Below are positions 1-64,000 of a stretch of DNA of 64,000 nt, in pieces. The position numbers and the translations under genes were made by a program. The number at the start of each line of letters is the position of its first letter. Within the stretch, counting starts at the first letter, position 1. The notes beneath the pieces are model-generated. The model was not told the DNA's origin. It did not search any database and was given only the letters and a program-made list of their open reading frames with translations. Origin of the DNA: Piedraia hortae CBS 480.64 (Eukaryota); contig MU005999.1 in NCBI GenBank assembly GCA_010093745.1, positions 55,809-119,808 on the forward strand. Direction: 5' to 3'.

Positions 1-3000
1 AAAGTCGTCCATGAAGGCGAGAATTTGAGTTACACCCTGGGCTTTGACAACTTGTATCCGCACCGCAGACGCTTGCCATTTCAATGGGATGGGAACAACC
101 ATCATACGGCGGGCAATGCCAAATGTGCTTGCTGCGCCATCGTACTGCACCTTGTAGCCTGTAATGGAAAATTGAAACAAATGAAGGTCGGCGAGAGAGG
201 AAAATGTGTAGGTGCGAATGGTGGATACCGTCTGGGACGTCTTGACGAGTTCCGTCAGTCGTTCCAGCACGGCCGGAGAACACTGACGAGTGTCGATTGC
301 AATCGTAAGACGACGCGGTGCACGCAGCATCTGGATCGTAGGCGTCGGTTCGCCAGCCGCCAGCCGCAAGAGCATCTCGCCCTTGTCGAGGTTCAGCCGG
401 TCGGTAATGCAGCCGCCTGCGTGCCTGGCAACAATCCGGAGATGTTCAGATTCAACAGTAGGCGGAGGCCGTCCATCCACGTACTGTTCATTCGTCACTC
501 CGAGCCGCTGCCATTGGAGCGATGCCAGTTCACGACATTCCTGTGGAGCTCCAACCATTTCAACATTCAATCCCTTCAATGTCATCTTCCCTATTATGGC
601 TTCATCAGGCCCAACCGAGAGGCCTGTAAGCAAATCGTAAAGCGTCTGTCTGCTGTCGATATCTGGAAAGACGAGCAGAACCCTGACCTGCCGTCCGTCC
701 TCTTGCAGTCGCAGCACCATGGCTGCACTGCCGCCTGCAGCAGAATCTGTGATGAACTCAACTAACAGAGGCGACTTGGAGCAGACTTCATGGCTGACAC
801 AGCTCGGAATCTTGTAGCTGGGGTCGGTGACCAGCAGCAGGCGGAAGCCCTGGTGCATCTTCCGCACCGCTCCGCCCTCGCTGTGGTCCGAATGCTTCTC
901 CAACAGCATGGCAGTGCAGCCGCGGATCTTGTCGGCCGGGAACTTGGACGCATCCGAAGGGTCTGCGTACTGCAGCTCTACCAAACGCACCTCGTGCACT
1001 AATTCCTCATCTCGCTCCTGGCGGAAGCTGCTCACAACCCGGCGGCACGATTCCACCTTGTTCCAGAGGGAACGGAAGTCGCTTTCGTGCATCTTGATGC
1101 ATAAGCTAAAGCCCTGCGGCAGGCTAATGATGATCGAATGAGCGTGCGCCTTCCATGAAACGTCTTTCCACGTCAACCCTCTCCTGGCACCGTACGGCCC
1201 AATGCGAAGGTTGACGGCGTCGTTTTGGCTGGCCAGCGTAAACCCCATCTGATACTCTCGTTTGCCGCGGATGGCTGACAGTATGCAAGGAAATGGAACG
1301 CGATCCGTCTTGGGATCATCTGTATGGACAAAAGCCTCGACCGAATATCGTCCGTGGCAAAACGAGTCCCGTGTGTCACCTAGGGGCAGCATATCAAGCG
1401 CCGAACCGCGACCCAATACCGCCATAACATCTGGACCAAAGCGCGGGTATTCGATCCACACCTGAGGGTCTTGGCCGTGGATCAACGATGGCTGCGGCGG
1501 CATCAACTGGTTCCGCTGCAGCGAAGTTGTAAGAGACTTGAGGTACCCACGTAGGAGCATGACGGAGCGGCGCAGAACCATGTCTGGCATCCCATTAACG
1601 GGCGCTACAGACTCGGATATGTCATAAGGGCTCAGGGGATCGGATATAATCCACCAGGCCTTGGCCAGGTCGACGTGCGGCTGCGTCAACATCTCCCTCG
1701 GAGGCTCGTGGCTTTTGGATCTTTGCTGGAGGAGAACTTCCAGCCCCGACTTGCCCTTCAGATACCACCACACCGACGCCCGCAGCCAGGCCTCCGGAGC
1801 ACAGCTCTCTACCGCCCGCACTTTCTCCGACGCCAGTCGGAATACTTCCATGAGGTGCTTTACACGGCTCGCCCAGTCCGCCAGCGCCAAGTCTCCGCTT
1901 GTCTCACCGGGAGACGCAGAGGCAGAACCATAGCGAGGGGCAGCCGACGTTCTTTGGGCATAGCCCGCCGATATGTAGTCAGGGTCGTTGAGAGCCCGAC
2001 GAGCAGGCGTGAAGGGGGCAGAAAGCGAAGGCGGAGAGCTGTTCTTACGTAGTCTGATGTCTTCCTGGCTAGCCTCACGAGACTCCCGGCGTCCGTCTGG
2101 TATGAGCCAATTGGAGCCTCTGGTCCGCGGATTGCTAGGCAGACTCGACGGCAAATCGGGGCTTTGCGGCCCTGCCGAGTAGAAACTGTCAGCAGATGCC
2201 TGCGTATTCAGTGCCGGCATCTGCGGGGCGGCTTGGTCATGCGTCTTGTCAGGCGACGAGTTTCTGATATCCGGCTGCACGCCAGAAGTCCGCCGGCTGA
2301 TGTAATTGGGCTGGTAATTTGCGCGAGACTGCCTCAGCGACCTTAGGGGGCTCTCTGGCTGCGGCTGGGGAGCCTCTGTTGGCACACTTTGAGGGCTCTC
2401 GTTCCGCAGCTCGCCGGACAAATCAAACGACCGCCGCGGGCTCTTTGGGACCGAAATTGGCAGGGAACTGGGTGGAGTGGAAAGCCGCTGCTTGGGCGGA
2501 GAGTTCTGCCGCTCGTCCGCATCCACCGACGCCTTGCGCATTTCGTTGAGCAAGTCTGCGTACGGCGACGCTCCGGCCTGGGTGCTGTCGCCGAGACCGC
2601 ACATGTACAGCGCACTGGCACGGCGGAGGGCCATGCCTTCGTTTGACATCATGTCTCGCCGCCGCCGTCGGGTGTTGGACGACACGGGTGATGTGGAATA
2701 GGTGGCTTGCCGGCTGCGCGCATGATCGTGGAGCGGCATGGGCTGGTCATCTTCCTCGCCGTCCGCCGACTGAACCGAGATGGCCGGATGAAACGAGTCG
2801 TCGTCGGCCGGTGGCTCCGGTGGTGGCTCCGGTAGCGGCTTTGCCGACGTCTTGCCTGCCGCTCTACCAACAGCGGCCGCAGGCTCCGAGGCCTCATCTC
2901 CGCCCTCACCGATTATCTCGGGCGCCGAAGACACAAACGACACCGCCAGCCCCTCTCTTCGCCGCGGTTTCGTCCAGCCGTTGACGTTGGCTGACGCCTG

Positions 3001-3228
3001 CTGGACCGCTTTCAACTCCTGCATGCCCGGCCATTGTGCACCGGCCGAGGCGGCGCGTGGCTTGGCGCTCTCGACCCGGTCCGTTGATGGTTTCAGAAAG
3101 TCGACGACGTCCTCGTTCAACTTGAATTTGGTCGATGACGACGACGGCTCGGCGTCGCGGAAGACCTTTCCCCACTTACTCAAGCTGCGGAAGCGCGACC
3201 GCGTCGATCCGCGGTTCTCGTCGGCCAT
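1..3228 (-). CDS. Large conserved fungal hypothetical protein, 3' end runs off the window (>1076 aa)
   Basis: ATG at 3228 in a CCGCCATGG context gives MADENRGSTRSRFRSLSKWGKVFRD...RRREGLAVSFVSSAPEIIGEGGDE...ITDRLNLDKGE...QILAFMDDF. The frame read at the start, middle and window edge is consistent. It is missing from the ORF track because no stop lies inside the window. From memory it resembles fungal DUF7611-7614-type proteins (unverified). Confidence 0.8.
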   Translation of the reverse strand, partial: MADENRGSTRSRFRSLSKWGKVFRDAEPSSSSTKFKLNEDVVDFLKPSTDRVESAKPRAASAGAQWPGMQELKAVQQASANVNGWTKPRRREGLAVSFVSSAPEIIGEGGDEASEPAAAVGRAAGKTSAKPLPEPPPEPPADDDSFHPAISVQSADGEEDDQPMPLHDHARSRQATYSTSPVSSNTRRRRRDMMSNEGMALRRASALYMCGLGDSTQAGASPYADLLNEMRKASVDADERQNSPPKQRLSTPPSSLPISVPKSPRRSFDLSGELRNESPQSVPTEAPQPQPESPLRSLRQSRANYQPNYISRRTSGVQPDIRNSSPDKTHDQAAPQMPALNTQASADSFYSAGPQSPDLPSSLPSNPRTRGSNWLIPDGRRESREASQEDIRLRKNSSPPSLSAPFTPARRALNDPDYISAGYAQRTSAAPRYGSASASPGETSGDLALADWASRVKHLMEVFRLASEKVRAVESCAPEAWLRASVWWYLKGKSGLEVLLQQRSKSHEPPREMLTQPHVDLAKAWWIISDPLSPYDISESVAPVNGMPDMVLRRSVMLLRGYLKSLTTSLQRNQLMPPQPSLIHGQDPQVWIEYPRFGPDVMAVLGRGSALDMLPLGDTRDSFCHGRYSVEAFVHTDDPKTDRVPFPCILSAIRGKREYQMGFTLASQNDAVNLRIGPYGARRGLTWKDVSWKAHAHSIIISLPQGFSLCIKMHESDFRSLWNKVESCRRVVSSFRQERDEELVHEVRLVELQYADPSDASKFPADKIRGCTAMLLEKHSDHSEGGAVRKMHQGFRLLLVTDPSYKIPSCVSHEVCSKSPLLVEFITDSAAGGSAAMVLRLQEDGRQVRVLLVFPDIDSRQTLYDLLTGLSVGPDEAIIGKMTLKGLNVEMVGAPQECRELASLQWQRLGVTNEQYVDGRPPPTVESEHLRIVARHAGGCITDRLNLDKGEMLLRLAAGEPTPTIQMLRAPRRLTIAIDTRQCSPAVLERLTELVKTSQTVSTIRTYTFSSLADLHLFQFSITGYKVQYDGAASTFGIARRMMVVPIPLKWQASAVRIQVVKAQGVTQILAFMDDF

Positions 3229-3730
3229 GGCGGCGGTGAGCGGTGAGCTGTGGGCGACGGACCGGCGTCAAATACAGATGATACGATACAAACCGTTGTA
3301 CGCATCTGCCTTCCCCGCCCCCGGTTATCAGCGTTATCTGTGCACGTGTTCAGCCCTTGCCCGTATTCTTCCATACGCCTTGCCCCCCGTCTCCCCACTG
3401 TCCGCTATGTGCAATGTGGGGACCCGACCTGCCGGGGTGTTGTCAGGGTCCAGTGCCTGCAGCGAGCGCCTTGCCCCTTTGGGCTGGGTTTCCATTTTTG
3501 ACAGCTGTTATGTTACATTGCGCAGCTTGTGTAACATGTGTGACGTCGTCGACCGCGTGAACACTTCCGTAATTACGCCGTTAACGTGGGCAGCCAATGG
3601 CGCTGCGTGAAAAGATTGCTATGGCCGTCCTAGCCTCGCTTCTGCCAAGGCTGCAAAGTATAAGTTTGTAGCATTCCCGTAGAAGTTCTTTGCATTCTCC
3701 TCCACTTCAATACGATACCGATAGCCCCAA

Positions 3731-4279
3731 ATGAGAGACCTATTCGTCGCATTGTTTCCTCTCACCACATCCAAGCCGCAAAGCTCGGAGCCCAAAGACA
3801 GGTCTGCTGACTTTTTAATCTAAAGGAAGAAGCTCCTGACAGTTGACAGTTACGACTGGTCAGTGGTTGTCGGCTCCCCGGTCGGTTCCAGCCAAGGAGA
3901 AAGAATACGCTGGCACGTAGTGCCCCAGCCCGAAGAAGGCGCACAAACTATATGGAACCTCGAGCGTGATGTCATTGAGGATAAAAAGCCCTTGGCCATG
4001 TTTCTCGTTGCGGGCATCATCAACGAGGAGTTTCTCGAGCGGACATTAAGAGACATGCCAATGAATCCGTGGAACAAGGATGACTGGAACACATGTTTCT
4101 GGGCAAGGGATGCCTTGAAAGCCCTGGAAGACGACAATATATCCCTCGGAGAAGCCAATATAGACTGGGATGCCTTGGTTAAATTTGCTCCCGAATATGC
4201 GTCCCGGAAAGGTGAGCGCGCAGCCGATGCAAGTGTTCCCGTGTGGAGCTACCTGGACGGCAAGGAACTCGTTGAGTGA
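3731..4279 (+). CDS. Small conserved fungal protein (DUF6914-like), one intron
   Basis: ATG at 3731 and a GT-AG intron at 3802-3849 with a CTGAC branch. Spliced product: MRDLFVALF...KDSYDWSVVVG...RWHV...WNTCFWARDALKAL...VPVWSYLDGKELVE. Confidence 0.7.
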
Positions 4280-4575
4280 GTTTCAGCATTTCCCTTCAAT
4301 CCTTCTCATCCTTCATCGTTAGTTAGTCCTCTTCGAGAAGGATGTTGAGCATCCAGGCCGTCTGGGTCAATTCATAAGGGTGGAAACCCATATGTATGTC
4401 AGCACCGCGGTCGAAGTTGTGTATCGTTCTACTAGTGCTTTTTTTATCCATCTGCTTGGTACACTGCAAAAGAAAGGCTGTCGTGTCTGAAGCAACTGTT
4501 GCACGACGATTATCATGAAGCAGTAGTAAGTACCACGGTACAGGATATGTGGACTCGGTACTCTCACTATGACAG

Positions 4576-4623
4576 TTTTTTTTTTTGGATTGGGGGTGGG
4601 GGGGGGGGGGGGGGGGGGGGGGG
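4576..4623. repeat. Homopolymer tracts: T11, then G5-T-G26
   Basis: Directly visible in the sequence. Confidence 0.95.
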
Positions 4624-4969
4624 TAGTGCTGTGCTGGATTAACATTATAGCGCTGGATATCTCTGGAACTACATAGCCTCTTCGTCTCGATAGAAGGCAG
4701 ACGCGGTTTTGTCCCGCGCAGGGATGCTCCCGCATAGAGCTGTATCATGCAGTGACCTTATGCAAGGGACACGCGCACGGTGGGTCGATCCGCGCTGCAT
4801 GATCCAAGACTCGGCATGAACATGCACAGACCTGGAGACTCGAACGACGGTAGGTACCATCTAAGCGAGCCTGTGTGGATAAAAGTCGCGGCAATTGGAT
4901 ACTCAGTCACAGGCACATTTCTGTCATTGTGCGTCAGGACTTGGTAGGATTCTCAACTGCACAGATTGC

Positions 4970-7900
4970 TACTTCACACGATGAAGGCTCATGGAGGACC
5001 TCACAATGCTACCTACCCTCTGCAAACCCATTACTCGTCTAGCGACAGCCATTCCTTGGCACTGGCCTGAAGACGATGGCGGAAGCCCAGCGGAAGATTC
5101 AGAGCCTGCCACTCTTTCACTAAGGCGGCCACCATGGCGTTCACGTCAAAGCCTTCGCTGGTCAGGACTAACTTGATGTGCAACAGTGTTTGGCTCTCGC
5201 CGTCAAAAGAACTCTGCTCACTGTACCAGCGAAAAAAGTCGTTTTAATGCTGTTTGGACGGATCGCTTGTCATCAGCGGGTCTACAAACGCCACCACTGT
5301 GAGCTGGACATTTTTGCTATTGACGCCTTCGCCATACAACATTTCCAAGCAGTTTCCAGCTGGCGGAACATCCGTGCGCACAACCATCACCTCGCGTTTG
5401 TGGACCTTGCTGCCCTGAGGAAGGCTGCGCATCTCAGTCTTCAGCCACTTGTTAAAGTCGGCCATGCACCTGCCCCAGTTCTTGGGTGGCTGTCTGCTGG
5501 AAATAACATCCGGCTCACGGTCCATGAGGCGCCAATCAATGGAGCAGTTATGCTCCTGGGTAGTCAATTCGGCTTCCATATTGTCCGTCGCATTTTGCGT
5601 CTCATTCGACTCGGGCGATGAAATGCTAACTTGGCGGCGGCGGCGTAGTTTCTGACGAGGTGGCTCGTCTTCTTCGGTCTGCGATTCAGGTTCGGTCTCT
5701 AGCTGCGGCTCGGGCGCAGAGATGCGTTTCTTACGCGATTGACGTTTGGGATTGGGCACTTTCTCCGGGTCAGACTGTCGCTGGACGTTCGCCGAACGAC
5801 CACGCAAACGACCACTTCTACGACGCCCCTTCTGTTTACCCACACTACGACCCCCCTTGGCGATCCTCTCGGAAGCCTTACATCTACGGAAGCGCTTAGT
5901 CGACTTTGCAGGCATATACTCTGAGCCATCCGAAGCTATTCCATCCGGGACTCCATCCGGGACTCCATCAAGGATTCCATCAAGAACTCCATCAAGAACT
6001 CCTTCCCCACCGCCCATCGACTCGGTACTGGGGTCCGGTCGTGACATATTTTGGTTTGGCTCTCGTGCAATCTGCGCGCTGATGTCCTTGTCATCCATTC
6101 TCTGCTGGTAAAGACCTATATCCAACGCGGGTTGCTCTATGTTTGCGGGAATGGCAGATGGATCAGACGACGGCAAAGATACCTCACCATCAGCCACGTT
6201 GTCAGCCTGCCACCGATTTGCTATGGCTAAACTGGAAGGTGCTGCCGTGTTGCAGAAGAAGGTTTGGCAGTCGCATGGCACGCCAACTCGAAACTTACGC
6301 ACGGACCGCTCGGAATAGACCGTTGCGGTATACTTCTTCTACGGATAGGGGACAAGGTTCTGTGTGTGTGGCTACTCTAGCTGTTTCTGCTACGATTATG
6401 GGGCCTGTATTCCGCATGTTACAAAAATACGAGTTACGGGCTATAAAAAACTTTCTCCTATATTTTGTTTGCCAATTCCCTCCTCATTGTCTGCCCTCTT
6501 ACGCCGAAGAGATAGATTCAGCCAGCTATCAACCTGCGAAAAGCAATGGTTAATAATGGTTAGCATTGTAGTCTGGGCACAATTCCCTTGCGGTATACAG
6601 TTTTTTTCGGCGGACGCAGTCAAGCGTTGTGCCGGGCTTCCAGACAGCTCGATTTTACACATCACGATCCATAGCAATCCACCCGCAAATCCTCATCTCA
6701 CGGCATGCTGGCTTTTTACAGAATAACTGTATGATGACCCTATCGATCCGTCAACAGATCCTCTGCACAAGATTTGGTCCAAAAATAGGCTTTTCTCTAA
6801 CTTGACTTAACTAGGTGCAGGCAGTCGTTCATGTTCAGAGGTAAAATTCCCCGGGATGCATGTATCTTCCCTACGTGGAAAGTCAGGCCAGAGGGAAATT
6901 CTACTTGGATTGGGGTGACAACCTCTGCATGGCTCGGGAAATGTCTTAGTTCAGTCTCACCAACCCGATCGTTTGGAAGGGCGGATACACTCAACTGGCT
7001 CAAAGTTTTACGGGATGTGCGTATATCTTCAATAGAGAAGGTATTCAGTCCTAGAACGGTGCGAGGCTTCCAATGCCACTCCAGGTTAATCCCCAAAAAT
7101 GTTTTCCCAGGAACACCGCTTCGGAATAAATCAGTGTCATGTACGAGATGAAATTCTCTCATCATATGGATTGAGAGCAGTTTTGTCTGGTTGCCTCCAA
7201 ATCAAATTTTGTTTGCCAGAATTGATACACGATTAAAGAAGGGCTGGTGTTCGCTGTTGATGAACTTCTTGACATTTAGGGAATGTAATTGTGATCAACT
7301 GTGTCATCAAACCCATTTTAACGAGTTATATCTTTTAGTAGGCAGCGAGCAACTAGTGGGTAGCGATAGATTGACGAACACTGATGTTTGCTGTGATGAC
7401 CAGCGACTGTCAAATATTTTATTCAAATTTCCAACCAGCAGTATTGATCGAAATGACGATGGTCAGGTCAGGCAGCTCCCAGCAATGATCAGCGCGAACG
7501 TTGAAACGGTGGTGTAGAAGGAAAGTAAAAGCTTGGCGTACATCGATGTTCTCGAGTTTGATACTATCGTCCTCTTCAAGCCGGTCACTCACCGGAATAG
7601 CGCGCCCGGGGCCACCCTATACAGGAAAACATATTGAGTAAGGGAACTCTCGTGCCAGTTAGAGAAGGATCGTCACGAGAGCTGCAGACGAATAAGACGA
7701 AACCATGGTGTTGACTCCATGCTCTCGATTAGGAGTTACGACTTCGCTGCTCACCTGGAACAAAAATTCTTCAGTCCTAAATCCCACTGGGCTTTCCAAT
7801 AAGCTATGATTTCGCTCTGCACCGTTAGAGGGGTGATCATACGCAGGGGACTGTAAACATATACGCCATTAGACGAAATGTACGAGACCCCAAACTCCAA

Positions 7901-7975
7901 ACTCAACGCTTGAAAGCGAGAGTATGATAAATATGCCATGTCCGCGATTAAGTCATGGGAATCTAACGCACTCAT
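4970..7975 (-). pseudogene. Degraded large gene(s) of unknown function with many premature stops
   Basis: ORFs 5244-6302, 6797-7165 and 7751-7975 are co-oriented. Reading continues in frame past the stops, e.g. PSKQH*NDFFRWYSEQSSFDG and HLVKSS*RKAYFWTKSCAEDLLTDR*GHHTVIL*. Confidence 0.5.
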
Positions 7976-8863
7976 TTGTCTGTTTCGGGTGAGGCGTCAT
8001 TGATCCTACCTCTCGGTCAAACATGAGTAAGAACACCCATTCTTGAGGCAGAGCACCACTCTAAGTTGAATTTACAATCAATATCATCATTCTCCTATCA
8101 AAAGCTCAATGATTGAAACACTGTGTTTCCCCACCCGAGAAAGGATTTGGCGGTGGACCGTAGATTCAGGTGACACGAGGATCATCCATCTGTTTGATTT
8201 TTTAAGTCTACCGTGCTACATCGCCGACAGCGAGTGGCATTTCCAACTACCCCGTTAGAATAATCTCCTGGTAACACCTTGTTGAGATATGTGCCACAGA
8301 TCAGCACTGCAGAGCTTAATGCCATAGAAGAGCTTGAACGGAATTTCTGATTGTGCGGCTCGACTAGTATCATGCTATGAATAGGCCTGATCACGATACG
8401 CGCTTGTATGCCAGCTTGACTTTTTTGATCAGCTCTCGTAAACATGACCAAATCAACAGTCCTGGGGCCGAATGGATAACAGCTGACTCAAGCAATCTGT
8501 AGGGGCCCTAATTATCCCTCGTAGTGATTCCTCTTACCCAGCATAGGTGCCAGAATATGGTTAAAGTGAAGGTTCTCGTCCAACGCAGCCCCAGTCAAGC
8601 TTGGAGCTCGAGAGTGACGTGTGAAGCCTCCCGTATCCATTGAATGCTTTATGAGACCCTGCTATATAGTGTCGCACGGGCAATCCAAGCTCAGCAAAGG
8701 TGGGGTCAAGCTATGAAAGTTTTCCACCGAGGTCATGTTAGCAAATTACAGATAGAATGACAGCGTGGCGAGTCACTGTACTACAGAATGACAGCAACTG
8801 AACACGATGACAAACATCACGTCAAAGCAGACAGCCTCTCATTAGACCGAATCTAAAGTACAT

Positions 8864-9631
8864 TTATGCAGTGCCGCACGCGGTGATGGTGGGCTCACAA
8901 TCCTTCTTGACGGTACCGCTAGAGGAGCCGCACATTTCAAGGCTCTTCACGACACCATACGACTCGGTATCGCCGTCGGGGATCTGTCCAAAGACGACGT
9001 GACGGTCGTCCAACCAGGGAGTGGGGACCGTGGTGATAAAGAACTGGCTTCCATTGGTGTTGGGACCAGCGTTGGCCATGGAGAGCATGAACGGCTTGGT
9101 ATGCTTGAGCTCAAAGTTCTCGTCCTCAAACTTTTCGCCGTAGATTGACTTGCCACCGGTGCCCTGAGCAAGCCTGTCAGAACCTGTTCACTAAACGGCT
9201 AGAGTATACTTACGTTACCGCGGGTGAAGTCACCGCCCTGGAGCATGAAGTCGGGAATGATGCGGTGGAACTTGGAGTCCTTGAAGCCAAAGCCCTTCTC
9301 GCCGGTGCAGAGAGCGCGGAAGTTCTCAGTGGTGCGGGGCACAGTCTTGTCGTAGAGCTCAAAGTTGATGCGGCCGGTGCGAGCTGGATTATGGATTAGC
9401 GGAACTCTCTGCGGTGAAGGGAAGAGACTTACGGGCGCTGCTCTTGTCCGTGCTGGTGACCTTTCCCTGCTCGTTGCAGGTGGCCAGGGGGCCCTTCCAG
9501 CTGATGTCAAAGTAGGCCTTGCTGCTCATGATTGCCGAAGAAGCGTGGAAAGATCGGGTGCAAGAAAGAGGAAATTTGGGTAGTGAGGAAGAAAAGGTGC
9601 GGGAGAGAAGTGAAGAGGAAGCAGAAAGCAT
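8864..9631 (-). CDS. cypA: Cyclophilin A peptidyl-prolyl isomerase with mitochondrial presequence, two introns
   Basis: Motifs [57 protein letters not shown] and WLD.RHVVFG. Introns at 9384-9432 and 9164-9213 splice in frame. Confidence 0.97.
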
Positions 9632-10500
9632 TTTCCCGCTGGCGTCAATGGAGGGGCACTGGACACGGCGGGGTCAGTCGCAAGGGCCCCACTTGTTTCT
9701 TGGCGCGTTGCTTATGACAGACGTACCTTGCCGATCGCTTGATTGTTAATCAGTCCGATGAAAACTGCTGCTCTTGCAACAACAGAACAGCGCTGTAGAC
9801 GATACTCGTACAGCACAACAATGGATCTTGTTGATGAAACGAGGACGAGATGAAAATCTCTGGTCTGGATGAAGGCAAGTTCCGTATGCAGGGACGGGCC
9901 GGGGTTTTTCCGCTTGTTGCCTGGGGATAGAACCCCGCGCCCCGCGATCCGAGATTAGGAACTGCGGCGCAGCTGCGGCGGTCCGAGAGAAGGGGAGCCA
10001 GCTTGTCAAGCAATCCTGATCCGTTGGGACACTGGCGAGAAGGCAATTTTTGCTGCCAGGCTGCACCTAGAGGATTAGCGTTGTTTAACGATGACTGGCT
10101 CAGTTTCAAATGAAACCACAGCGTTGATATCGATGCTGCCTATGTGAACCAGAGTGGGAGGATGACTGTGGTTGAATTAAGGTAGGATGAGACGGCCAAA
10201 TCGTGGCCTTGACTTGTGTCATACGCCAGATGTCAGTGACATGGTTCTCGTTTGTTGGAGTAGAAAGATGTAATCTTATGTCGATGATATCCAAGATCAA
10301 GGCCCTTGAGAGGAATGAGCTACTAGTCTATGCTAAAGGATAAAGAATACTGTGGTGTTCATCTAGACTGTTGTCCGTTGTCTGGATTCCAGATTATGAT
10401 GCCTTGGTGCCTTGGTGCCTTGGTGCCTAAATGCCTGACGCGCACCTAACGTCCACCATAAACATCCCCAACAGCAAAGGCTATTGAACAGTCTACCAGC

Positions 10501-12128
10501 ATGGATTGGAACGATCTGCGCAATCAAGTCAGCAATATCAGCCTGTACGATGTCAAGGCTGGAATCCGCAAAGTGCAAAATGGTTTGTTCGCCCCAACCG
10601 GGCCCGGATTCAGGCTGACTGGGGCGAAGCCGTGATGAACTACACGGAGATGGAGGCCAAAGTGCGAGAAGCAACGAATAACGAGCCGTGGGGCGCATCA
10701 TCAACGCTGATGCAGGAGATTGCCAACGCAACGTTCAATTAGTCTGTCTCCAAGCCTCTTGCCGAGTTCGTAGCTAACCGTTCGTTCAGCCAGCTTCTCA
10801 ATGAGATTATGCCCATGATCTACAAGCGATTTACCGAAAAATCGGCCGAGGAATGGCGTCAGATATACAAGGCTTTGCAGCTGCTGGAGTTTCTCATCAA
10901 GAACGGCGCCGAGCGCGTTATCGACGATGCGCGGGCCCATCTCGGACTACTCCGTCTACTTCGGCAGTTTCACTACATTGACGAAAATGGAAAAGACCAA
11001 GGTGTCAACGTTCGGAACCGCAGCAAGGAGCTAGCGGAGCTCCTCGGCGACGTTGAAAAGATCCGTGCAGAGCGGAAGAAGGCGCGAGCAACGCGCAACA
11101 AGTATCGAGGGGTCGAGGGCGGAGCGGGCATAGGCTCCAGCGGCGGTGGCAGATACGGCGGGTTCGGGAACGAGACTGTTACCTCAGCGTACGGCAGCAC
11201 GTTTGGAGGAAGTACCAGGGCGGTCTACGGGGACGGCGGCGGTTTCGGTGGAGAGACGGACGAATACGAGAGCAGCAGTAGGAGGGGTAGGGCCGAGCGG
11301 TTCGAAGAATATGATGAATTTGACGACAGCGGAGCTCAGGCCACACCGGCACGGCGGCGGACTGAAATGAACAGCACGCCAAAGTCGTCCAAGAAGGCAG
11401 AAGTTGCAAAGCCAAAAGAACCAGAAGTCGATCTTCTCGGGTTCGGGGACGAGCAAGTGGTGCCAGTGTCTTCAACGAAGGCCGCGGCATCCTCAACTGC
11501 GGCATCTTCTACAGCTGTGGACGACGACGATTTCGACGACTTCCAGTCAGCGCCGTCACAACCAGCGGCGGCACTGCAAGCAGCGCCGACGATCGTTAAG
11601 CTGCCAGCACCGACTCTATCCGCAAAACTGCCTGCCCCGTCCCCCTCGAGTTCGTCGGTGTCCAGCATACCCAAGGCCAACTACAGCCCCTTTAATCCTC
11701 CTTCCACGGCACAGAAAGCGCCCGATTTCAGCAATTTGTTCAGCGCAACATCTCCCCCGGCCAGCACAGGTCCAGGTCTCTTGTCGCCGCAGACGACCAA
11801 GTCGACAGGCTCAGGGTTTCAGCCAACGGGCCCCAACTACTTTACCTCGGTTTCCACAGGCACCAGCAGTGCGTCCACGCCTTCTGCTAACGTTATGGGC
11901 GGCAGCGGCGGCATCAGCAGCACGACGGCGGCGAAGAAGCCGCAAACGGATGGTCAGGACGCATTCGCCAGTCTCCTGTCAGGAGTCAAGAAACAAACCA
12001 ATAACACGAAAGGGGCCAAGGTATCTCTGGCTGATATGGCCAAGCAGAAGAGCCAAGCAGCTCTCTACGGAGCAAACGCAAGCAGCAGCGGCAGCGGTGG
12101 AGGAGGAGGGGGGGATCTCCTTGGTTAA
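10501..12128 (+). CDS. ENT3: Epsin-related ENTH-domain protein (Ent3/epsinR), two introns
   Basis: LYDVKAGIRKVQNAVMNYTEMEAKVREATNNEPWG, WRQIYKALQLLEFL and DQGVNVRNR, plus DLL and DFDDF motifs. Introns at 10583-10629 and 10742-10789. Confidence 0.95.
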
Positions 12129-12212
12129 ACCCATTCGTATAGACGTGACATCAGAACACAACCTTTCCAGCAAACTTCATAAAACTCGACGCAGTTCATA
12201 CCGTGGAAAAGT

Positions 12213-12783
12213 CTACATAACCACGCCCGAGTTGGAAGCGATACGAGGCCAAAGTTCTGCAGCCTCTTTTCCCACCGGTCCCGTAATCGCCGACCCCTTC
12301 ATCTCACCCTTTGGATTAACAATCTGTCCCCCAATTAGCCTCCCCATCCCTTCCCATGGCACACAATACTCACCACCCCAGCATTATCCTCAAAGTAGAG
12401 ATAAACCCCATCCGCACGACGCCAGGGTTTACTCTGTCTGACAATCACAGCCGGCATGACCTTTTTGCGGAGGTCAGGTTTTCCCTTCTTCACTGTAGCC
12501 ATGACCATATCTCCCACTCCCGCGGCGGGGAGACGGTTCAGACGTGCTCCGAAGCCTTTGACGGAAATGATGTACAAGTTGCGCGCGCCAGAGTTGTCTG
12601 CGCAGTTCATTACCGCGCCGCTATAGCCTGGTTAGAGGATGGAGGGCAAGGAGAGGGGGAGAATCGTACACAGGCAGGCCGAGGGTCATTTTCAATTTGT
12701 TGCCGCTGGCGGCGCCGCGTCTGGGGTGGTTAGCGGCTGGATAGGCAGGAGGGCTTGCTCACGTACCCTCGTTTTGATGACAT
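12213..12783 (-). CDS. RPL23: 60S ribosomal protein L23 (uL14), three introns
   Basis: Spliced product [38 protein letters not shown]...[43 protein letters not shown]. Confidence 0.97.
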
Positions 12784-13037
12784 GGTGCTCTTGAGTACTT
12801 GGGTGTGGTCGTCGTAGGTTTTTTGGGAGAGGTGTGCGGTCGCGAGGCGCTAGCGGCTGTAACTCTTGGCGTCGCGGCGGGTAATCCCGAAGGGAGGAGC
12901 CGCCCTTGTACACAGTCAGATTCGAGAGGGACAATTCATCTCGGGATTGTGGAAAAAGAGGATTTTTCCAGAACTCGACCAGGTACTTTAGGAATATACG
13001 TATGTACTTAGGGCCTTACGAAACATGTACGCTCAAC

Positions 13038-16000
13038 TCAACCCTTTCCCGCCATTCTAGTCATTGCCAACCCAAGAGGATTGGCTGTACGAGAAGCAGG
13101 CCCTGGACTGCTTGCTCGACTGGGTGCCCCGCTTGGCGCTGCCGAGCGGTTATGGGCCATGTGCGCTCGAACAAGGTGGCCGGCCGCCAGCGCCGAACAC
13201 AATGATAACTCGCCAGCAAGCACTGTAGCGGCTGTAATGCGGGCAAGTTGACGTGCATTATCACCCGGGTTGGTCGCATGTGCTCCTCGAACGCCAAGCA
13301 TATCAAGCATGGCTGCCTGCGGTTCGAGAATAGTTCCTCCTCCAATGGTCCCCACTTCAATGCTTGGCATCGAAACCGAAATTTGTAGGTTACCGTTTAA
13401 ACTACTCATGTCAGCATGAGCAAGATTATTTTTTTTTAGAAACTTACTTTTTCATGACAGTGATGCAATTACTGCTCTCGACGTTTTGTGCAGGGTCCTG
13501 GCCCGTCGCCAGGAAGATAGCAGTTACTATATTCGACGCATGTGCATTAAAGCCACCAATAGAGCCCGCCATTGCACTGCCGATAAAGTTCTTCGCAGTG
13601 TTCAGCTCCACAAGCGCATTGACATTGCTCTTCAGCACACTTTTCACCGTTTCGGCTGGAATGATTGCTTCAGCAACAACGCTTTTACCGCGTCCATCCA
13701 CCCAGTTGATGGCCGCAGGCTTTTTGTCTGTACAATAGTTTCCAGAAATGGTAATTGTAGCCATATCTTCAAACCCCTCCTGGGACATGACCGAAAGAGC
13801 GTGCTCTACACCCTTGGAGATCATGTTCATGCCCATTGCATCGCCCGTTGTCGTTTTGACACGAATATAGAGGTATGTTCCGGCGATGGCTGTCTTCACC
13901 TGTTGAAGTCTGGCAAAGCGGGAAGTTGAGTTAAAGGCGTCTCTCATAATCTTTTGTCCCTCAGCGCTGTCAAGCCATAGCTTGGCCTCTGCCGCACGCG
14001 CAAGAGTGGGAAAGCCCACGCATGGTCCTCGGGTCATGCCATCAGCCGTCAGCACAGTGACCGCTCCGCCTCCTGCATTGATCGCCTTGGCTCCGCGACT
14101 CGTACTGGCTACAAGCACACCTTCAGTGGTGGCCATGGGAATAAAATAACTCTTTCCATCAATCGTCAGAGGCCCGGCGACTCCCAGCGGCAACGGAGTG
14201 TAGCCAATGACGTTCTCGCAGCAAGCGCCATGGACGCGGTCGTAATCAAAATGTTTGTAAGGCAACAAAGATTTGTCAAGCTTCGACGTAAATTCCATCG
14301 TGGTCGGCGTGCGGGCAATCACGGCCCGCCTAATCTTCACGGCCCGCGTCTTGTCCCCCAATGTCTTTTCGAGAGCATATCCTGGGATCTTGCCGCCCAG
14401 AGACAGTTGCACAATCTCGTCATCCTCCAACAACTGTGCCTGTTTGTTTGCCGCCATTTCAACGCATTCTTCGTACGTGCGAGGACGTGTCTGTCTCCCT
14501 CTAGGTTCATCAATTGTAGGGGCAGGGACGCTGATAGACTCCCGCCTGGCCACTTTACGCCGGGCCTGGTCCTGTTCGGACTCCTTGATACTCCACCTGG
14601 CGGCGTTGAACAGGTAACCGTTGAGCACCAGACTCATTGCCAGTGCCGTGATGATCCATTTGCTGAGGACGGGGTCTTCGAAGCTTTTGAGCAAACTCTC
14701 AGCAACACGTCCCCCAAGTGCGGATACCACGCCGTCCATGTAGTCACGGTCAAATAGAGACCAGTCAGACGAGTCATCCAGAAAAGTAGGCGGGCTCTGC
14801 AGCTCATATTTGATGGGAGGAAAGACGGTGACAGAGACCGGGTGGGCCTTTTGAAGAGCGCTCTCCATGATCTGATCGAGCCCGCTTCTTGAGACTTTAA
14901 ATGGATCCATTGGAGGCTGCGTAATAACGCTGGACAAGCCAATCGTGGCCACGGCAGGATTCTGACTAGAGCGGCGAAAGGGCAGGGTACACAGGCTTAG
15001 CACATTAATCAAGATGAAGCCGGTGATCATGAGCAGCTTGAAGCGAGGGATACTAGCCTCTCGCACCTTGCGGCCAAAGAGCATGCCTGATTCGCTGTTG
15101 CAAAACGTTTCGTCTTTGGGCCAGTCATTGCTGGATGCTACGTTCTCGGCCACTTGATGGCTAACGCCGTCCTCTTCCAATGCTTTACGCACCGCAACGT
15201 GCCGCCGGATTCGATTGATTTCCAACTTGATGGTCAAGATGGACATGTAAAATGTGAAAAGTAAGATGCAATCGAAGAAAAGAGTGCACGCTGCCAGGAA
15301 ACAAAACTGCTTGAGACCGCCCTGGATTCCTGATGCCGCCCCGGCACTCAGGATGAGAAATTCAATGGCGTAGTCGCGAACAATATCCGCCCCACGTTGA
15401 CGCACTGCTGTCTGCACCGCATTTTGGATCGTGAGCGATGCATCACCGTTTGCCTGGCCGCTTGACGGCTTCTTTGCTTGCAGGGCAGCCGAGAGCACGG
15501 CCTGGGTCAGCACTATCGGCTTTTCAAAACCCACAGTGACGACAAGAAACGGCACACCTTCCGACAGCAACACAACGTTCTCCGGAACGCCTAGCTTGAG
15601 CGTGACTACTATGCCAAAGAGGAACGCTAGTGTAGACGAGAACATGACCGACGTGCCCAACCAAAAGTTGGAGCCCATCCGACGCATACTCAGGAAGAGC
15701 GAGATGAAGGTCAGGTACATGCTGAGATAGCCCAACGACATCATGATGATGTCGAGTGTCTCGGCGTTCTTCACCAAGTCAACAAATGCCGTCCACGAGT
15801 TGCGTGCCCACTCCACCACACCGTGGGAAGTGGCATTTCTGCCATTCGCCACCACCCACTGCACTCGGGCATCTTCATCATCTGGGGGGGATGAAGCCGT
15901 GACGCCCAGTGTCGAGATTGTCTTGACCTGATCCAAAAACTGCCGAGCTTCTGCCAGCGGCATAGAATAGGCCAACGTGCTTTCGGAGCTGAATGGTGCC

Positions 16001-16467
16001 AAGATATTGGAGCTCGACGGCACACGCTTGGCTGCCGAGCCTTTGGGCAGCTGAACGTTTGGCGCAGCGTGAGGCGAGTCATTAATTCCGGGGAAGCCAA
16101 GAGTCACAATCGCCAACTCTTCCTCGCCCTTGTAGCTTGTCTGAGCCGCACTAGTGTCCTCCAACTGCCAGCTCCACGCAGTCTCCGGGCCGACATGAAG
16201 CCTCCTGCTTCCGCTAGAAAGCTCATGGAAATCAATCTTTCCAGCGCCCGTAACCGGAGAGGGCTGGAAGAAGCCAGACTCCAGCAGATGGACATAGAGA
16301 CCGCTTCCGAGAATGGCAACCAGAGCAATGGTGTGGATGGGGTACGTACAAGCCTTGAGCGTCGCCCACTGCAGCCATGGCGTTATCAGCCCACTGATAC
16401 GCCCAGGCTCGCGGGAGTCCTCCGCGGCCGACCGCCTCCATAGCCGGGTGAGCGGTGCGCCGAGCAT
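13038..16467 (-). CDS. HMG1: HMG-CoA reductase (class I, with sterol-sensing domain), one intron near the 3' end
   Basis: [54 protein letters not shown] and VLAGELSL. Intron at 13402-13447. Confidence 0.98.
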
Positions 16468-17058
16468 GACGAAGATGGATTAGTGAGGGACTAGAGGAAT
16501 CCGCATCTCAGGTATCTGGATAGTGAATGTTGTCACCGACCTTGTTAGCGAGTTTTGGTTCAACGAGCGTGCCAATTTCCTTGTACGGGACTTTTCTTGA
16601 CCGCGTAATCTGACGTGTGGCGGTGCCAAGATACCGGCCTATCAAAGGCCGTCAGAGTGACGTCTGCAATGCAGCTGTTAGCGGCGCCGATCAGGATAAA
16701 ATCAGCCAATCGGGACTTTCCCGTCGACTTCATCAGACAAGCTGCTAACACAACAGCAAGAGCCTACAATTGTCACGCAGAAACGCTTCGTCCGACTGTC
16801 ATCTGCGTGTCCGGACGTTGTGATGCACCAACGCTCACGAGGCTTGCCACGCGTCTATGTGTCATTGACAGCACGTCCGGGAGAGAGCCCAATCACATCA
16901 AACTTCTTTTTGACATTGGCATTCTACAGTACACAGTGCGTCTACAGTATCATTTACATAGTGAGGTAAATTGTCGGGTCTGTAACGAGAAGGAAAAAAC
17001 TCCGAGTGAACCTATCCGGTTGCCCGACCACCTTCTCCAAATAGCAGAAAACACCAGT

Positions 17059-18314
17059 CTATCCATCTAATGGGAAACACGTAGTCTCTCGACTCGCACA
17101 AGGGAACAGCCCCTCCTCTGACAAAAACGTACTTGGTGTGTCGGGCTCAAACTCACAGGGATATCCGCCCACGGGGCCAAACATGGACGGCGCAGCCATC
17201 AAGGGCCCCGACTTGCTGACCCTGTCGTAAGTCAGCCGCATGCCTGGCGGGGTGAGGGCAGATGGAGGGACGCCAAAGCGGTCAATCTCTTCATAAACGG
17301 GCGGCATGCCCGGATGCGGCTCCAGACAGAGCTGCGGGGACGACTGCTGGGGAGGAAAGGGAAACGCCTGCCGCTGATTTCGCAGAGCGTGCTGGCGACG
17401 GGCGGCGTTCCGCGTGGCCTGCCCGCCCTTGGCGCCAGACATCTGCCGCTTCGGGGCGGGTGCGGACCGCCTGTCTGACTTCCGCTTGGGATCCTTGCGG
17501 TATCTTGTGGTGGAGATGACACCCTGGTAAACGGCCGACGGTTTCAGGCGCCAGAGGCTGCCCTTCTTGACACCGTGCACCTCGCTGGGCGGCACTCGCT
17601 CAAAAGCCTGAGGGAACTGGTGTCAGCTATGACCCTACAAATACCTGGTCAACGCAAAATCGAACATACAGCATTCATTGACAGGTTATGCCGCACGCTG
17701 TTCTTCCAGCCGCTGTTATTGGGGTCTTTTGCTTTTTGGCTGTGCACCTTCATCCATTCGTACAGTTCCTTGAGGGTCAACGCATGGCCCGGGGCTTCCA
17801 TGAGGCATCGATATAGCAGCTTGGCGTAGCAAGGATCGACAGGGTCGCCATGCCCCGGGACTTCGCCCCCGCTGCCCTCCGGCACACCACCGCTCCAGCC
17901 CCCATCTCGAGAAGCACCCGGGAGCGCCGACGAATGGCCGGGCATGGGGCTGGGTGCTTCGCCAAGGTGTGGCGGCAGGGAGGAGTCCCGCTCCGGCAAC
18001 ACAAGGTCAGTCGGGTGGCTTGTGGGGACCAGAGGCGGGTAATTCCCTCCGGGAAACGGCCAGGTATCGCTCTCTGACAAACCGAGATGGTGCTCTGGCG
18101 ACCATAGGCCTGGCGTGGGCCACCACTCTGGCTGTGACGGGCCTGCACTAGGCAGCGGCGGCGACGTCTCTATGCTCGGCCGCACCGGTGACGGCGCCGA
18201 CATTGAAATCCACGGGTTGTAGCACGAACTGATAAGGCAGTCGTCGGGCAAAGTTGAACATAGCTCATGGTTCGGTTGCCCAATCCTCTCCCATATATCC
18301 GATTCGAGATCCAT
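17059..18314 (-). CDS. Forkhead transcription factor, one intron
   Basis: YAKLLYRCL...LTLKELYEWM...GWKNSVRHNLSMNA|AFERV...KGSLWRL. Intron at 17608-17669. The start is taken at the first ATG (MDLESD) and is uncertain. Confidence 0.9.
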
Positions 18315-19025
18315 AATCGGGGGATGCTTCTGTAATGAGAAAGCGCTTGTAGTGTACGAGGGGCAGGTGTCTGGTGACCGCAAAAGCAGCCGTGACTTGC
18401 TCAGAATGCTGTGACCAACGTCACTCTGTGGTCGTGAACCCCGCCGTAGAGAGTTCAGCAGTAGAACGTCAGCAGTAGATAGACTGTCCGCACAGCCGAG
18501 CACTGAGGCGGCTAGTCTTTTTAACCAAAGGAATGGACTGCTGTCGACAGTGTCTCGATAACCCACAGCACACCGTCCCCCTCAACGAGTGGGAGGCGGT
18601 CCAAGGAGTCTCAGGTCGGTGTTGGCTAGGCCTCTTGAACATGAAGGAATTTCTCCCACAGTTGAGACAAGGACGTAACAAAGGCAGGCAGTCCGTCCTA
18701 ATGTATGAACCCAGAGATAGGCATTGTCGTGCATGTTACGCTCAACGCCAACGCATGCAAGCGAAGCACAAGGCAGCCCATTTGCTTACCACTCCCTTGC
18801 ATCTCCATCGGCACGGTTGTATTGCGCCACGAGCAGCATGCAAGAGTTCACTACGTGAACGAGCACTCGCCCACTCACCTGCATCGCCAACCCAGCTGTT
18901 TCTTTCAGGGAACAAACAGCTGGGGCTAAAAAGAGATGCAAGTAAAGAGCACTTGTGTGCACAATGGACGGGCCGGCCCATTCGCAGAAAAACGATAGGC
19001 TCGTCCCCGTCTTTGAAGCGAAATA

Positions 19026-19058
19026 TGTGTGCGTGTCTGCGTGTGTGTGTGTGTATGT
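19026..19058. repeat. Imperfect (TG)n microsatellite
   Basis: tgtgtgcgtgtctgcgtgtgtgtgtgtgtatgt. Confidence 0.8.
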
Positions 19059-19674
19059 GCGGCCATCCCAATGCCGACATTGTCAATGGCATTTGCCCCG
19101 GTGCCAGGCTCAAACCGTGGCGACAGAACGCATGCATAGCGACAAAGGTAGCATGTGTATCACCTTCTTAGGAGCCTACCAGTGATGCCAAAATGAAGTA
19201 AAGCAGTGACAGCTGCCGTGTTCCTGAACGGATACCGGCGTCCGGCAAGCTAGATTCCGGTTGTGCGACCTGTTTTGGATTGTGCTTACATAAAGTAGCT
19301 CGGGTGCTTGAGGTGCCAAAGGGAAGATTGTTACAATAGGACAAGGCGCACGCTTGCAGCCCACTTGTAGTCTCGGTTTTTTTTTTCTCTTTGTCTGGTG
19401 ACTCCCGTGAAGGTTAAATATTGTCAGCATCTTTAAGCCTCGTGAGTAAGGACAAGTCAAATCCAATCTTTGTGCCACTCATCCTTGTAATGTGCAGTTT
19501 TCACCGGCCGACCTGCAGCGCATATTTACCGGTAGACCTGCAGCTTCGACCTGCAGAATGCGCCGGCTAGTGGGCCGATTGACCCCTTCTTACCGGCTCG
19601 TGGTGTTTTGAAATCGCATTAGCTTCTCTTCCACCTCGTCTGTCACCTGGTAGTCGCTTCAAGTTGGACGGGCT

Positions 19675-20710
19675 CCTGTCAAGATGCGCCACACTTTCTG
19701 CAGCCAGCCGACTGTAGCCAGGGTAGCTGAATCCACCTCACGCCAGTCGTAGTTCGACAACATTTTCAAACCATTGTGCGAATCGTGGAAGAGGCTCCGC
19801 TTCACGACTCTCAAAGCGCAAATAGGTACGACGACGATACCGTGATAGTTTGTTCAAACTGGTACCTCCCGTCGCGGGGCTGCGCAGTGACGAACTCCGA
19901 GGACAAGTCCTGCCAATATTGGTGACGAGTTCGCTTGCAAATCAGTCCTGAGGGAATGGAATGGTGCACAGAGATAGCCATCGGCTCAGCTATTGACGGT
20001 ACATGGTGGAGGACAACCAGGCAATTCCACAACCATAAGCCAAATTTGCGTGCCCGAGTTGGTAGACAATAACCAACATGGTACAGGTTTAAGCACTCAA
20101 GCGTTGAACCGACCAAAGAACAGACGACGCTGTACTGTTTGTCACTAAGATTGCCATTTCCAGTACACCAGGTAGTGGTGGTGCAAGGCGGAGTCGATAT
20201 AACCCGCATTTGGTAACTGGTTTTTGGAGAATGATTGGCCATGGGATTCCGGCTGCTTGTCTGATTGGTGGCGCAGTTTGTCCAGTATGAAAACGAAGCC
20301 CCTTCGTGACCAGAGTCAAGAGATTCACCGGCATAGCCACTGAAGCACCTCGGTTCGCATAGCTGCATGTCCTTTTCCAGATGATTTTTTTTTCGTAGGA
20401 CTTATTTTATCGCTGTGACCGCTGACTGGACGTGGATGGAATTCGCAAAATCTCTCAGCATACCACGTTGCAGAATGTTATTTGCAAAAAGTTTTCCCAG
20501 TTGTTGTGGGGCATCATGGTGACAGCGTCCATCTGGCGCTTGCCGCAGTGGAGGAGCATTGCTGAAGTCGAAGTAGAGATGATCATTGGGGACGGTGGAT
20601 GCCTTCTTTATATGGAAAAACAACCAGCATAAGCCAGATGCTATGCTGTGTGAATGATACCGCCCTGTACGCCGTTTAGCACAGCTGTTTGACCCGCAAA
20701 GCTTTCCATT
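19675..20710 (-). other. Possible multi-exon hypothetical gene or pseudogene
   Basis: Co-oriented short ORFs (20402-20623 and 19811-20368) and a downstream segment MLSNYDWREVDSATLATVGWLQKVWRILTG. No family was recognised. Confidence 0.25.
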
Positions 20711-20889
20711 CCGTTGCTGGACTTAGTTGCATGGGTATCAGATGCAAACGGTTCAAGAATACGACTAAGCAAGCGAGTCTGGAGGCCATCTGTGAAAGTG
20801 ACTGCAGATGAGCAAATCACTTTGCAGTGCCTACTTTGAAAAAGAGTGGTTGTCTACTACTGGCAGCGTACCGGCTTTCCATTAGCAAT

Positions 20890-22372
20890 TTATTTTCGAT
20901 AGAAGATCTTCTTGAACTGGAAGTGAAGCTGCAGGATGCTCTTGTCAAAACTACAGCGAAAGCCACGATCGTGCTTGGCAGAGTAGTCCCACTCTCTGTC
21001 GACGATTCGGAAGGCTATATCTTCGTACGGCGCCCCGGCCGTGAAGCGAATTACGCAAGTGTCGTCTTCCCCGGCAGGCGCATTCATCTCGCCTCGGCGT
21101 CTGACATGATCGCGCTCTATCCTATAAGACGGCGTTTTCATCTTGTTCACCAGATCCGGGTAGAAGATGTTGAAGCTGTACCCCTGAACCACGCGTGGAG
21201 GAGGGTGTTCCTGATCGTAGTGGGTCTGGTTATACTTGTTCCATTCATAACCCTTTATCACGCGATTGAAGTATTGCGGCTTACGAGGGCGATACTGGCT
21301 AGACCAAGTAGACATGTTCTTGGTCGTCACAGCCACTTCGGCGTCAAAAATCTCTTCATTGTCCCGCAGACCGCGGGCGATCTGAAGATCAAAAGCTGAC
21401 TGTTGTGGACTTGCAGATCTCACAGTTTGCTCTTTGGCTGGCCTTTCAGGGCGGTCAGGGTCAATAAGACGCCCAAAAGTTGGAATATGGTCTGAATTAT
21501 GCACCTTCCCTCGTTCTCGTGCCACTTTCTTCTCGAACTCGTCACCAGTCATCGATTCCAAAGCTTGATCTTCTGTACGAAGACAGAGCATGGGCTCTGG
21601 ATCCAATGAACTTTCTGTAGGAACAACATTAGCAGCAGGATTGGGAGCATTCGCACGACTATGATCGAGCTTATCCTGCCAAACAGCAGCAAGATGGGCT
21701 TGTTGCTTACGAAGAGCGCTTAGTCGAGGTTCAATCAGCGCATTGTCAAGCTCTCTAAGTTTTGCCTTTTCTTTATAGGTCAGCAGAGTGTTGAGTAGGT
21801 GTTCCCAATATTCGACGTCAATTGTTCCGTTAGTTGCCAACTTTGCCTCAATCTGACCTTCAAGTTTCTGCAGCTCCTCGAAAGATTTTGGTCCGAGGAG
21901 TTTGGACAGATCAGCAGCAACGCCTTCCGAACCACGCATTGTTGATCGGGAAGCTGCTCGCTTTTGACGATCCTTGCAAATTGTGCCAAGGCTCTGAAAA
22001 TAGTCAGTTAATTTAGAACACAATCGAACGACAACTCACCACCCAGTAGTCCCTGTTACCTTTGAAACTCTCCAGCATCGTGTATTCCGTAATTCTCTGG
22101 TCCAGTTCTGCCGACTCCGACGTGGACAGCCTCGCGAATACAGCGCTCGGCTTCTTCACCTGCACCTCCTGCAGGTCTACCTCGTCATCAATGATATTGT
22201 GGTCGGGGTCCACAAGCGCGAGTCCCACGGCCAACCAGTCGATTGGCGAAGCGCGGCCGTTTTTGGCCCGCAGTGCAGCTTTCTTCTTCATTTGCCGCAG
22301 CACAAAACGGTCCTCGTCCGCAATCCATGTTGATTCTTGTACTTCAACCGTGCCAAATTTCCTTTTCGACAT
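20890..22372 (-). CDS. Splicing factor cactin, one intron
   Basis: EDRFVLRQMKKKAALR..GRA.PIDWL, YRPRKPQYFNRV..GYEWNKYNQTHYD..HPPPRVVQGY.FNIFYPDL and GAPYEDIAFRIV. Intron at 21994-22039. Confidence 0.95.
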
Positions 22373-22394
22373 TGTCGTTGAACAGGGTGCGCGA

Positions 22395-22403
22395 ACGCGT
22401 CGC
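22395..22403. promoter_or_regulatory. MCB-like element (ACGCGT) in the cactin/XLF divergent promoter
   Basis: ACGCGTCGC lies in a CGCG-rich 116-bp gap between two divergent start codons. Confidence 0.5.
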
Positions 22404-22488
22404 GCGGTGCGTCATAGACAAATTTAGAACTGACACGCGCAACACACCGTTTTGACTCGCACTTTCAAATTCTACCTGCCTATTTGGG

Positions 22489-24102
22489 ATGGCGGATCGA
22501 TGGAGATCGCTGTGCTTGGATCAGACGAACGTGCCACAGCTGTTCATAAGAACCAATATCGCTGCCACCGGCTACACGATTCATATCACTGACCTGAGCA
22601 GAGTTTGGGGTGAGACAATACGGGAACCTGATATCAAGTCAAGGGCGAGATCAAGCAGATGCAGTATTGATCCCTCCGATGGAGAAGATCAGTACAAGAT
22701 CTTGCTCCAGAAACTTCAAGAAGCAGCGAATCAAGAAAGAGGCACTTCTATAGCACTACATCCGGGAGCCATTGATGATTTGATACTAACACTCACCGCT
22801 CCGCTTCCTGACCCCCTCCCAGATTTCGAGTGGGAAGCCTCGCTTTCATCGTTGCCGTCTCACTGTGTCAAGGACTTGGTAATAGCACCCCTACTTGCTC
22901 ATGTGAGCGTATTGCAGTGTCAAATACCGACATTAATACGTGAGATCCAAGAGAAGGACAGAGTCATAAGCAGACTTGTCGATAGGCTTGAGCAATCTGG
23001 AAATGGTCTCGTCCACGTCTTCCTAAATGTGGCAACTACCCAAAACGGCAGCAAAAACATGCAAAGGGAACAGGTTGCCCGGTATGTGAGGGGTTTAAGC
23101 CCTTTTGATGAAGCGGAATGGAAAGAGAAACAAGATAGTATCCTTCCATCACCAACACCAGGGGACAAGGCCGTCTGCGGAGTGCTGGAAAGCCTCAGAC
23201 CCGCTATCATACATACTGAACACGCGGCTAAAAGCGACAATTGGTGGCAAAATTTGGGAAATAGAGCGACGCATACGGGAGGCTTGCATCGGGAGCATTC
23301 GGCATCATGGGGTTCATTGAGCAAGACAACGGCATCAGCCGATGGCTCAAAAAAAGAAGACGATGGATTTCAACGTCAACCAACGCCTCCACATCTCAAG
23401 AAGCGAGCTGCGAAGCAGGCTTCCAGTAGTTTTCAAATTGACCCCATGATAAACGATGATATCAGCACAGACGATGAAAAGTCCATTTCTCATGCGTCTA
23501 GTTTCGCCCGTAAGGCTAGACAGTCTAATGAGTTGCCGTTTGAGACGACTCTACCAACACCAAAAGGACAAAAGACCAAAATTGGAACCATTGGAGGCAA
23601 GTCAAGGTCTTTCAATGACTGTGATAAGAGCATGGATGCACCACCGATGTCGAATATGGAGCGTGATACTGCAATTGCTACTACAGCAGAGTCCATTGTC
23701 CTTGCACGTACTGTACCGGCACAAGTTGCGAAGCCTCGCACGCTCGGCAACGTCGGCGGGAAGACTTTATACAGAGGGCAGGATCCAGCAGATCCTTACA
23801 GTGTTTGGCCGAACCAAGAGAGTCGGGCTACGAGGCAAACGTTGTCTGCTGAAGCACTTGTATCAGAAAGCTTGCCAAGCGGTCCAGAAGCGAAGTCTCC
23901 TCCACCTGATAATGCTACCTTGAATAGGTCAAGCCCAATTTACGTTGATAATCCCTCAGTGAAAGAACTCGCCGGCACCATAACACCAAAATACTTGGTC
24001 GGTGAATCAACCGAAGAACTTGCGTCCAGGAGACGTATCGAGTTGAAACAGCAATTGGAACAGAAAACAAAGGTGCCATCAAAGAAAAAGAGGAAATTCT
24101 GA
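22489..24102 (+). CDS. NEJ1: XRCC4-like factor (XLF/Cernunnos/Nej1), NHEJ protein
   Basis: Head domain GYTIHITDLSRVWGE...CSIDPS...LTAPLP.PL...W, then a coiled coil EIQEKDRVISRLVDRLE, and a basic Ku-binding-type tail KKKRKF. Confidence 0.85.
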   Translation: MADRWRSLCLDQTNVPQLFIRTNIAATGYTIHITDLSRVWGETIREPDIKSRARSSRCSIDPSDGEDQYKILLQKLQEAANQERGTSIALHPGAIDDLILTLTAPLPDPLPDFEWEASLSSLPSHCVKDLVIAPLLAHVSVLQCQIPTLIREIQEKDRVISRLVDRLEQSGNGLVHVFLNVATTQNGSKNMQREQVARYVRGLSPFDEAEWKEKQDSILPSPTPGDKAVCGVLESLRPAIIHTEHAAKSDNWWQNLGNRATHTGGLHREHSASWGSLSKTTASADGSKKEDDGFQRQPTPPHLKKRAAKQASSSFQIDPMINDDISTDDEKSISHASSFARKARQSNELPFETTLPTPKGQKTKIGTIGGKSRSFNDCDKSMDAPPMSNMERDTAIATTAESIVLARTVPAQVAKPRTLGNVGGKTLYRGQDPADPYSVWPNQESRATRQTLSAEALVSESLPSGPEAKSPPPDNATLNRSSPIYVDNPSVKELAGTITPKYLVGESTEELASRRRIELKQQLEQKTKVPSKKKRKF

Positions 24103-24562
24103 TTGAATTAAAACTTGGTCCAGCCCCGATAAGTTTGTGATGAGTCTGCAACAACATTTGACTACCAATCGAGTGGGTTCCAACATCTTGCCGATTCTTC
24201 GCTTGGGCTGTGCTGCGAAATCGCCAGTATTACAGGCTTGTGGGATGGTTTATGCATACAAAGCGCAAGCTCAGCGGCGTCAAACTAACCCAAGTCTGCA
24301 GTTCAAGTAAAGGTGGCTCCGATCTAGCCAGAGGAAAACGTCCCATATTGAGTTGGTCGCCTGAAAGCCAGATCCGCTCCTTCCTTTTCTGATAAACCGG
24401 TACGGGCCGGTCCACCCATAACGAAGTTTCCAGCACGTGATCCTCTGTCACCAAGGGACACATGGTTCGCTTGTGCTCTTGTTTACCTTCACTTGGGCCT
24501 CACAGCGTACACTGAACATCTTACAATCGTTAGGCCGAGGTCATTGGTCAGCTAGAGGGAAA

Positions 24563-27500
24563 ATGTGCTTCTATTCATACCATTTTTATCCTATATGCGG
24601 CCATGAAGAAGTGGTGCTGCACGCATATTGCGATAAAGCAATCACGTTGGGGCCAATACCAGAGCCAGAGGTGCCTGCCATTCCAACGAAGCGAGTAAGG
24701 TCCCAGAAAAATGGCAAGATGAAGGAAGAGAGCAAGGGCCAGAGTTCTGTCCAAAAAGGGAAGGAGCCACTCAGTAACGTTGAGCTTGGCACTTCTTCAA
24801 AGCTTCCACTGTCACAACACCCGCCCCCTGCAGCCCACATCCACTCTACATCATCCGTCACTGGACAACAGAGACAGTCGCAGCTAGATAAAACCTCGCA
24901 TATCAACAGGATGGAGGCTCCCATAGCCATCAATCCATCATTGGTTCTTGACGATGCAGCATCGTCACCGACTTGGTCACAACACACTGTAAGTTGAGCA
25001 ACTCTTCAGACTGCGCTGTGCTGACTTTTATTCTAGTCCTTGCGGAAGCATCAAGGTCGCGAGGACAGAGGCTCCGAGACAAACCAATCGCTTGGGGAGT
25101 CGCGGCTTGTGTATGTTTCCGTTCGTCATTGTTGGATCATCCTACTAATATGGTTTCAGAACGAAGCACGCTGAATCATCCGAGGATCGCAATGTCAGGG
25201 GCATGACTCAAGTCACGTCACCGCCCACCGATATTGTCACCAACGACAGGGAACGTGTGGACTCTAAGCCGCAACCTGCCAAGTCGTATGCAGCCGCATT
25301 GGGTATACCCTCTACCCGTCGCGGGCCCCTCAACAAGCCATCGGCATCCAAGCAAGAGGTTGACACTGCAGCATCTCATGCCAAGCAGGTGAACATCGTC
25401 GAGGCCCCCTCGGCCAAGAAGTCGCTGCCTCATTTTGCTCAACCAACCAAAGCTTCCACAGCTCGGCGTGCACCTGATTCGAAGAGCCCAAAGCGTAAAT
25501 CTCTGCCCAGCGCTTGGGTGGGCCAAATGTCTAACCTAGACAGCGGCCAAGAAGACGCACTACCGTCTCGTATCGCGGCACCTACTACAGAAGCTACCGC
25601 GGCACGTGCTACAGAACTGCTTGGTTACAAGGGTGATGGAATCAATACGATTGCTTCAAATGAAACGCGCAAGCCGTACAGCACGCAGTTGACTGAAGCT
25701 GCGGCAATTCTCAGATCCACACTCATGAAGACTCCCCGCTCGAAGACTAGTGGAAGAGTCCATCCAAGCAAGGGCCTAATGAAACTGAATGAAGGCATCA
25801 GCAAGGTTGTTCTTCGGCCAAATGTCAAGGGTACAAGTCGCATCAATACTTCTAGTCTGACTAGCGCACAACCACCGGCTGCGAATCAGGCAAAACTGCC
25901 AAAGTCGCACGAGACCGCCACACGGCCAGTCGCTTCAAATTCGACAAGTCCGCCTGAGAAGAAATCTGAGCACAAGATTCTTGGCGTAGCAAACACTAGA
26001 GTCAGACGTCGGGACATAGAAGTTGATGATTTTCGTAGTATCCGCGACAAGGTCGGCGCTCAAGGCTTGTTGAGAGGAACGCTTCCACCCGGAGCTCAAT
26101 ATACTCAGGATATACTCAATGAGGAGAAGCGGAGAGAGAGCGGCATGTCAATTAAGGATATTGAACCAACTCTGAGGGCCAATGCAAGGGCACTGGAAGA
26201 AGTTGCGTCGAAAATTCGTCAAGGCGCGGGGTACTCTGCGGCCATACAGCCGCACACAAATGTACAGCGACTGAGCGTGGATCCTTTGTCGTCTGAGACA
26301 CCGCGAACGCAATCACGCCTGACTAGCGTATCTGAACTCGATGATTCTGACCTGCAGATAATTGTGGACAAAGCTAGCCCTGTTCAGGCCAGTGTCCACG
26401 AAGAATGGAAGGCGCCAGAACCAAGCGAGCCAGCCTTGTCCATCTCTTCTCCAGCTACAGAACACACAAACCCGACAGGCGCAGACGATGTCAAGGCACC
26501 AGCTTCGCGATTGCGTGCTAGCGCCGAGGAATTTAAGCCGATGTGGAAGCCCGTCACCATAGCCCAGGAGCTTAGTCTGCAGTCTTGGCGTGGTGACCTT
26601 GATTGGTACTCGGATGAAAGGTGGGACGCAATGCCACAGCAAATGAAGAATTGCGTCTTGATGATGCGCGACTTCAAGCGTATGGGCGCGCAAAGTGCTA
26701 CCAGGGGCCAAGGCAGTCAACCCTCGAAGCGTCAGATGATGCGTTTTTGGGGTCGCCTCATGACCAATTCGCCTGTTATCGATGAGTTGGCGTCGCGAGA
26801 TCCTGGGTATCACGATGCTATGGAACCTCACATGGGCATGAATCCCAATTATGAGATGCAGATGCAGATGCAGATGTCCGGCCCAGCCTTGCCGTATGGA
26901 CCGGCTGCGCAACCAGCTCCTGCCCACTTTGGTCCGGTTCAATGGGCACCGTCTGGTCCCGAGAGAGGCTTTGTGGCAGCTGGACCGGTCCGCAAATCGC
27001 CCACGAGACCTTTCAAGGGCAAGGATAAGAGTAGGTCACCCAGAAAGATTGAACGCGTCAAGGATAGCCCAAAGGCTGAAGATGCGAAGATGACTAACTC
27101 GAGTCAACCGAGCAAAGATGCAGATGAAGGCCAGCCAACAGCTGAGTCTCACGCCAGGAGTGATTCTGGACTCTTCACCAAGCAGGATTTTCCTCCGCTG
27201 ACGAATGCTGCAATCAGTAATGCGATGCCGACAAGCTCAATGTGGGATAATCCTCCCAACGCAAAGAAAGTGTCCTCGCCGACGCCCATGTCTCCTGCCA
27301 GCAAAGCAGTCGCCAGCAACCTTTCCCCCACAGCAAAGCCTTATACGTTGCCAAGTCCTACGTTTGGCAGGAAAACGTTGCCTTCAATCCAGCTGATTGA
27401 ATTTGCCAATGCGAAAACGCAGAGCTCAGCCGAGCCTTCGAAAATGTTTGATTCTGACGCCAAGGGTGAAACGAAAGATGTTGGCGATAAGGACAAGCCG

Positions 27501-27803
27501 TCAGTGTCAAGTGGTCCATCAAAAGCCGCGGGCCCGATTTTCACACTGGAAGACTTCCCTTCGTTGGATACTGTTGCAGGCAAGACCATTAAGAAGGGCG
27601 GACAAGTTGGCAGCAGGGTTGTTGACAAGGAAGAAGCTCAGAAAGAGTCCGTAGGCGAAACGCGGCAGCCACCAGCAGTCGACGGCACCCAGTATTACAA
27701 GCAAGTATGCGGAAATGTCGAGCTTATTCAAGCAGTTGGACATATGCCATTGGACAACCCGACTGTTGGATTGTGCCACGCCTGTTATGATCCAAGGGAT
27801 TGA
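24563..27803 (+). CDS. Largely disordered hypothetical protein (about 1047 aa) with a PAM2-like motif, two introns
   Basis: Introns 24989-25036 and 25111-25159 join ORF 24437 (from MCFYSY) in frame to ORF 25203-27803. Contains SRLRASAEEFKP. Confidence 0.8.
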
Positions 27804-28238
27804 GTTATGGGTATCCTGGGGGTATTAACGAAGCGATGGATTGATAGACGAGCACAACGTACATAGAATGAATGCCAAGTTTTTTAATCTTCTGTTTTAT
27901 TCACTGGAGTGACAGCTACAACCATCGGCACCGCAACAATGCGAAATGAAACCATCGGAGAAAACACTTGTTTGGGGCGATGACATGATTTGAAGCATGA
28001 ACTCTCATGGCTCGCGGCGTGCTCAACTGATTTCCTGATAAGGTGTAAATCTTCCGGAGGTAGAGCAAAATTGACGGACGTTTTCACGTATAGCCTGATA
28101 GGTTTTCGAGTATTGGCATTCAAACGAGTCAGCAAGCCAAATCTACAACCATAGTGGGGTAATGAATCGCTTGTAGTTTGTAACTCTAACAACTTGAGCT
28201 AACGTCTCGCCGTTGCGCATGGCAATGGAACCTACGAG

Positions 28239-28600
28239 TGTCAATCAACAGTACGAAATCGAACGAAGATCGCATGTGGTCCCTCAGGAGTCAATTGTTG
28301 TCGGAGTGTGTGACAGGCAATGATGCGTGAGGCACATATATGTGTGACTATGTGTGGGTATGCATGTGTCGAGATCGAGTGGTGAGGTGGAGTGCGAAAC
28401 TTCACCTCACGCTAACCCAGGTCTAGCCGCATCCACCGAGGCCACATCACCGAGCACGCACAAAGCATGAACAGCACTGTGCCTCGTCCCAGGGGAAACT
28501 CCCTCCTATGGAGATGAAAACCCTGAGAAGCATTGACCTCTATCTGAGCTCGCAGATGCGACCTGGCTGTATACTATATGAGAGGGTTTACCGTCTCACA
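28239..28600. mobile_element. Solo-LTR-like element with an internal hairpin
   Basis: TGTCA...TCACA termini, patchy similarity to 59628-59997, and a position next to the copia remnant. No target-site duplication was found. Confidence 0.4.
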
Positions 28601-28939
28601 ATCGTCCTAAGAGACAAGAATAGGGTAGGGTGTGAAGGTGTGTGTACCTGTGTATGTTGATGTATGTATCTATGAAGATGTGACGAGGTGTCGTCGGTGA
28701 GGTGTCACGAGATTTCACCTCAACTCGTCTCGTGTAATATCAGTGCAAGGTGTATCCGGGAAAAAGCGTGCTCTTGAATGGGTCCCTAAGAGCCTTTGGA
28801 CTTCTCCTTCACAATCTTATGGTACTGGCGCAAGGCTTACACAAAATTTAGCCGGTCGCAAATACCCATTTGCAATTACTGGGTAGAAAACGAACGGATG
28901 TTGGCCAAATTATGTAGGGTTGGTGTTGAGCCTGTTTAC

Positions 28940-30032
28940 TCAACTGAGGCTACGTAGTAGACCACGTGAGTGTTTGATCGATGCGAATCCTCGTTTCGAG
29001 GGTCGCGATTGTCCGCGAGCACGACGTGTCTTACCGGCTGTCTGTCGTGTTGGGTAGGGTCGTTGTCGTGGCGTCTGAAAGTCGGAGTTGCACAAATGCA
29101 GGGTTGGGAATTTCGAGAACAATGTAGGTATGGCCCACAATAAAGACTTGTCTTGTGAATGCGAGATGGTTGGCGGAGGGGCTCGAATTGAAGGGCCCGA
29201 GGAAACTGGCAGCATAGGCCATGTCAGGGCGCGACACGTTGGCTAGAAAATCGAGACACCCCACTGTGCTCTGGAAGAGCTGCCGGCGCTTTGGATCCTT
29301 GGGATTGTTGCGCGGGGAAGGAATGAGTTTGGATCAATCGGGACGGTACGAATATTCGAGTTCGCCATATTGAAGCGCCGCAAGACCTCCAGCGCGTAGG
29401 TTCGTTGATGCAGTTTGATACCGTTTGGGAAATGCCCCAACTTTAGACATGCTTGGCCGAGATCTTGAATGGTGAATGCCGAGCTAAGGGAATGAAGAAA
29501 GGGAGTGATTTCGTTTGTTGATGAGGAAGACTCTGGCTTCAGCACTCTTCATGTACCAATCCTCTATATCAGGACGGTTTTCGAACTCCTCTATGGACTG
29601 ATGGGACGGTCTGAGTGGCTTCGACCTCTTTCCATTGATGTACTTTAAAAGGCCTTGCGATGCTAGCAGGGACTCTACCTGGATGTCCCAAACTTTGCAA
29701 TTATCGCGTCCTGTTAGTTTGGTGATGCTCTTGTGCATTCCTGGAGCATATTGTCAACATTACTCCCACACAAAGGTCCATGGGTGTCGGCTGTAGGCCG
29801 TTCGATTTCAGCCAATGGGAAAGATGAAGGAACCACTCATGGCCAGACTCTTTTAGACCATATAAAGCTTTGACGAGATTGACGGCACCTGTTGGGAATG
29901 AGACGCCCGGCAGAGGAGGGGGGGGAGGGGTTTCAGTAGTATAAAGGTGACTCTCAGATCAATTTGGCGAACACGAGACTGAAGTATCTTCCTATAATGA
30001 TGTCTAGCTCCAAAGACTATTTACCGCCAACA
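28940..30032 (-). mobile_element. Internally deleted, frameshifted Ty1/copia retrotransposon remnant with a candidate 5' LTR
   Basis: Gag N-terminus KLTGRDNCKVWDIQVESLLASQGLLKYING. Late RT motifs FTIQDLG...LHQRTYALEVLRRFNM and GCLDFLANVSRPDMAYAASFL. A TGTTGG...CCAACA segment at 29890-30032 lies upstream of gag. Confidence 0.85.
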
Positions 30033-31169
30033 TGACACATCAGCGACATGGGCCGCTCCGCCTACCGACTCCAATCTTATAACAATCAGCCGGGCTGGAT
30101 ATACCATCGTGCGCGATTTGCCTTGATCTTGGTAGCCGTGGTCCCATTACCTTTTGATCGTTTGGCTTGGGTTGGGATGAAGGTGCTCTGTCGTGCGCTA
30201 TGTGTTTATCTTACAATGAGGGTAAACAATGTGGGCATAGTTGTTCTAGCCAAGACTGCGTACTTTTTGCTGGCGTCAATGTTTGCGCAAATGCTTAGTG
30301 GTCGGTGCGTCGCGTGATATGCAAGTACGGACACCAAGTACATCAATTCTATTCTCAAGGGTTGTTACGTGTCCCAGCTTACGCGCCGTCTGGGGCATGA
30401 GATCCATATGTAGTCATCACATTTGTCTATCATCGTTGATAGCTGGCATCGTGACAGCGGTGATGATAGCAGTCGCACCAGAGAGGTCGTAGTGTGTATT
30501 CCCATTTGGCAATGTTCGATTATTATACAGGTTTCTCGGTCAATGTCATGCACGCTCCTATTTTATGTAAGTATTGCTGAGCGCAAGGTCCATTTCGAGG
30601 GCCCTTCCACGTAAGAACAATATTACACAATGGCACCGTGAGCGATTTATCATCTAAGTATTTACATCACCAGCTCCAATATGTAGCTGCTTATGATTTC
30701 TAGGAAAAACCATGTATTATGTTGTGTTGATGCACATCTAATGAAGCCGTCGTGAATTGACCCGCCAGCTTTGACTGCACACAACACAGCAACCAGGCCA
30801 CGTGTAAGCCTCAAACAAAGTATACTGGACAGTCAGCATCTTGAAATAATGACAATTGGGGCTATGCAGGGATCGGGTGGCTCACAGGCGTTGTGTCTGC
30901 GAAACAGGACACATTGGGTACAACTGGGACTGAAAACAGTCGAAGAAAGTACCATATGAATCTGCAGTTTTGAACAAGTTAGTTCGTAGCTATGTAGAAC
31001 AGTTTCGTATGGTGTTTTCCGCGTTTAGTGTGTCAATCTAAATTGTACAGATAGAAATGAAATGCACAATCAGGGGAAGGGATCCCCTATGTTTACTTCC
31101 CTGCGTCACCATCTTCATCTTTGCATCATACACTCGCTCCTAGCATTAACCAGTGTCCAAGTAAGGGAC

Positions 31170-31622
31170 ATGACAATCCCCAAGGCGTGCAGCTCTCCTG
31201 AGCTACAATATGGTAGTACGATGTGCCAGCTTATGGGAGAGATCAGGAACGACCTCATCCGCACGTTGGATATATATGATGAAGCGGTCAAGCAGGAAAG
31301 GCTTGAAACCAACTGGAGGAAGATGATCTCACGCTGGCGTAGGCATATCGAAGCCTTGGTGTATCTGCCAGATACCGATCCAGGATTGACTTTCGAGAAA
31401 GTTGCTGACAAGGTTTATTCAATGCTTAAATACAGTCGTTACAATGCGTTCGGCATCATGGAAGATTACCCAGTCACGATGGAGCTAACTCATGATCTTC
31501 TCAAAAGCTGGCGGTCTGAGATCGGGGCACTTGACAAGGAGGGCGATGCTCACCAGGAAGCGACTAATCCACCTAAACGTGAGGAGAATGTAATTCACGA
31601 TGAGACTCCACAGACTATATGA
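31170..31622 (+). CDS. Orphan small protein (150 aa), distant member of the 56906 family
   Basis: Intact ORF. It shares IR..LI..L.(I/V)Y...VK, RR.I.A..VY.P, S..KY and MELTH with ORF 56906-57307. Confidence 0.6.
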   Translation: MTIPKACSSPELQYGSTMCQLMGEIRNDLIRTLDIYDEAVKQERLETNWRKMISRWRRHIEALVYLPDTDPGLTFEKVADKVYSMLKYSRYNAFGIMEDYPVTMELTHDLLKSWRSEIGALDKEGDAHQEATNPPKREENVIHDETPQTI

Positions 31623-32490
31623 TGGAACATACCATCGTTGTTGCTGTCACAAGAAGTAGGTCCCATAATCATCGCTCCGACCCTGGGACAACAATTTCGG
31701 CTTTCGTTTGGGGATATCATCTTGGAGGTCGATGATGGTGCATTTGGCTCATTCTAATCTTGTACGTAATTCTACGGCTGTTGGAAAGGCGTCCTCATAA
31801 TGTATGTGGCAACTGCTCATCATCTTCGGGTTCTGTAACTCGTACTGGTATTCAGACGCTCTGATATGCGGTATTAATGGATTTTCTTTACCACGAGAGG
31901 AGGGTACAAAATTGGAAGAGACAAGTTAATCAAGTCGACATTGCTAGATACAATTGAGAACCTCGGATCTCAGTTGCAGGCGGATGTCAAGTCTAGTCAG
32001 TAGCTCCCTTGCTTTGTAATCCTTTTCACAGCCACGACCCAGACCCTTTGAAATTCTTCTAAACCTTATTTCTGCCCGTCGTTTGTGCTACTTTATCTTG
32101 ATTGTTCGAGCAGTGGTATCTATCTTGTTTGTTTCCCATACTTCTAGCCATCCAAGTTCTTGATAATCGAATCTTCGTAGCTCTTATCTAGACGTACCTT
32201 CTCCGCAGTATCGACAAATCCAGGATTTCGTTGACTGTGCATTTGGAACACAGGTGTGCTGAAGAAACTGGTAGACGACTCGATTGAATTTTGTAGCTGT
32301 GAGACGTCGATACTATTGTACATTGTCCGCCTCTTGGCTGGAAGGCATTGGTTGCACAACGTCTCAAGGTAAGCATGACGAAGGAGATAGCCTCAACCCA
32401 GGTCGATTCAAGCTTCGCCCATGACTGAGTTAAAGGGTACATGATGAAAATCCAACCCCCCAGAACCCAACAAGTGAACTGCCCTGTTTA

Positions 32491-34641
32491 TCAATCAACA
32501 ATATCATCATTCTCCAGGAAAAGCACCATGTTGCCCTCATCAACCTCCCCAAGCGGTTTAGACAATGCTTTCTTCTCCCTCCTCTTGCCTTCATACTCCC
32601 CATCATCAAGACCAAGATGTTCGCTCCTGGTCCAGCCCCTAGGATTGAACCTCATCACATCTCGAACCCCAAAGTTCTCCACATCTCGCGGCCTAATTCT
32701 CGCAAGGTAGGGTAAATAGTCTGTGACAAGTTCATCCTTAGCAACGCAAAAGGACCCTGTCCTCTCACCCTCCTGGAGTGGGTATCTAGAAGCAAAATTG
32801 TCAACCGCGGCACTTATCTCTTCTTCCTTTTTCCAGATCTGGAGTGAGGACGGGTAAAAGATTCGATTGGGGTCGAAGTGGGCGGAACCTTTTGGTGCGA
32901 TACGTTTTACTGGGTAAGGGAGGTTGAACAGCAGACCTCGCACAGCAACATGGAAGCTTAGAACCTCCTGCCGGAGCGTCTCGCCTACGGTTACCGTTGC
33001 GCGGTTCCAAGGGTTGGATCGCTCTGCGGTGAGAAAATCTGCATCTGACAGTGCGGTGGAGCAGTTTTCACTTTCGAGCACACTCGATGCGGACAGGACG
33101 TGGTTCTCGTGTAGACCGGCGATGAAGGTGGTCGTGTCGGTGCCGAGACCATCGATGAGGGAGTCGATGTCGATTTCAGAAGCGAGTGGGCGTCGGTGTT
33201 GGGGTAAATAGCTGGGCGGCTGTGCCACGCTGGCCTCTGTTCGTTTGTTGTGCACCACTTTGCCGATTGCGTGGAAAATTCCCAGAGATGCTTCGCGATG
33301 GTTTATCAGTGCGAGCACTTCTTTGGATGTTTTGAAAACATCACTGCGTCCGCATACGAGCTCCAACGAACTCACGGCGCTGCGAATATCGCCGCCTTCG
33401 GCAAGGTGTTTGATCACAACCTGTCCTAGGCTCTTTCTTCGACCTGATTGTTGGGCTTCTTTGGAGATGACCAATTCCAGCGCCTTGCCGATGTAGGTCT
33501 TGGCTACGGGATTGAATTCGATGGTGTTGATATACGGATGGTGCATGAGTTCGGGGCCGAGGAGTCTGTGCATGGTGAAGCTATCGCTGGCGGCAGTATT
33601 GCCAGAGAGTAGAACTTCAGAAATCACCATTACCAACGGCGTTGGGGATGACTGAACTGGAAGGGCGGACACGTATTGCTGTATTGCAGAGCGAAAGGAT
33701 TGGAGATAGTTGGATGTGCGGGAGGAAATGTCGGGAAACTCTTCAATCAGCAGCAAGTTTCGTCCTTGGACCTCAGCTGGACTTCCTGACAAATCTTCAG
33801 CTGGTTTCCCTGAACAGTTCTCGGCTGAATTACACAGCGTCAGACCCGGGCTGGTGGCTCCCCGCCGAAGAAAGTCTTCAAACTGCTCACTGAAAGATTC
33901 TTCCTTGACCAACTGACATGTATTGACAGGATCACGCCATTCTAAGACATTTACGCCCATTTCCGCCGCAAGGAGCTTCACAGTCGTCGTCTTCCCACTC
34001 CCTGCTGGGCCCTTGAGAACGAGGACCTTTTGTCTCTTATTGCGGTAAGCAATGTCCAGCCACTGCCGAACTTCCTGAACTTTGCGCTTATGTACCGCGA
34101 GCTCCGATAAGTCGGCGGGTGCGAATCGATTTACCCACGGCCGTCTGTCTTCTGGTGTATCCGTTTGTCCAAATGGCGTACGCCGTCCCCCGCTCGTTTT
34201 ACGAAACTTGCGACTTGCCACGCTGGCATCTGTCTCACTGGCTTGTTGACTTGGCAGCTTCCGCTTGCGCAATGCCAGAGCAACCGTCGAGGCCTTCGAT
34301 AGAGGCACTGGGGCTTCATTTTCGTCAGAATCGTCCCGGATTGCGTCTATTTCCTCGTGTTTCTGTGAACCAACTGAAGACTGCGAGCCTTGGAACTGCC
34401 GCTGCGTGGTTGAGTTGAAGAATGCAGTGATTGACTTGTTTGTGGCCGGTTTCTTCGGCTTCGTTTCCGGCCTGGGCGGTTGAAGTCGCCGGTTGGTGCT
34501 CACAGACTTCAGTTTCCCGCTGCTCTTCTGCGACCGCGTTCGTTCATCTTTGGCGGCAACAGATGACGTGCCGACCACCGCTTGTTCCTCATCCTCTTCG
34601 TCGCTCGAAATGACAATCTTTCGCCTTAATTGCGGTCCCAT
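32491..34641 (-). CDS. RAD17: Checkpoint clamp loader Rad17 (S. cerevisiae Rad24)
   Basis: PWVNRFAP..LSELAVHKRKV, Walker A GPAGSGKTT, LLIEEFP, GDIRSAV and LGIFHAIGKVVHNKR. Confidence 0.95.
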   Translation of the reverse strand: MGPQLRRKIVISSDEEDEEQAVVGTSSVAAKDERTRSQKSSGKLKSVSTNRRLQPPRPETKPKKPATNKSITAFFNSTTQRQFQGSQSSVGSQKHEEIDAIRDDSDENEAPVPLSKASTVALALRKRKLPSQQASETDASVASRKFRKTSGGRRTPFGQTDTPEDRRPWVNRFAPADLSELAVHKRKVQEVRQWLDIAYRNKRQKVLVLKGPAGSGKTTTVKLLAAEMGVNVLEWRDPVNTCQLVKEESFSEQFEDFLRRGATSPGLTLCNSAENCSGKPAEDLSGSPAEVQGRNLLLIEEFPDISSRTSNYLQSFRSAIQQYVSALPVQSSPTPLVMVISEVLLSGNTAASDSFTMHRLLGPELMHHPYINTIEFNPVAKTYIGKALELVISKEAQQSGRRKSLGQVVIKHLAEGGDIRSAVSSLELVCGRSDVFKTSKEVLALINHREASLGIFHAIGKVVHNKRTEASVAQPPSYLPQHRRPLASEIDIDSLIDGLGTDTTTFIAGLHENHVLSASSVLESENCSTALSDADFLTAERSNPWNRATVTVGETLRQEVLSFHVAVRGLLFNLPYPVKRIAPKGSAHFDPNRIFYPSSLQIWKKEEEISAAVDNFASRYPLQEGERTGSFCVAKDELVTDYLPYLARIRPRDVENFGVRDVMRFNPRGWTRSEHLGLDDGEYEGKRREKKALSKPLGEVDEGNMVLFLENDDIVD

Positions 34642-34769
34642 GCCGCTGTGACTGATCGGTCCAACTGGATCTCATCTGTCAATATCTATACATTCCCTGT
34701 GCATGGCCTACAATCGCCGTCTGAACGCTTCGATGAAGTCGCGGTCAGCGCATCGCGGATCTACCCGCC

Positions 34770-34778
34770 ACGCGTCGC
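34770..34778. promoter_or_regulatory. MCB-like element upstream of RAD17
   Basis: ACGCGTCGC about 130 bp upstream of the ATG, flanked by a CGGATCTA(C/T)CCG direct repeat. Confidence 0.5.
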
Positions 34779-35366
34779 TCGGATCTATCCGGTGCCGCGC
34801 TAATCAGCGCACGGACCCCACTCATCCAGGCGCACTGAAGAAAGTTTGACAAACTGCGCAAGGACATAGCTTATAAAGAGACCGTTACTTCTTACAACAT
34901 AATGCAATCCTAACACCTCCATCTATTCTCAATGCAGCGACATCGTTTTGATGCTGAGTATCTCTCGTAGAGTCCAAGAACTCCCACTAACACACTAACA
35001 CAACACCAGCAGGAGTAATGTATCAAACGCAAAAAAATTGTGCTGTAAACAAACTTCACGCACTGTCTACCGGGCGGGATCGGCCCGCAGCAAATTACCT
35101 AATTAGGCAGTTGTCACGAGGTTCCTTTTCAGTCACTAGCACATGTCTCTATACTTGACCTCATAGAAGCACATGCTGTGACGCATTGGTCTGGGGACAA
35201 CGCCGTTCTCTTTACCTTGTCCACTGTACACGCCCATTAATTCTGCAACTCATCAACCCACTGCACGCACTGTACGCTCCATTCATTTTACCACTACAAC
35301 CCATTTCAAATATTCATTGTTTCTGCACCTTGTCACTCTCTTTAATTTATATCCACCCACAATAAG

Positions 35367-37286
35367 ATGTCATCAACATACACCACCCACCGCTTCCAGG
35401 CCAAGCCTACGAAGCATCCTCACTCATTGACATGGCGCGCCCCGAGAACAGAAAAGCTGGCAACCACGGCGAAGCCTGCATCGGCGGCAAAGTCCATGCA
35501 AGACTGGACCAAGGGGACGCACAAGATCTACTTTCGCTTCAGCTACGAAAAAGATCTTTCCCTCATCTGCTTTGAAGAGCGCAAGTCTCTGACAGTGTTT
35601 GAAGTCAAAAATGCAATCCTGATTCTGCGAAGCTGCACAGACTGCACTGGTTTCGATCTAGAAATCTCAAACCCGGATACGGACGAGGTGTACGATGAAG
35701 ATCTGGATGAAATTCGCTGCTGGACGACGGTCAAGGCCGTTCGTAAGCCCGCTGCGCAGCCTGGCATGGGCAAGGCGGAGCGATACTTGATGGGAAAGAT
35801 GCCTACGAAGCGCAAGTGGCGTCCGTTGTCTGAAAGGGAGATCCAGGAGATCATGCAGGCAAAGTATGAGTCTCAGGACAGGTGGAGGGGCATGACGGAT
35901 GAGCAGAAATTGCGCGCTGCAAACGACTATGAGGAGCTGGAGTGGAAGCTCCGTCACGATAATGCCATGTACGAAAGGAAGATGGCGCTCAAGACAAAGA
36001 GGGAGGAGGATACTAAAAATGGCATCGTCAGCAAACCCAAGCCACCGCCGCCGAGTATGCCCCCGAATTACATCTGCTTCCGTTGCGGACAGAGAAATCA
36101 TTTCATATCAGATTGTCCTACCAACGGTGATCCAACTTACGACAACCGACCCAGGCTTCGTCGAGCGATTGGAATTCCCAAGACGCAGTTGCAAAAGGTC
36201 GATATATCCCACTGTATGACTCCCGACGGGGGCATCGATTTTGACCTCCTTGATTCAAACGTCCTGTACACGGCCGACGGGGATTTTGCAGTCCAAGTGC
36301 CGGACCACAAAGCATGGGAGAAGTACGCAGAGGGGCAGAGGCAATCGGCAGCACTGGCGAAAAAGGAAGAGGAGGAAAAAGAGATGCTACGCGGCAAAGG
36401 CATGATCTGTCCGCTCGAGAACCACATTTTCGATCACGCGGCAAAGACATCCTGCTGCGGCTACGTTGCTTGCAGGAATTGCTTGGAGCAGTACCTCGTG
36501 GACTTTTCCTTTCACTGTCCCGGCTGCGACGAGAAGCAGCTGATGGAAGACCTGAAGCCTGACGAGGATATGATCAAAAGGGTAACGAACCATAAAGCCG
36601 AGAAAGATGCCGCACTCATGGCGCTTAGAGATCCCCCCCAAACCGAAACCAAGACCTCAACCCCCGAAAGCTCCAAGAAAAACGAATACTCCGAGGAAAC
36701 GACATCCCCACCAAGCGACACCAACCCACGAAAACGCAAATCAAGCGACGACAACGACGACGACAGCAGTAACGACGAAGAACCACCCACAAAAAAGCGC
36801 GTATACGAAAGCGCAATTAAACCTCTACCACTTATCAAAAACAACCCCCTCCTCTGGTCTCTCAAAAGCGGCATGAATCCCTTCATGATCAGTCCCGTTA
36901 AAGTCCGCCTCCCCCTTCCGCCTTCTAAAGAAAACGTTCCACCAAAAGAGCCCGAACCGCCGCAGGAAAAACTCTCTAAGTTTGCACTGTCATGTTACAC
37001 ACCCCCGACAAAGGAACAGAAAGAGGAAGCGGCTAGGAAGCATAGAGAGAGAGTGGCTGCTTCGATGCCGCAGTATATGACCGTCCCGATGACGATGCTA
37101 ACGCCGATGATGGCGCAGATGATGCATATGACTGTTTTGAACGATTTGAAGGCAGCGGGGATGGATGTTACCCAGTTTCCGTGTCTTGTGGCGGGTATGT
37201 TTGATGGGAGTGCCGGCGGGATGACTTTTGATGAGGAGACGATGAAGAAGAAGGGTCAGGAGAGTCGGGATGAAAGTCAGGGATAA
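35367..37286 (+). CDS. Divergent Mpe1/RBBP6-like protein (DWNN domain, zinc knuckle, RING)
   Basis: IYFRF...TVFEVK...FDLEI, NYICFRCGQRNHFISDCPTN, GIPKT, and CPL...CC...C..C...CPGC. No introns. Confidence 0.88.
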   Translation: MSSTYTTHRFQAKPTKHPHSLTWRAPRTEKLATTAKPASAAKSMQDWTKGTHKIYFRFSYEKDLSLICFEERKSLTVFEVKNAILILRSCTDCTGFDLEISNPDTDEVYDEDLDEIRCWTTVKAVRKPAAQPGMGKAERYLMGKMPTKRKWRPLSEREIQEIMQAKYESQDRWRGMTDEQKLRAANDYEELEWKLRHDNAMYERKMALKTKREEDTKNGIVSKPKPPPPSMPPNYICFRCGQRNHFISDCPTNGDPTYDNRPRLRRAIGIPKTQLQKVDISHCMTPDGGIDFDLLDSNVLYTADGDFAVQVPDHKAWEKYAEGQRQSAALAKKEEEEKEMLRGKGMICPLENHIFDHAAKTSCCGYVACRNCLEQYLVDFSFHCPGCDEKQLMEDLKPDEDMIKRVTNHKAEKDAALMALRDPPQTETKTSTPESSKKNEYSEETTSPPSDTNPRKRKSSDDNDDDSSNDEEPPTKKRVYESAIKPLPLIKNNPLLWSLKSGMNPFMISPVKVRLPLPPSKENVPPKEPEPPQEKLSKFALSCYTPPTKEQKEEAARKHRERVAASMPQYMTVPMTMLTPMMAQMMHMTVLNDLKAAGMDVTQFPCLVAGMFDGSAGGMTFDEETMKKKGQESRDESQG

Positions 37287-37548
37287 TTAACGTATGAATT
37301 GGTGAGGGTTGGGCGGCGGTAGGCAATGGGCATAGCAGGAGGCATAAAAATCATATCATTTTGTGAAATTAGTCTTGCACACATCCCAAGACCTTTGCAG
37401 AACGACGTGCCGAGGGACTCTGACACCCACATACGTGATTCAAAGTCTATCAGTAGCGCTCACAATCGGACGAGAAAAAGCTTTGACTGTGTGTACGTGG
37501 GTCAGGATGAAATGACAAGCCGAGACTGACCTCCACGCAGGCCTTGGC

Positions 37549-37611
37549 AAAAAAATAAAAAGAAAAAGAAAAAGAAAAAAAGAAAAAAAAGAAAAAAAAA
37601 AAGAAAAAAAA
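37549..37611. repeat. A-rich tract (AnG)n of about 63 nt
   Basis: Directly visible in the sequence. Confidence 0.95.
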
Positions 37612-38084
37612 CGCACCAGCGCTAACTTGAGTCTCCACGGGGCGATTGAAAGGATGCACAAGCGAGATCAGAACTACAGTAACTCATTTAGCACGACCTG
37701 AAAAAGTCTTGGAACTTTTGGACCCTGTGTACACGAGTCAGGGATTTCTTTTCGTAAAATTACCGACTGCTACAAGCGTCAGGGATATTTCCTGAGCTGT
37801 GTGCAAAACTGTAGTCGCCAGGGGGAGTACATATAGGCAAACCCACAACACATGACGGGGCACGTGCGATCTTAATCTACATCCACACAGGAACACCCCA
37901 TCGACCATCAGGAAACACAGTTTCGACAGTCATACTCATACCAACAGTAACGCTCGAAAGACAATCCACCTCCATGCAGCACCCTCTTCGACCCAACAAC
38001 ACAAAAACATCGCATTGACCCAATCAGACACAGACAATCTCGTCCCCTGTCTTCATCTTTCCACTTGTCTTCCCCTCCCCCATG

Positions 38085-40625
38085 CTAAGCTTGGAAAACC
38101 CCCTGACCTGGAAACATACCCTCCACCTCATTTATAGACCGATACATGAACCGAAACGAGACATATGGGTGCTGCAGCGAATCAATGTACAGCGGATGCT
38201 GGGTCCTGTGCGTGTACTCCTCTTCAGGGGCAGACTTCCCTCCTCGGGTGGAAGGCGGCTGCGAGAAGGAGGAATGCTGCGCGGACTCGTATAGGGAGCG
38301 GAGGTGTTGAGTTTTCGATTTATTCGGTGAGGCGTTTTCTTTGTGGGGAAAGGTTTTATCTTTGCGCGGGGAGACATTCTCCTTCCTCAGCGAAGCGGTT
38401 GCTTCACGAAACTCGTCCACGGACTTGTGAGGGGAGATATTCTCCTTCCTCGCCGCTTTGCGAGGGGAGAGCTTAGGATCCTCCGAGGCCTGCGTATCGT
38501 ACTTCATCGATGAGACATTGCCCCCACGGCCACCCTGCTGATGAACAGCCCTCTGACTCCATATCTGCCAAGCCGGAAGAAACTGCACCGCGCCAGGGAA
38601 CGCTGTCGTGGGCCAGTGGTTGATATTAGACCCCTCCGCGATAGAGGGTGAGGGCTCGCTGCGGTGGCGAGAATGCGTCTTCGATGGGGTCGGGGTGGGT
38701 GTATTTTCTAGCCAGCGCTCGATGGTACTGGATTTCTCACTGGAGTTTTCGCCCTTCTCGGGACTAAAGACTTTCCATGCCGGGAGGGCAGTGACGCTTT
38801 GGTGTCTGGTCAAAGTGTGGGTTCCTGTGGATGGCTGGTTGTTGAGCCAGGATTCGATTTTGGTGTAGTTTCCTGGGGTGGTGGTGGTTTCGGATTTGGT
38901 GTGGGTTGAGGTAGGTTGGAAGTGTTTGGCCGGCGAGGGAGTCGCTCTGCCAACGATTTTGGGGCGGATGGGGGGTTCAGTCCCTGGTTTGGACTGTTTG
39001 ACTGGTGAGGTTGTCTGTCTCTCAACGGTTTTGGAGCGGCCGCGTTCATTCTCTACGAGACTGGACTGTTTCTGCCAGGACTTGGCCGGAGATGAAGCTG
39101 CTGAGGCATCCTTCTCTGGGCTGAGACAGCGATTGCGATCCTGAAAGGCAGTGTGGTAGGACGTCGGAGCAGTACGGAAGCTTTGGGTCTCACTGCGCTC
39201 CTCACCCCATATCTTTCTCATACTCGACACCTTGCTGGTTGAGGGGAAATCCGACTGGAGATTGTCAATCCATCGCTCGACTTTGGAAGGTGTGGCGATG
39301 GTTTTATTGTCATCTTCCGCCGTTGAAACAGGCTTGCGGTTGGACGGAGGTGGTACACTCTTAGCAACTCTAGGATTCTCCGTATCGCGCACGCTCTTAG
39401 GACGCTGATGGCGAATCCAGTCTTCCACCAGAGCAGACTTTCCGGCGTTCAAGGCAGGTTCACTCCTCAGACGAGAATGGCCAGACTGGCGGAGCCAGCT
39501 GCTGACTTTGGGTGATTTAGTTTTCTGGTCAAGTGCCTCATCAAGTGCAACGCCCTTGCCGGCGAGACGAGACGCGCTCCCGTCTTCAAGCTGTGCAACA
39601 CCGCGATCCAACGCACTCTTCGCCAAACGAAGGTCAGTACTGCGCTTTGCCAGGGCATGCTGCATGGCTGCTAGAGATGCCGCGGCGATGCCAGGCTTGG
39701 TCGCTTGCAGCTTTGTACGAACCGTATGTGCTTCAGCTTTAAGAAGTGCAATCTGGCGATCAAACTCTGCGATGATGCCTGGAATCGCCTCTTCAGGAAT
39801 CGTTACCTTGTGGCTTCCATCAGGGTGGATAGTAAGTTTAAAGCCAGCAAAAGGATGCGGCTCAGAGAGAAGTGGGTGGGTGATGGTCGACGGGCGAGAC
39901 TTGGGCGGCTTCGGGAGCTTACTCTGAGATAGCTCAGTAACGCTAGTCGCCGGCACAAACACTCTGAGTTCTGTAGGACCTTCCGACTTCTTATCCTCAA
40001 TGGCATGCTGCTTGGAGCCAAAGGAGAGCCGTTCAAAAAATGAAGAAAATATGCTGTCCGATGGGCTGTTTTTATGCTTGTGCTCATGCTCGCTGCTGGT
40101 GCCGTCTAAGTGGAGCCTGCTCAAAGACTGAAACGACTCGGACAAAAAGTTAATAGACTTGGCATTGGGCACGTAGCCATCGTAAGCGTTCGTACAGCGC
40201 AAGATAAAGACATCAATGGTGCCGAATCTGTCATTGGATCCTGACTGATTCGTCACAACAGACCTAGCCCGGGCAAAAGTCCAGCCACGGCCTATGAAGC
40301 CACTATCCCTTTGGGTCTTGCGGACCTCTTTCTGCCGTAGGACAAATTCCGTTTCGTACTCATCCTTGTCAACACCGGCACCGGGCAGTCGCAGGCCTGT
40401 GTGGTTGCGATTACACTGGTAGATACCGTCAATGTACACAGCGACCGCAAGACCGGGCGCAATATAACCGTGAGTTTGAACGTGCACGCTAAAAGGTGTG
40501 TAGATGTCTGGAACCGCAATATACGTCTCGGCCATGCCGCCAATATACTTCGTCCCGTGCTCTTTGAGCTTTGCGCCTTGAAGGCCGAAACCGATGGAGC
40601 AGCTGACTTGATTGAGAAATGGCAT
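38085..40625 (-). CDS. Conserved fungal hypothetical protein (split DUF7918-like domain around a long disordered insert)
   Basis: N-terminus MPFLNQVSCSI...GYIAPGLAVAVYIDGIYQCNRN...GTIDVFILR. C-terminus YIDSLQHPYVSFRFMYRS. The family assignment is from memory. Confidence 0.8.
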   Translation of the reverse strand: MPFLNQVSCSIGFGLQGAKLKEHGTKYIGGMAETYIAVPDIYTPFSVHVQTHGYIAPGLAVAVYIDGIYQCNRNHTGLRLPGAGVDKDEYETEFVLRQKEVRKTQRDSGFIGRGWTFARARSVVTNQSGSNDRFGTIDVFILRCTNAYDGYVPNAKSINFLSESFQSLSRLHLDGTSSEHEHKHKNSPSDSIFSSFFERLSFGSKQHAIEDKKSEGPTELRVFVPATSVTELSQSKLPKPPKSRPSTITHPLLSEPHPFAGFKLTIHPDGSHKVTIPEEAIPGIIAEFDRQIALLKAEAHTVRTKLQATKPGIAAASLAAMQHALAKRSTDLRLAKSALDRGVAQLEDGSASRLAGKGVALDEALDQKTKSPKVSSWLRQSGHSRLRSEPALNAGKSALVEDWIRHQRPKSVRDTENPRVAKSVPPPSNRKPVSTAEDDNKTIATPSKVERWIDNLQSDFPSTSKVSSMRKIWGEERSETQSFRTAPTSYHTAFQDRNRCLSPEKDASAASSPAKSWQKQSSLVENERGRSKTVERQTTSPVKQSKPGTEPPIRPKIVGRATPSPAKHFQPTSTHTKSETTTTPGNYTKIESWLNNQPSTGTHTLTRHQSVTALPAWKVFSPEKGENSSEKSSTIERWLENTPTPTPSKTHSRHRSEPSPSIAEGSNINHWPTTAFPGAVQFLPAWQIWSQRAVHQQGGRGGNVSSMKYDTQASEDPKLSPRKAARKENISPHKSVDEFREATASLRKENVSPRKDKTFPHKENASPNKSKTQHLRSLYESAQHSSFSQPPSTRGGKSAPEEEYTHRTQHPLYIDSLQHPYVSFRFMYRSINEVEGMFPGQGVFQA

Positions 40626-40763
40626 TGTGTGCAGTCTCAGGTGCGATGCCAAAGTAAGTGACAGAGCGATCAGAGTGCGACCGCGACACATCGCGCCAGC
40701 ATGTTTGTTTCCATAGTGACATCTCGCGCACCTTCCGTATTCGGTGTCGCGCTAGCAAAAAGT

Positions 40764-43664
40764 TTATTTTGAAAATTTTGATGCAGAACATTCACAGCCG
40801 CAACCCGTCGGACACATCTCTTCTCTGGAATTCTCGAACCACTCATGCAAACACTCTGCATGTCCACCGTGATTGCAATTTATGCAGAGCGTCGTCAGTT
40901 TTGAAAGCCCAAAAGGGCTGTCCTTTGAGTCGCAAAACGCGCACACCAGCTGCTGTGCGTCGCACCGGCCACAGTTTAAACCATCGGGTCCCACCATCAG
41001 TGGACAACCACACGATCCGCACATGGGATGGAACTCGTTTGACCCGATGTAATCCTCATATACTGCCGGATAAGTCGGATACGCCAGTTTTCGCAAGCTG
41101 GATGCCTCGGCGAATAGGCGATGAGCAACGAGCTGTTCATGATATGTTGACAGAACGGACTCTACCTCAAGTGGCTGCAGCCCTGCATATATCAGATGCT
41201 CGAGTCGTTGCTTGAAAATCGCGACAATGGCATCGTCGGTGAAACCCATGGCTGAAAATGTATTTGCATACAAGGAGACAGTTTTGGTTTTCCTTTCAAG
41301 GGGATGTGTGCACGGCAAGAGAGGCATGAATACAAGGAGCAGCTGACATGCGGCTTGAGCGTCTCCCTCACCAGCGTAGTACTTGAGCAGTTCTTTGAGC
41401 ATGCCTACGAGGGTAAACGGCTTGTTCGTTTCCAAGTCTACCATCGATGATGATGCGATGGATGGCATGCCTGTTGGTTTCAGCTCGCCTAGGGACAGGC
41501 CCAAAGGGTTCAGGGCTTCAGTCACGGCAGAAGATGACTGCGAATCCTCTTTAGGTTCATCTTTTGCAGCGTTTTTGAGAGCTTCCTCAACATCTGGTTC
41601 TGTCGATGTTTCGCTGCGGTAGGTTGATGGCAATGTTGGGTCCAGAAACGAAAGGCTTTCTACACTAGCATGTGCAGGCAACAATTCTTTGCTCTCAACT
41701 TCTAGCTGATTGCATCTTGCTGCAGCTCCACCACTGAGAGAATCGCCATTCAACTCAATCTGGGGTAGTTTATCGTTCACATGGGTTGGAAGAACTAGCG
41801 GCGTGGGTACATTTGACCTACTGACAAGATGTGATCTTGGGGACGCTAGAATCGAGTTTGACTCTGTCTGCAAAAGCCTCAGAGCCAAAGCACCAAGATC
41901 TCGTCTTTTGACAAGATTTTCCCGCCCTTTCTTTTGCTCAAACTGGGTTCGATCCTTGACGTGCATAAGAGCGCAGTACCCGACAATTTTCCATGTCTGA
42001 GCGAGACGATGCTGGCCGCATTGGTGCGCGAGTCCTTGATTGAAGGAGAAAGTATGAATGGTGCGGCTAAACAGGTCTTCATCTGGATCTGGCTCAGGGG
42101 CTATATACAATTGGCAGTCACAGGCCAGTTGACAAAACACATGTGGCTGGATTTGGTACGGTATCTTCCCTACAATACCGACTTGCCGTGGAACACATGG
42201 GCCCTTGTCAGCCATGCTTTTGTCAAAAGGTGTGACCGAGGTGTCGGTTAGCGTCGGCGATTTGAGTGGCCCGTTGCCTGATAGCCGCATGCTCAAGAAT
42301 GACTCATCAAGTGTATCGTCGGTCCAACTTCGACTGAGATAGTTTGTTTCGGTGCTGTTGCCTGAACCCGTGTTACTGGCATGTATTGACATGTAAGAAT
42401 GATGGCTGCTGTGCGACTGATCTTGTCCCCGAGTCTGCGACACAAACGTCAAGTCGCCGTCGACGGAGGTGGCGCCACCGTGCAAGGTACGACGAGCGAG
42501 AAGCTTTGGAGCAGATTGGACGTCTGTTTGCTCAAAAAATCCCTCTCTCCCAACGGTCCACAGTAAGTTCTGGGAGTGCCAGAGAAGGTCAGTTGGCGCG
42601 GATGCATGCGGCCTCATAGCACGAAATGGCAAAGCCGGACGGCGGAAATCCCACGTGTGCACGATTGGATGAGACCGATCATATGAAGTGACGAGCTGTG
42701 TGCATTGCCATAAACGGCCCTCTGGACCCTGTGACTCACAAACCGGCCGCCAACGAGTATGCATGATGGGGTAGGGCGTTATAACTTCCCATTTTGATTG
42801 CTGTCGTCCACTGACCGAAGTGTCCCATACACGAACACGCTTGTCAGAACTGCCACTGGTCACATGCCTGCCATCAGGATGCCAGTCTACAGAATTGCAT
42901 GAGAGGGCGTGAGCAGCTATCTTTAACTTGGGCGACTTCCATTGCCGCATGTCCCAACATTGGAACCATCCGTCATCCGTGCCTAGTGCGAACCGCATAC
43001 CGTCCGGTGACCATTTAACGTCTCGAATACCGTCGCTCTGGCCAGAGAACTTGCGTTTACTGCGAAGTACATTTCTGTTATCTCGAGTACGAAGGTCCCA
43101 TAAACGAGCCGTTCCATCCTGGCTTCCAGAAAGAAGCAGATTGCATTTCTCTGGATTGAACGTCACCCTATGCACTTGACGATAATGTTCATTCAAATGT
43201 GTAGCTTGAGGGCCATTTTGCACGAGATTATACAATATGATGTCCCCACTAGAAGTTGCAGCTGCAGCATAGTCAGAAAAGCCGCATCTTGCCCACGCAA
43301 CATCGGCAATATCTATGGATTTCTGCCTCGACCCGATGATGGCCGTTTGCAGGTTAAAGTCCTCGACGCACGTGCCATCTTCAACCTTTATAGTTTTGAA
43401 AAGCTCTTTGCCCCCGAGCAAAGCATGGGTGCCTGTTCCATTGATTGCAAGGGTATGTATGCCAAGCCCAGTGTAGTGGCTTGCTGAGAAATTTTGAATG
43501 GTCCCAAACCTGGCCGTTGATGCTCTACGCGAGCCTTCTCCGGGACGTTCGCTGTAGGCACTTGACGGCCTTGATGGCGGATAGCCAAAGACTCTATAGG
43601 CAGCATCTCTAGCCCGTTGAAGAGGCCAAGAACCGAGATCCCGTGAAGTCTGATCACGGACCAT
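40764..43664 (-). CDS. RTC1: SEACAT/GATOR2 subunit Rtc1/Sea2 (WDR24)
   Basis: WD40 repeats (HYRQVH, SGSQDGT.RLWDLR, IRDVKWSP, VDWHPDG) and a C-terminal Zn finger/RING C.HGGH..C...WF...CP..CGC.C. The start codon is uncertain. Confidence 0.9.
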   Translation of the reverse strand: MVRDQTSRDLGSWPLQRARDAAYRVFGYPPSRPSSAYSERPGEGSRRASTARFGTIQNFSASHYTGLGIHTLAINGTGTHALLGGKELFKTIKVEDGTCVEDFNLQTAIIGSRQKSIDIADVAWARCGFSDYAAAATSSGDIILYNLVQNGPQATHLNEHYRQVHRVTFNPEKCNLLLSGSQDGTARLWDLRTRDNRNVLRSKRKFSGQSDGIRDVKWSPDGMRFALGTDDGWFQCWDMRQWKSPKLKIAAHALSCNSVDWHPDGRHVTSGSSDKRVRVWDTSVSGRQQSKWEVITPYPIMHTRWRPVCESQGPEGRLWQCTQLVTSYDRSHPIVHTWDFRRPALPFRAMRPHASAPTDLLWHSQNLLWTVGREGFFEQTDVQSAPKLLARRTLHGGATSVDGDLTFVSQTRGQDQSHSSHHSYMSIHASNTGSGNSTETNYLSRSWTDDTLDESFLSMRLSGNGPLKSPTLTDTSVTPFDKSMADKGPCVPRQVGIVGKIPYQIQPHVFCQLACDCQLYIAPEPDPDEDLFSRTIHTFSFNQGLAHQCGQHRLAQTWKIVGYCALMHVKDRTQFEQKKGRENLVKRRDLGALALRLLQTESNSILASPRSHLVSRSNVPTPLVLPTHVNDKLPQIELNGDSLSGGAAARCNQLEVESKELLPAHASVESLSFLDPTLPSTYRSETSTEPDVEEALKNAAKDEPKEDSQSSSAVTEALNPLGLSLGELKPTGMPSIASSSMVDLETNKPFTLVGMLKELLKYYAGEGDAQAACQLLLVFMPLLPCTHPLERKTKTVSLYANTFSAMGFTDDAIVAIFKQRLEHLIYAGLQPLEVESVLSTYHEQLVAHRLFAEASSLRKLAYPTYPAVYEDYIGSNEFHPMCGSCGCPLMVGPDGLNCGRCDAQQLVCAFCDSKDSPFGLSKLTTLCINCNHGGHAECLHEWFENSREEMCPTGCGCECSASKFSK

Positions 43665-44277
43665 GGCGACCCTCAATATCAATCCATGTCTAACTAGCTA
43701 AAGCTGATCGTTTACATGGGAGTCCTCCATCTGTTGTTGTCGGGCGCTCGGGCCGCTGGGAGCTTGGCGCATAGACAAGCACAACCTCAAACCATCGCAC
43801 AACCACACAATCACCGCTGGAAATTCAAAATAGCCCCGGCGGCTCTTGATCACGGTGGCTGATGAAGCCAAAAGGTGACATCTTAGCTCCCTGCAGCTTA
43901 CCCAGATGCACGTAGCCAGGTGAGCCGTCGCTAAACTCGGCGTAAACGCATTCGAATCAAGGCAATGGCAGGCTGTGGGCCTCAGTTGAGACCGATGGCT
44001 GTCCCAGGGTCGATTGAGGCCTTGGGCTGGACGATTTTCAGCGCTTCCTCGAGTCGGCGGCTACAGCGCGGTTAGCGCTTGCGCCGTACCATTGGCTCTC
44101 GCACAACAGCCCTGGCTCTTACTGAAACACGATGAGCTATTCTAGATGTTGTGAGAGAAAGCTATGCGCTGCACCCAAGTCGGTATAAGACCTCGCAGGA
44201 TGCACTTCTCCTTTCAGACCAATCTCTTTCATTCTTCTGCATCCAATTCACTCATCATCTCACTTTAATAATCCAAC

Positions 44278-44923
44278 ATGGTTGCTGTTCCTGCATATGG
44301 TGCTGCCCCTTTGGCAAAGACCTTTGTCGTCACTCGAGGATTGTCGTTGATTGCCATTATCTGCATCGTTGGACTCACAGCGAACTTCGTATCGCAGATT
44401 GTCGGAAGCAACGTTGACCCACCACATGAGATTGTCGGTACACTCGTTATTGTAAGTCTTCTGATCAAGTGTTGGAGCGGGACTGATGTGGTGAAAGACA
44501 TGTATGGCTGGACTGTACTGCTTCATCAGCGTTCCCTACTTTTACTCTAACGCCAATGTGGGACTTCTTGTCATGACAGGGTTGGATCTCTGCCTTTGGC
44601 TCTCGTTTGTCGTCATCTCGCTGGTGCTTGGGAAGCCGATCAGCTTTCTCCAATGCCAAACCCTTCCCAACATCAGTGCTGCCGCCAACGCACAATTATC
44701 TTCGGCCTACACGTTATCTCTGGCTTCGAATCTTGGCAAATCTGGAAGCACACTTGGTCTGCAAAATTGGGCTGGAAGCACTCGAGTCAACTGCTACGAA
44801 ACAAAGGCTCTTTGGGGTCTCTGCATTGCCCTGGCTATCCTTTACACTTGCTCTTCCATCATCTTGCCTACTCTGTGGTACAAGGCCCGGCGGGCCGCTG
44901 GTGGGCCGAAGAGCGTTGTTTAG
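44278..44923 (+). CDS. MARVEL-like four-TM membrane protein, one intron
   Basis: Intron 44452-44497 joins two hydrophobic ORFs in frame. The C-terminal part reads CYETKALWGLCIALAILY. Confidence 0.85.
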
Positions 44924-45097
44924 GCTGTGAAGGATGAAAGACCGGCCGCAGGTACGGTAGAATGGAACTATACAGTGGCACCGGAGTTTGATTGTTTTTT
45001 TGTTAGATAATGTTTACATGGCGCTGATTGAGTTGTTGAAAAACAGACGGTATGTGTGAATGAGAACGATGGATGGAGAGTAGAGATGTGTTTTTTG

Positions 45098-45577
45098 AGT
45101 GAATACAAGTGTATCTACGAGGGGACATCAGATACTATATTCTGGGCTGGAAGGCCCGTGCGTAGCCTCGTATGAAGAGTCATCAATCGTATGACCGTAA
45201 GCAAGTGGTTATACAAGCAGTAAGGCTGTCAGCATGCAGTAGGATTGTCAGCATGCAGTCTTACTCCATGACTCACCTCAAACAGTAGCAGGGCGCATTC
45301 ACCATGTCGCATGCGACATGACCCTGAGGGAAACCTCTGTGAGGACAAAACCTAGGGTGCAGCTGCTGGTGTCAGAGGTGTCGCGCAGTGGCATCGTACA
45401 CTCATAGCAACGAGGCTTCATGCCAACAGTTGTTGTCTTCACATGTGATGCAATGACAGCTGCCAACTGTAGCGCGACGTAATTGAACCAAGCGACCCAC
45501 AGAGACACGGGATGATCAAGTAGTCATTCATAATCTCACCCATGTACACCTGAGATAGAACAGCTACAAATATCACA
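45098..45577. mobile_element. Solo-LTR-like dispersed repeat, copy 1
   Basis: The core at about 45286-45435 aligns by eye with the reverse complement of about 59757-59917. A second matching patch lies at 45111-45145. Ends in TCACA. Boundaries are approximate. Confidence 0.6.
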
Positions 45578-45813
45578 TTCCTGCGCCTATTTTTGCCCCA
45601 AGGGGTTAGGCCCGTTCAGCCGCCACACGCGCGTCACTCCGTGTCAAATCTGCCATTCCTCTCCTACTTCTCTTTGGTCGCTCTCGTTCCCTTCTCTCCT
45701 TGTTGCCCGACCGCTCGATCCACCAGAGCGGAACTTTCAATGCCAAGCATAGTCTGAAACCGCTGACGAGAGGCGCGCCCTGCAGCAACCTAGGCGCCCC
45801 GCCTTTGGGGACA

Positions 45814-46629
45814 ATGTGGACTGCGCTTTGGCTACTGATCAGTCTGCTTCCTCTGTATATTTTTGGCGGACCGCTTCCGGTGAAGCGCGAGGCGCCGTTT
45901 GACGAAGTGCGCACGCGGCTGGACCATCACTACCAGAACCAAGCCAAGGACCGGCCGGACAAGTACTTTCACGAGGCCAAGTTCCACATCCACTATGATG
46001 GTCGCTTCGCCGACCGCACGCTCGACGACAAGGCCCGAATATCGACGCTCACGGCGCTGGTGCAGACATATCTGTCGACAATGAACGACATTGGCGTCGA
46101 GACGTGGATCATGCATGGCAGCCTGTTGGGCTGGTTCTGGAACAAGAAGATCATGCCGTGGGACACGGATATCGACGTGATGATTTCGGAAAAGTCGATT
46201 CACCATCTTGCCGACTACTACAACATGACGGTCCACCATTTCTGGATGCCGACCCTGAACAAAGGCTGCGACTATCTGCTGGAAGTCAATCCGCACTTTG
46301 CCATTGAGGCTGCAGACAAAGACAACAAGATCGACGCTCGTTGGATAGACACCGACTCGGGCCTGTTCATCGACATTACGAGCATCCGGCGAAACAGCAC
46401 GGCAGATCACATCGACGACCAGGGTCTCATGGTGGCAAAGGACACGCATCAATACTACTACGACGAGATTTATCCCTTGCGCGAAACCATGTTTGAGTCG
46501 TTTCCCGCAAAGGTGCCGTATGCCTATGCGGATATCTTGGTGGACGAATACGGGCCAGGGGCGCTGGCCAACATTCAGATCCAGAGCCACGTTTATAATC
46601 TCCTAAACGGACGCTGGAATCATGTTTGA
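45814..46629 (+). CDS. LicD/fukutin-family protein (Mnn4-like phosphotransferase)
   Basis: Signal anchor, KYFHEA, HYDGRF, TWIMHGSLLGWFWN..IMPWD.DIDV and IDARWID..SGLFIDIT. Confidence 0.92.
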   Translation: MWTALWLLISLLPLYIFGGPLPVKREAPFDEVRTRLDHHYQNQAKDRPDKYFHEAKFHIHYDGRFADRTLDDKARISTLTALVQTYLSTMNDIGVETWIMHGSLLGWFWNKKIMPWDTDIDVMISEKSIHHLADYYNMTVHHFWMPTLNKGCDYLLEVNPHFAIEAADKDNKIDARWIDTDSGLFIDITSIRRNSTADHIDDQGLMVAKDTHQYYYDEIYPLRETMFESFPAKVPYAYADILVDEYGPGALANIQIQSHVYNLLNGRWNHV

Positions 46630-46869
46630 TCTGTTGATGCAGACATGTAATAGACGGATTGCGTCAAGCAGCGGGATGAAGCGGCTGCTAAGTGTACAAT
46701 GGGCGTTTTCGTGGCAGGCGTTTGCATTTTGTATGGGGAAGACTCGGGCGAGCCGATATATGTATCTAACACCAATAATGTTCATTTCAGCACCTTCCTC
46801 TTTCGGTAACCGAGGTCTCGGTTGCGGAGTTGATGAAAGAGTCCATTTTCAAGAATATCACTGTCAACA

Positions 46870-47745
46870 ATGGCATCGAGTTTGTCAACGAAGCCACCGC
46901 CAACTCCAACCTACATTCTATCGTATCCAGCGGCCCATGTTTTGCTCATAACAATCAACCGCCCAAAAGCGATGAACTCGCTGCCCAGTCACTCGCACTG
47001 GGAAGCCGATGCGCTTTTTACTTGGTTTGACAACGAACCATCGCTGCGCGTGGCAGTAATTACAGGCTCCGGCAAGGCGTTTTGCGCAGGACAGGATCTC
47101 ATTGAATGGCGGGAGCAAAACGATTTGCGGGAGCGAGCAGAACGAGGCGATGAAGCGGCCAAATCCCAGCTGCCTCAACAAGGCGTACCGGCGCATCCGC
47201 CAAGTGGGTTCATGGGTATCAGCCGACGTGCGGGCAAGAAACCCGTAATTGCTGCCGTCAACGGCTACGCTATGGGCGGCGGCTTTGAGATTTGCCTTGG
47301 CTGTGACATGATCATTGCCTCGCCCAACGCCATCTTTGGCCTCCCAGAGGCGGCACGTGGTGTGTTTGCAGCAGCCGGTGGCCTCTCTCGCCTTGTGCGT
47401 CTCACTGGCATGACGATTGCCAGCGAGATTGCCATGTCTGGGCGGCTACTGTCGGCCCAAGAAGCCACGCAGTATCACGTAGCAAATCGTGTGTCAAAGA
47501 CGCACGAAAGCTGTGTGCCCGAGGCAGTGGAGCTGGCATGTAAGGTAGCCAGCCTTAGCCCGGATGCTGTCATCGTTACCAAGAACGGTCTGCGAGAGAG
47601 CTGGGAGACGGCCAGCGTGGAAAGGGCTAGTCAGCTGACGAACCTACGGTACGGTGATGCCCTGGCCAAGGGAGAGAACATGGGCATCGGACTGGCGGCG
47701 TTTGCAGAGAAGAAACAGCCGCAGTGGGTTCCGTCCAAACTGTAA
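46870..47745 (+). CDS. Peroxisomal enoyl-CoA hydratase/isomerase (crotonase family)
   Basis: INRPKAMN, FCAGQDL, KPVIAAVNG.AMGGGFE and FGLPE. C-terminal PTS1 signal SKL. Confidence 0.93.
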   Translation: MASSLSTKPPPTPTYILSYPAAHVLLITINRPKAMNSLPSHSHWEADALFTWFDNEPSLRVAVITGSGKAFCAGQDLIEWREQNDLRERAERGDEAAKSQLPQQGVPAHPPSGFMGISRRAGKKPVIAAVNGYAMGGGFEICLGCDMIIASPNAIFGLPEAARGVFAAAGGLSRLVRLTGMTIASEIAMSGRLLSAQEATQYHVANRVSKTHESCVPEAVELACKVASLSPDAVIVTKNGLRESWETASVERASQLTNLRYGDALAKGENMGIGLAAFAEKKQPQWVPSKL

Positions 47746-47957
47746 GCAAGGTGTGGCTACTCCACATTGTGAAAATTCACGCCCCCGTCCCAACCCTGCG
47801 GCAGTTGCCCCCAGCAACCCGTTTGTGGATGCGCTAGCGGTTTCAGTACAAGTCAAAGCAGTCGCGTTCACACGGTTGGATCGATGAACAGCAACGGATA
47901 CAACGCCATTGTACATTTTGGAGGAATTCTATCAAAAGCGAAATAGTCCGGCCCATT

Positions 47958-50900
47958 ATGGCCTCAACCGCAGCTACCGACGGAGCCTCCAGCATCCAGG
48001 TTGCCGTCCGAGTGCGGCCATTCACCATTCGTGAGGCGGCGCAATTGACGCGAACCGACGACGGACCGCTGTTTCTTGGAGATGGGTCGCTGGCGGCTGC
48101 TCCCACGCCCAAGTTGGGCCAAAAGGGAATACGGAGCGTAATCAAAGTGGTCGATGACAAGTGTTTGTACGGGATATCGATGCCTGTTAATTGGAATGAA
48201 TTGCTGACAGACGACAGGGTGTTTGATCCTCCAGAAAACAACCCAGTGCAACGATTCAGTCGTTCGGTTATTCCTGTTGGAAAACGGGTAAAGGATCAGA
48301 CGTTTGGCTTCGACCGCGTGTTTGACGACAACACCAGCCAGGGAGATGTATATGAAGCCACCACCAAATCGCTGCTGGCGTCAGTGTTGGATGGCTACAA
48401 TGCCACCGTCTTTGCGTACGGAGCCACGGGATGCGGCAAGACGCACACCATCACCGGCACCGCCCAGCAGCCGGGCATCATATTCCTAACCATGCAGGAC
48501 CTTTTTGAGCGGGTCGAGGAGCTGCAGGCGGAGAAGGAGACGGAGATTACGCTCTCGTATCTGGAGATTTACAACGAAACCATCCGGGACCTGCTGAACC
48601 CCGGAGCTGGCGGCCGGCAGGGCCTCATGCTGAGGGAAGACGCCAATCAGGCCGTTTCCGTGGCCGGGCTTTCGTCTCACAAGCCGCAGAACGTGCAGGA
48701 GGTCATGGACATGGTCATCCGGGGCAACAGCAACCGCACGCAGTCCCCCACAGAGGCCAACGCAACCTCGTCCCGCTCCCACGCCGTTTTGCAAGTTAAT
48801 ATCAGCTTGAAAGACAGAAATGCGTCGGTGCACGAGCCGGTGACGATGGCAACGCTGTCGATTATCGATCTGGCGGGATCAGAGCGGGCATCGGCCACCA
48901 AGAACCGCGGAGAACGGCTGCTGGAGGGTGCCAACATCAACAAGTCTCTGCTCGCTCTTGGGTCGTGCATCAACGCCTTGTGCGATCCACGCAAGAAAAA
49001 CCACGTCCCGTACCGCAACTCGAAGCTCACGCGGCTGCTCAAGTTCTCGCTCGGAGGCAACTGCAAAACGGTCATGATAGTCTGCGTGAGCCCGTCGTCG
49101 CAGCACTTTGACGAGACGCAAAACACTCTGCGTTATGCCAATCGCGCCAAGAACATCCAGACAAAGTCGGTGCGGAACGTCTACAACGTTGACCGCCACG
49201 TCAAGGACTATCTGAAGAAGATTGACGAACAGATGAACCGCATCAACGAACTCACGGCCCAGCAGAAGCAGTACGAGGAGCTTGCTTTTGTCAAGTTCCG
49301 CAAGGCTGAGTCAAAACGGGCTGAGATCGCCCATGAAGGCGTTGTTCGCATCAGAGCTGCCTATGACCATTCGGCCGATGAGCGGCGGGAGCGGGTGACC
49401 AACATGCGGCGTTTGCGCCAGATTGAACGACGTATCGGTGTTATCAGTGCCTGGGTCGGGGCGTTTGATCAAGTGTGCGAGACGCGGGAGGAGGAAGAGC
49501 CTCCAGCAAGCCTCGGTGGTATGCGGCGCACCGCCCAGGGCATCCTGGTGGAACTAGAGAGCAGCCGACAGCACTATCACCAGAGGTTGGGCAAGTCTAA
49601 TTGGACGCGGGCCATTGATACCGCTCTGCAAGACGGACTCCGACAGCTGCAGGCGTTGGAAGGCTCTGTCCCAGACAGCTCTGAGGAAATCAGCCTGCGG
49701 AAGGAGGTAGAAATCCTCAAAGGCCAAGCTGATATTGAGGCCCATCTATCGGTGCTGGAGCAGGAAAAGGTGTCTGAAGGCGGCCTGATGCAGATTCTGC
49801 TCTCGGCGCACTTTGAGACTGTTGCCATTCTGAACCAACTGTTGCGAATGACGGAAGAGGAAGCCGTCCAGGCTGGCAAAGACGTGCTGGGCAAGCTGAT
49901 GCAGAGCTGCACCGCCGCCACTGGTCAAGTTATCAAGCCGGATGGCGGCCTGACCATAGTCGATCCGGTGCCCACAACAGCAACGCGGATGGGAACTCCT
50001 CGCAAACGCAAGCCGGTTCCGTTAATGGGTCCGTCGCCTATAAAGGCCAAAACTCGCGCTTTCCTAGCCTCAAGTGCAGCTCTACCACCACATATGACGG
50101 CTTCTTCCAGCCCTGTTCCCTCGCCTAGGCGACGAGTGAAACTGGGCGGAAGCAAAAAGGGCGTCTCCTTTGCGGGAACACCGCGGAAGAAATCTCCCTC
50201 TAAGAAGCGAAGCGTACGCTGGCGTGACGACATGGAAGGCGGAGCACCGCTGGCAGATTTCCAGCCCACGCCTCAGAAGTTTGACTCTTCTCCTGTTGCT
50301 CCTACGGCAGGAAGTCCACCTAAGGAAAAGAAACTTGCAACCGGGACCGGCCGCTTCGCAGAGGGATTTTTATCCAAGAAACCAGCCGACGGCGTTGCAT
50401 CCGACGGAGATGGATCCAGTCCTCTACGAGAGATCGGCTCCAATTCAATGCCCAGGCTGACGCCCTGCGTTCCCACCGAAGGCTCTCTAGAAAACTACAA
50501 AGAAAACGACAACTCGTCGTGGTCCTCTGACAACGAGCGCCCCTCACAGCAACAGCTACGCACGGCACTCAAAGTCAAGAAACGGCCGTCAACAGCAGTC
50601 GTCATGGTAGGCTCGCAAGCGAGCAGAGTGCACAACAATCCTCACCGCAGACGATCCCCCACGGCCTCTCACCTCCCGAGTCACCCATCCCCTCCTCAGT
50701 CTCAGACAACCCAGCCGCAGTCCCAACAACAAAACCCGGCCTCCGGTTCCGAAGAACCCGCCCCACCCCCCATCTTCTCAGCAAGCCACGCCCGCCGCAT
50801 GGTCCGCTCCGAGAAAGACGACGGCTTCCGAAGCGTCCTCTCCCCCAAAACGGCTGCCGCCGCTGTGGGAAAGGTGCAGCCAGCTACCGCTGCCGCGGGA

Positions 50901-50978
50901 TTACGGCGGAGTGTTCTAGGACCTGCGGCGGTGGAGAGGAGAGTTGGTTCGGGGAATGTGAAACGCGCTTGGAGATAG
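47958..50978 (+). CDS. kipB: Kinesin-8 motor (KipB/Kip3-like), one in-frame intron
   Basis: YGATGCGKT, NATSSRSH, DLAGSERASATKNRGERLLEGANINKSLL and HVPYRNSKLTRLLK. Probable intron at 48167-48217. Confidence 0.95.
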   Translation: MASTAATDGASSIQVAVRVRPFTIREAAQLTRTDDGPLFLGDGSLAAAPTPKLGQKGIRSVIKVVDDKCLYGISMPVNWNELLTDDRVFDPPENNPVQRFSRSVIPVGKRVKDQTFGFDRVFDDNTSQGDVYEATTKSLLASVLDGYNATVFAYGATGCGKTHTITGTAQQPGIIFLTMQDLFERVEELQAEKETEITLSYLEIYNETIRDLLNPGAGGRQGLMLREDANQAVSVAGLSSHKPQNVQEVMDMVIRGNSNRTQSPTEANATSSRSHAVLQVNISLKDRNASVHEPVTMATLSIIDLAGSERASATKNRGERLLEGANINKSLLALGSCINALCDPRKKNHVPYRNSKLTRLLKFSLGGNCKTVMIVCVSPSSQHFDETQNTLRYANRAKNIQTKSVRNVYNVDRHVKDYLKKIDEQMNRINELTAQQKQYEELAFVKFRKAESKRAEIAHEGVVRIRAAYDHSADERRERVTNMRRLRQIERRIGVISAWVGAFDQVCETREEEEPPASLGGMRRTAQGILVELESSRQHYHQRLGKSNWTRAIDTALQDGLRQLQALEGSVPDSSEEISLRKEVEILKGQADIEAHLSVLEQEKVSEGGLMQILLSAHFETVAILNQLLRMTEEEAVQAGKDVLGKLMQSCTAATGQVIKPDGGLTIVDPVPTTATRMGTPRKRKPVPLMGPSPIKAKTRAFLASSAALPPHMTASSSPVPSPRRRVKLGGSKKGVSFAGTPRKKSPSKKRSVRWRDDMEGGAPLADFQPTPQKFDSSPVAPTAGSPPKEKKLATGTGRFAEGFLSKKPADGVASDGDGSSPLREIGSNSMPRLTPCVPTEGSLENYKENDNSSWSSDNERPSQQQLRTALKVKKRPSTAVVMVGSQASRVHNNPHRRRSPTASHLPSHPSPPQSQTTQPQSQQQNPASGSEEPAPPPIFSASHARRMVRSEKDDGFRSVLSPKTAAAAVGKVQPATAAAGLRRSVLGPAAVERRVGSGNVKRAWR

Positions 50979-51507
50979 ATGTGTGATTAGAGGGTTGGTA
51001 TGCTTTATGGTTTCTTCTCTTTTTTTCTTTTTTGTTGGATGTTGACATCCTTGAAATGAGTTTGTTCGATGATGATATATGAAATTTCTTTGCTTCACAC
51101 CAATTCCGAGCAGTTACACATGGGAAACCTGATGACTACTGTGTTGGTGTGAATAATCCATGTCCCAATCGTAGGGCACATGGAGTTTCATTCGAACAGT
51201 TTAACGGATTAGACCCCATGCGGTTCGCATGCGTTGCGTCGTGAGAAAGATTAAAGTTGTGCGTAACACTTGGCAGGGGCAAAAGTTTATGTTCACAAAC
51301 TGTAAACTCTGAAAAGCCAAGCGACTTGCGGATTGCCTTCACCCACCAATCTCCCAGACGATGTAACCACCCACCCGCGAAATGAAGTCACTCATGATAT
51401 AAAGTCATCCATGCCTCACTAGTCCAACTACTAAAAAGCTAAAAAAAAAAGGGGGGGGTAACAATACAACAAGAAACAGAAAAAATGCAGCGCTTCGTAA
51501 CACCACC

Positions 51508-52569
51508 TCATCTCGCAGTCGACAACTTCATCTCAAGCGGTTCATCAGGGACTTCCACTTCGGATTCACTATCTATAGTTCGCCGTGAAAGGTCGTTTTC
51601 ATCACTTGATTCCAGATCTGCGAGGTCTTCGTCGCTGAAAAGACCTGTTTCGGGGTCGAAATGGGGGAGGTCGGCTAGGAGGCGGACATAGGCCTCAGGA
51701 ACGAGCCCCTGTTCGCCCGTCTTGGGATCTTCGGCTACGAGCCAGCCTTGGCCGTGTCGGTAGGACACGAGGATGATTTGCCCTTCTGTGAGGCGGAGTT
51801 CGTTGGGGTTTTCAGGCTCAAAGGCGTAGAGGGCCAGGCTGCGGCCTGCGTAGAGGTCCTCGTCATCCGGACCGATGGATTGTCGAAGTGGGCTGTGGGA
51901 AATGGGTGAAGTTGGGACTAGACGGTCCAGAGGAAGATCCGAATCGGGATCGATGGGGGGAGGAAAGTAATTTGATGATTTGGATGCACCGTTTTCGGTC
52001 GCACAGCCCCTGCTTAGGCGGAGAGCTTCCCTCCCGGCTGGGTCATTGCCGTCCACGTACGATCCGCGACTCCTCCGGTATTTTTCGCTCTCCCTTCTTC
52101 GTCCGCGCTCGTATTCGGACATGTGCGCGTAGCTCTTGCTCCGGCGATGTCGCGTCCGCGCGTCACTTCCGCTCTCCCCGAAGCTTGTGGACGGTAGATT
52201 TTCGAATATGTCTGATGATTCGGCGTCCTCTGGATCGTGGCAGATGTGGCCGTCTATCCATGACGAGCTCCAGGATGAGGAGCCAGACGATCCCCACGAC
52301 GAGCCCCATGAAGATCCCCAGGAATTGCCGTCTACGGGATCCGACGACCTCCGCAGCCCCAGGCTAGGGTCGCCGGGCGTTGTAGTGCCCGAGGAGGGCG
52401 CAGTGGTGGGCGGTGGGCCAAAGTGCAGGTTGTGGTCGGTGTCGTAGGCAAAGTCGCGGACGAGGATGAGGTGCTGCGACTTTAGGGGCGTTGGCAACGC
52501 GCGTTTCGACGCCGGCCACGGCGCGTCGTTGTCCGCAGCCTTCTCCAACTCACCAGAGTCTTCGGCCAT
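51508..52569 (-). CDS. NBP2: SH3 adaptor protein, Nbp2-like
   Basis: VRDFAY motif and an SH3 domain ALYAFEPENPNELRLTEGQIILVSYRHGQGWLVA...GLVPEAYV. Confidence 0.85.
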   Translation of the reverse strand: MAEDSGELEKAADNDAPWPASKRALPTPLKSQHLILVRDFAYDTDHNLHFGPPPTTAPSSGTTTPGDPSLGLRRSSDPVDGNSWGSSWGSSWGSSGSSSWSSSWIDGHICHDPEDAESSDIFENLPSTSFGESGSDARTRHRRSKSYAHMSEYERGRRRESEKYRRSRGSYVDGNDPAGREALRLSRGCATENGASKSSNYFPPPIDPDSDLPLDRLVPTSPISHSPLRQSIGPDDEDLYAGRSLALYAFEPENPNELRLTEGQIILVSYRHGQGWLVAEDPKTGEQGLVPEAYVRLLADLPHFDPETGLFSDEDLADLESSDENDLSRRTIDSESEVEVPDEPLEMKLSTAR

Positions 52570-53143
52570 GTCTGCCAGGTGCGTGGGTTCCAGACGGTGG
52601 GAGGTGGGAGCGGGCGTATGGTGCACGTGATGTCGAGTCGGCGGTTGCAGCTATTTTAGGCCATCCGGGGGATTTTGATTGGCCGTTGCTTTAGCGGGAC
52701 GGAACGAGGGGTTAATCCTGCGGGGAATTGCTTTTGTTTGGTCCCGGAACAGCGTGGTTTTGAATGGCGGGACGTGGATGACATGGAACGGCATGCATGG
52801 TCTGCGAATGCTTGCCACATGTTACATTCTGCTGGAAGCCTTGGAAGGGAACGGAAATGTCCTGCTTGAATCACGCCGAACCCAGTCGCAAGACGACCAG
52901 CACTGCTTAAAATAACCTGCAGACTGCGTCCACCCACCGACTTTAACGCCCGAAACATGACGGGTTGGAATTCGAACGCGGGGGCATGGCGCTGCATGAC
53001 GCTGCATGACGCTTGTCCGTTTGGAGCGAAGGGCCCTGAAAGTCGGGCAGTCCCGGCGCCCCGGCCAATCAAGTGTCGACGTCTAGTGTTCAGCTGTCAA
53101 GCGGGGAGATCCGCGCTTTTGACATTGCGGATCTTCCCGGTTG

Positions 53144-54739
53144 ATGTCATCGACAACGACATCACCTAACATGGATCAGTCGGCGGCCAACCGCGAGGCC
53201 TACGAATACTGGGGGTATCTGTTCAAGGCGGACAAGACAGGCACCGATAAGCTGCGGTTCCTGCTGCAGGGACTCAAAGATTACATCAATCAGACTTTCG
53301 AACCGTCAGATCAGCCAGACCTACTGCCATCTCAAGTGGCCGCCTTCTATCGCAGCGTGCACGGAGACTATGACCAGTTGTTCCTACACACGCCGCCCGA
53401 AAGCATCGCTTTCATTTACAAGAGCCTAGGATGCCTGCACTCGCTGCAGCCATTGCCTGGCGCGGCCTTTTCCGATCCTACTATTCCCGCGCTCAAAACC
53501 GAGGGTTGGATTATGTGGCAGACGATCCAGCTTTTGCTTGGGCCAGAGGAGCATGCTGGCTTCCTTATAGAGGCTGTGCAATCGTGTGATATTCGCGACC
53601 ATGCCACTGGCGAGCTCTTCCCCAAAGTTTTGTCCCGCAGCTGCTTCCCGAGCGAGCCCGATAAGCACATGGTTGCCTGGTACGAAGGCGTCAGCGAGAG
53701 GCTAAAACGTGAGGCAGAGGAGGAAGCTCAAGGCGTACATGAGCCGGAGAGGGATGACCGCCGCCGCCCCGAGCGCTATCAGGTGCGCGGTGAGTACGAC
53801 GACGACGGCTCGCTGACATCGCGGGGGCCGGCTCTGGCTTACTTCCGCAATCCGCTCTACCGCCACGTGGACGGCAGGCCGAGTATCGTCCGTCGTGCTA
53901 GCAAAACCCGGGCGGCAGTCAAAGGCAAGGAGGCTGCAATGGCCGTTGGCCACGTCTTCCGCAACATTGGCTCTCCGCACCTCTGGGATGGCAATGAAAA
54001 GGACCGATTGCGGCGGAAGAGTGTGCCTGACCGTCATCACTATCGAGACGACTCCTACAGCCGCCAACGCCACCTGCACAGCTCCGACAGCGAGTACGAC
54101 TTGGAGCCACTCCCCGAACACCGCTCCGTGTCGAATAATTCCCGTCCGCGCCAGTCACACAGCTACGAGGCCATGCCGAACCGGCGGAGCGGTGAACATC
54201 CTCCTCAGCCGCCAGGACGTCGTCCGTCGCCCCCATCGCCAACCTCGGAGAGCTCAGACAGCGACGTTCGCCCCGGTGCTGGCTTCGCGCCATCGGCCGG
54301 ACCGTTGTTTGCCACCCAGGTGGCCCATCATCCGCCCGTGCGTCGGGAAAGTCCGCGGCGTTTGTCACGTTCACGTTCACGTTCACACTCACATTCGCAT
54401 TCACGTCACGGCCCCGTTGAACGGGATAGACGTGATAACTATAGCACTGCTGATCGGCGTGACAGGCGTGAACGTCATGGTCCCCGTCGGTCGCTGTATT
54501 CTGATGATGATGACGATAATGACCCTCCTCGTCGCCCCGCCTTTGGGCGTAGAGTGTCCCGTTCCTTGGACGGTCGACAAAGTTATGACCATGACGATGA
54601 TCGCAGGCGCAGCTCGAGGCCCAATGGTCCAGAGAGGGATGAGTCTCCCCGAAGAGGAAAGTCCATTCGCTTTGCTGAACCACCGTCCATCAAAGGGGTA
54701 GATGGGAGACGATATGCTGACCCCAGTCCATGGCGGTAG
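53144..54739 (+). CDS. Conserved fungal protein (DUF7514-like N-domain) with an R/S/D-rich tail
   Basis: WGYLF, AAFYR.V.GDYD.LF, IYKSLGC.HSLQP, IPALK and WQTIQLLLGPEEH. Confidence 0.85.
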   Translation: MSSTTTSPNMDQSAANREAYEYWGYLFKADKTGTDKLRFLLQGLKDYINQTFEPSDQPDLLPSQVAAFYRSVHGDYDQLFLHTPPESIAFIYKSLGCLHSLQPLPGAAFSDPTIPALKTEGWIMWQTIQLLLGPEEHAGFLIEAVQSCDIRDHATGELFPKVLSRSCFPSEPDKHMVAWYEGVSERLKREAEEEAQGVHEPERDDRRRPERYQVRGEYDDDGSLTSRGPALAYFRNPLYRHVDGRPSIVRRASKTRAAVKGKEAAMAVGHVFRNIGSPHLWDGNEKDRLRRKSVPDRHHYRDDSYSRQRHLHSSDSEYDLEPLPEHRSVSNNSRPRQSHSYEAMPNRRSGEHPPQPPGRRPSPPSPTSESSDSDVRPGAGFAPSAGPLFATQVAHHPPVRRESPRRLSRSRSRSHSHSHSRHGPVERDRRDNYSTADRRDRRERHGPRRSLYSDDDDDNDPPRRPAFGRRVSRSLDGRQSYDHDDDRRRSSRPNGPERDESPRRGKSIRFAEPPSIKGVDGRRYADPSPWR

Positions 54740-54958
54740 GCGGCCTTTGAAACCGTTACATAGCCTGACTCAAATTCTGATATCCCCTGCAATGTAAAAT
54801 CTCCCTGCATAACTAACTGCCAATTTCATCCAATTGGTCGGTGGGTCCCGACCGTTTGGCTTCTGTCAGCCTACACAATTAAGCAAAGTGGGTCCATTCC
54901 TTGTGCACACTTCTGTGCAACAGTGACAAACAACACAAACACAAACACCACATCGATA

Positions 54959-56185
54959 ATGCGTTCTTTCAACCTTGGTGCTGCAATTGCGGCGACGTTC
55001 TCGGTATGCCTGGCTGTATCTTGCAACAGCACTACCAAATGTCCTGAATCCGCTCCCTGTTGCTCCCAGTATGGCGTGTGTGGTGTTGGTGCGTACTGCC
55101 TTGGTGGTTGTGATCCACGATACAGCTACGATTTTCACTCGTGCCTGGCAGCTCCGGCATGCAAGAACTCGCTCTATGAATTCAAATCACTGTCCAAATT
55201 TGCGAGCAATACAGAATATCTTGGTGACTCTAACGGAACAGACTGGGTAATTTCTGGCACGCCCGTGATATACAACAATGACAGTGTGCTCTTGACCATG
55301 GCGGAGGGGACTGTAGGAACGTTGCTCATGAGCACGCATTATGTGTGGTACGGAAAAATCAGTGCCAGTCTTACCACAAGCCAGGGCCAAGGTGTTGTTA
55401 CAGCCTTCATCCTGATGAGCGATACCCATGACGAGATAGACTTTGAATTCGTTGGGGCCGATGTGTCTAATGCGCAGAGCAACTATTATTCTCAGGGGAT
55501 TGAAGATTGGCATAATGAAAAGCACCTCGCCGTTCCTGGTGGAGATAGTCGCCAAGAGGTACACACATACACTATTGATTGGCAGCCAGATTACATTTCG
55601 TGGTTCATTGATGGTCAGCAGCTACGCACTAAGTTCCGTAACGAGACTTACAATTCAACTACCCAAAAATACGCCTTCCCCCAGACCCCATCCAGGGTAA
55701 TGCTTTCTCTCTGGCCTGCTGGCGCCGCAGGAAATCGACAGGGCACCATTGATTGGGCTGGAGGACTCGTCAACTGGAACTCGCCGTATATGCAAAACGG
55801 CTATTACTACGCCATTGCTCACAACGTCTCAGTAGAATGCTACAACCCCCCTGCGGGTGCCGGAAGCGGCAATGCTTATTTTTACAAGAGCGTTGAAATC
55901 GATGAAAACAGCGTAGCTCTGGGAAACAACGGGACTAGTATTAGGTCTTTGGGCGCCACCGGCGATAATCCTCAACCTGAAGGGACTGTGGACAGCGCGA
56001 ACTCTGTTCCTGGTGTATTTGGTGCCGGTAATATTGGCAGTGACGGTAACTCGAATGGACGAGCTTCTCCCAATCCAAACGGTGGTTTCCAACAGGGTGA
56101 CTTGGGCGGTACAAGTCAGGCTTCGAAAGTTGTTGCTGGCGGCGCGGTTGCATTGTTTGGCCTCTTTGTGGCGTGCTTGCTCTGA
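54959..56185 (+). CDS. UTR2: GPI-anchored chitin transglycosylase (CBM18 + GH16, Crh2/Utr2-like)
   Basis: Signal peptide, CPESAPCCSQYGVCGVGAYCLGGC, catalytic DEIDFEF, PQTPSRV.LSLW, GTIDWAGG and a hydrophobic C-terminus. Confidence 0.95.
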   Translation: MRSFNLGAAIAATFSVCLAVSCNSTTKCPESAPCCSQYGVCGVGAYCLGGCDPRYSYDFHSCLAAPACKNSLYEFKSLSKFASNTEYLGDSNGTDWVISGTPVIYNNDSVLLTMAEGTVGTLLMSTHYVWYGKISASLTTSQGQGVVTAFILMSDTHDEIDFEFVGADVSNAQSNYYSQGIEDWHNEKHLAVPGGDSRQEVHTYTIDWQPDYISWFIDGQQLRTKFRNETYNSTTQKYAFPQTPSRVMLSLWPAGAAGNRQGTIDWAGGLVNWNSPYMQNGYYYAIAHNVSVECYNPPAGAGSGNAYFYKSVEIDENSVALGNNGTSIRSLGATGDNPQPEGTVDSANSVPGVFGAGNIGSDGNSNGRASPNPNGGFQQGDLGGTSQASKVVAGGAVALFGLFVACLL

Positions 56186-56905
56186 AACGATACCTAAGAG
56201 GAGGCCCCTATTGAACAGTGTAAAACTTTCAGAATTTTTACGCTCTGTGCCGTCCTTCACTTCATGTTTCTGTGAAGTCGACGCATGAAATCAATACAAC
56301 TAAGAGCAGACCTAAAAAAAACAACCACAGGAACCATTCGTAATCGGACGTTAAGCACTCCTCTCCACTATCTGTCTGCTCTAAAGCAGCGCACGTTTTC
56401 ACAAAGTTGAAGATGATTGTCAATGGACGGGTATCAATCGCGACATATCCATGCTCATCCGGATAGACGAACTTTCACTCGAGATAAGCGATTATGTTGC
56501 TACTCCCCCGAATGCTTTGCTACAGATGCGTCGGGTCCTTCTCAGCAAGAATACCATTGTGGCTTCTCGTGTTTGCAAATGGTTGTCGCGAGACATGAGC
56601 TGTTTTGCCGTTGACGTTGGCGTGCCATGAGGAATGTTTAACTACGATCGGCTGAGCCATATGTAGCGGGAGAGCATGAGAGCCTTTTTGCCGTAAACAT
56701 CGAAATATACCAATTAAAGTAGTACTAAAGGGTGTGAGTGTTCCAATTTGTAGCCTCCCAGTCATCGACGCAGGCCCTCTTTCCCCTTTAGCAAGAAAAT
56801 ATACATTTGCAACATACCTCACCACCACAACTCCATCGTACATCAACCAAGCATCAACACCTACCAACCACCAATAAACCACTAAAAAACCCACCCACCC
56901 CAAAA

Positions 56906-57307
56906 ATGCCACTCACACCCCCCCTCTTCGAACCCTGGCAACAAACCCGACTGGTCTATATTCGCGGCGCCCTCATCACATTACTATCCGTCTACACAGA
57001 CGGGGTGAAGAACAACTACCCAATTCTAGACCCCAATGTGATCGAAGAACGACGTCGTCGGATCGACGCCGCCTTTGTATATGCCCCCATTTACCGCCAA
57101 AAGCAAAGCTACGACGACCTCATCAGGGATATGTCCTCGACTATCAAATATGGGATTCCGGGTCAGGAGGAAGGAGAGGATAGTATGGAATTGACTCATG
57201 AGATGACAGATATTTTCGATAGGTGGGAGCAGGATATTCTTAAGGCGGAGGTGGGGTTTAGGAGGAGGGAAAGGGAGAGGAAGGGAAGGGAGGGAGGGGG
57301 AAATTGA
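56906..57307 (+). CDS. Orphan small protein (133 aa), intact family member
   Basis: ATG follows a CA-rich leader. A tandem paralog about 1 kb downstream supports coding status. Confidence 0.75.
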   Translation: MPLTPPLFEPWQQTRLVYIRGALITLLSVYTDGVKNNYPILDPNVIEERRRRIDAAFVYAPIYRQKQSYDDLIRDMSSTIKYGIPGQEEGEDSMELTHEMTDIFDRWEQDILKAEVGFRRRERERKGREGGGN

Positions 57308-57873
57308 AAGGGGGGAGATTGTGGAGAGGAGGAAGAGGAGAGCGGGAAGGAGACTGGGGAGGATGGTAGGAAAGAGGGTCCGTCAAAAGCACTTTTTACG
57401 TTGGATAAGAAGCGGCCTGCTACAAGGATGTAGGTTTGGGGATTGAAGAGAGGGAAAAGGGGCCTCTCTTGGGGATATATGGCCTTTTGGGGGCGTGTTG
57501 CTATGCTGGGTATACAAATCATTTGCGATTAATTTTCTGGTTTCGAAGGCGCTGCATAGCATTTCTGATGGCTGGATATATTATCCCTTCTCTGCTGCCT
57601 GCTCTGTGTGGTGATATTTCGGTCTGTTCAGCTTACAGGTTGCACCTTCCACCTGAGACAAAAACGATAACAGCATTGTAAGTGTATTAAACCCACCCTC
57701 AGTTGATTTCCATCAGCTGACGGTGAGTTTCAGCAACGTAGCCCCTTATACCATTTCAGTAACAAAAACATGGATCCACAATAAGTCTCAACACTATCAT
57801 TTTCCACCTCCACGTCACAAACTCATCAAGCATCAACCAACCACCAAAGCAACCCACCACAGTAAACCCCAAA

Positions 57874-58221
57874 ATGCCGCCCCACAACACCCTCTTCAAA
57901 CCCTGGCAATAAATCGAGCTAGCCTACCTCCGCCGCGCGCTGAACGACATCCAGAAGCTCAACCCCGGACTAAACCTCTCTATGGTTGAAAAAAGGCGCA
58001 TTTAGATTTACTCCTCCTTTGAGTATGTCCCGATGTATCACTCAACGAAAAGCTATGACGATCTCATCGCGGGCCTGTACTCAGATATTAAACATGGCAT
58101 CCCGGGCAAGGAGGCTGTTGGAGGTATCGAATATCTGATGCATGAGAATTTGGACATTTTTGATATTTGGGATGGGGTATCATCCAGGCAGAGATTGATT
58201 TCATTGAGCTCAAGCGGTTGA
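57874..58221 (+). pseudogene. Tandem paralog of 56906 with two premature stops
   Basis: MPPHNTLFKPWQ*IELAYLRRAL...VEKRRI*IYSSFEYVPMY...SYDDLI...IKHGIPG...DIFDIW. Stops at 57910-57912 (TAA) and 58003-58005 (TAG). Confidence 0.85.
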
Positions 58222-59627
58222 AGAGTGTGAAGGTAAGTGCGGAACAGGTTGATGAGGTGGCTTCGTCAAAGGAGGTTCTGGGAAGAATGGAAAGAAGAAG
58301 AAGAAAACGACGTTTGGCGATAAGGTAGATTGGAAGTATGGAGGTAAGAGGAGAGGGGTATCGCTTGGGGCTGGGATGTGATGATATTGAACGCTGGATA
58401 TACAGTTTGTTTGAGATAAATTTTCGAGTTTCAGGCTACTGCATAGCATTCGTGATGGCTAGATGTACCGAGAAGCTTTGTTGTGCGGTAGGGAAGGCAC
58501 TCCATGGACGTTACAGTGAATTTTTTTTCAAGTTCAGCGAGTATTTCCAAATACATGAACGCCGAACATAGCAAGGAGAATGTCTACGACTATCCTCTAA
58601 TGTGAGCATACGCCGCTGAATTTATCAGGTTCTCTCTCAAATGGAGTTGTACCTGTGGTTCAGGTTAAGACTTGTGAAGTGGCAAATGCGATCCCGTTGG
58701 CAGGTATCATGGAACTGTAATGTCCGCTGTCAAGAAATGAAATCGACGTCAAGGACAGCAATCCTCAGACAAGAGCATCAACAAGTGAGGCTCAGCCAAA
58801 CTCTTGGGAACGGGTGGCGAGGGCGGAGGAGGCGGTACTTTACATACCTTCCGCGAATAGACAAGCGCCAAAGACCAGACTAGACGGCTGAAGCGGGGTT
58901 TGGCGCATGCAACGCCACCTTGCCCCACGATTGGCTTCTTATCGCCTCGCTAGCCGCCTTCATTCGTGATTGGCTGATAACACACGCTGCCCAAACACCT
59001 GAGGTCTTGGCACCATGTAGCCTGGCTTGATGAATCACAGCTATGTACTTGTTGTGCGGTCTCCAGGGACTGTACATACAGCCTCTTGTCAGTTTATCTA
59101 CTACTTTGAAGCACATTTTGCCTCTACTCTAGTGACACTGTCTGGGGGTGGAATTTTGCGACAGCTGCTATTGATATAGCACCCATAAACAAGCAAGAGA
59201 ATCAGATAACAATCAAATTGAGTTCATACGGTAGTGGTGTTACATGGCAGAATGTAGCATCATCTCTGCGTTGGAAGTGAGGTTATAGTCGCTGTTAATG
59301 TCATCAGGAGCCAATAATTCCTTTGAACGTCGCTTGTTGAAAACCATGCTCAATAGCACATGAGCGAAAGCTGAGCCTTGGCCAGGTTACTGAGTTTCCT
59401 TGTCGATCGCCGATCTTCCCCATGAGCCACAATCGCCACCACAATACAAATCTGTCATAATTTCATCCAACCACCAGCAACGTTCAATAGAGACGTTGTA
59501 AGCACCTCATGGAGCGAAAAACAGTGGAGAATGTACTGGACGATACATCCGTACCTTCGGCAAGCAAGATCTGCATACATAGACCCGAGTTTGACCACTC
59601 CGGAAGCGGCGTCAGCATTTTATCCAA

Positions 59628-59997
59628 TGTCAAGACACAGAATTAGAGCAATCGAGATCACGCTGAATCGCATCGACACGCCCACGACCGGCCTAATGAC
59701 GCGTATGACCGGAGTATTGACGCTCCCGGCTGACGTATTGACTGCCGTGACCGGATCAATTGTTGGATTCAAGCATCGCCGCTAGCGCGTATGCAGGGCA
59801 CTTGCATAGCAAGTCAGCGATACCTCCTACACTACCGGCTGCACCCTAGGTTTTTCCCTCGCAGAGGTTTTCCCTCAGGGTCATGTCATATGTGACATGG
59901 TGAATACGACCCGCTAGTGTACGACGTGACGTCACCGGCCCACCGGTACAGAATTTTTATTCTGAACGTCCCCTCATTGAGATAGTCATTTTTCACA
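59628..59997. mobile_element. Solo-LTR-like dispersed repeat, copy 2 (inverted relative to copy 1)
   Basis: TGTCA...TCACA termini, 370 bp, with a core shared with 45286-45435. No target-site duplication. Confidence 0.65.
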
Positions 59998-60022
59998 CTA
60001 CCATGCTGCAACTGGTATTTGA

Positions 60023-60394
60023 CTCACATACGTCTACATCTTTCCTGTCCCTGATTCCGTCTATCGCTCCGTCCTCTTCGGGTCGCTGTGCACTCTCACC
60101 CACGAGAGCCAAATCCCTTCATCAATGACGCCCACGACCGAGAACTCATCCATCAGCAAGTCGGAACGTGAAAACAGACGCGAAAATCTCGCGGCTGCCT
60201 ATTGGCTTACTCATATAATCCCAGACTGAACGAAAAACAAGTTTAATGAGTATGTGGCTCATGTCCTTTCGTGCTTATTATATGGCGCCCCCTGCTGGAT
60301 TTATCGCGATGGCAACCCTGGGGATATCTTGCAGCGAATCCTGAGGTTAATCTCTTCATGGGTACAAGATGTACAGCTGCACAAGACTATGTAA
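60023..60394 (+). pseudogene. Possible fourth, highly diverged member of the small-protein family
   Basis: One frame reads ERENRRENLAAAYW...PD*TKNKFNEYVAHVLSCLLYGAP...ILQRILRLISSWVQDV, with TGA at 60227-60229. No 5' start is evident next to the LTR-like element. Confidence 0.4.
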
Positions 60395-61029
60395 TTGGGG
60401 TCCTCAATGATCGGAAGATCATTGAGCGGGCTTCTTTATAAGTTGGACGGCATTGAAGGGGAGCTTGATTTGTTTTGAGCAAGCGCTAGAAAGCGTGTTG
60501 ATGTGCGACCATCACATGTTGTATTTGAGGTAATTGACAAATGCATACGAAGGGTCATATGACGCGGAGTGTGTAAGCCCAGGAACCTGGTGGACTGGGT
60601 GTGTTTGTTTTTATGTTTTGTGTGTTTGGATGTCTTTTCTACGGGAATGTTGGGGGTTTTGTTTATGATCACCTTTTATGTTTATCAAGTCTTAGACAGA
60701 AGCCTACTTTTCGATCGGCTTACTTCCTTCGTCTACCTTTCCCGTCATCTTGTGTCGACCAAGTTATTCAAAGGGCTAGCCATAATATATTGCCCAGTAG
60801 TATCGTTGTGCATTATTGGGTCCATTCGACGCCTCATCGCCAGAACATTCGTATCCGGCCTTGACAGTTGTGTGCGCCGCCTTGGTCTGGAATTGATTGC
60901 ACTAGCCTACACTTGCCCTACCGCACAATCATCCCCTCCGGTGGAAATATGCTATAATTCACATTTCAAAGCAGGAATTCTCCCAAGATGATCGTACCGT
61001 ATTAAAGCTATTTTGCTACCATTAAGCTT

Positions 61030-61332
61030 CATCAGGGCCCAAGCAGAGATGCGACTGGGTTATACAGATAATGTGAACAATAAAAAGGACATCCACGTGT
61101 TGACCTACTCCACACTCTGGAGGCACACGTGGGACAGGGTTGCTCATGTAGGGTCCACACCCGTGAGCAGTGCCAGCGGGTGATGCACAAGGCACGACCA
61201 ACGAGACTGCACAAGGACATCCTCAGCTCTTTGCTCGATACCAAGCGCACAGCGGTATGGCTCCTCAGGACAAGCTTGCTACAACAATTTCGTGTGGCCG
61301 TGCCCACAAGAGACGAAGACAGCGAGATGTGA
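61030..61332 (+). mobile_element. 3' fragment of a Tad-like LINE ORF2
   Basis: IHVLTYSTLW and DILSSLLDTKRTAVWLLRTSLLQQFR match the typical C-terminus of fungal LINE ORF2. Confidence 0.6.
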
Positions 61333-61339
61333 GCGGCAC

Positions 61340-62300
61340 CGTTGACGCTGCGCTTTGGCGGACTTTGTAGGGCGCAGTTTCAGCCATTCGTCTGACAATA
61401 AGGCGTTCCAGACCTTTGCCGAGAAAGGAGAGCAGGGCGAGATTTCGGAATCATAACCACTTCCGCTGTCTTCCATTGCGAAAGGAAAAGCAGAGGCAGC
61501 TGTGGCGATTGTCAGGAACCACATTTTGACATCTTGCCAGCATGTCTTCGAAAAGCTCAATGGTCCCAAACGGCATCCCAATCCACAGCGATCTTCATAG
61601 TAACTTTGGTTTGCCATGCCTGTTCCCTGAGAACATGGGCAGTGCCGGCAAGACTTGCCTGTGTTGGGCGGCGGTGTACCGGAACTTTTTCTGACCATTC
61701 CTGTCGTTTCAGTACTCCTCTACACAGAGCCCCTGCCCTTTCAGTGTGTCTTCGATTATCTGGTCATTTAGTCTGGGAATCAGTTTGTGCCATTCTACAA
61801 TCTTGTAAAGCTCGCTCTCCGTCGAGATATCGTCGACGTCTCGGTGTAGTCTCTGCCTAGGACTTGGGTGAAACGACGAGCGGCCCATCTTCCAGCTGAC
61901 TGGCAGGAAGAACACGTACCCGGCGGTAGATTTGTCCAAGTCGACAAAAGACAGATCCGTGTACCCCAGCTCACGGTCGAGTGTGGAGCCTTTGTGAGAT
62001 ATGTATGTATGCCCATTGCCTTGGTTCCAAGGAGGTGTCGCAAGACGCGTTTGGCTGCATCGATAGAATATGGCCGTTGTGGACCGCAGCCTCATCTTGC
62101 TTATCCAAGCGAGCCATGAGTGCTCTGTGTGCTTGGAGTTCTCGAGCCAAAAACCGCCAGCTTCTTCCTGATATTTCTATCAGCTCGGGATGACACCATA
62201 TGATGCACTCTGCAAAAAAAGTGAAAAACATGATGTTGGCAACAACATGGATCGTTGGAACCGTCCATCAGCCGGGTGTAGAGTGACACTAGTTCAGCAT
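61340..62300 (-). mobile_element. Degenerate Tad-like LINE (endonuclease, linker and start of RT)
   Basis: SHKGSTLD (endonuclease), ELYKIVEWHKL (linker) and FRNLALLSFLGKGLERLIVRRM (RT, about 61381-61450), with stops and frameshifts. Confidence 0.8.
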
Positions 62301-63891
62301 GGTGTCATCGTCGTCTAGCTCGCTCATTCGGGGGAGAGTGACCCCTCCAGTCATTACTGGTGCTGGACGCACCGAGAGGGAACTTGCCCATAAAGTGCGT
62401 TCCTAGCTTTGGCACTATTGTACATATCTCGCGTCAAAACGATTGGCAACGAGTTTCCCGAGTGAGGGTAGGTCATCTGATGACCTCATTCCATCTGCTG
62501 TGAGATCAAATTTCGCGTAGTGGTGACTGGAGCATATTCCATTTTTCCAGGACGATCAATAACTTCCAGCCAATTAACATTTGGCGTCTGACGGATGTCC
62601 AACGCCACTCTCTGCTGCCGTTCCCTGTACGGAATCATTGCAATTTGCAAGGAGATTTGAAGCTGGCGCAGTTTCTCCAGAACGCTTCCATCAGCCTTGT
62701 GTAAAGTCCACCCCTTGTTTAGGATGACCCGATTTTTGTGGTTATATTCATCAACAACATCGACCTCCGTTGCTAGCCTGACTTCGGGCCAGGCCATTCT
62801 CACCCATTTCTTTCACTGCCTTCGAGAATGTCAGTCGGTCATCAGGGCTACCCAACTCGACGCTCGTCATCGGTCCAGGTCGGGAGTGTAGACTGACTTG
62901 CCGGACCGCTTGGCGGATAGGCTTCCGTGAGGTGGTCATATATCTCCTCAAACGTTTGAAGCATTAAGGCGATGGAGGGGACTGCACGAGAGCGGCTTTT
63001 ATAGATGCATTCCTGGCGTGACATTGGGTATATACCCCCTCATGGAGTTTCGCGATTGTGAAAGGTGATACTGCGTCGAACAAGAGGATAGTTAGTCCCA
63101 TTTGCTCACTGCCTTCTTCGACTTATCGCCCACATTTCTCAGTTTGTCGTCGTACATTGTGCCTTTGATAACCAGGTCCAGCGCGGGGACAGTCGCTTGA
63201 TCTCAGGAGACTCAAGTCTTCATACAACGGCCCGTGGCCTTTGCGTATCTCTTTGTGGCAGCCACTCATAATTTCAAGCTCACCGCGAATGGGATGCTGC
63301 TTCCAGATAGGGCGTACTGTGGACGTTGTGGATACGTCGAAGGAAATGTGCGCATCTCCTAACCATCTGAGGTAGGTCAGTACGATTAACGGCACTGTGG
63401 AACCCATAATGCACCATAACGGGCACACTGGATGGCCTACAGGCGTCCGGCTGCGTGTATGTGATGTCGCCTTCGATGAGGAATAATTCCAATGGGTGTG
63501 CTTGTGGTTCTTCCGCATTCTTCGAGGCGGCGCAAGGGTTGAACCCGCACAAGGCAAAAGAGCCATGCTGATCTTCTTCCGGCGTGGTGGTATCAAGTTC
63601 TTCGGAAAGGGCGACACTTTTGGCTGTGCCCAGCTCTTTCAAGAGAAATCTGGGCCGGTAGATAGTCTGAAAACCACATTTCACGACCCAACACTGCATT
63701 TGACAGGCGCATGCAAGCGGGCAAACGCCTTGTACGATTTTTGGGACCAGTCCAAGCCAAACTTCGTACAAAGGACACTCCTTCCGATAGCTGCTCTGTG
63801 CTGCGCTGCAACGTGCAGAAGCGGAGGATGCAACATGGCCAAATCAAAGATTCAGAAACATACCTGCCGAATGGAACGCCAAACGCGCAAC

Positions 63892-63918
63892 GACGAACGA
63901 GACGAACGAGACGAACGA
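63892..63918. repeat. (GACGAACGA)3 tandem repeat
   Basis: Directly visible in the sequence. Confidence 0.85.
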
Positions 63919-64000
63919 GTTTGGTTGGTGCGACGTTGTGTTGTGTCGCGAGGTTTGGTGAGGTTTTGGTGGGGGTTACCCCCAGAAATGGCCCTTTGGG

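Follow-up and report, generated by a model that had tools for sequence, protein, structure and literature searches.

Small orphan families of fungi evolve through ordinary tandem duplication and pseudogenisation. Fungal genomes also house genetic-conflict families such as the wtf genes of Schizosaccharomyces pombe, which are poison-antidote meiotic drivers encoding multi-pass membrane proteins. In the kinetochore scaffold KNL1, MELT motifs occur in repeat arrays and, once phosphorylated, dock BUB1-BUB3 (PMC4558858). Fungal genes are further described by McLean and Tirosh 2011 (PMC3315797) as carrying a gene-anchored composition skew that is C-biased at the 5' end and G-biased at the 3' end.

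The window analysed here, a 64,000-nucleotide stretch of Piedraia hortae CBS 480.64, contains three copies of a small homologous gene family, each a single ORF:

56906-57307, + strand: copy A, intact open ORF, 133 aa, stop included
57874-58221, + strand: copy B, tandem pseudogene of A, in one frame
31170-31622, + strand: copy C, intact distant paralog of A, 150 aa from the ATG aligned with the start of A

These copies probably represent an ordinary orphan family, taxonomically restricted, whose proteins would be small, acidic and soluble and form four helices. A and B are 41% identical over 108 aa (BLASTP E 6e-26), and A and C are 29% identical over 99 aa (E 4e-6, z 9.5); neither score was reached in 3000 shuffles. 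The comparison of B with C is by itself non-significant (E 0.26; 589 of 3000 shuffles reach the score), so that C belongs to the family through its alignment with A alone. A family HMM run over six frames of the 64-kb window recovered exactly A, B and C, the next best match having an i-E of 1.7. No DNA-level match of A with C was found in the window self-BLAST; the likeness is seen in the protein only, as long protein-level constraint would give. An earlier sequence-only reading had listed four intronless copies, and three of them stand: the intact 133-aa gene at 56906, the broken tandem copy at 57874 and the distant intact copy at 31170, all of them single ORFs. The remaining one is the following:

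60086-60394, + strand: claimed copy D, unsupported as a family member

Proposed as a diverged broken copy at about 60023-60394, D gave no BLASTP alignment with A or C at E<=100 and was not reported at E<=100 by the family HMM (--max, all six frames of the window). Its Smith-Waterman score with A is 46, a value reached by 1 of 3000 shuffles and ranking 11th of 2316 six-frame windows, among which an unrelated match at ~5.6-5.8 kb scores 51. The first ~30-90 bases of D fall inside a high-copy repeat (59761-60114, see below). A C-to-G skew flip of lesser strength, near 60320, also falls within D and may account for its similar composition gradient.

Copy C lies on the same strand as A, 25.7 kb away, and is annotated in NCBI/UniRef, where it forms a UniRef cluster of one; in the database entry (P0001) the protein begins at 31062 and is 186 aa long. 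The protein of copy A is acidic (pI 5.3) and Cys-free, and its ATG stands within ccaaaaATGcc. Its exact sequence has no entry in the protein collection and is therefore unannotated, and the family profile search returned no database gene model containing it. A longer spliced model for A was rejected, there being no in-frame ATG upstream and no longer protein from the profile search. Copy B has two in-frame stops, TAA at 57910-57912 and TAG at 58003-58005, one of which is a CAA to TAA change, and has lost eight codons (A residues 24-31). The residues common to A and C that B has lost include MELTH; no identical stretch shared by A and C is longer, and in B it reads YLMH. GTAAGT stands immediately 3' of the copy B stop. 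RIP was considered as the sole source of A-B divergence; the alignment holds many types of change at 60-70% identity.

The A-B dN/dS is 0.39 (NG86, 113 codons; bootstrap 0.17-0.73) at a dS of 1.18, values obtained near dS saturation by a crude method and from units whose strong skew could bias both dN and dS. The ratio points to purifying and not to positive selection. Because A-B dS is ~1.2 and A-C dS is saturated, the duplications are old. Under simulated neutral drift of 0.3-0.59 substitutions per site, 1.2%-0.25% of 4000 A copies kept the ATG and an open frame. Together with the A-B dN/dS and the protein-only likeness of A and C, the simulation indicates that the reading frame is kept by selection, an argument about conservation that is based on paralogs inside one genome. 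The fast divergence under conflict and the frequent pseudogenisation proposed earlier are not supported by these data: the selection estimate is below one, the duplications are old, and B is the sole broken copy among the three, the alleged second one being unsupported as a family member.

A less likely alternative is that only C works, A being a silent relic still free of stop codons and the array at 56.9-58.5 kb a dying duplicate pair. C is annotated and A is not, none of the 10 other single-exon ORFs at 56.5-61.7 kb is in the protein collection, and the C-terminal tail of A, RRRERERKGREGGGN, is encoded by the G/A-rich arm of a composition skew and has no counterpart in B or C in the alignment. 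However, a 133-codon frame with its ATG survives the divergence in just 0.25-1.2% of the simulations, the A-B dN/dS stays below one despite a partly neutral B branch, and A retains the C-shared residues that B has lost. Contigs of a run merely guessed to be RNA cover 53000-56482 and 60145-61000, with scraps at 56520-56775, 57322-57491, 58400-58568 and 59146-59788; they do not cover ORFs A and B, which is uninformative either way because contigs drop rare sequence.

In the surrounding DNA, A and B form the coding parts of two tandem units:

56860-57585, + strand: tandem unit 1, 5' leader, ORF A and 3' flank
57820-58470, + strand: tandem unit 2, leader, copy B and 3' flank
57505-57580, + strand: conserved 3' element, ~200 nt past the A stop

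The 3' element is 78% identical to 58393-58467 behind B and is better kept than the coding part. Rfam gave no family for it in 56000-62500, the sole match being sR32 (E 0.057, under the cut-off), and on both strands its fold is no more stable than that of shuffles (z +0.06 to -1.08). It is possibly a 3'-end signal. Unit 1 carries the strongest flip from C-rich to G-rich in the window (-0.67 to +0.81, near 57080) and unit 2 the second strongest (-0.53 to +0.66, near 58090). The flip sizes are 1.48 and 1.19, against at most 0.97 for the other genes of the window, and copy C is without such skew. The pattern is identical read from either strand, so + strand transcription of A and B is not proven by it. 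That the two shortest gene units bear the most extreme gene-end skew of the window may help studies of this unexplained feature.

The fold of the family was modelled from an alignment of three sequences. Copy A is predicted to form four helices (residues 10-35, 43-63, 69-81 and 91-111; pLDDT 72, pTM 0.65), and C is modelled with four helices in the same order at low confidence (pLDDT 56.5), in keeping with the helical look noted from the sequence. The usual membrane cut-off for a 19-residue Kyte-Doolittle mean is 1.6. The top value is 1.32 in A and 0.35 in the 150-aa C, below that cut-off, so neither has a membrane segment. Foldseek of the model against the PDB gave no match at E<=0.001, the best matches (E 0.79) being ROP-like bundles, bromodomains and a pectin methylesterase inhibitor. 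The best Z in VIA-align wide is 8.8 (pannexin, a designed binder), short of the ~13 given by the tool for helical bundles. The structural matches thus appear to be generic helical bundles only.

Searches by sequence likewise gave no known domain that explains the family, as had been noted before. Among 1,835,955,588 representative proteins, the family profile matched two at E<=0.001, C itself and a 2954-aa repeat protein (E 2.4e-4) that was judged spurious. A word-seeded search with A yielded 35 candidates, none at E<=0.01; ESM Atlas searches with A and with C returned no homologs; the best E in a PDB sequence search was 0.9; and none of 381 pattern matches in metagenome contigs was confirmed. 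Within the representative proteins and metagenome contigs, the family thus appears to have no homolog outside its lineage. Such an outcome is expected, because even the conserved neighbouring DUF7514 protein has relatives only 45-71% identical over half or more of the protein; in so isolated a lineage, homology searches fail.

The window also contains three pieces of transposable elements (TEs):

59761-60114, no strand assigned: high-copy dispersed repeat, solo-LTR-like, ~354 nt, from contig depth
45269-45384, - strand: inverted partial copy of this repeat, 118 nt, 82%
29000-29900, - strand: decayed copia-type pol debris, two colinear RVT_2 fragments in neighbouring frames

The first repeat, already recognised as LTR-like in the sequence-only reading, has a summed contig depth of ~9755 against 12.6 in the flanks, and many contigs diverge at its edges (59760/59761 and 60113/60115). 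The RVT_2 fragments have E values of 0.32 and 0.0032, both below the Pfam cut-off. An RNase H-like stretch was spotted by eye in the same debris. Apart from these pieces, the window is gene-dense housekeeping DNA: 19 of 26 large ORFs scanned have ordinary cellular Pfam domains and none has a transposon domain, and self-BLAST finds only the A/B duplication and the one 118-nt LTR fragment. Distances between TE pieces and copies are 1.2-2.4 kb, with the repeat 1.5 kb behind B and the copia debris 1.2 kb before C; neither self-BLAST nor contig depth revealed an LTR flanking A, B or C. The region 53000-59787 is spanned by a single DNA contig, free of differences and at flank depth (12.6), so A and B lie outside any high-copy element. 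The earlier description of TE islands was accordingly overstated, and the claimed LTR association of the copies is not supported. A transposon-encoded protein (gag or accessory ORF) was rejected as well, A and B being single-copy with no surrounding repeat and no TE similarity; none of A, B and C matched a transposon family in Pfam.

It is very unlikely that the family serves genetic conflict, be it as a meiotic driver or suppressor, in allorecognition or in transposon defence, with copies spreading and dying beside LTRs. This reading would fit a family with no known domain or relatives, one dead tandem copy, and the nearness of the LTR-like repeat to B and of the copia debris to C. However, the dN/dS has a bootstrap upper bound of 0.73 and the duplications are old; the 64 kb hold only three copies, none of them flanked by LTRs, and A and B sit in single-copy DNA; a membrane segment is lacking, and neither Pfam nor the profile search gave a match to driver, HET or NLR families. 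By a rough estimate, two loci would both fall <=2.5 kb from one of the three TE pieces of the window by chance in ~7% of cases. The wtf-like character suggested earlier thus finds no counterpart here, the family profile having matched no wtf protein.

The MELT letters of A and C are preceded by an acidic stretch and occur as one motif per 133-150 aa protein, which in A sits in predicted helix 4. A matches PF15402 (MELT_2) over 23 of 26 profile positions with E 0.0012 and 18.9 bits, short of the Pfam gathering cut-off of 24 bits, and PF15402 gave no match to C, B or D at E<=10. A working mimic of the Spc7/KNL1 docking motif on the Bub3-Bub1 checkpoint module, for example a decoy, would agree with this match, with the persistence of MELTH at 29% overall identity and its loss in dead B, and with the docking of phosphorylated MELT motifs on BUB1-BUB3 (PMC4558858); yet it is scarcely credible, as A stays below the Pfam cut-off, C has no match, the motif is single and in a predicted helix against the arrays of KNL1 described there, and the family profile matches no Spc7/KNL1 protein among 1.84 billion representatives. 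It is just as improbable that A and C are a lineage-specific, putative MELT display competing for Bub3-Bub1 and so tuning or subverting the spindle checkpoint. If this were true, such competition would be a route to segregation distortion and would give the conflict idea a concrete mechanism.

Under the preferred interpretation as an orphan family, an old duplication would have produced A and C, and a tandem duplication of ~0.7 kb, more recent yet also old, A and B, after which B decayed; A and C would have been retained as protein-coding genes by purifying selection. We infer the expression, fold and function of both proteins. The likeliest action would be that of a small helical-bundle module that binds a partner protein, either cytosolic or nuclear, and an enzyme, a membrane protein or a secreted protein would not be expected. 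The closeness to transposon scraps would be incidental, copies and scraps alike occupying the longer gaps, of which a compact genome has few. If this holds, the advance is a modest one: a small orphan family, probably of four-helix fold, is put on record, and the annotation of this fungus, whose genome is very compact, gains A as a hitherto unannotated gene and B as a pseudogene. The absence of homologs together with a nearby LTR is by itself no pointer to a conflict system; in this case the copies are old and not repeated at high number, selection appears purifying, and homology searches fail because of the isolation of the lineage.

Comparison with the described systems places the family as follows. 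As in the fungal gene-anchored skew (PMC3315797), the A and B units are C-rich at the 5' end and G-rich at the 3' end, into the flanks; they differ in being far more strongly skewed than the other genes of the window and very short. Like the Spc7/KNL1 repeats, A and C have MELT after an acidic stretch, with a sub-threshold PF15402 match in A; unlike them, A has one motif and no array, and the model of this 133-aa bundle places the motif in a helix. Like the S. pombe wtf genes it is a small family that includes dead members and has an LTR-type repeat a few kb away, whereas A, B and C are without membrane segment, introns or sequence similarity to wtf, no copy has a directly flanking LTR, and the A-B dN/dS is below one. 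From fungal orphan families no tested feature sets it apart, copies being counted in the 64-kb window, and it resembles them in its short intronless proteins with no domain and no detectable relatives, in its decayed tandem duplicate, and in belonging to a lineage whose sequenced relatives are distant.

The small-protein family comprises three copies in the window, A, B and C, two of them in tandem:

56906-57307, + strand: A, an open frame of 133 codons
57874-58221, + strand: B, which aligns to A within one frame
~56860-57585 and 57820-58470, + strand: the A/B duplication, with 60-78% DNA identity
31170-31622, + strand: C, aligned to A at 29% identity over 99 residues (E 4e-6)

The sequence-only reading had proposed four copies: an intact 133-aa gene (A), a broken tandem copy (B), a distant intact copy (C) and a probable, diverged and broken member, D. 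Alignments and an HMM bear out the first three, and the fourth falls away. The frame of A is open. B shares 41% identity with A over 108 residues (E 6e-26) and is broken by a TAA (57910-57912), a TAG (58003-58005) and a deletion of 8 codons. One contig of the DNA run X1 spans 53000-59787, including A and B, with zero differences; X1 is possibly the sample behind the window's assembly, and its contigs give copy number and no independent support for the stops in B. The A-C score was reached by none of 3000 shuffles (z 9.5). B-C on its own is not significant (589 of 3000 shuffles reach the score), as expected because B is a decayed copy. An HMM built from A, B and C, searched with all filters off against the six frames of the window, matched these three places and no further copy, the next match having an i-E of 1.7. 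Within the duplication fall a C/A-rich leader, the sequence context of the ATG, and an element on the 3' side. This 76-nt element lies ~200 nt 3' of the stop in A (57505-57580) and B (58393-58467); its identity of 78% exceeds that of the coding parts, and the words ATATACA and AATTTTC are common to both. It has neither an Rfam match nor a stable fold, and may be a 3'-end signal.

D (60086-60394) begins within an LTR-like repeat. BLASTP gave no alignment of D with A or C, and the six-frame, unfiltered HMM search no match. Its Smith-Waterman score against A (46) ranks 11 among 2316 six-frame windows, below an unrelated 22-residue match near 5.7 kb (51), and D was rejected as a family member on these results. 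D spans a C-to-G skew flip near 60320, weaker than those of A and B, which would give an amino-acid gradient resembling that of A without common descent.

The likeness between A and C exists at the protein level, with none at the DNA level. For A and B, dN/dS is 0.39 (Nei-Gojobori; bootstrap 0.17-0.73; 113 codons) with a dS of 1.18, the B branch being partly neutral; there is no sign here of the conflict-type evolution that had been suggested. Neutral simulation, with 4000 runs per distance, leaves the ATG and open frame of A intact in 1.2% when 0.3 substitutions per site have accumulated, and in 0.25% for 0.59. C is annotated as a 186-aa protein starting at 31062, a cluster of one. The sequence of A is absent from the protein collection, as are all 10 further single-exon ORFs looked up from 56.5-61.7 kb, and the profile search turned up no gene model that includes A. 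Taken together, these observations are best read as pointing to A being a real, predicted gene that was left unannotated.

The copies had been placed in transposon islands and linked to LTRs, and neither claim is supported. The window is fungal DNA, dense in genes: 19 of 26 large stop-to-stop ORFs carry ordinary cellular Pfam families (among them HMG-CoA reductase, ENTH, forkhead, cactin, XLF, Rad17/Rad24, kinesin motor, enoyl-CoA hydratase, SH3 and GH16), and none of the 26 a transposon domain. Two long ORFs, 25149-27803 (+, 884 aa) and 38085-40751 (-, 888 aa), match no Pfam family at E<=0.001. The transposon pieces lie 1.2-2.4 kb from the copies, and no copy is flanked:

59761-60114: the LTR-like repeat
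45269-45384: inverted fragment of the repeat, 118 nt
29000-29900, - strand: decayed copia-type pol remnant, with RVT_2 fragments in two frames and a weak DUF4219 match

The LTR-like element itself is real. Its summed contig depth in X1 is ~9755 vs 12.6 in the flanks, and at both ends many X1 contigs continue into differing sequence. At 59965, inside the repeat, 19 X1 contigs diverge from the window into a common alternative continuation (agreement 0.76); therefore the local copy carries an internal difference from the more frequent form, whether an insertion, a deletion or a rearrangement. The reverse transcriptase fragments of copia type are weak and colinear (~29.3-29.9 kb, - strand), and all RVT_2 and DUF4219 matches there are below Pfam cut-offs. 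In X2, a run that is RNA only by guess, a 1734-letter contig of depth 340 begins 30 bases past the repeat and ends at ~61880, near where an X1 contig likewise ends. It could be a transcript beginning or ending in the solo LTR. Its region (60145-61000 and beyond) has no Pfam domain, and two ORFs there are absent from the protein collection.

The A+B+C profile, read against 1,835,955,588 representative proteins, gave two matches at E<=0.001: C itself, and a 2954-aa repeat protein (E 2.4e-4) judged spurious. Further relatives were sought by word-seeded search, in the Atlas (two look-ups), by sequence in the PDB and in metagenomes, and none appeared. Missing homologs are expected, because paralogs have already diverged to 29% identity inside this genome and even the closest relatives with sequence data are far removed; taken alone, the lack of homologs is no sign of unusual evolution. 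The lineage is isolated, since a neighbouring DUF7514 protein, itself 100% identical to a database entry from Piedraia hortae, has relatives at only 45-71% identity over at least half its length. Among 101 Dothideomycetes, no assembly is smaller than that of Piedraia hortae (16.95 Mbp), and no gene count is lower (7,572; PMC7082219). The sequence-only reading was mostly right in observation and mostly unsupported in interpretation; we lean towards A, B and C being an ordinary orphan family, one tandem copy of which is dead.

A is acidic (pI 5.3), lacks cysteine and, by hydropathy scan, has no segment hydrophobic enough to span a membrane. The AlphaFold2 model of A, from a three-row alignment, predicts four helices (10-35, 43-63, 69-81, 91-111; pLDDT 72, pTM 0.65); that of C, from the same input, repeats this order of helices, though with low confidence (pLDDT 56.5). 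Foldseek and VIA-align returned generic helical bundles only, and our best guess is a putative small, protein-binding helical bundle. The 186-aa form of C adds 36 codons (31062-31169) ahead of the ATG that the alignment pairs with A and B, including a moderately hydrophobic stretch, HHLHLCIIHSLLALTSVQV (hydropathy maximum 1.16); this alignment supports 31170 over 31062 as the probable start.

Residues 86-108 of A match Pfam MELT_2 at 18.9 bits (E 0.0012), under the cut-off of 24, and MELTH, the longest run identical between A and C, is lost in B. A putative working mimic of the KNL1/Spc7 docking motif in A and C is nevertheless very improbable: C has no MELT_2 match and the A+B+C profile finds no KNL1 protein. 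KNL1/Spc7 motifs form repeat arrays that dock BUB1-BUB3 once phosphorylated (PMC4558858), whereas A has a single motif inside its predicted helix 4.

The A and B units carry the two strongest C-rich-to-G-rich flips in the 64-kb window (sizes 1.48 and 1.19; others <=0.97, the next strongest, 0.97, near 37080):

56750-57575: A unit, GC skew -0.67 to +0.81
57725-58475: B unit, GC skew -0.53 to +0.66

C (31.2 kb) shows no such flip. The proline/threonine-rich start and glycine/glutamate/arginine-rich tail of A arise because of this skew, which does not fix the orientation of the units because the pattern is identical on either strand. The skew marks both units as gene-like, each ~0.75 kb. In fungal genes, the coding strand is C-biased 5' and G-biased 3', extending into promoters and UTRs (PMC3315797), and the A and B units have the identical polarity to that described there.
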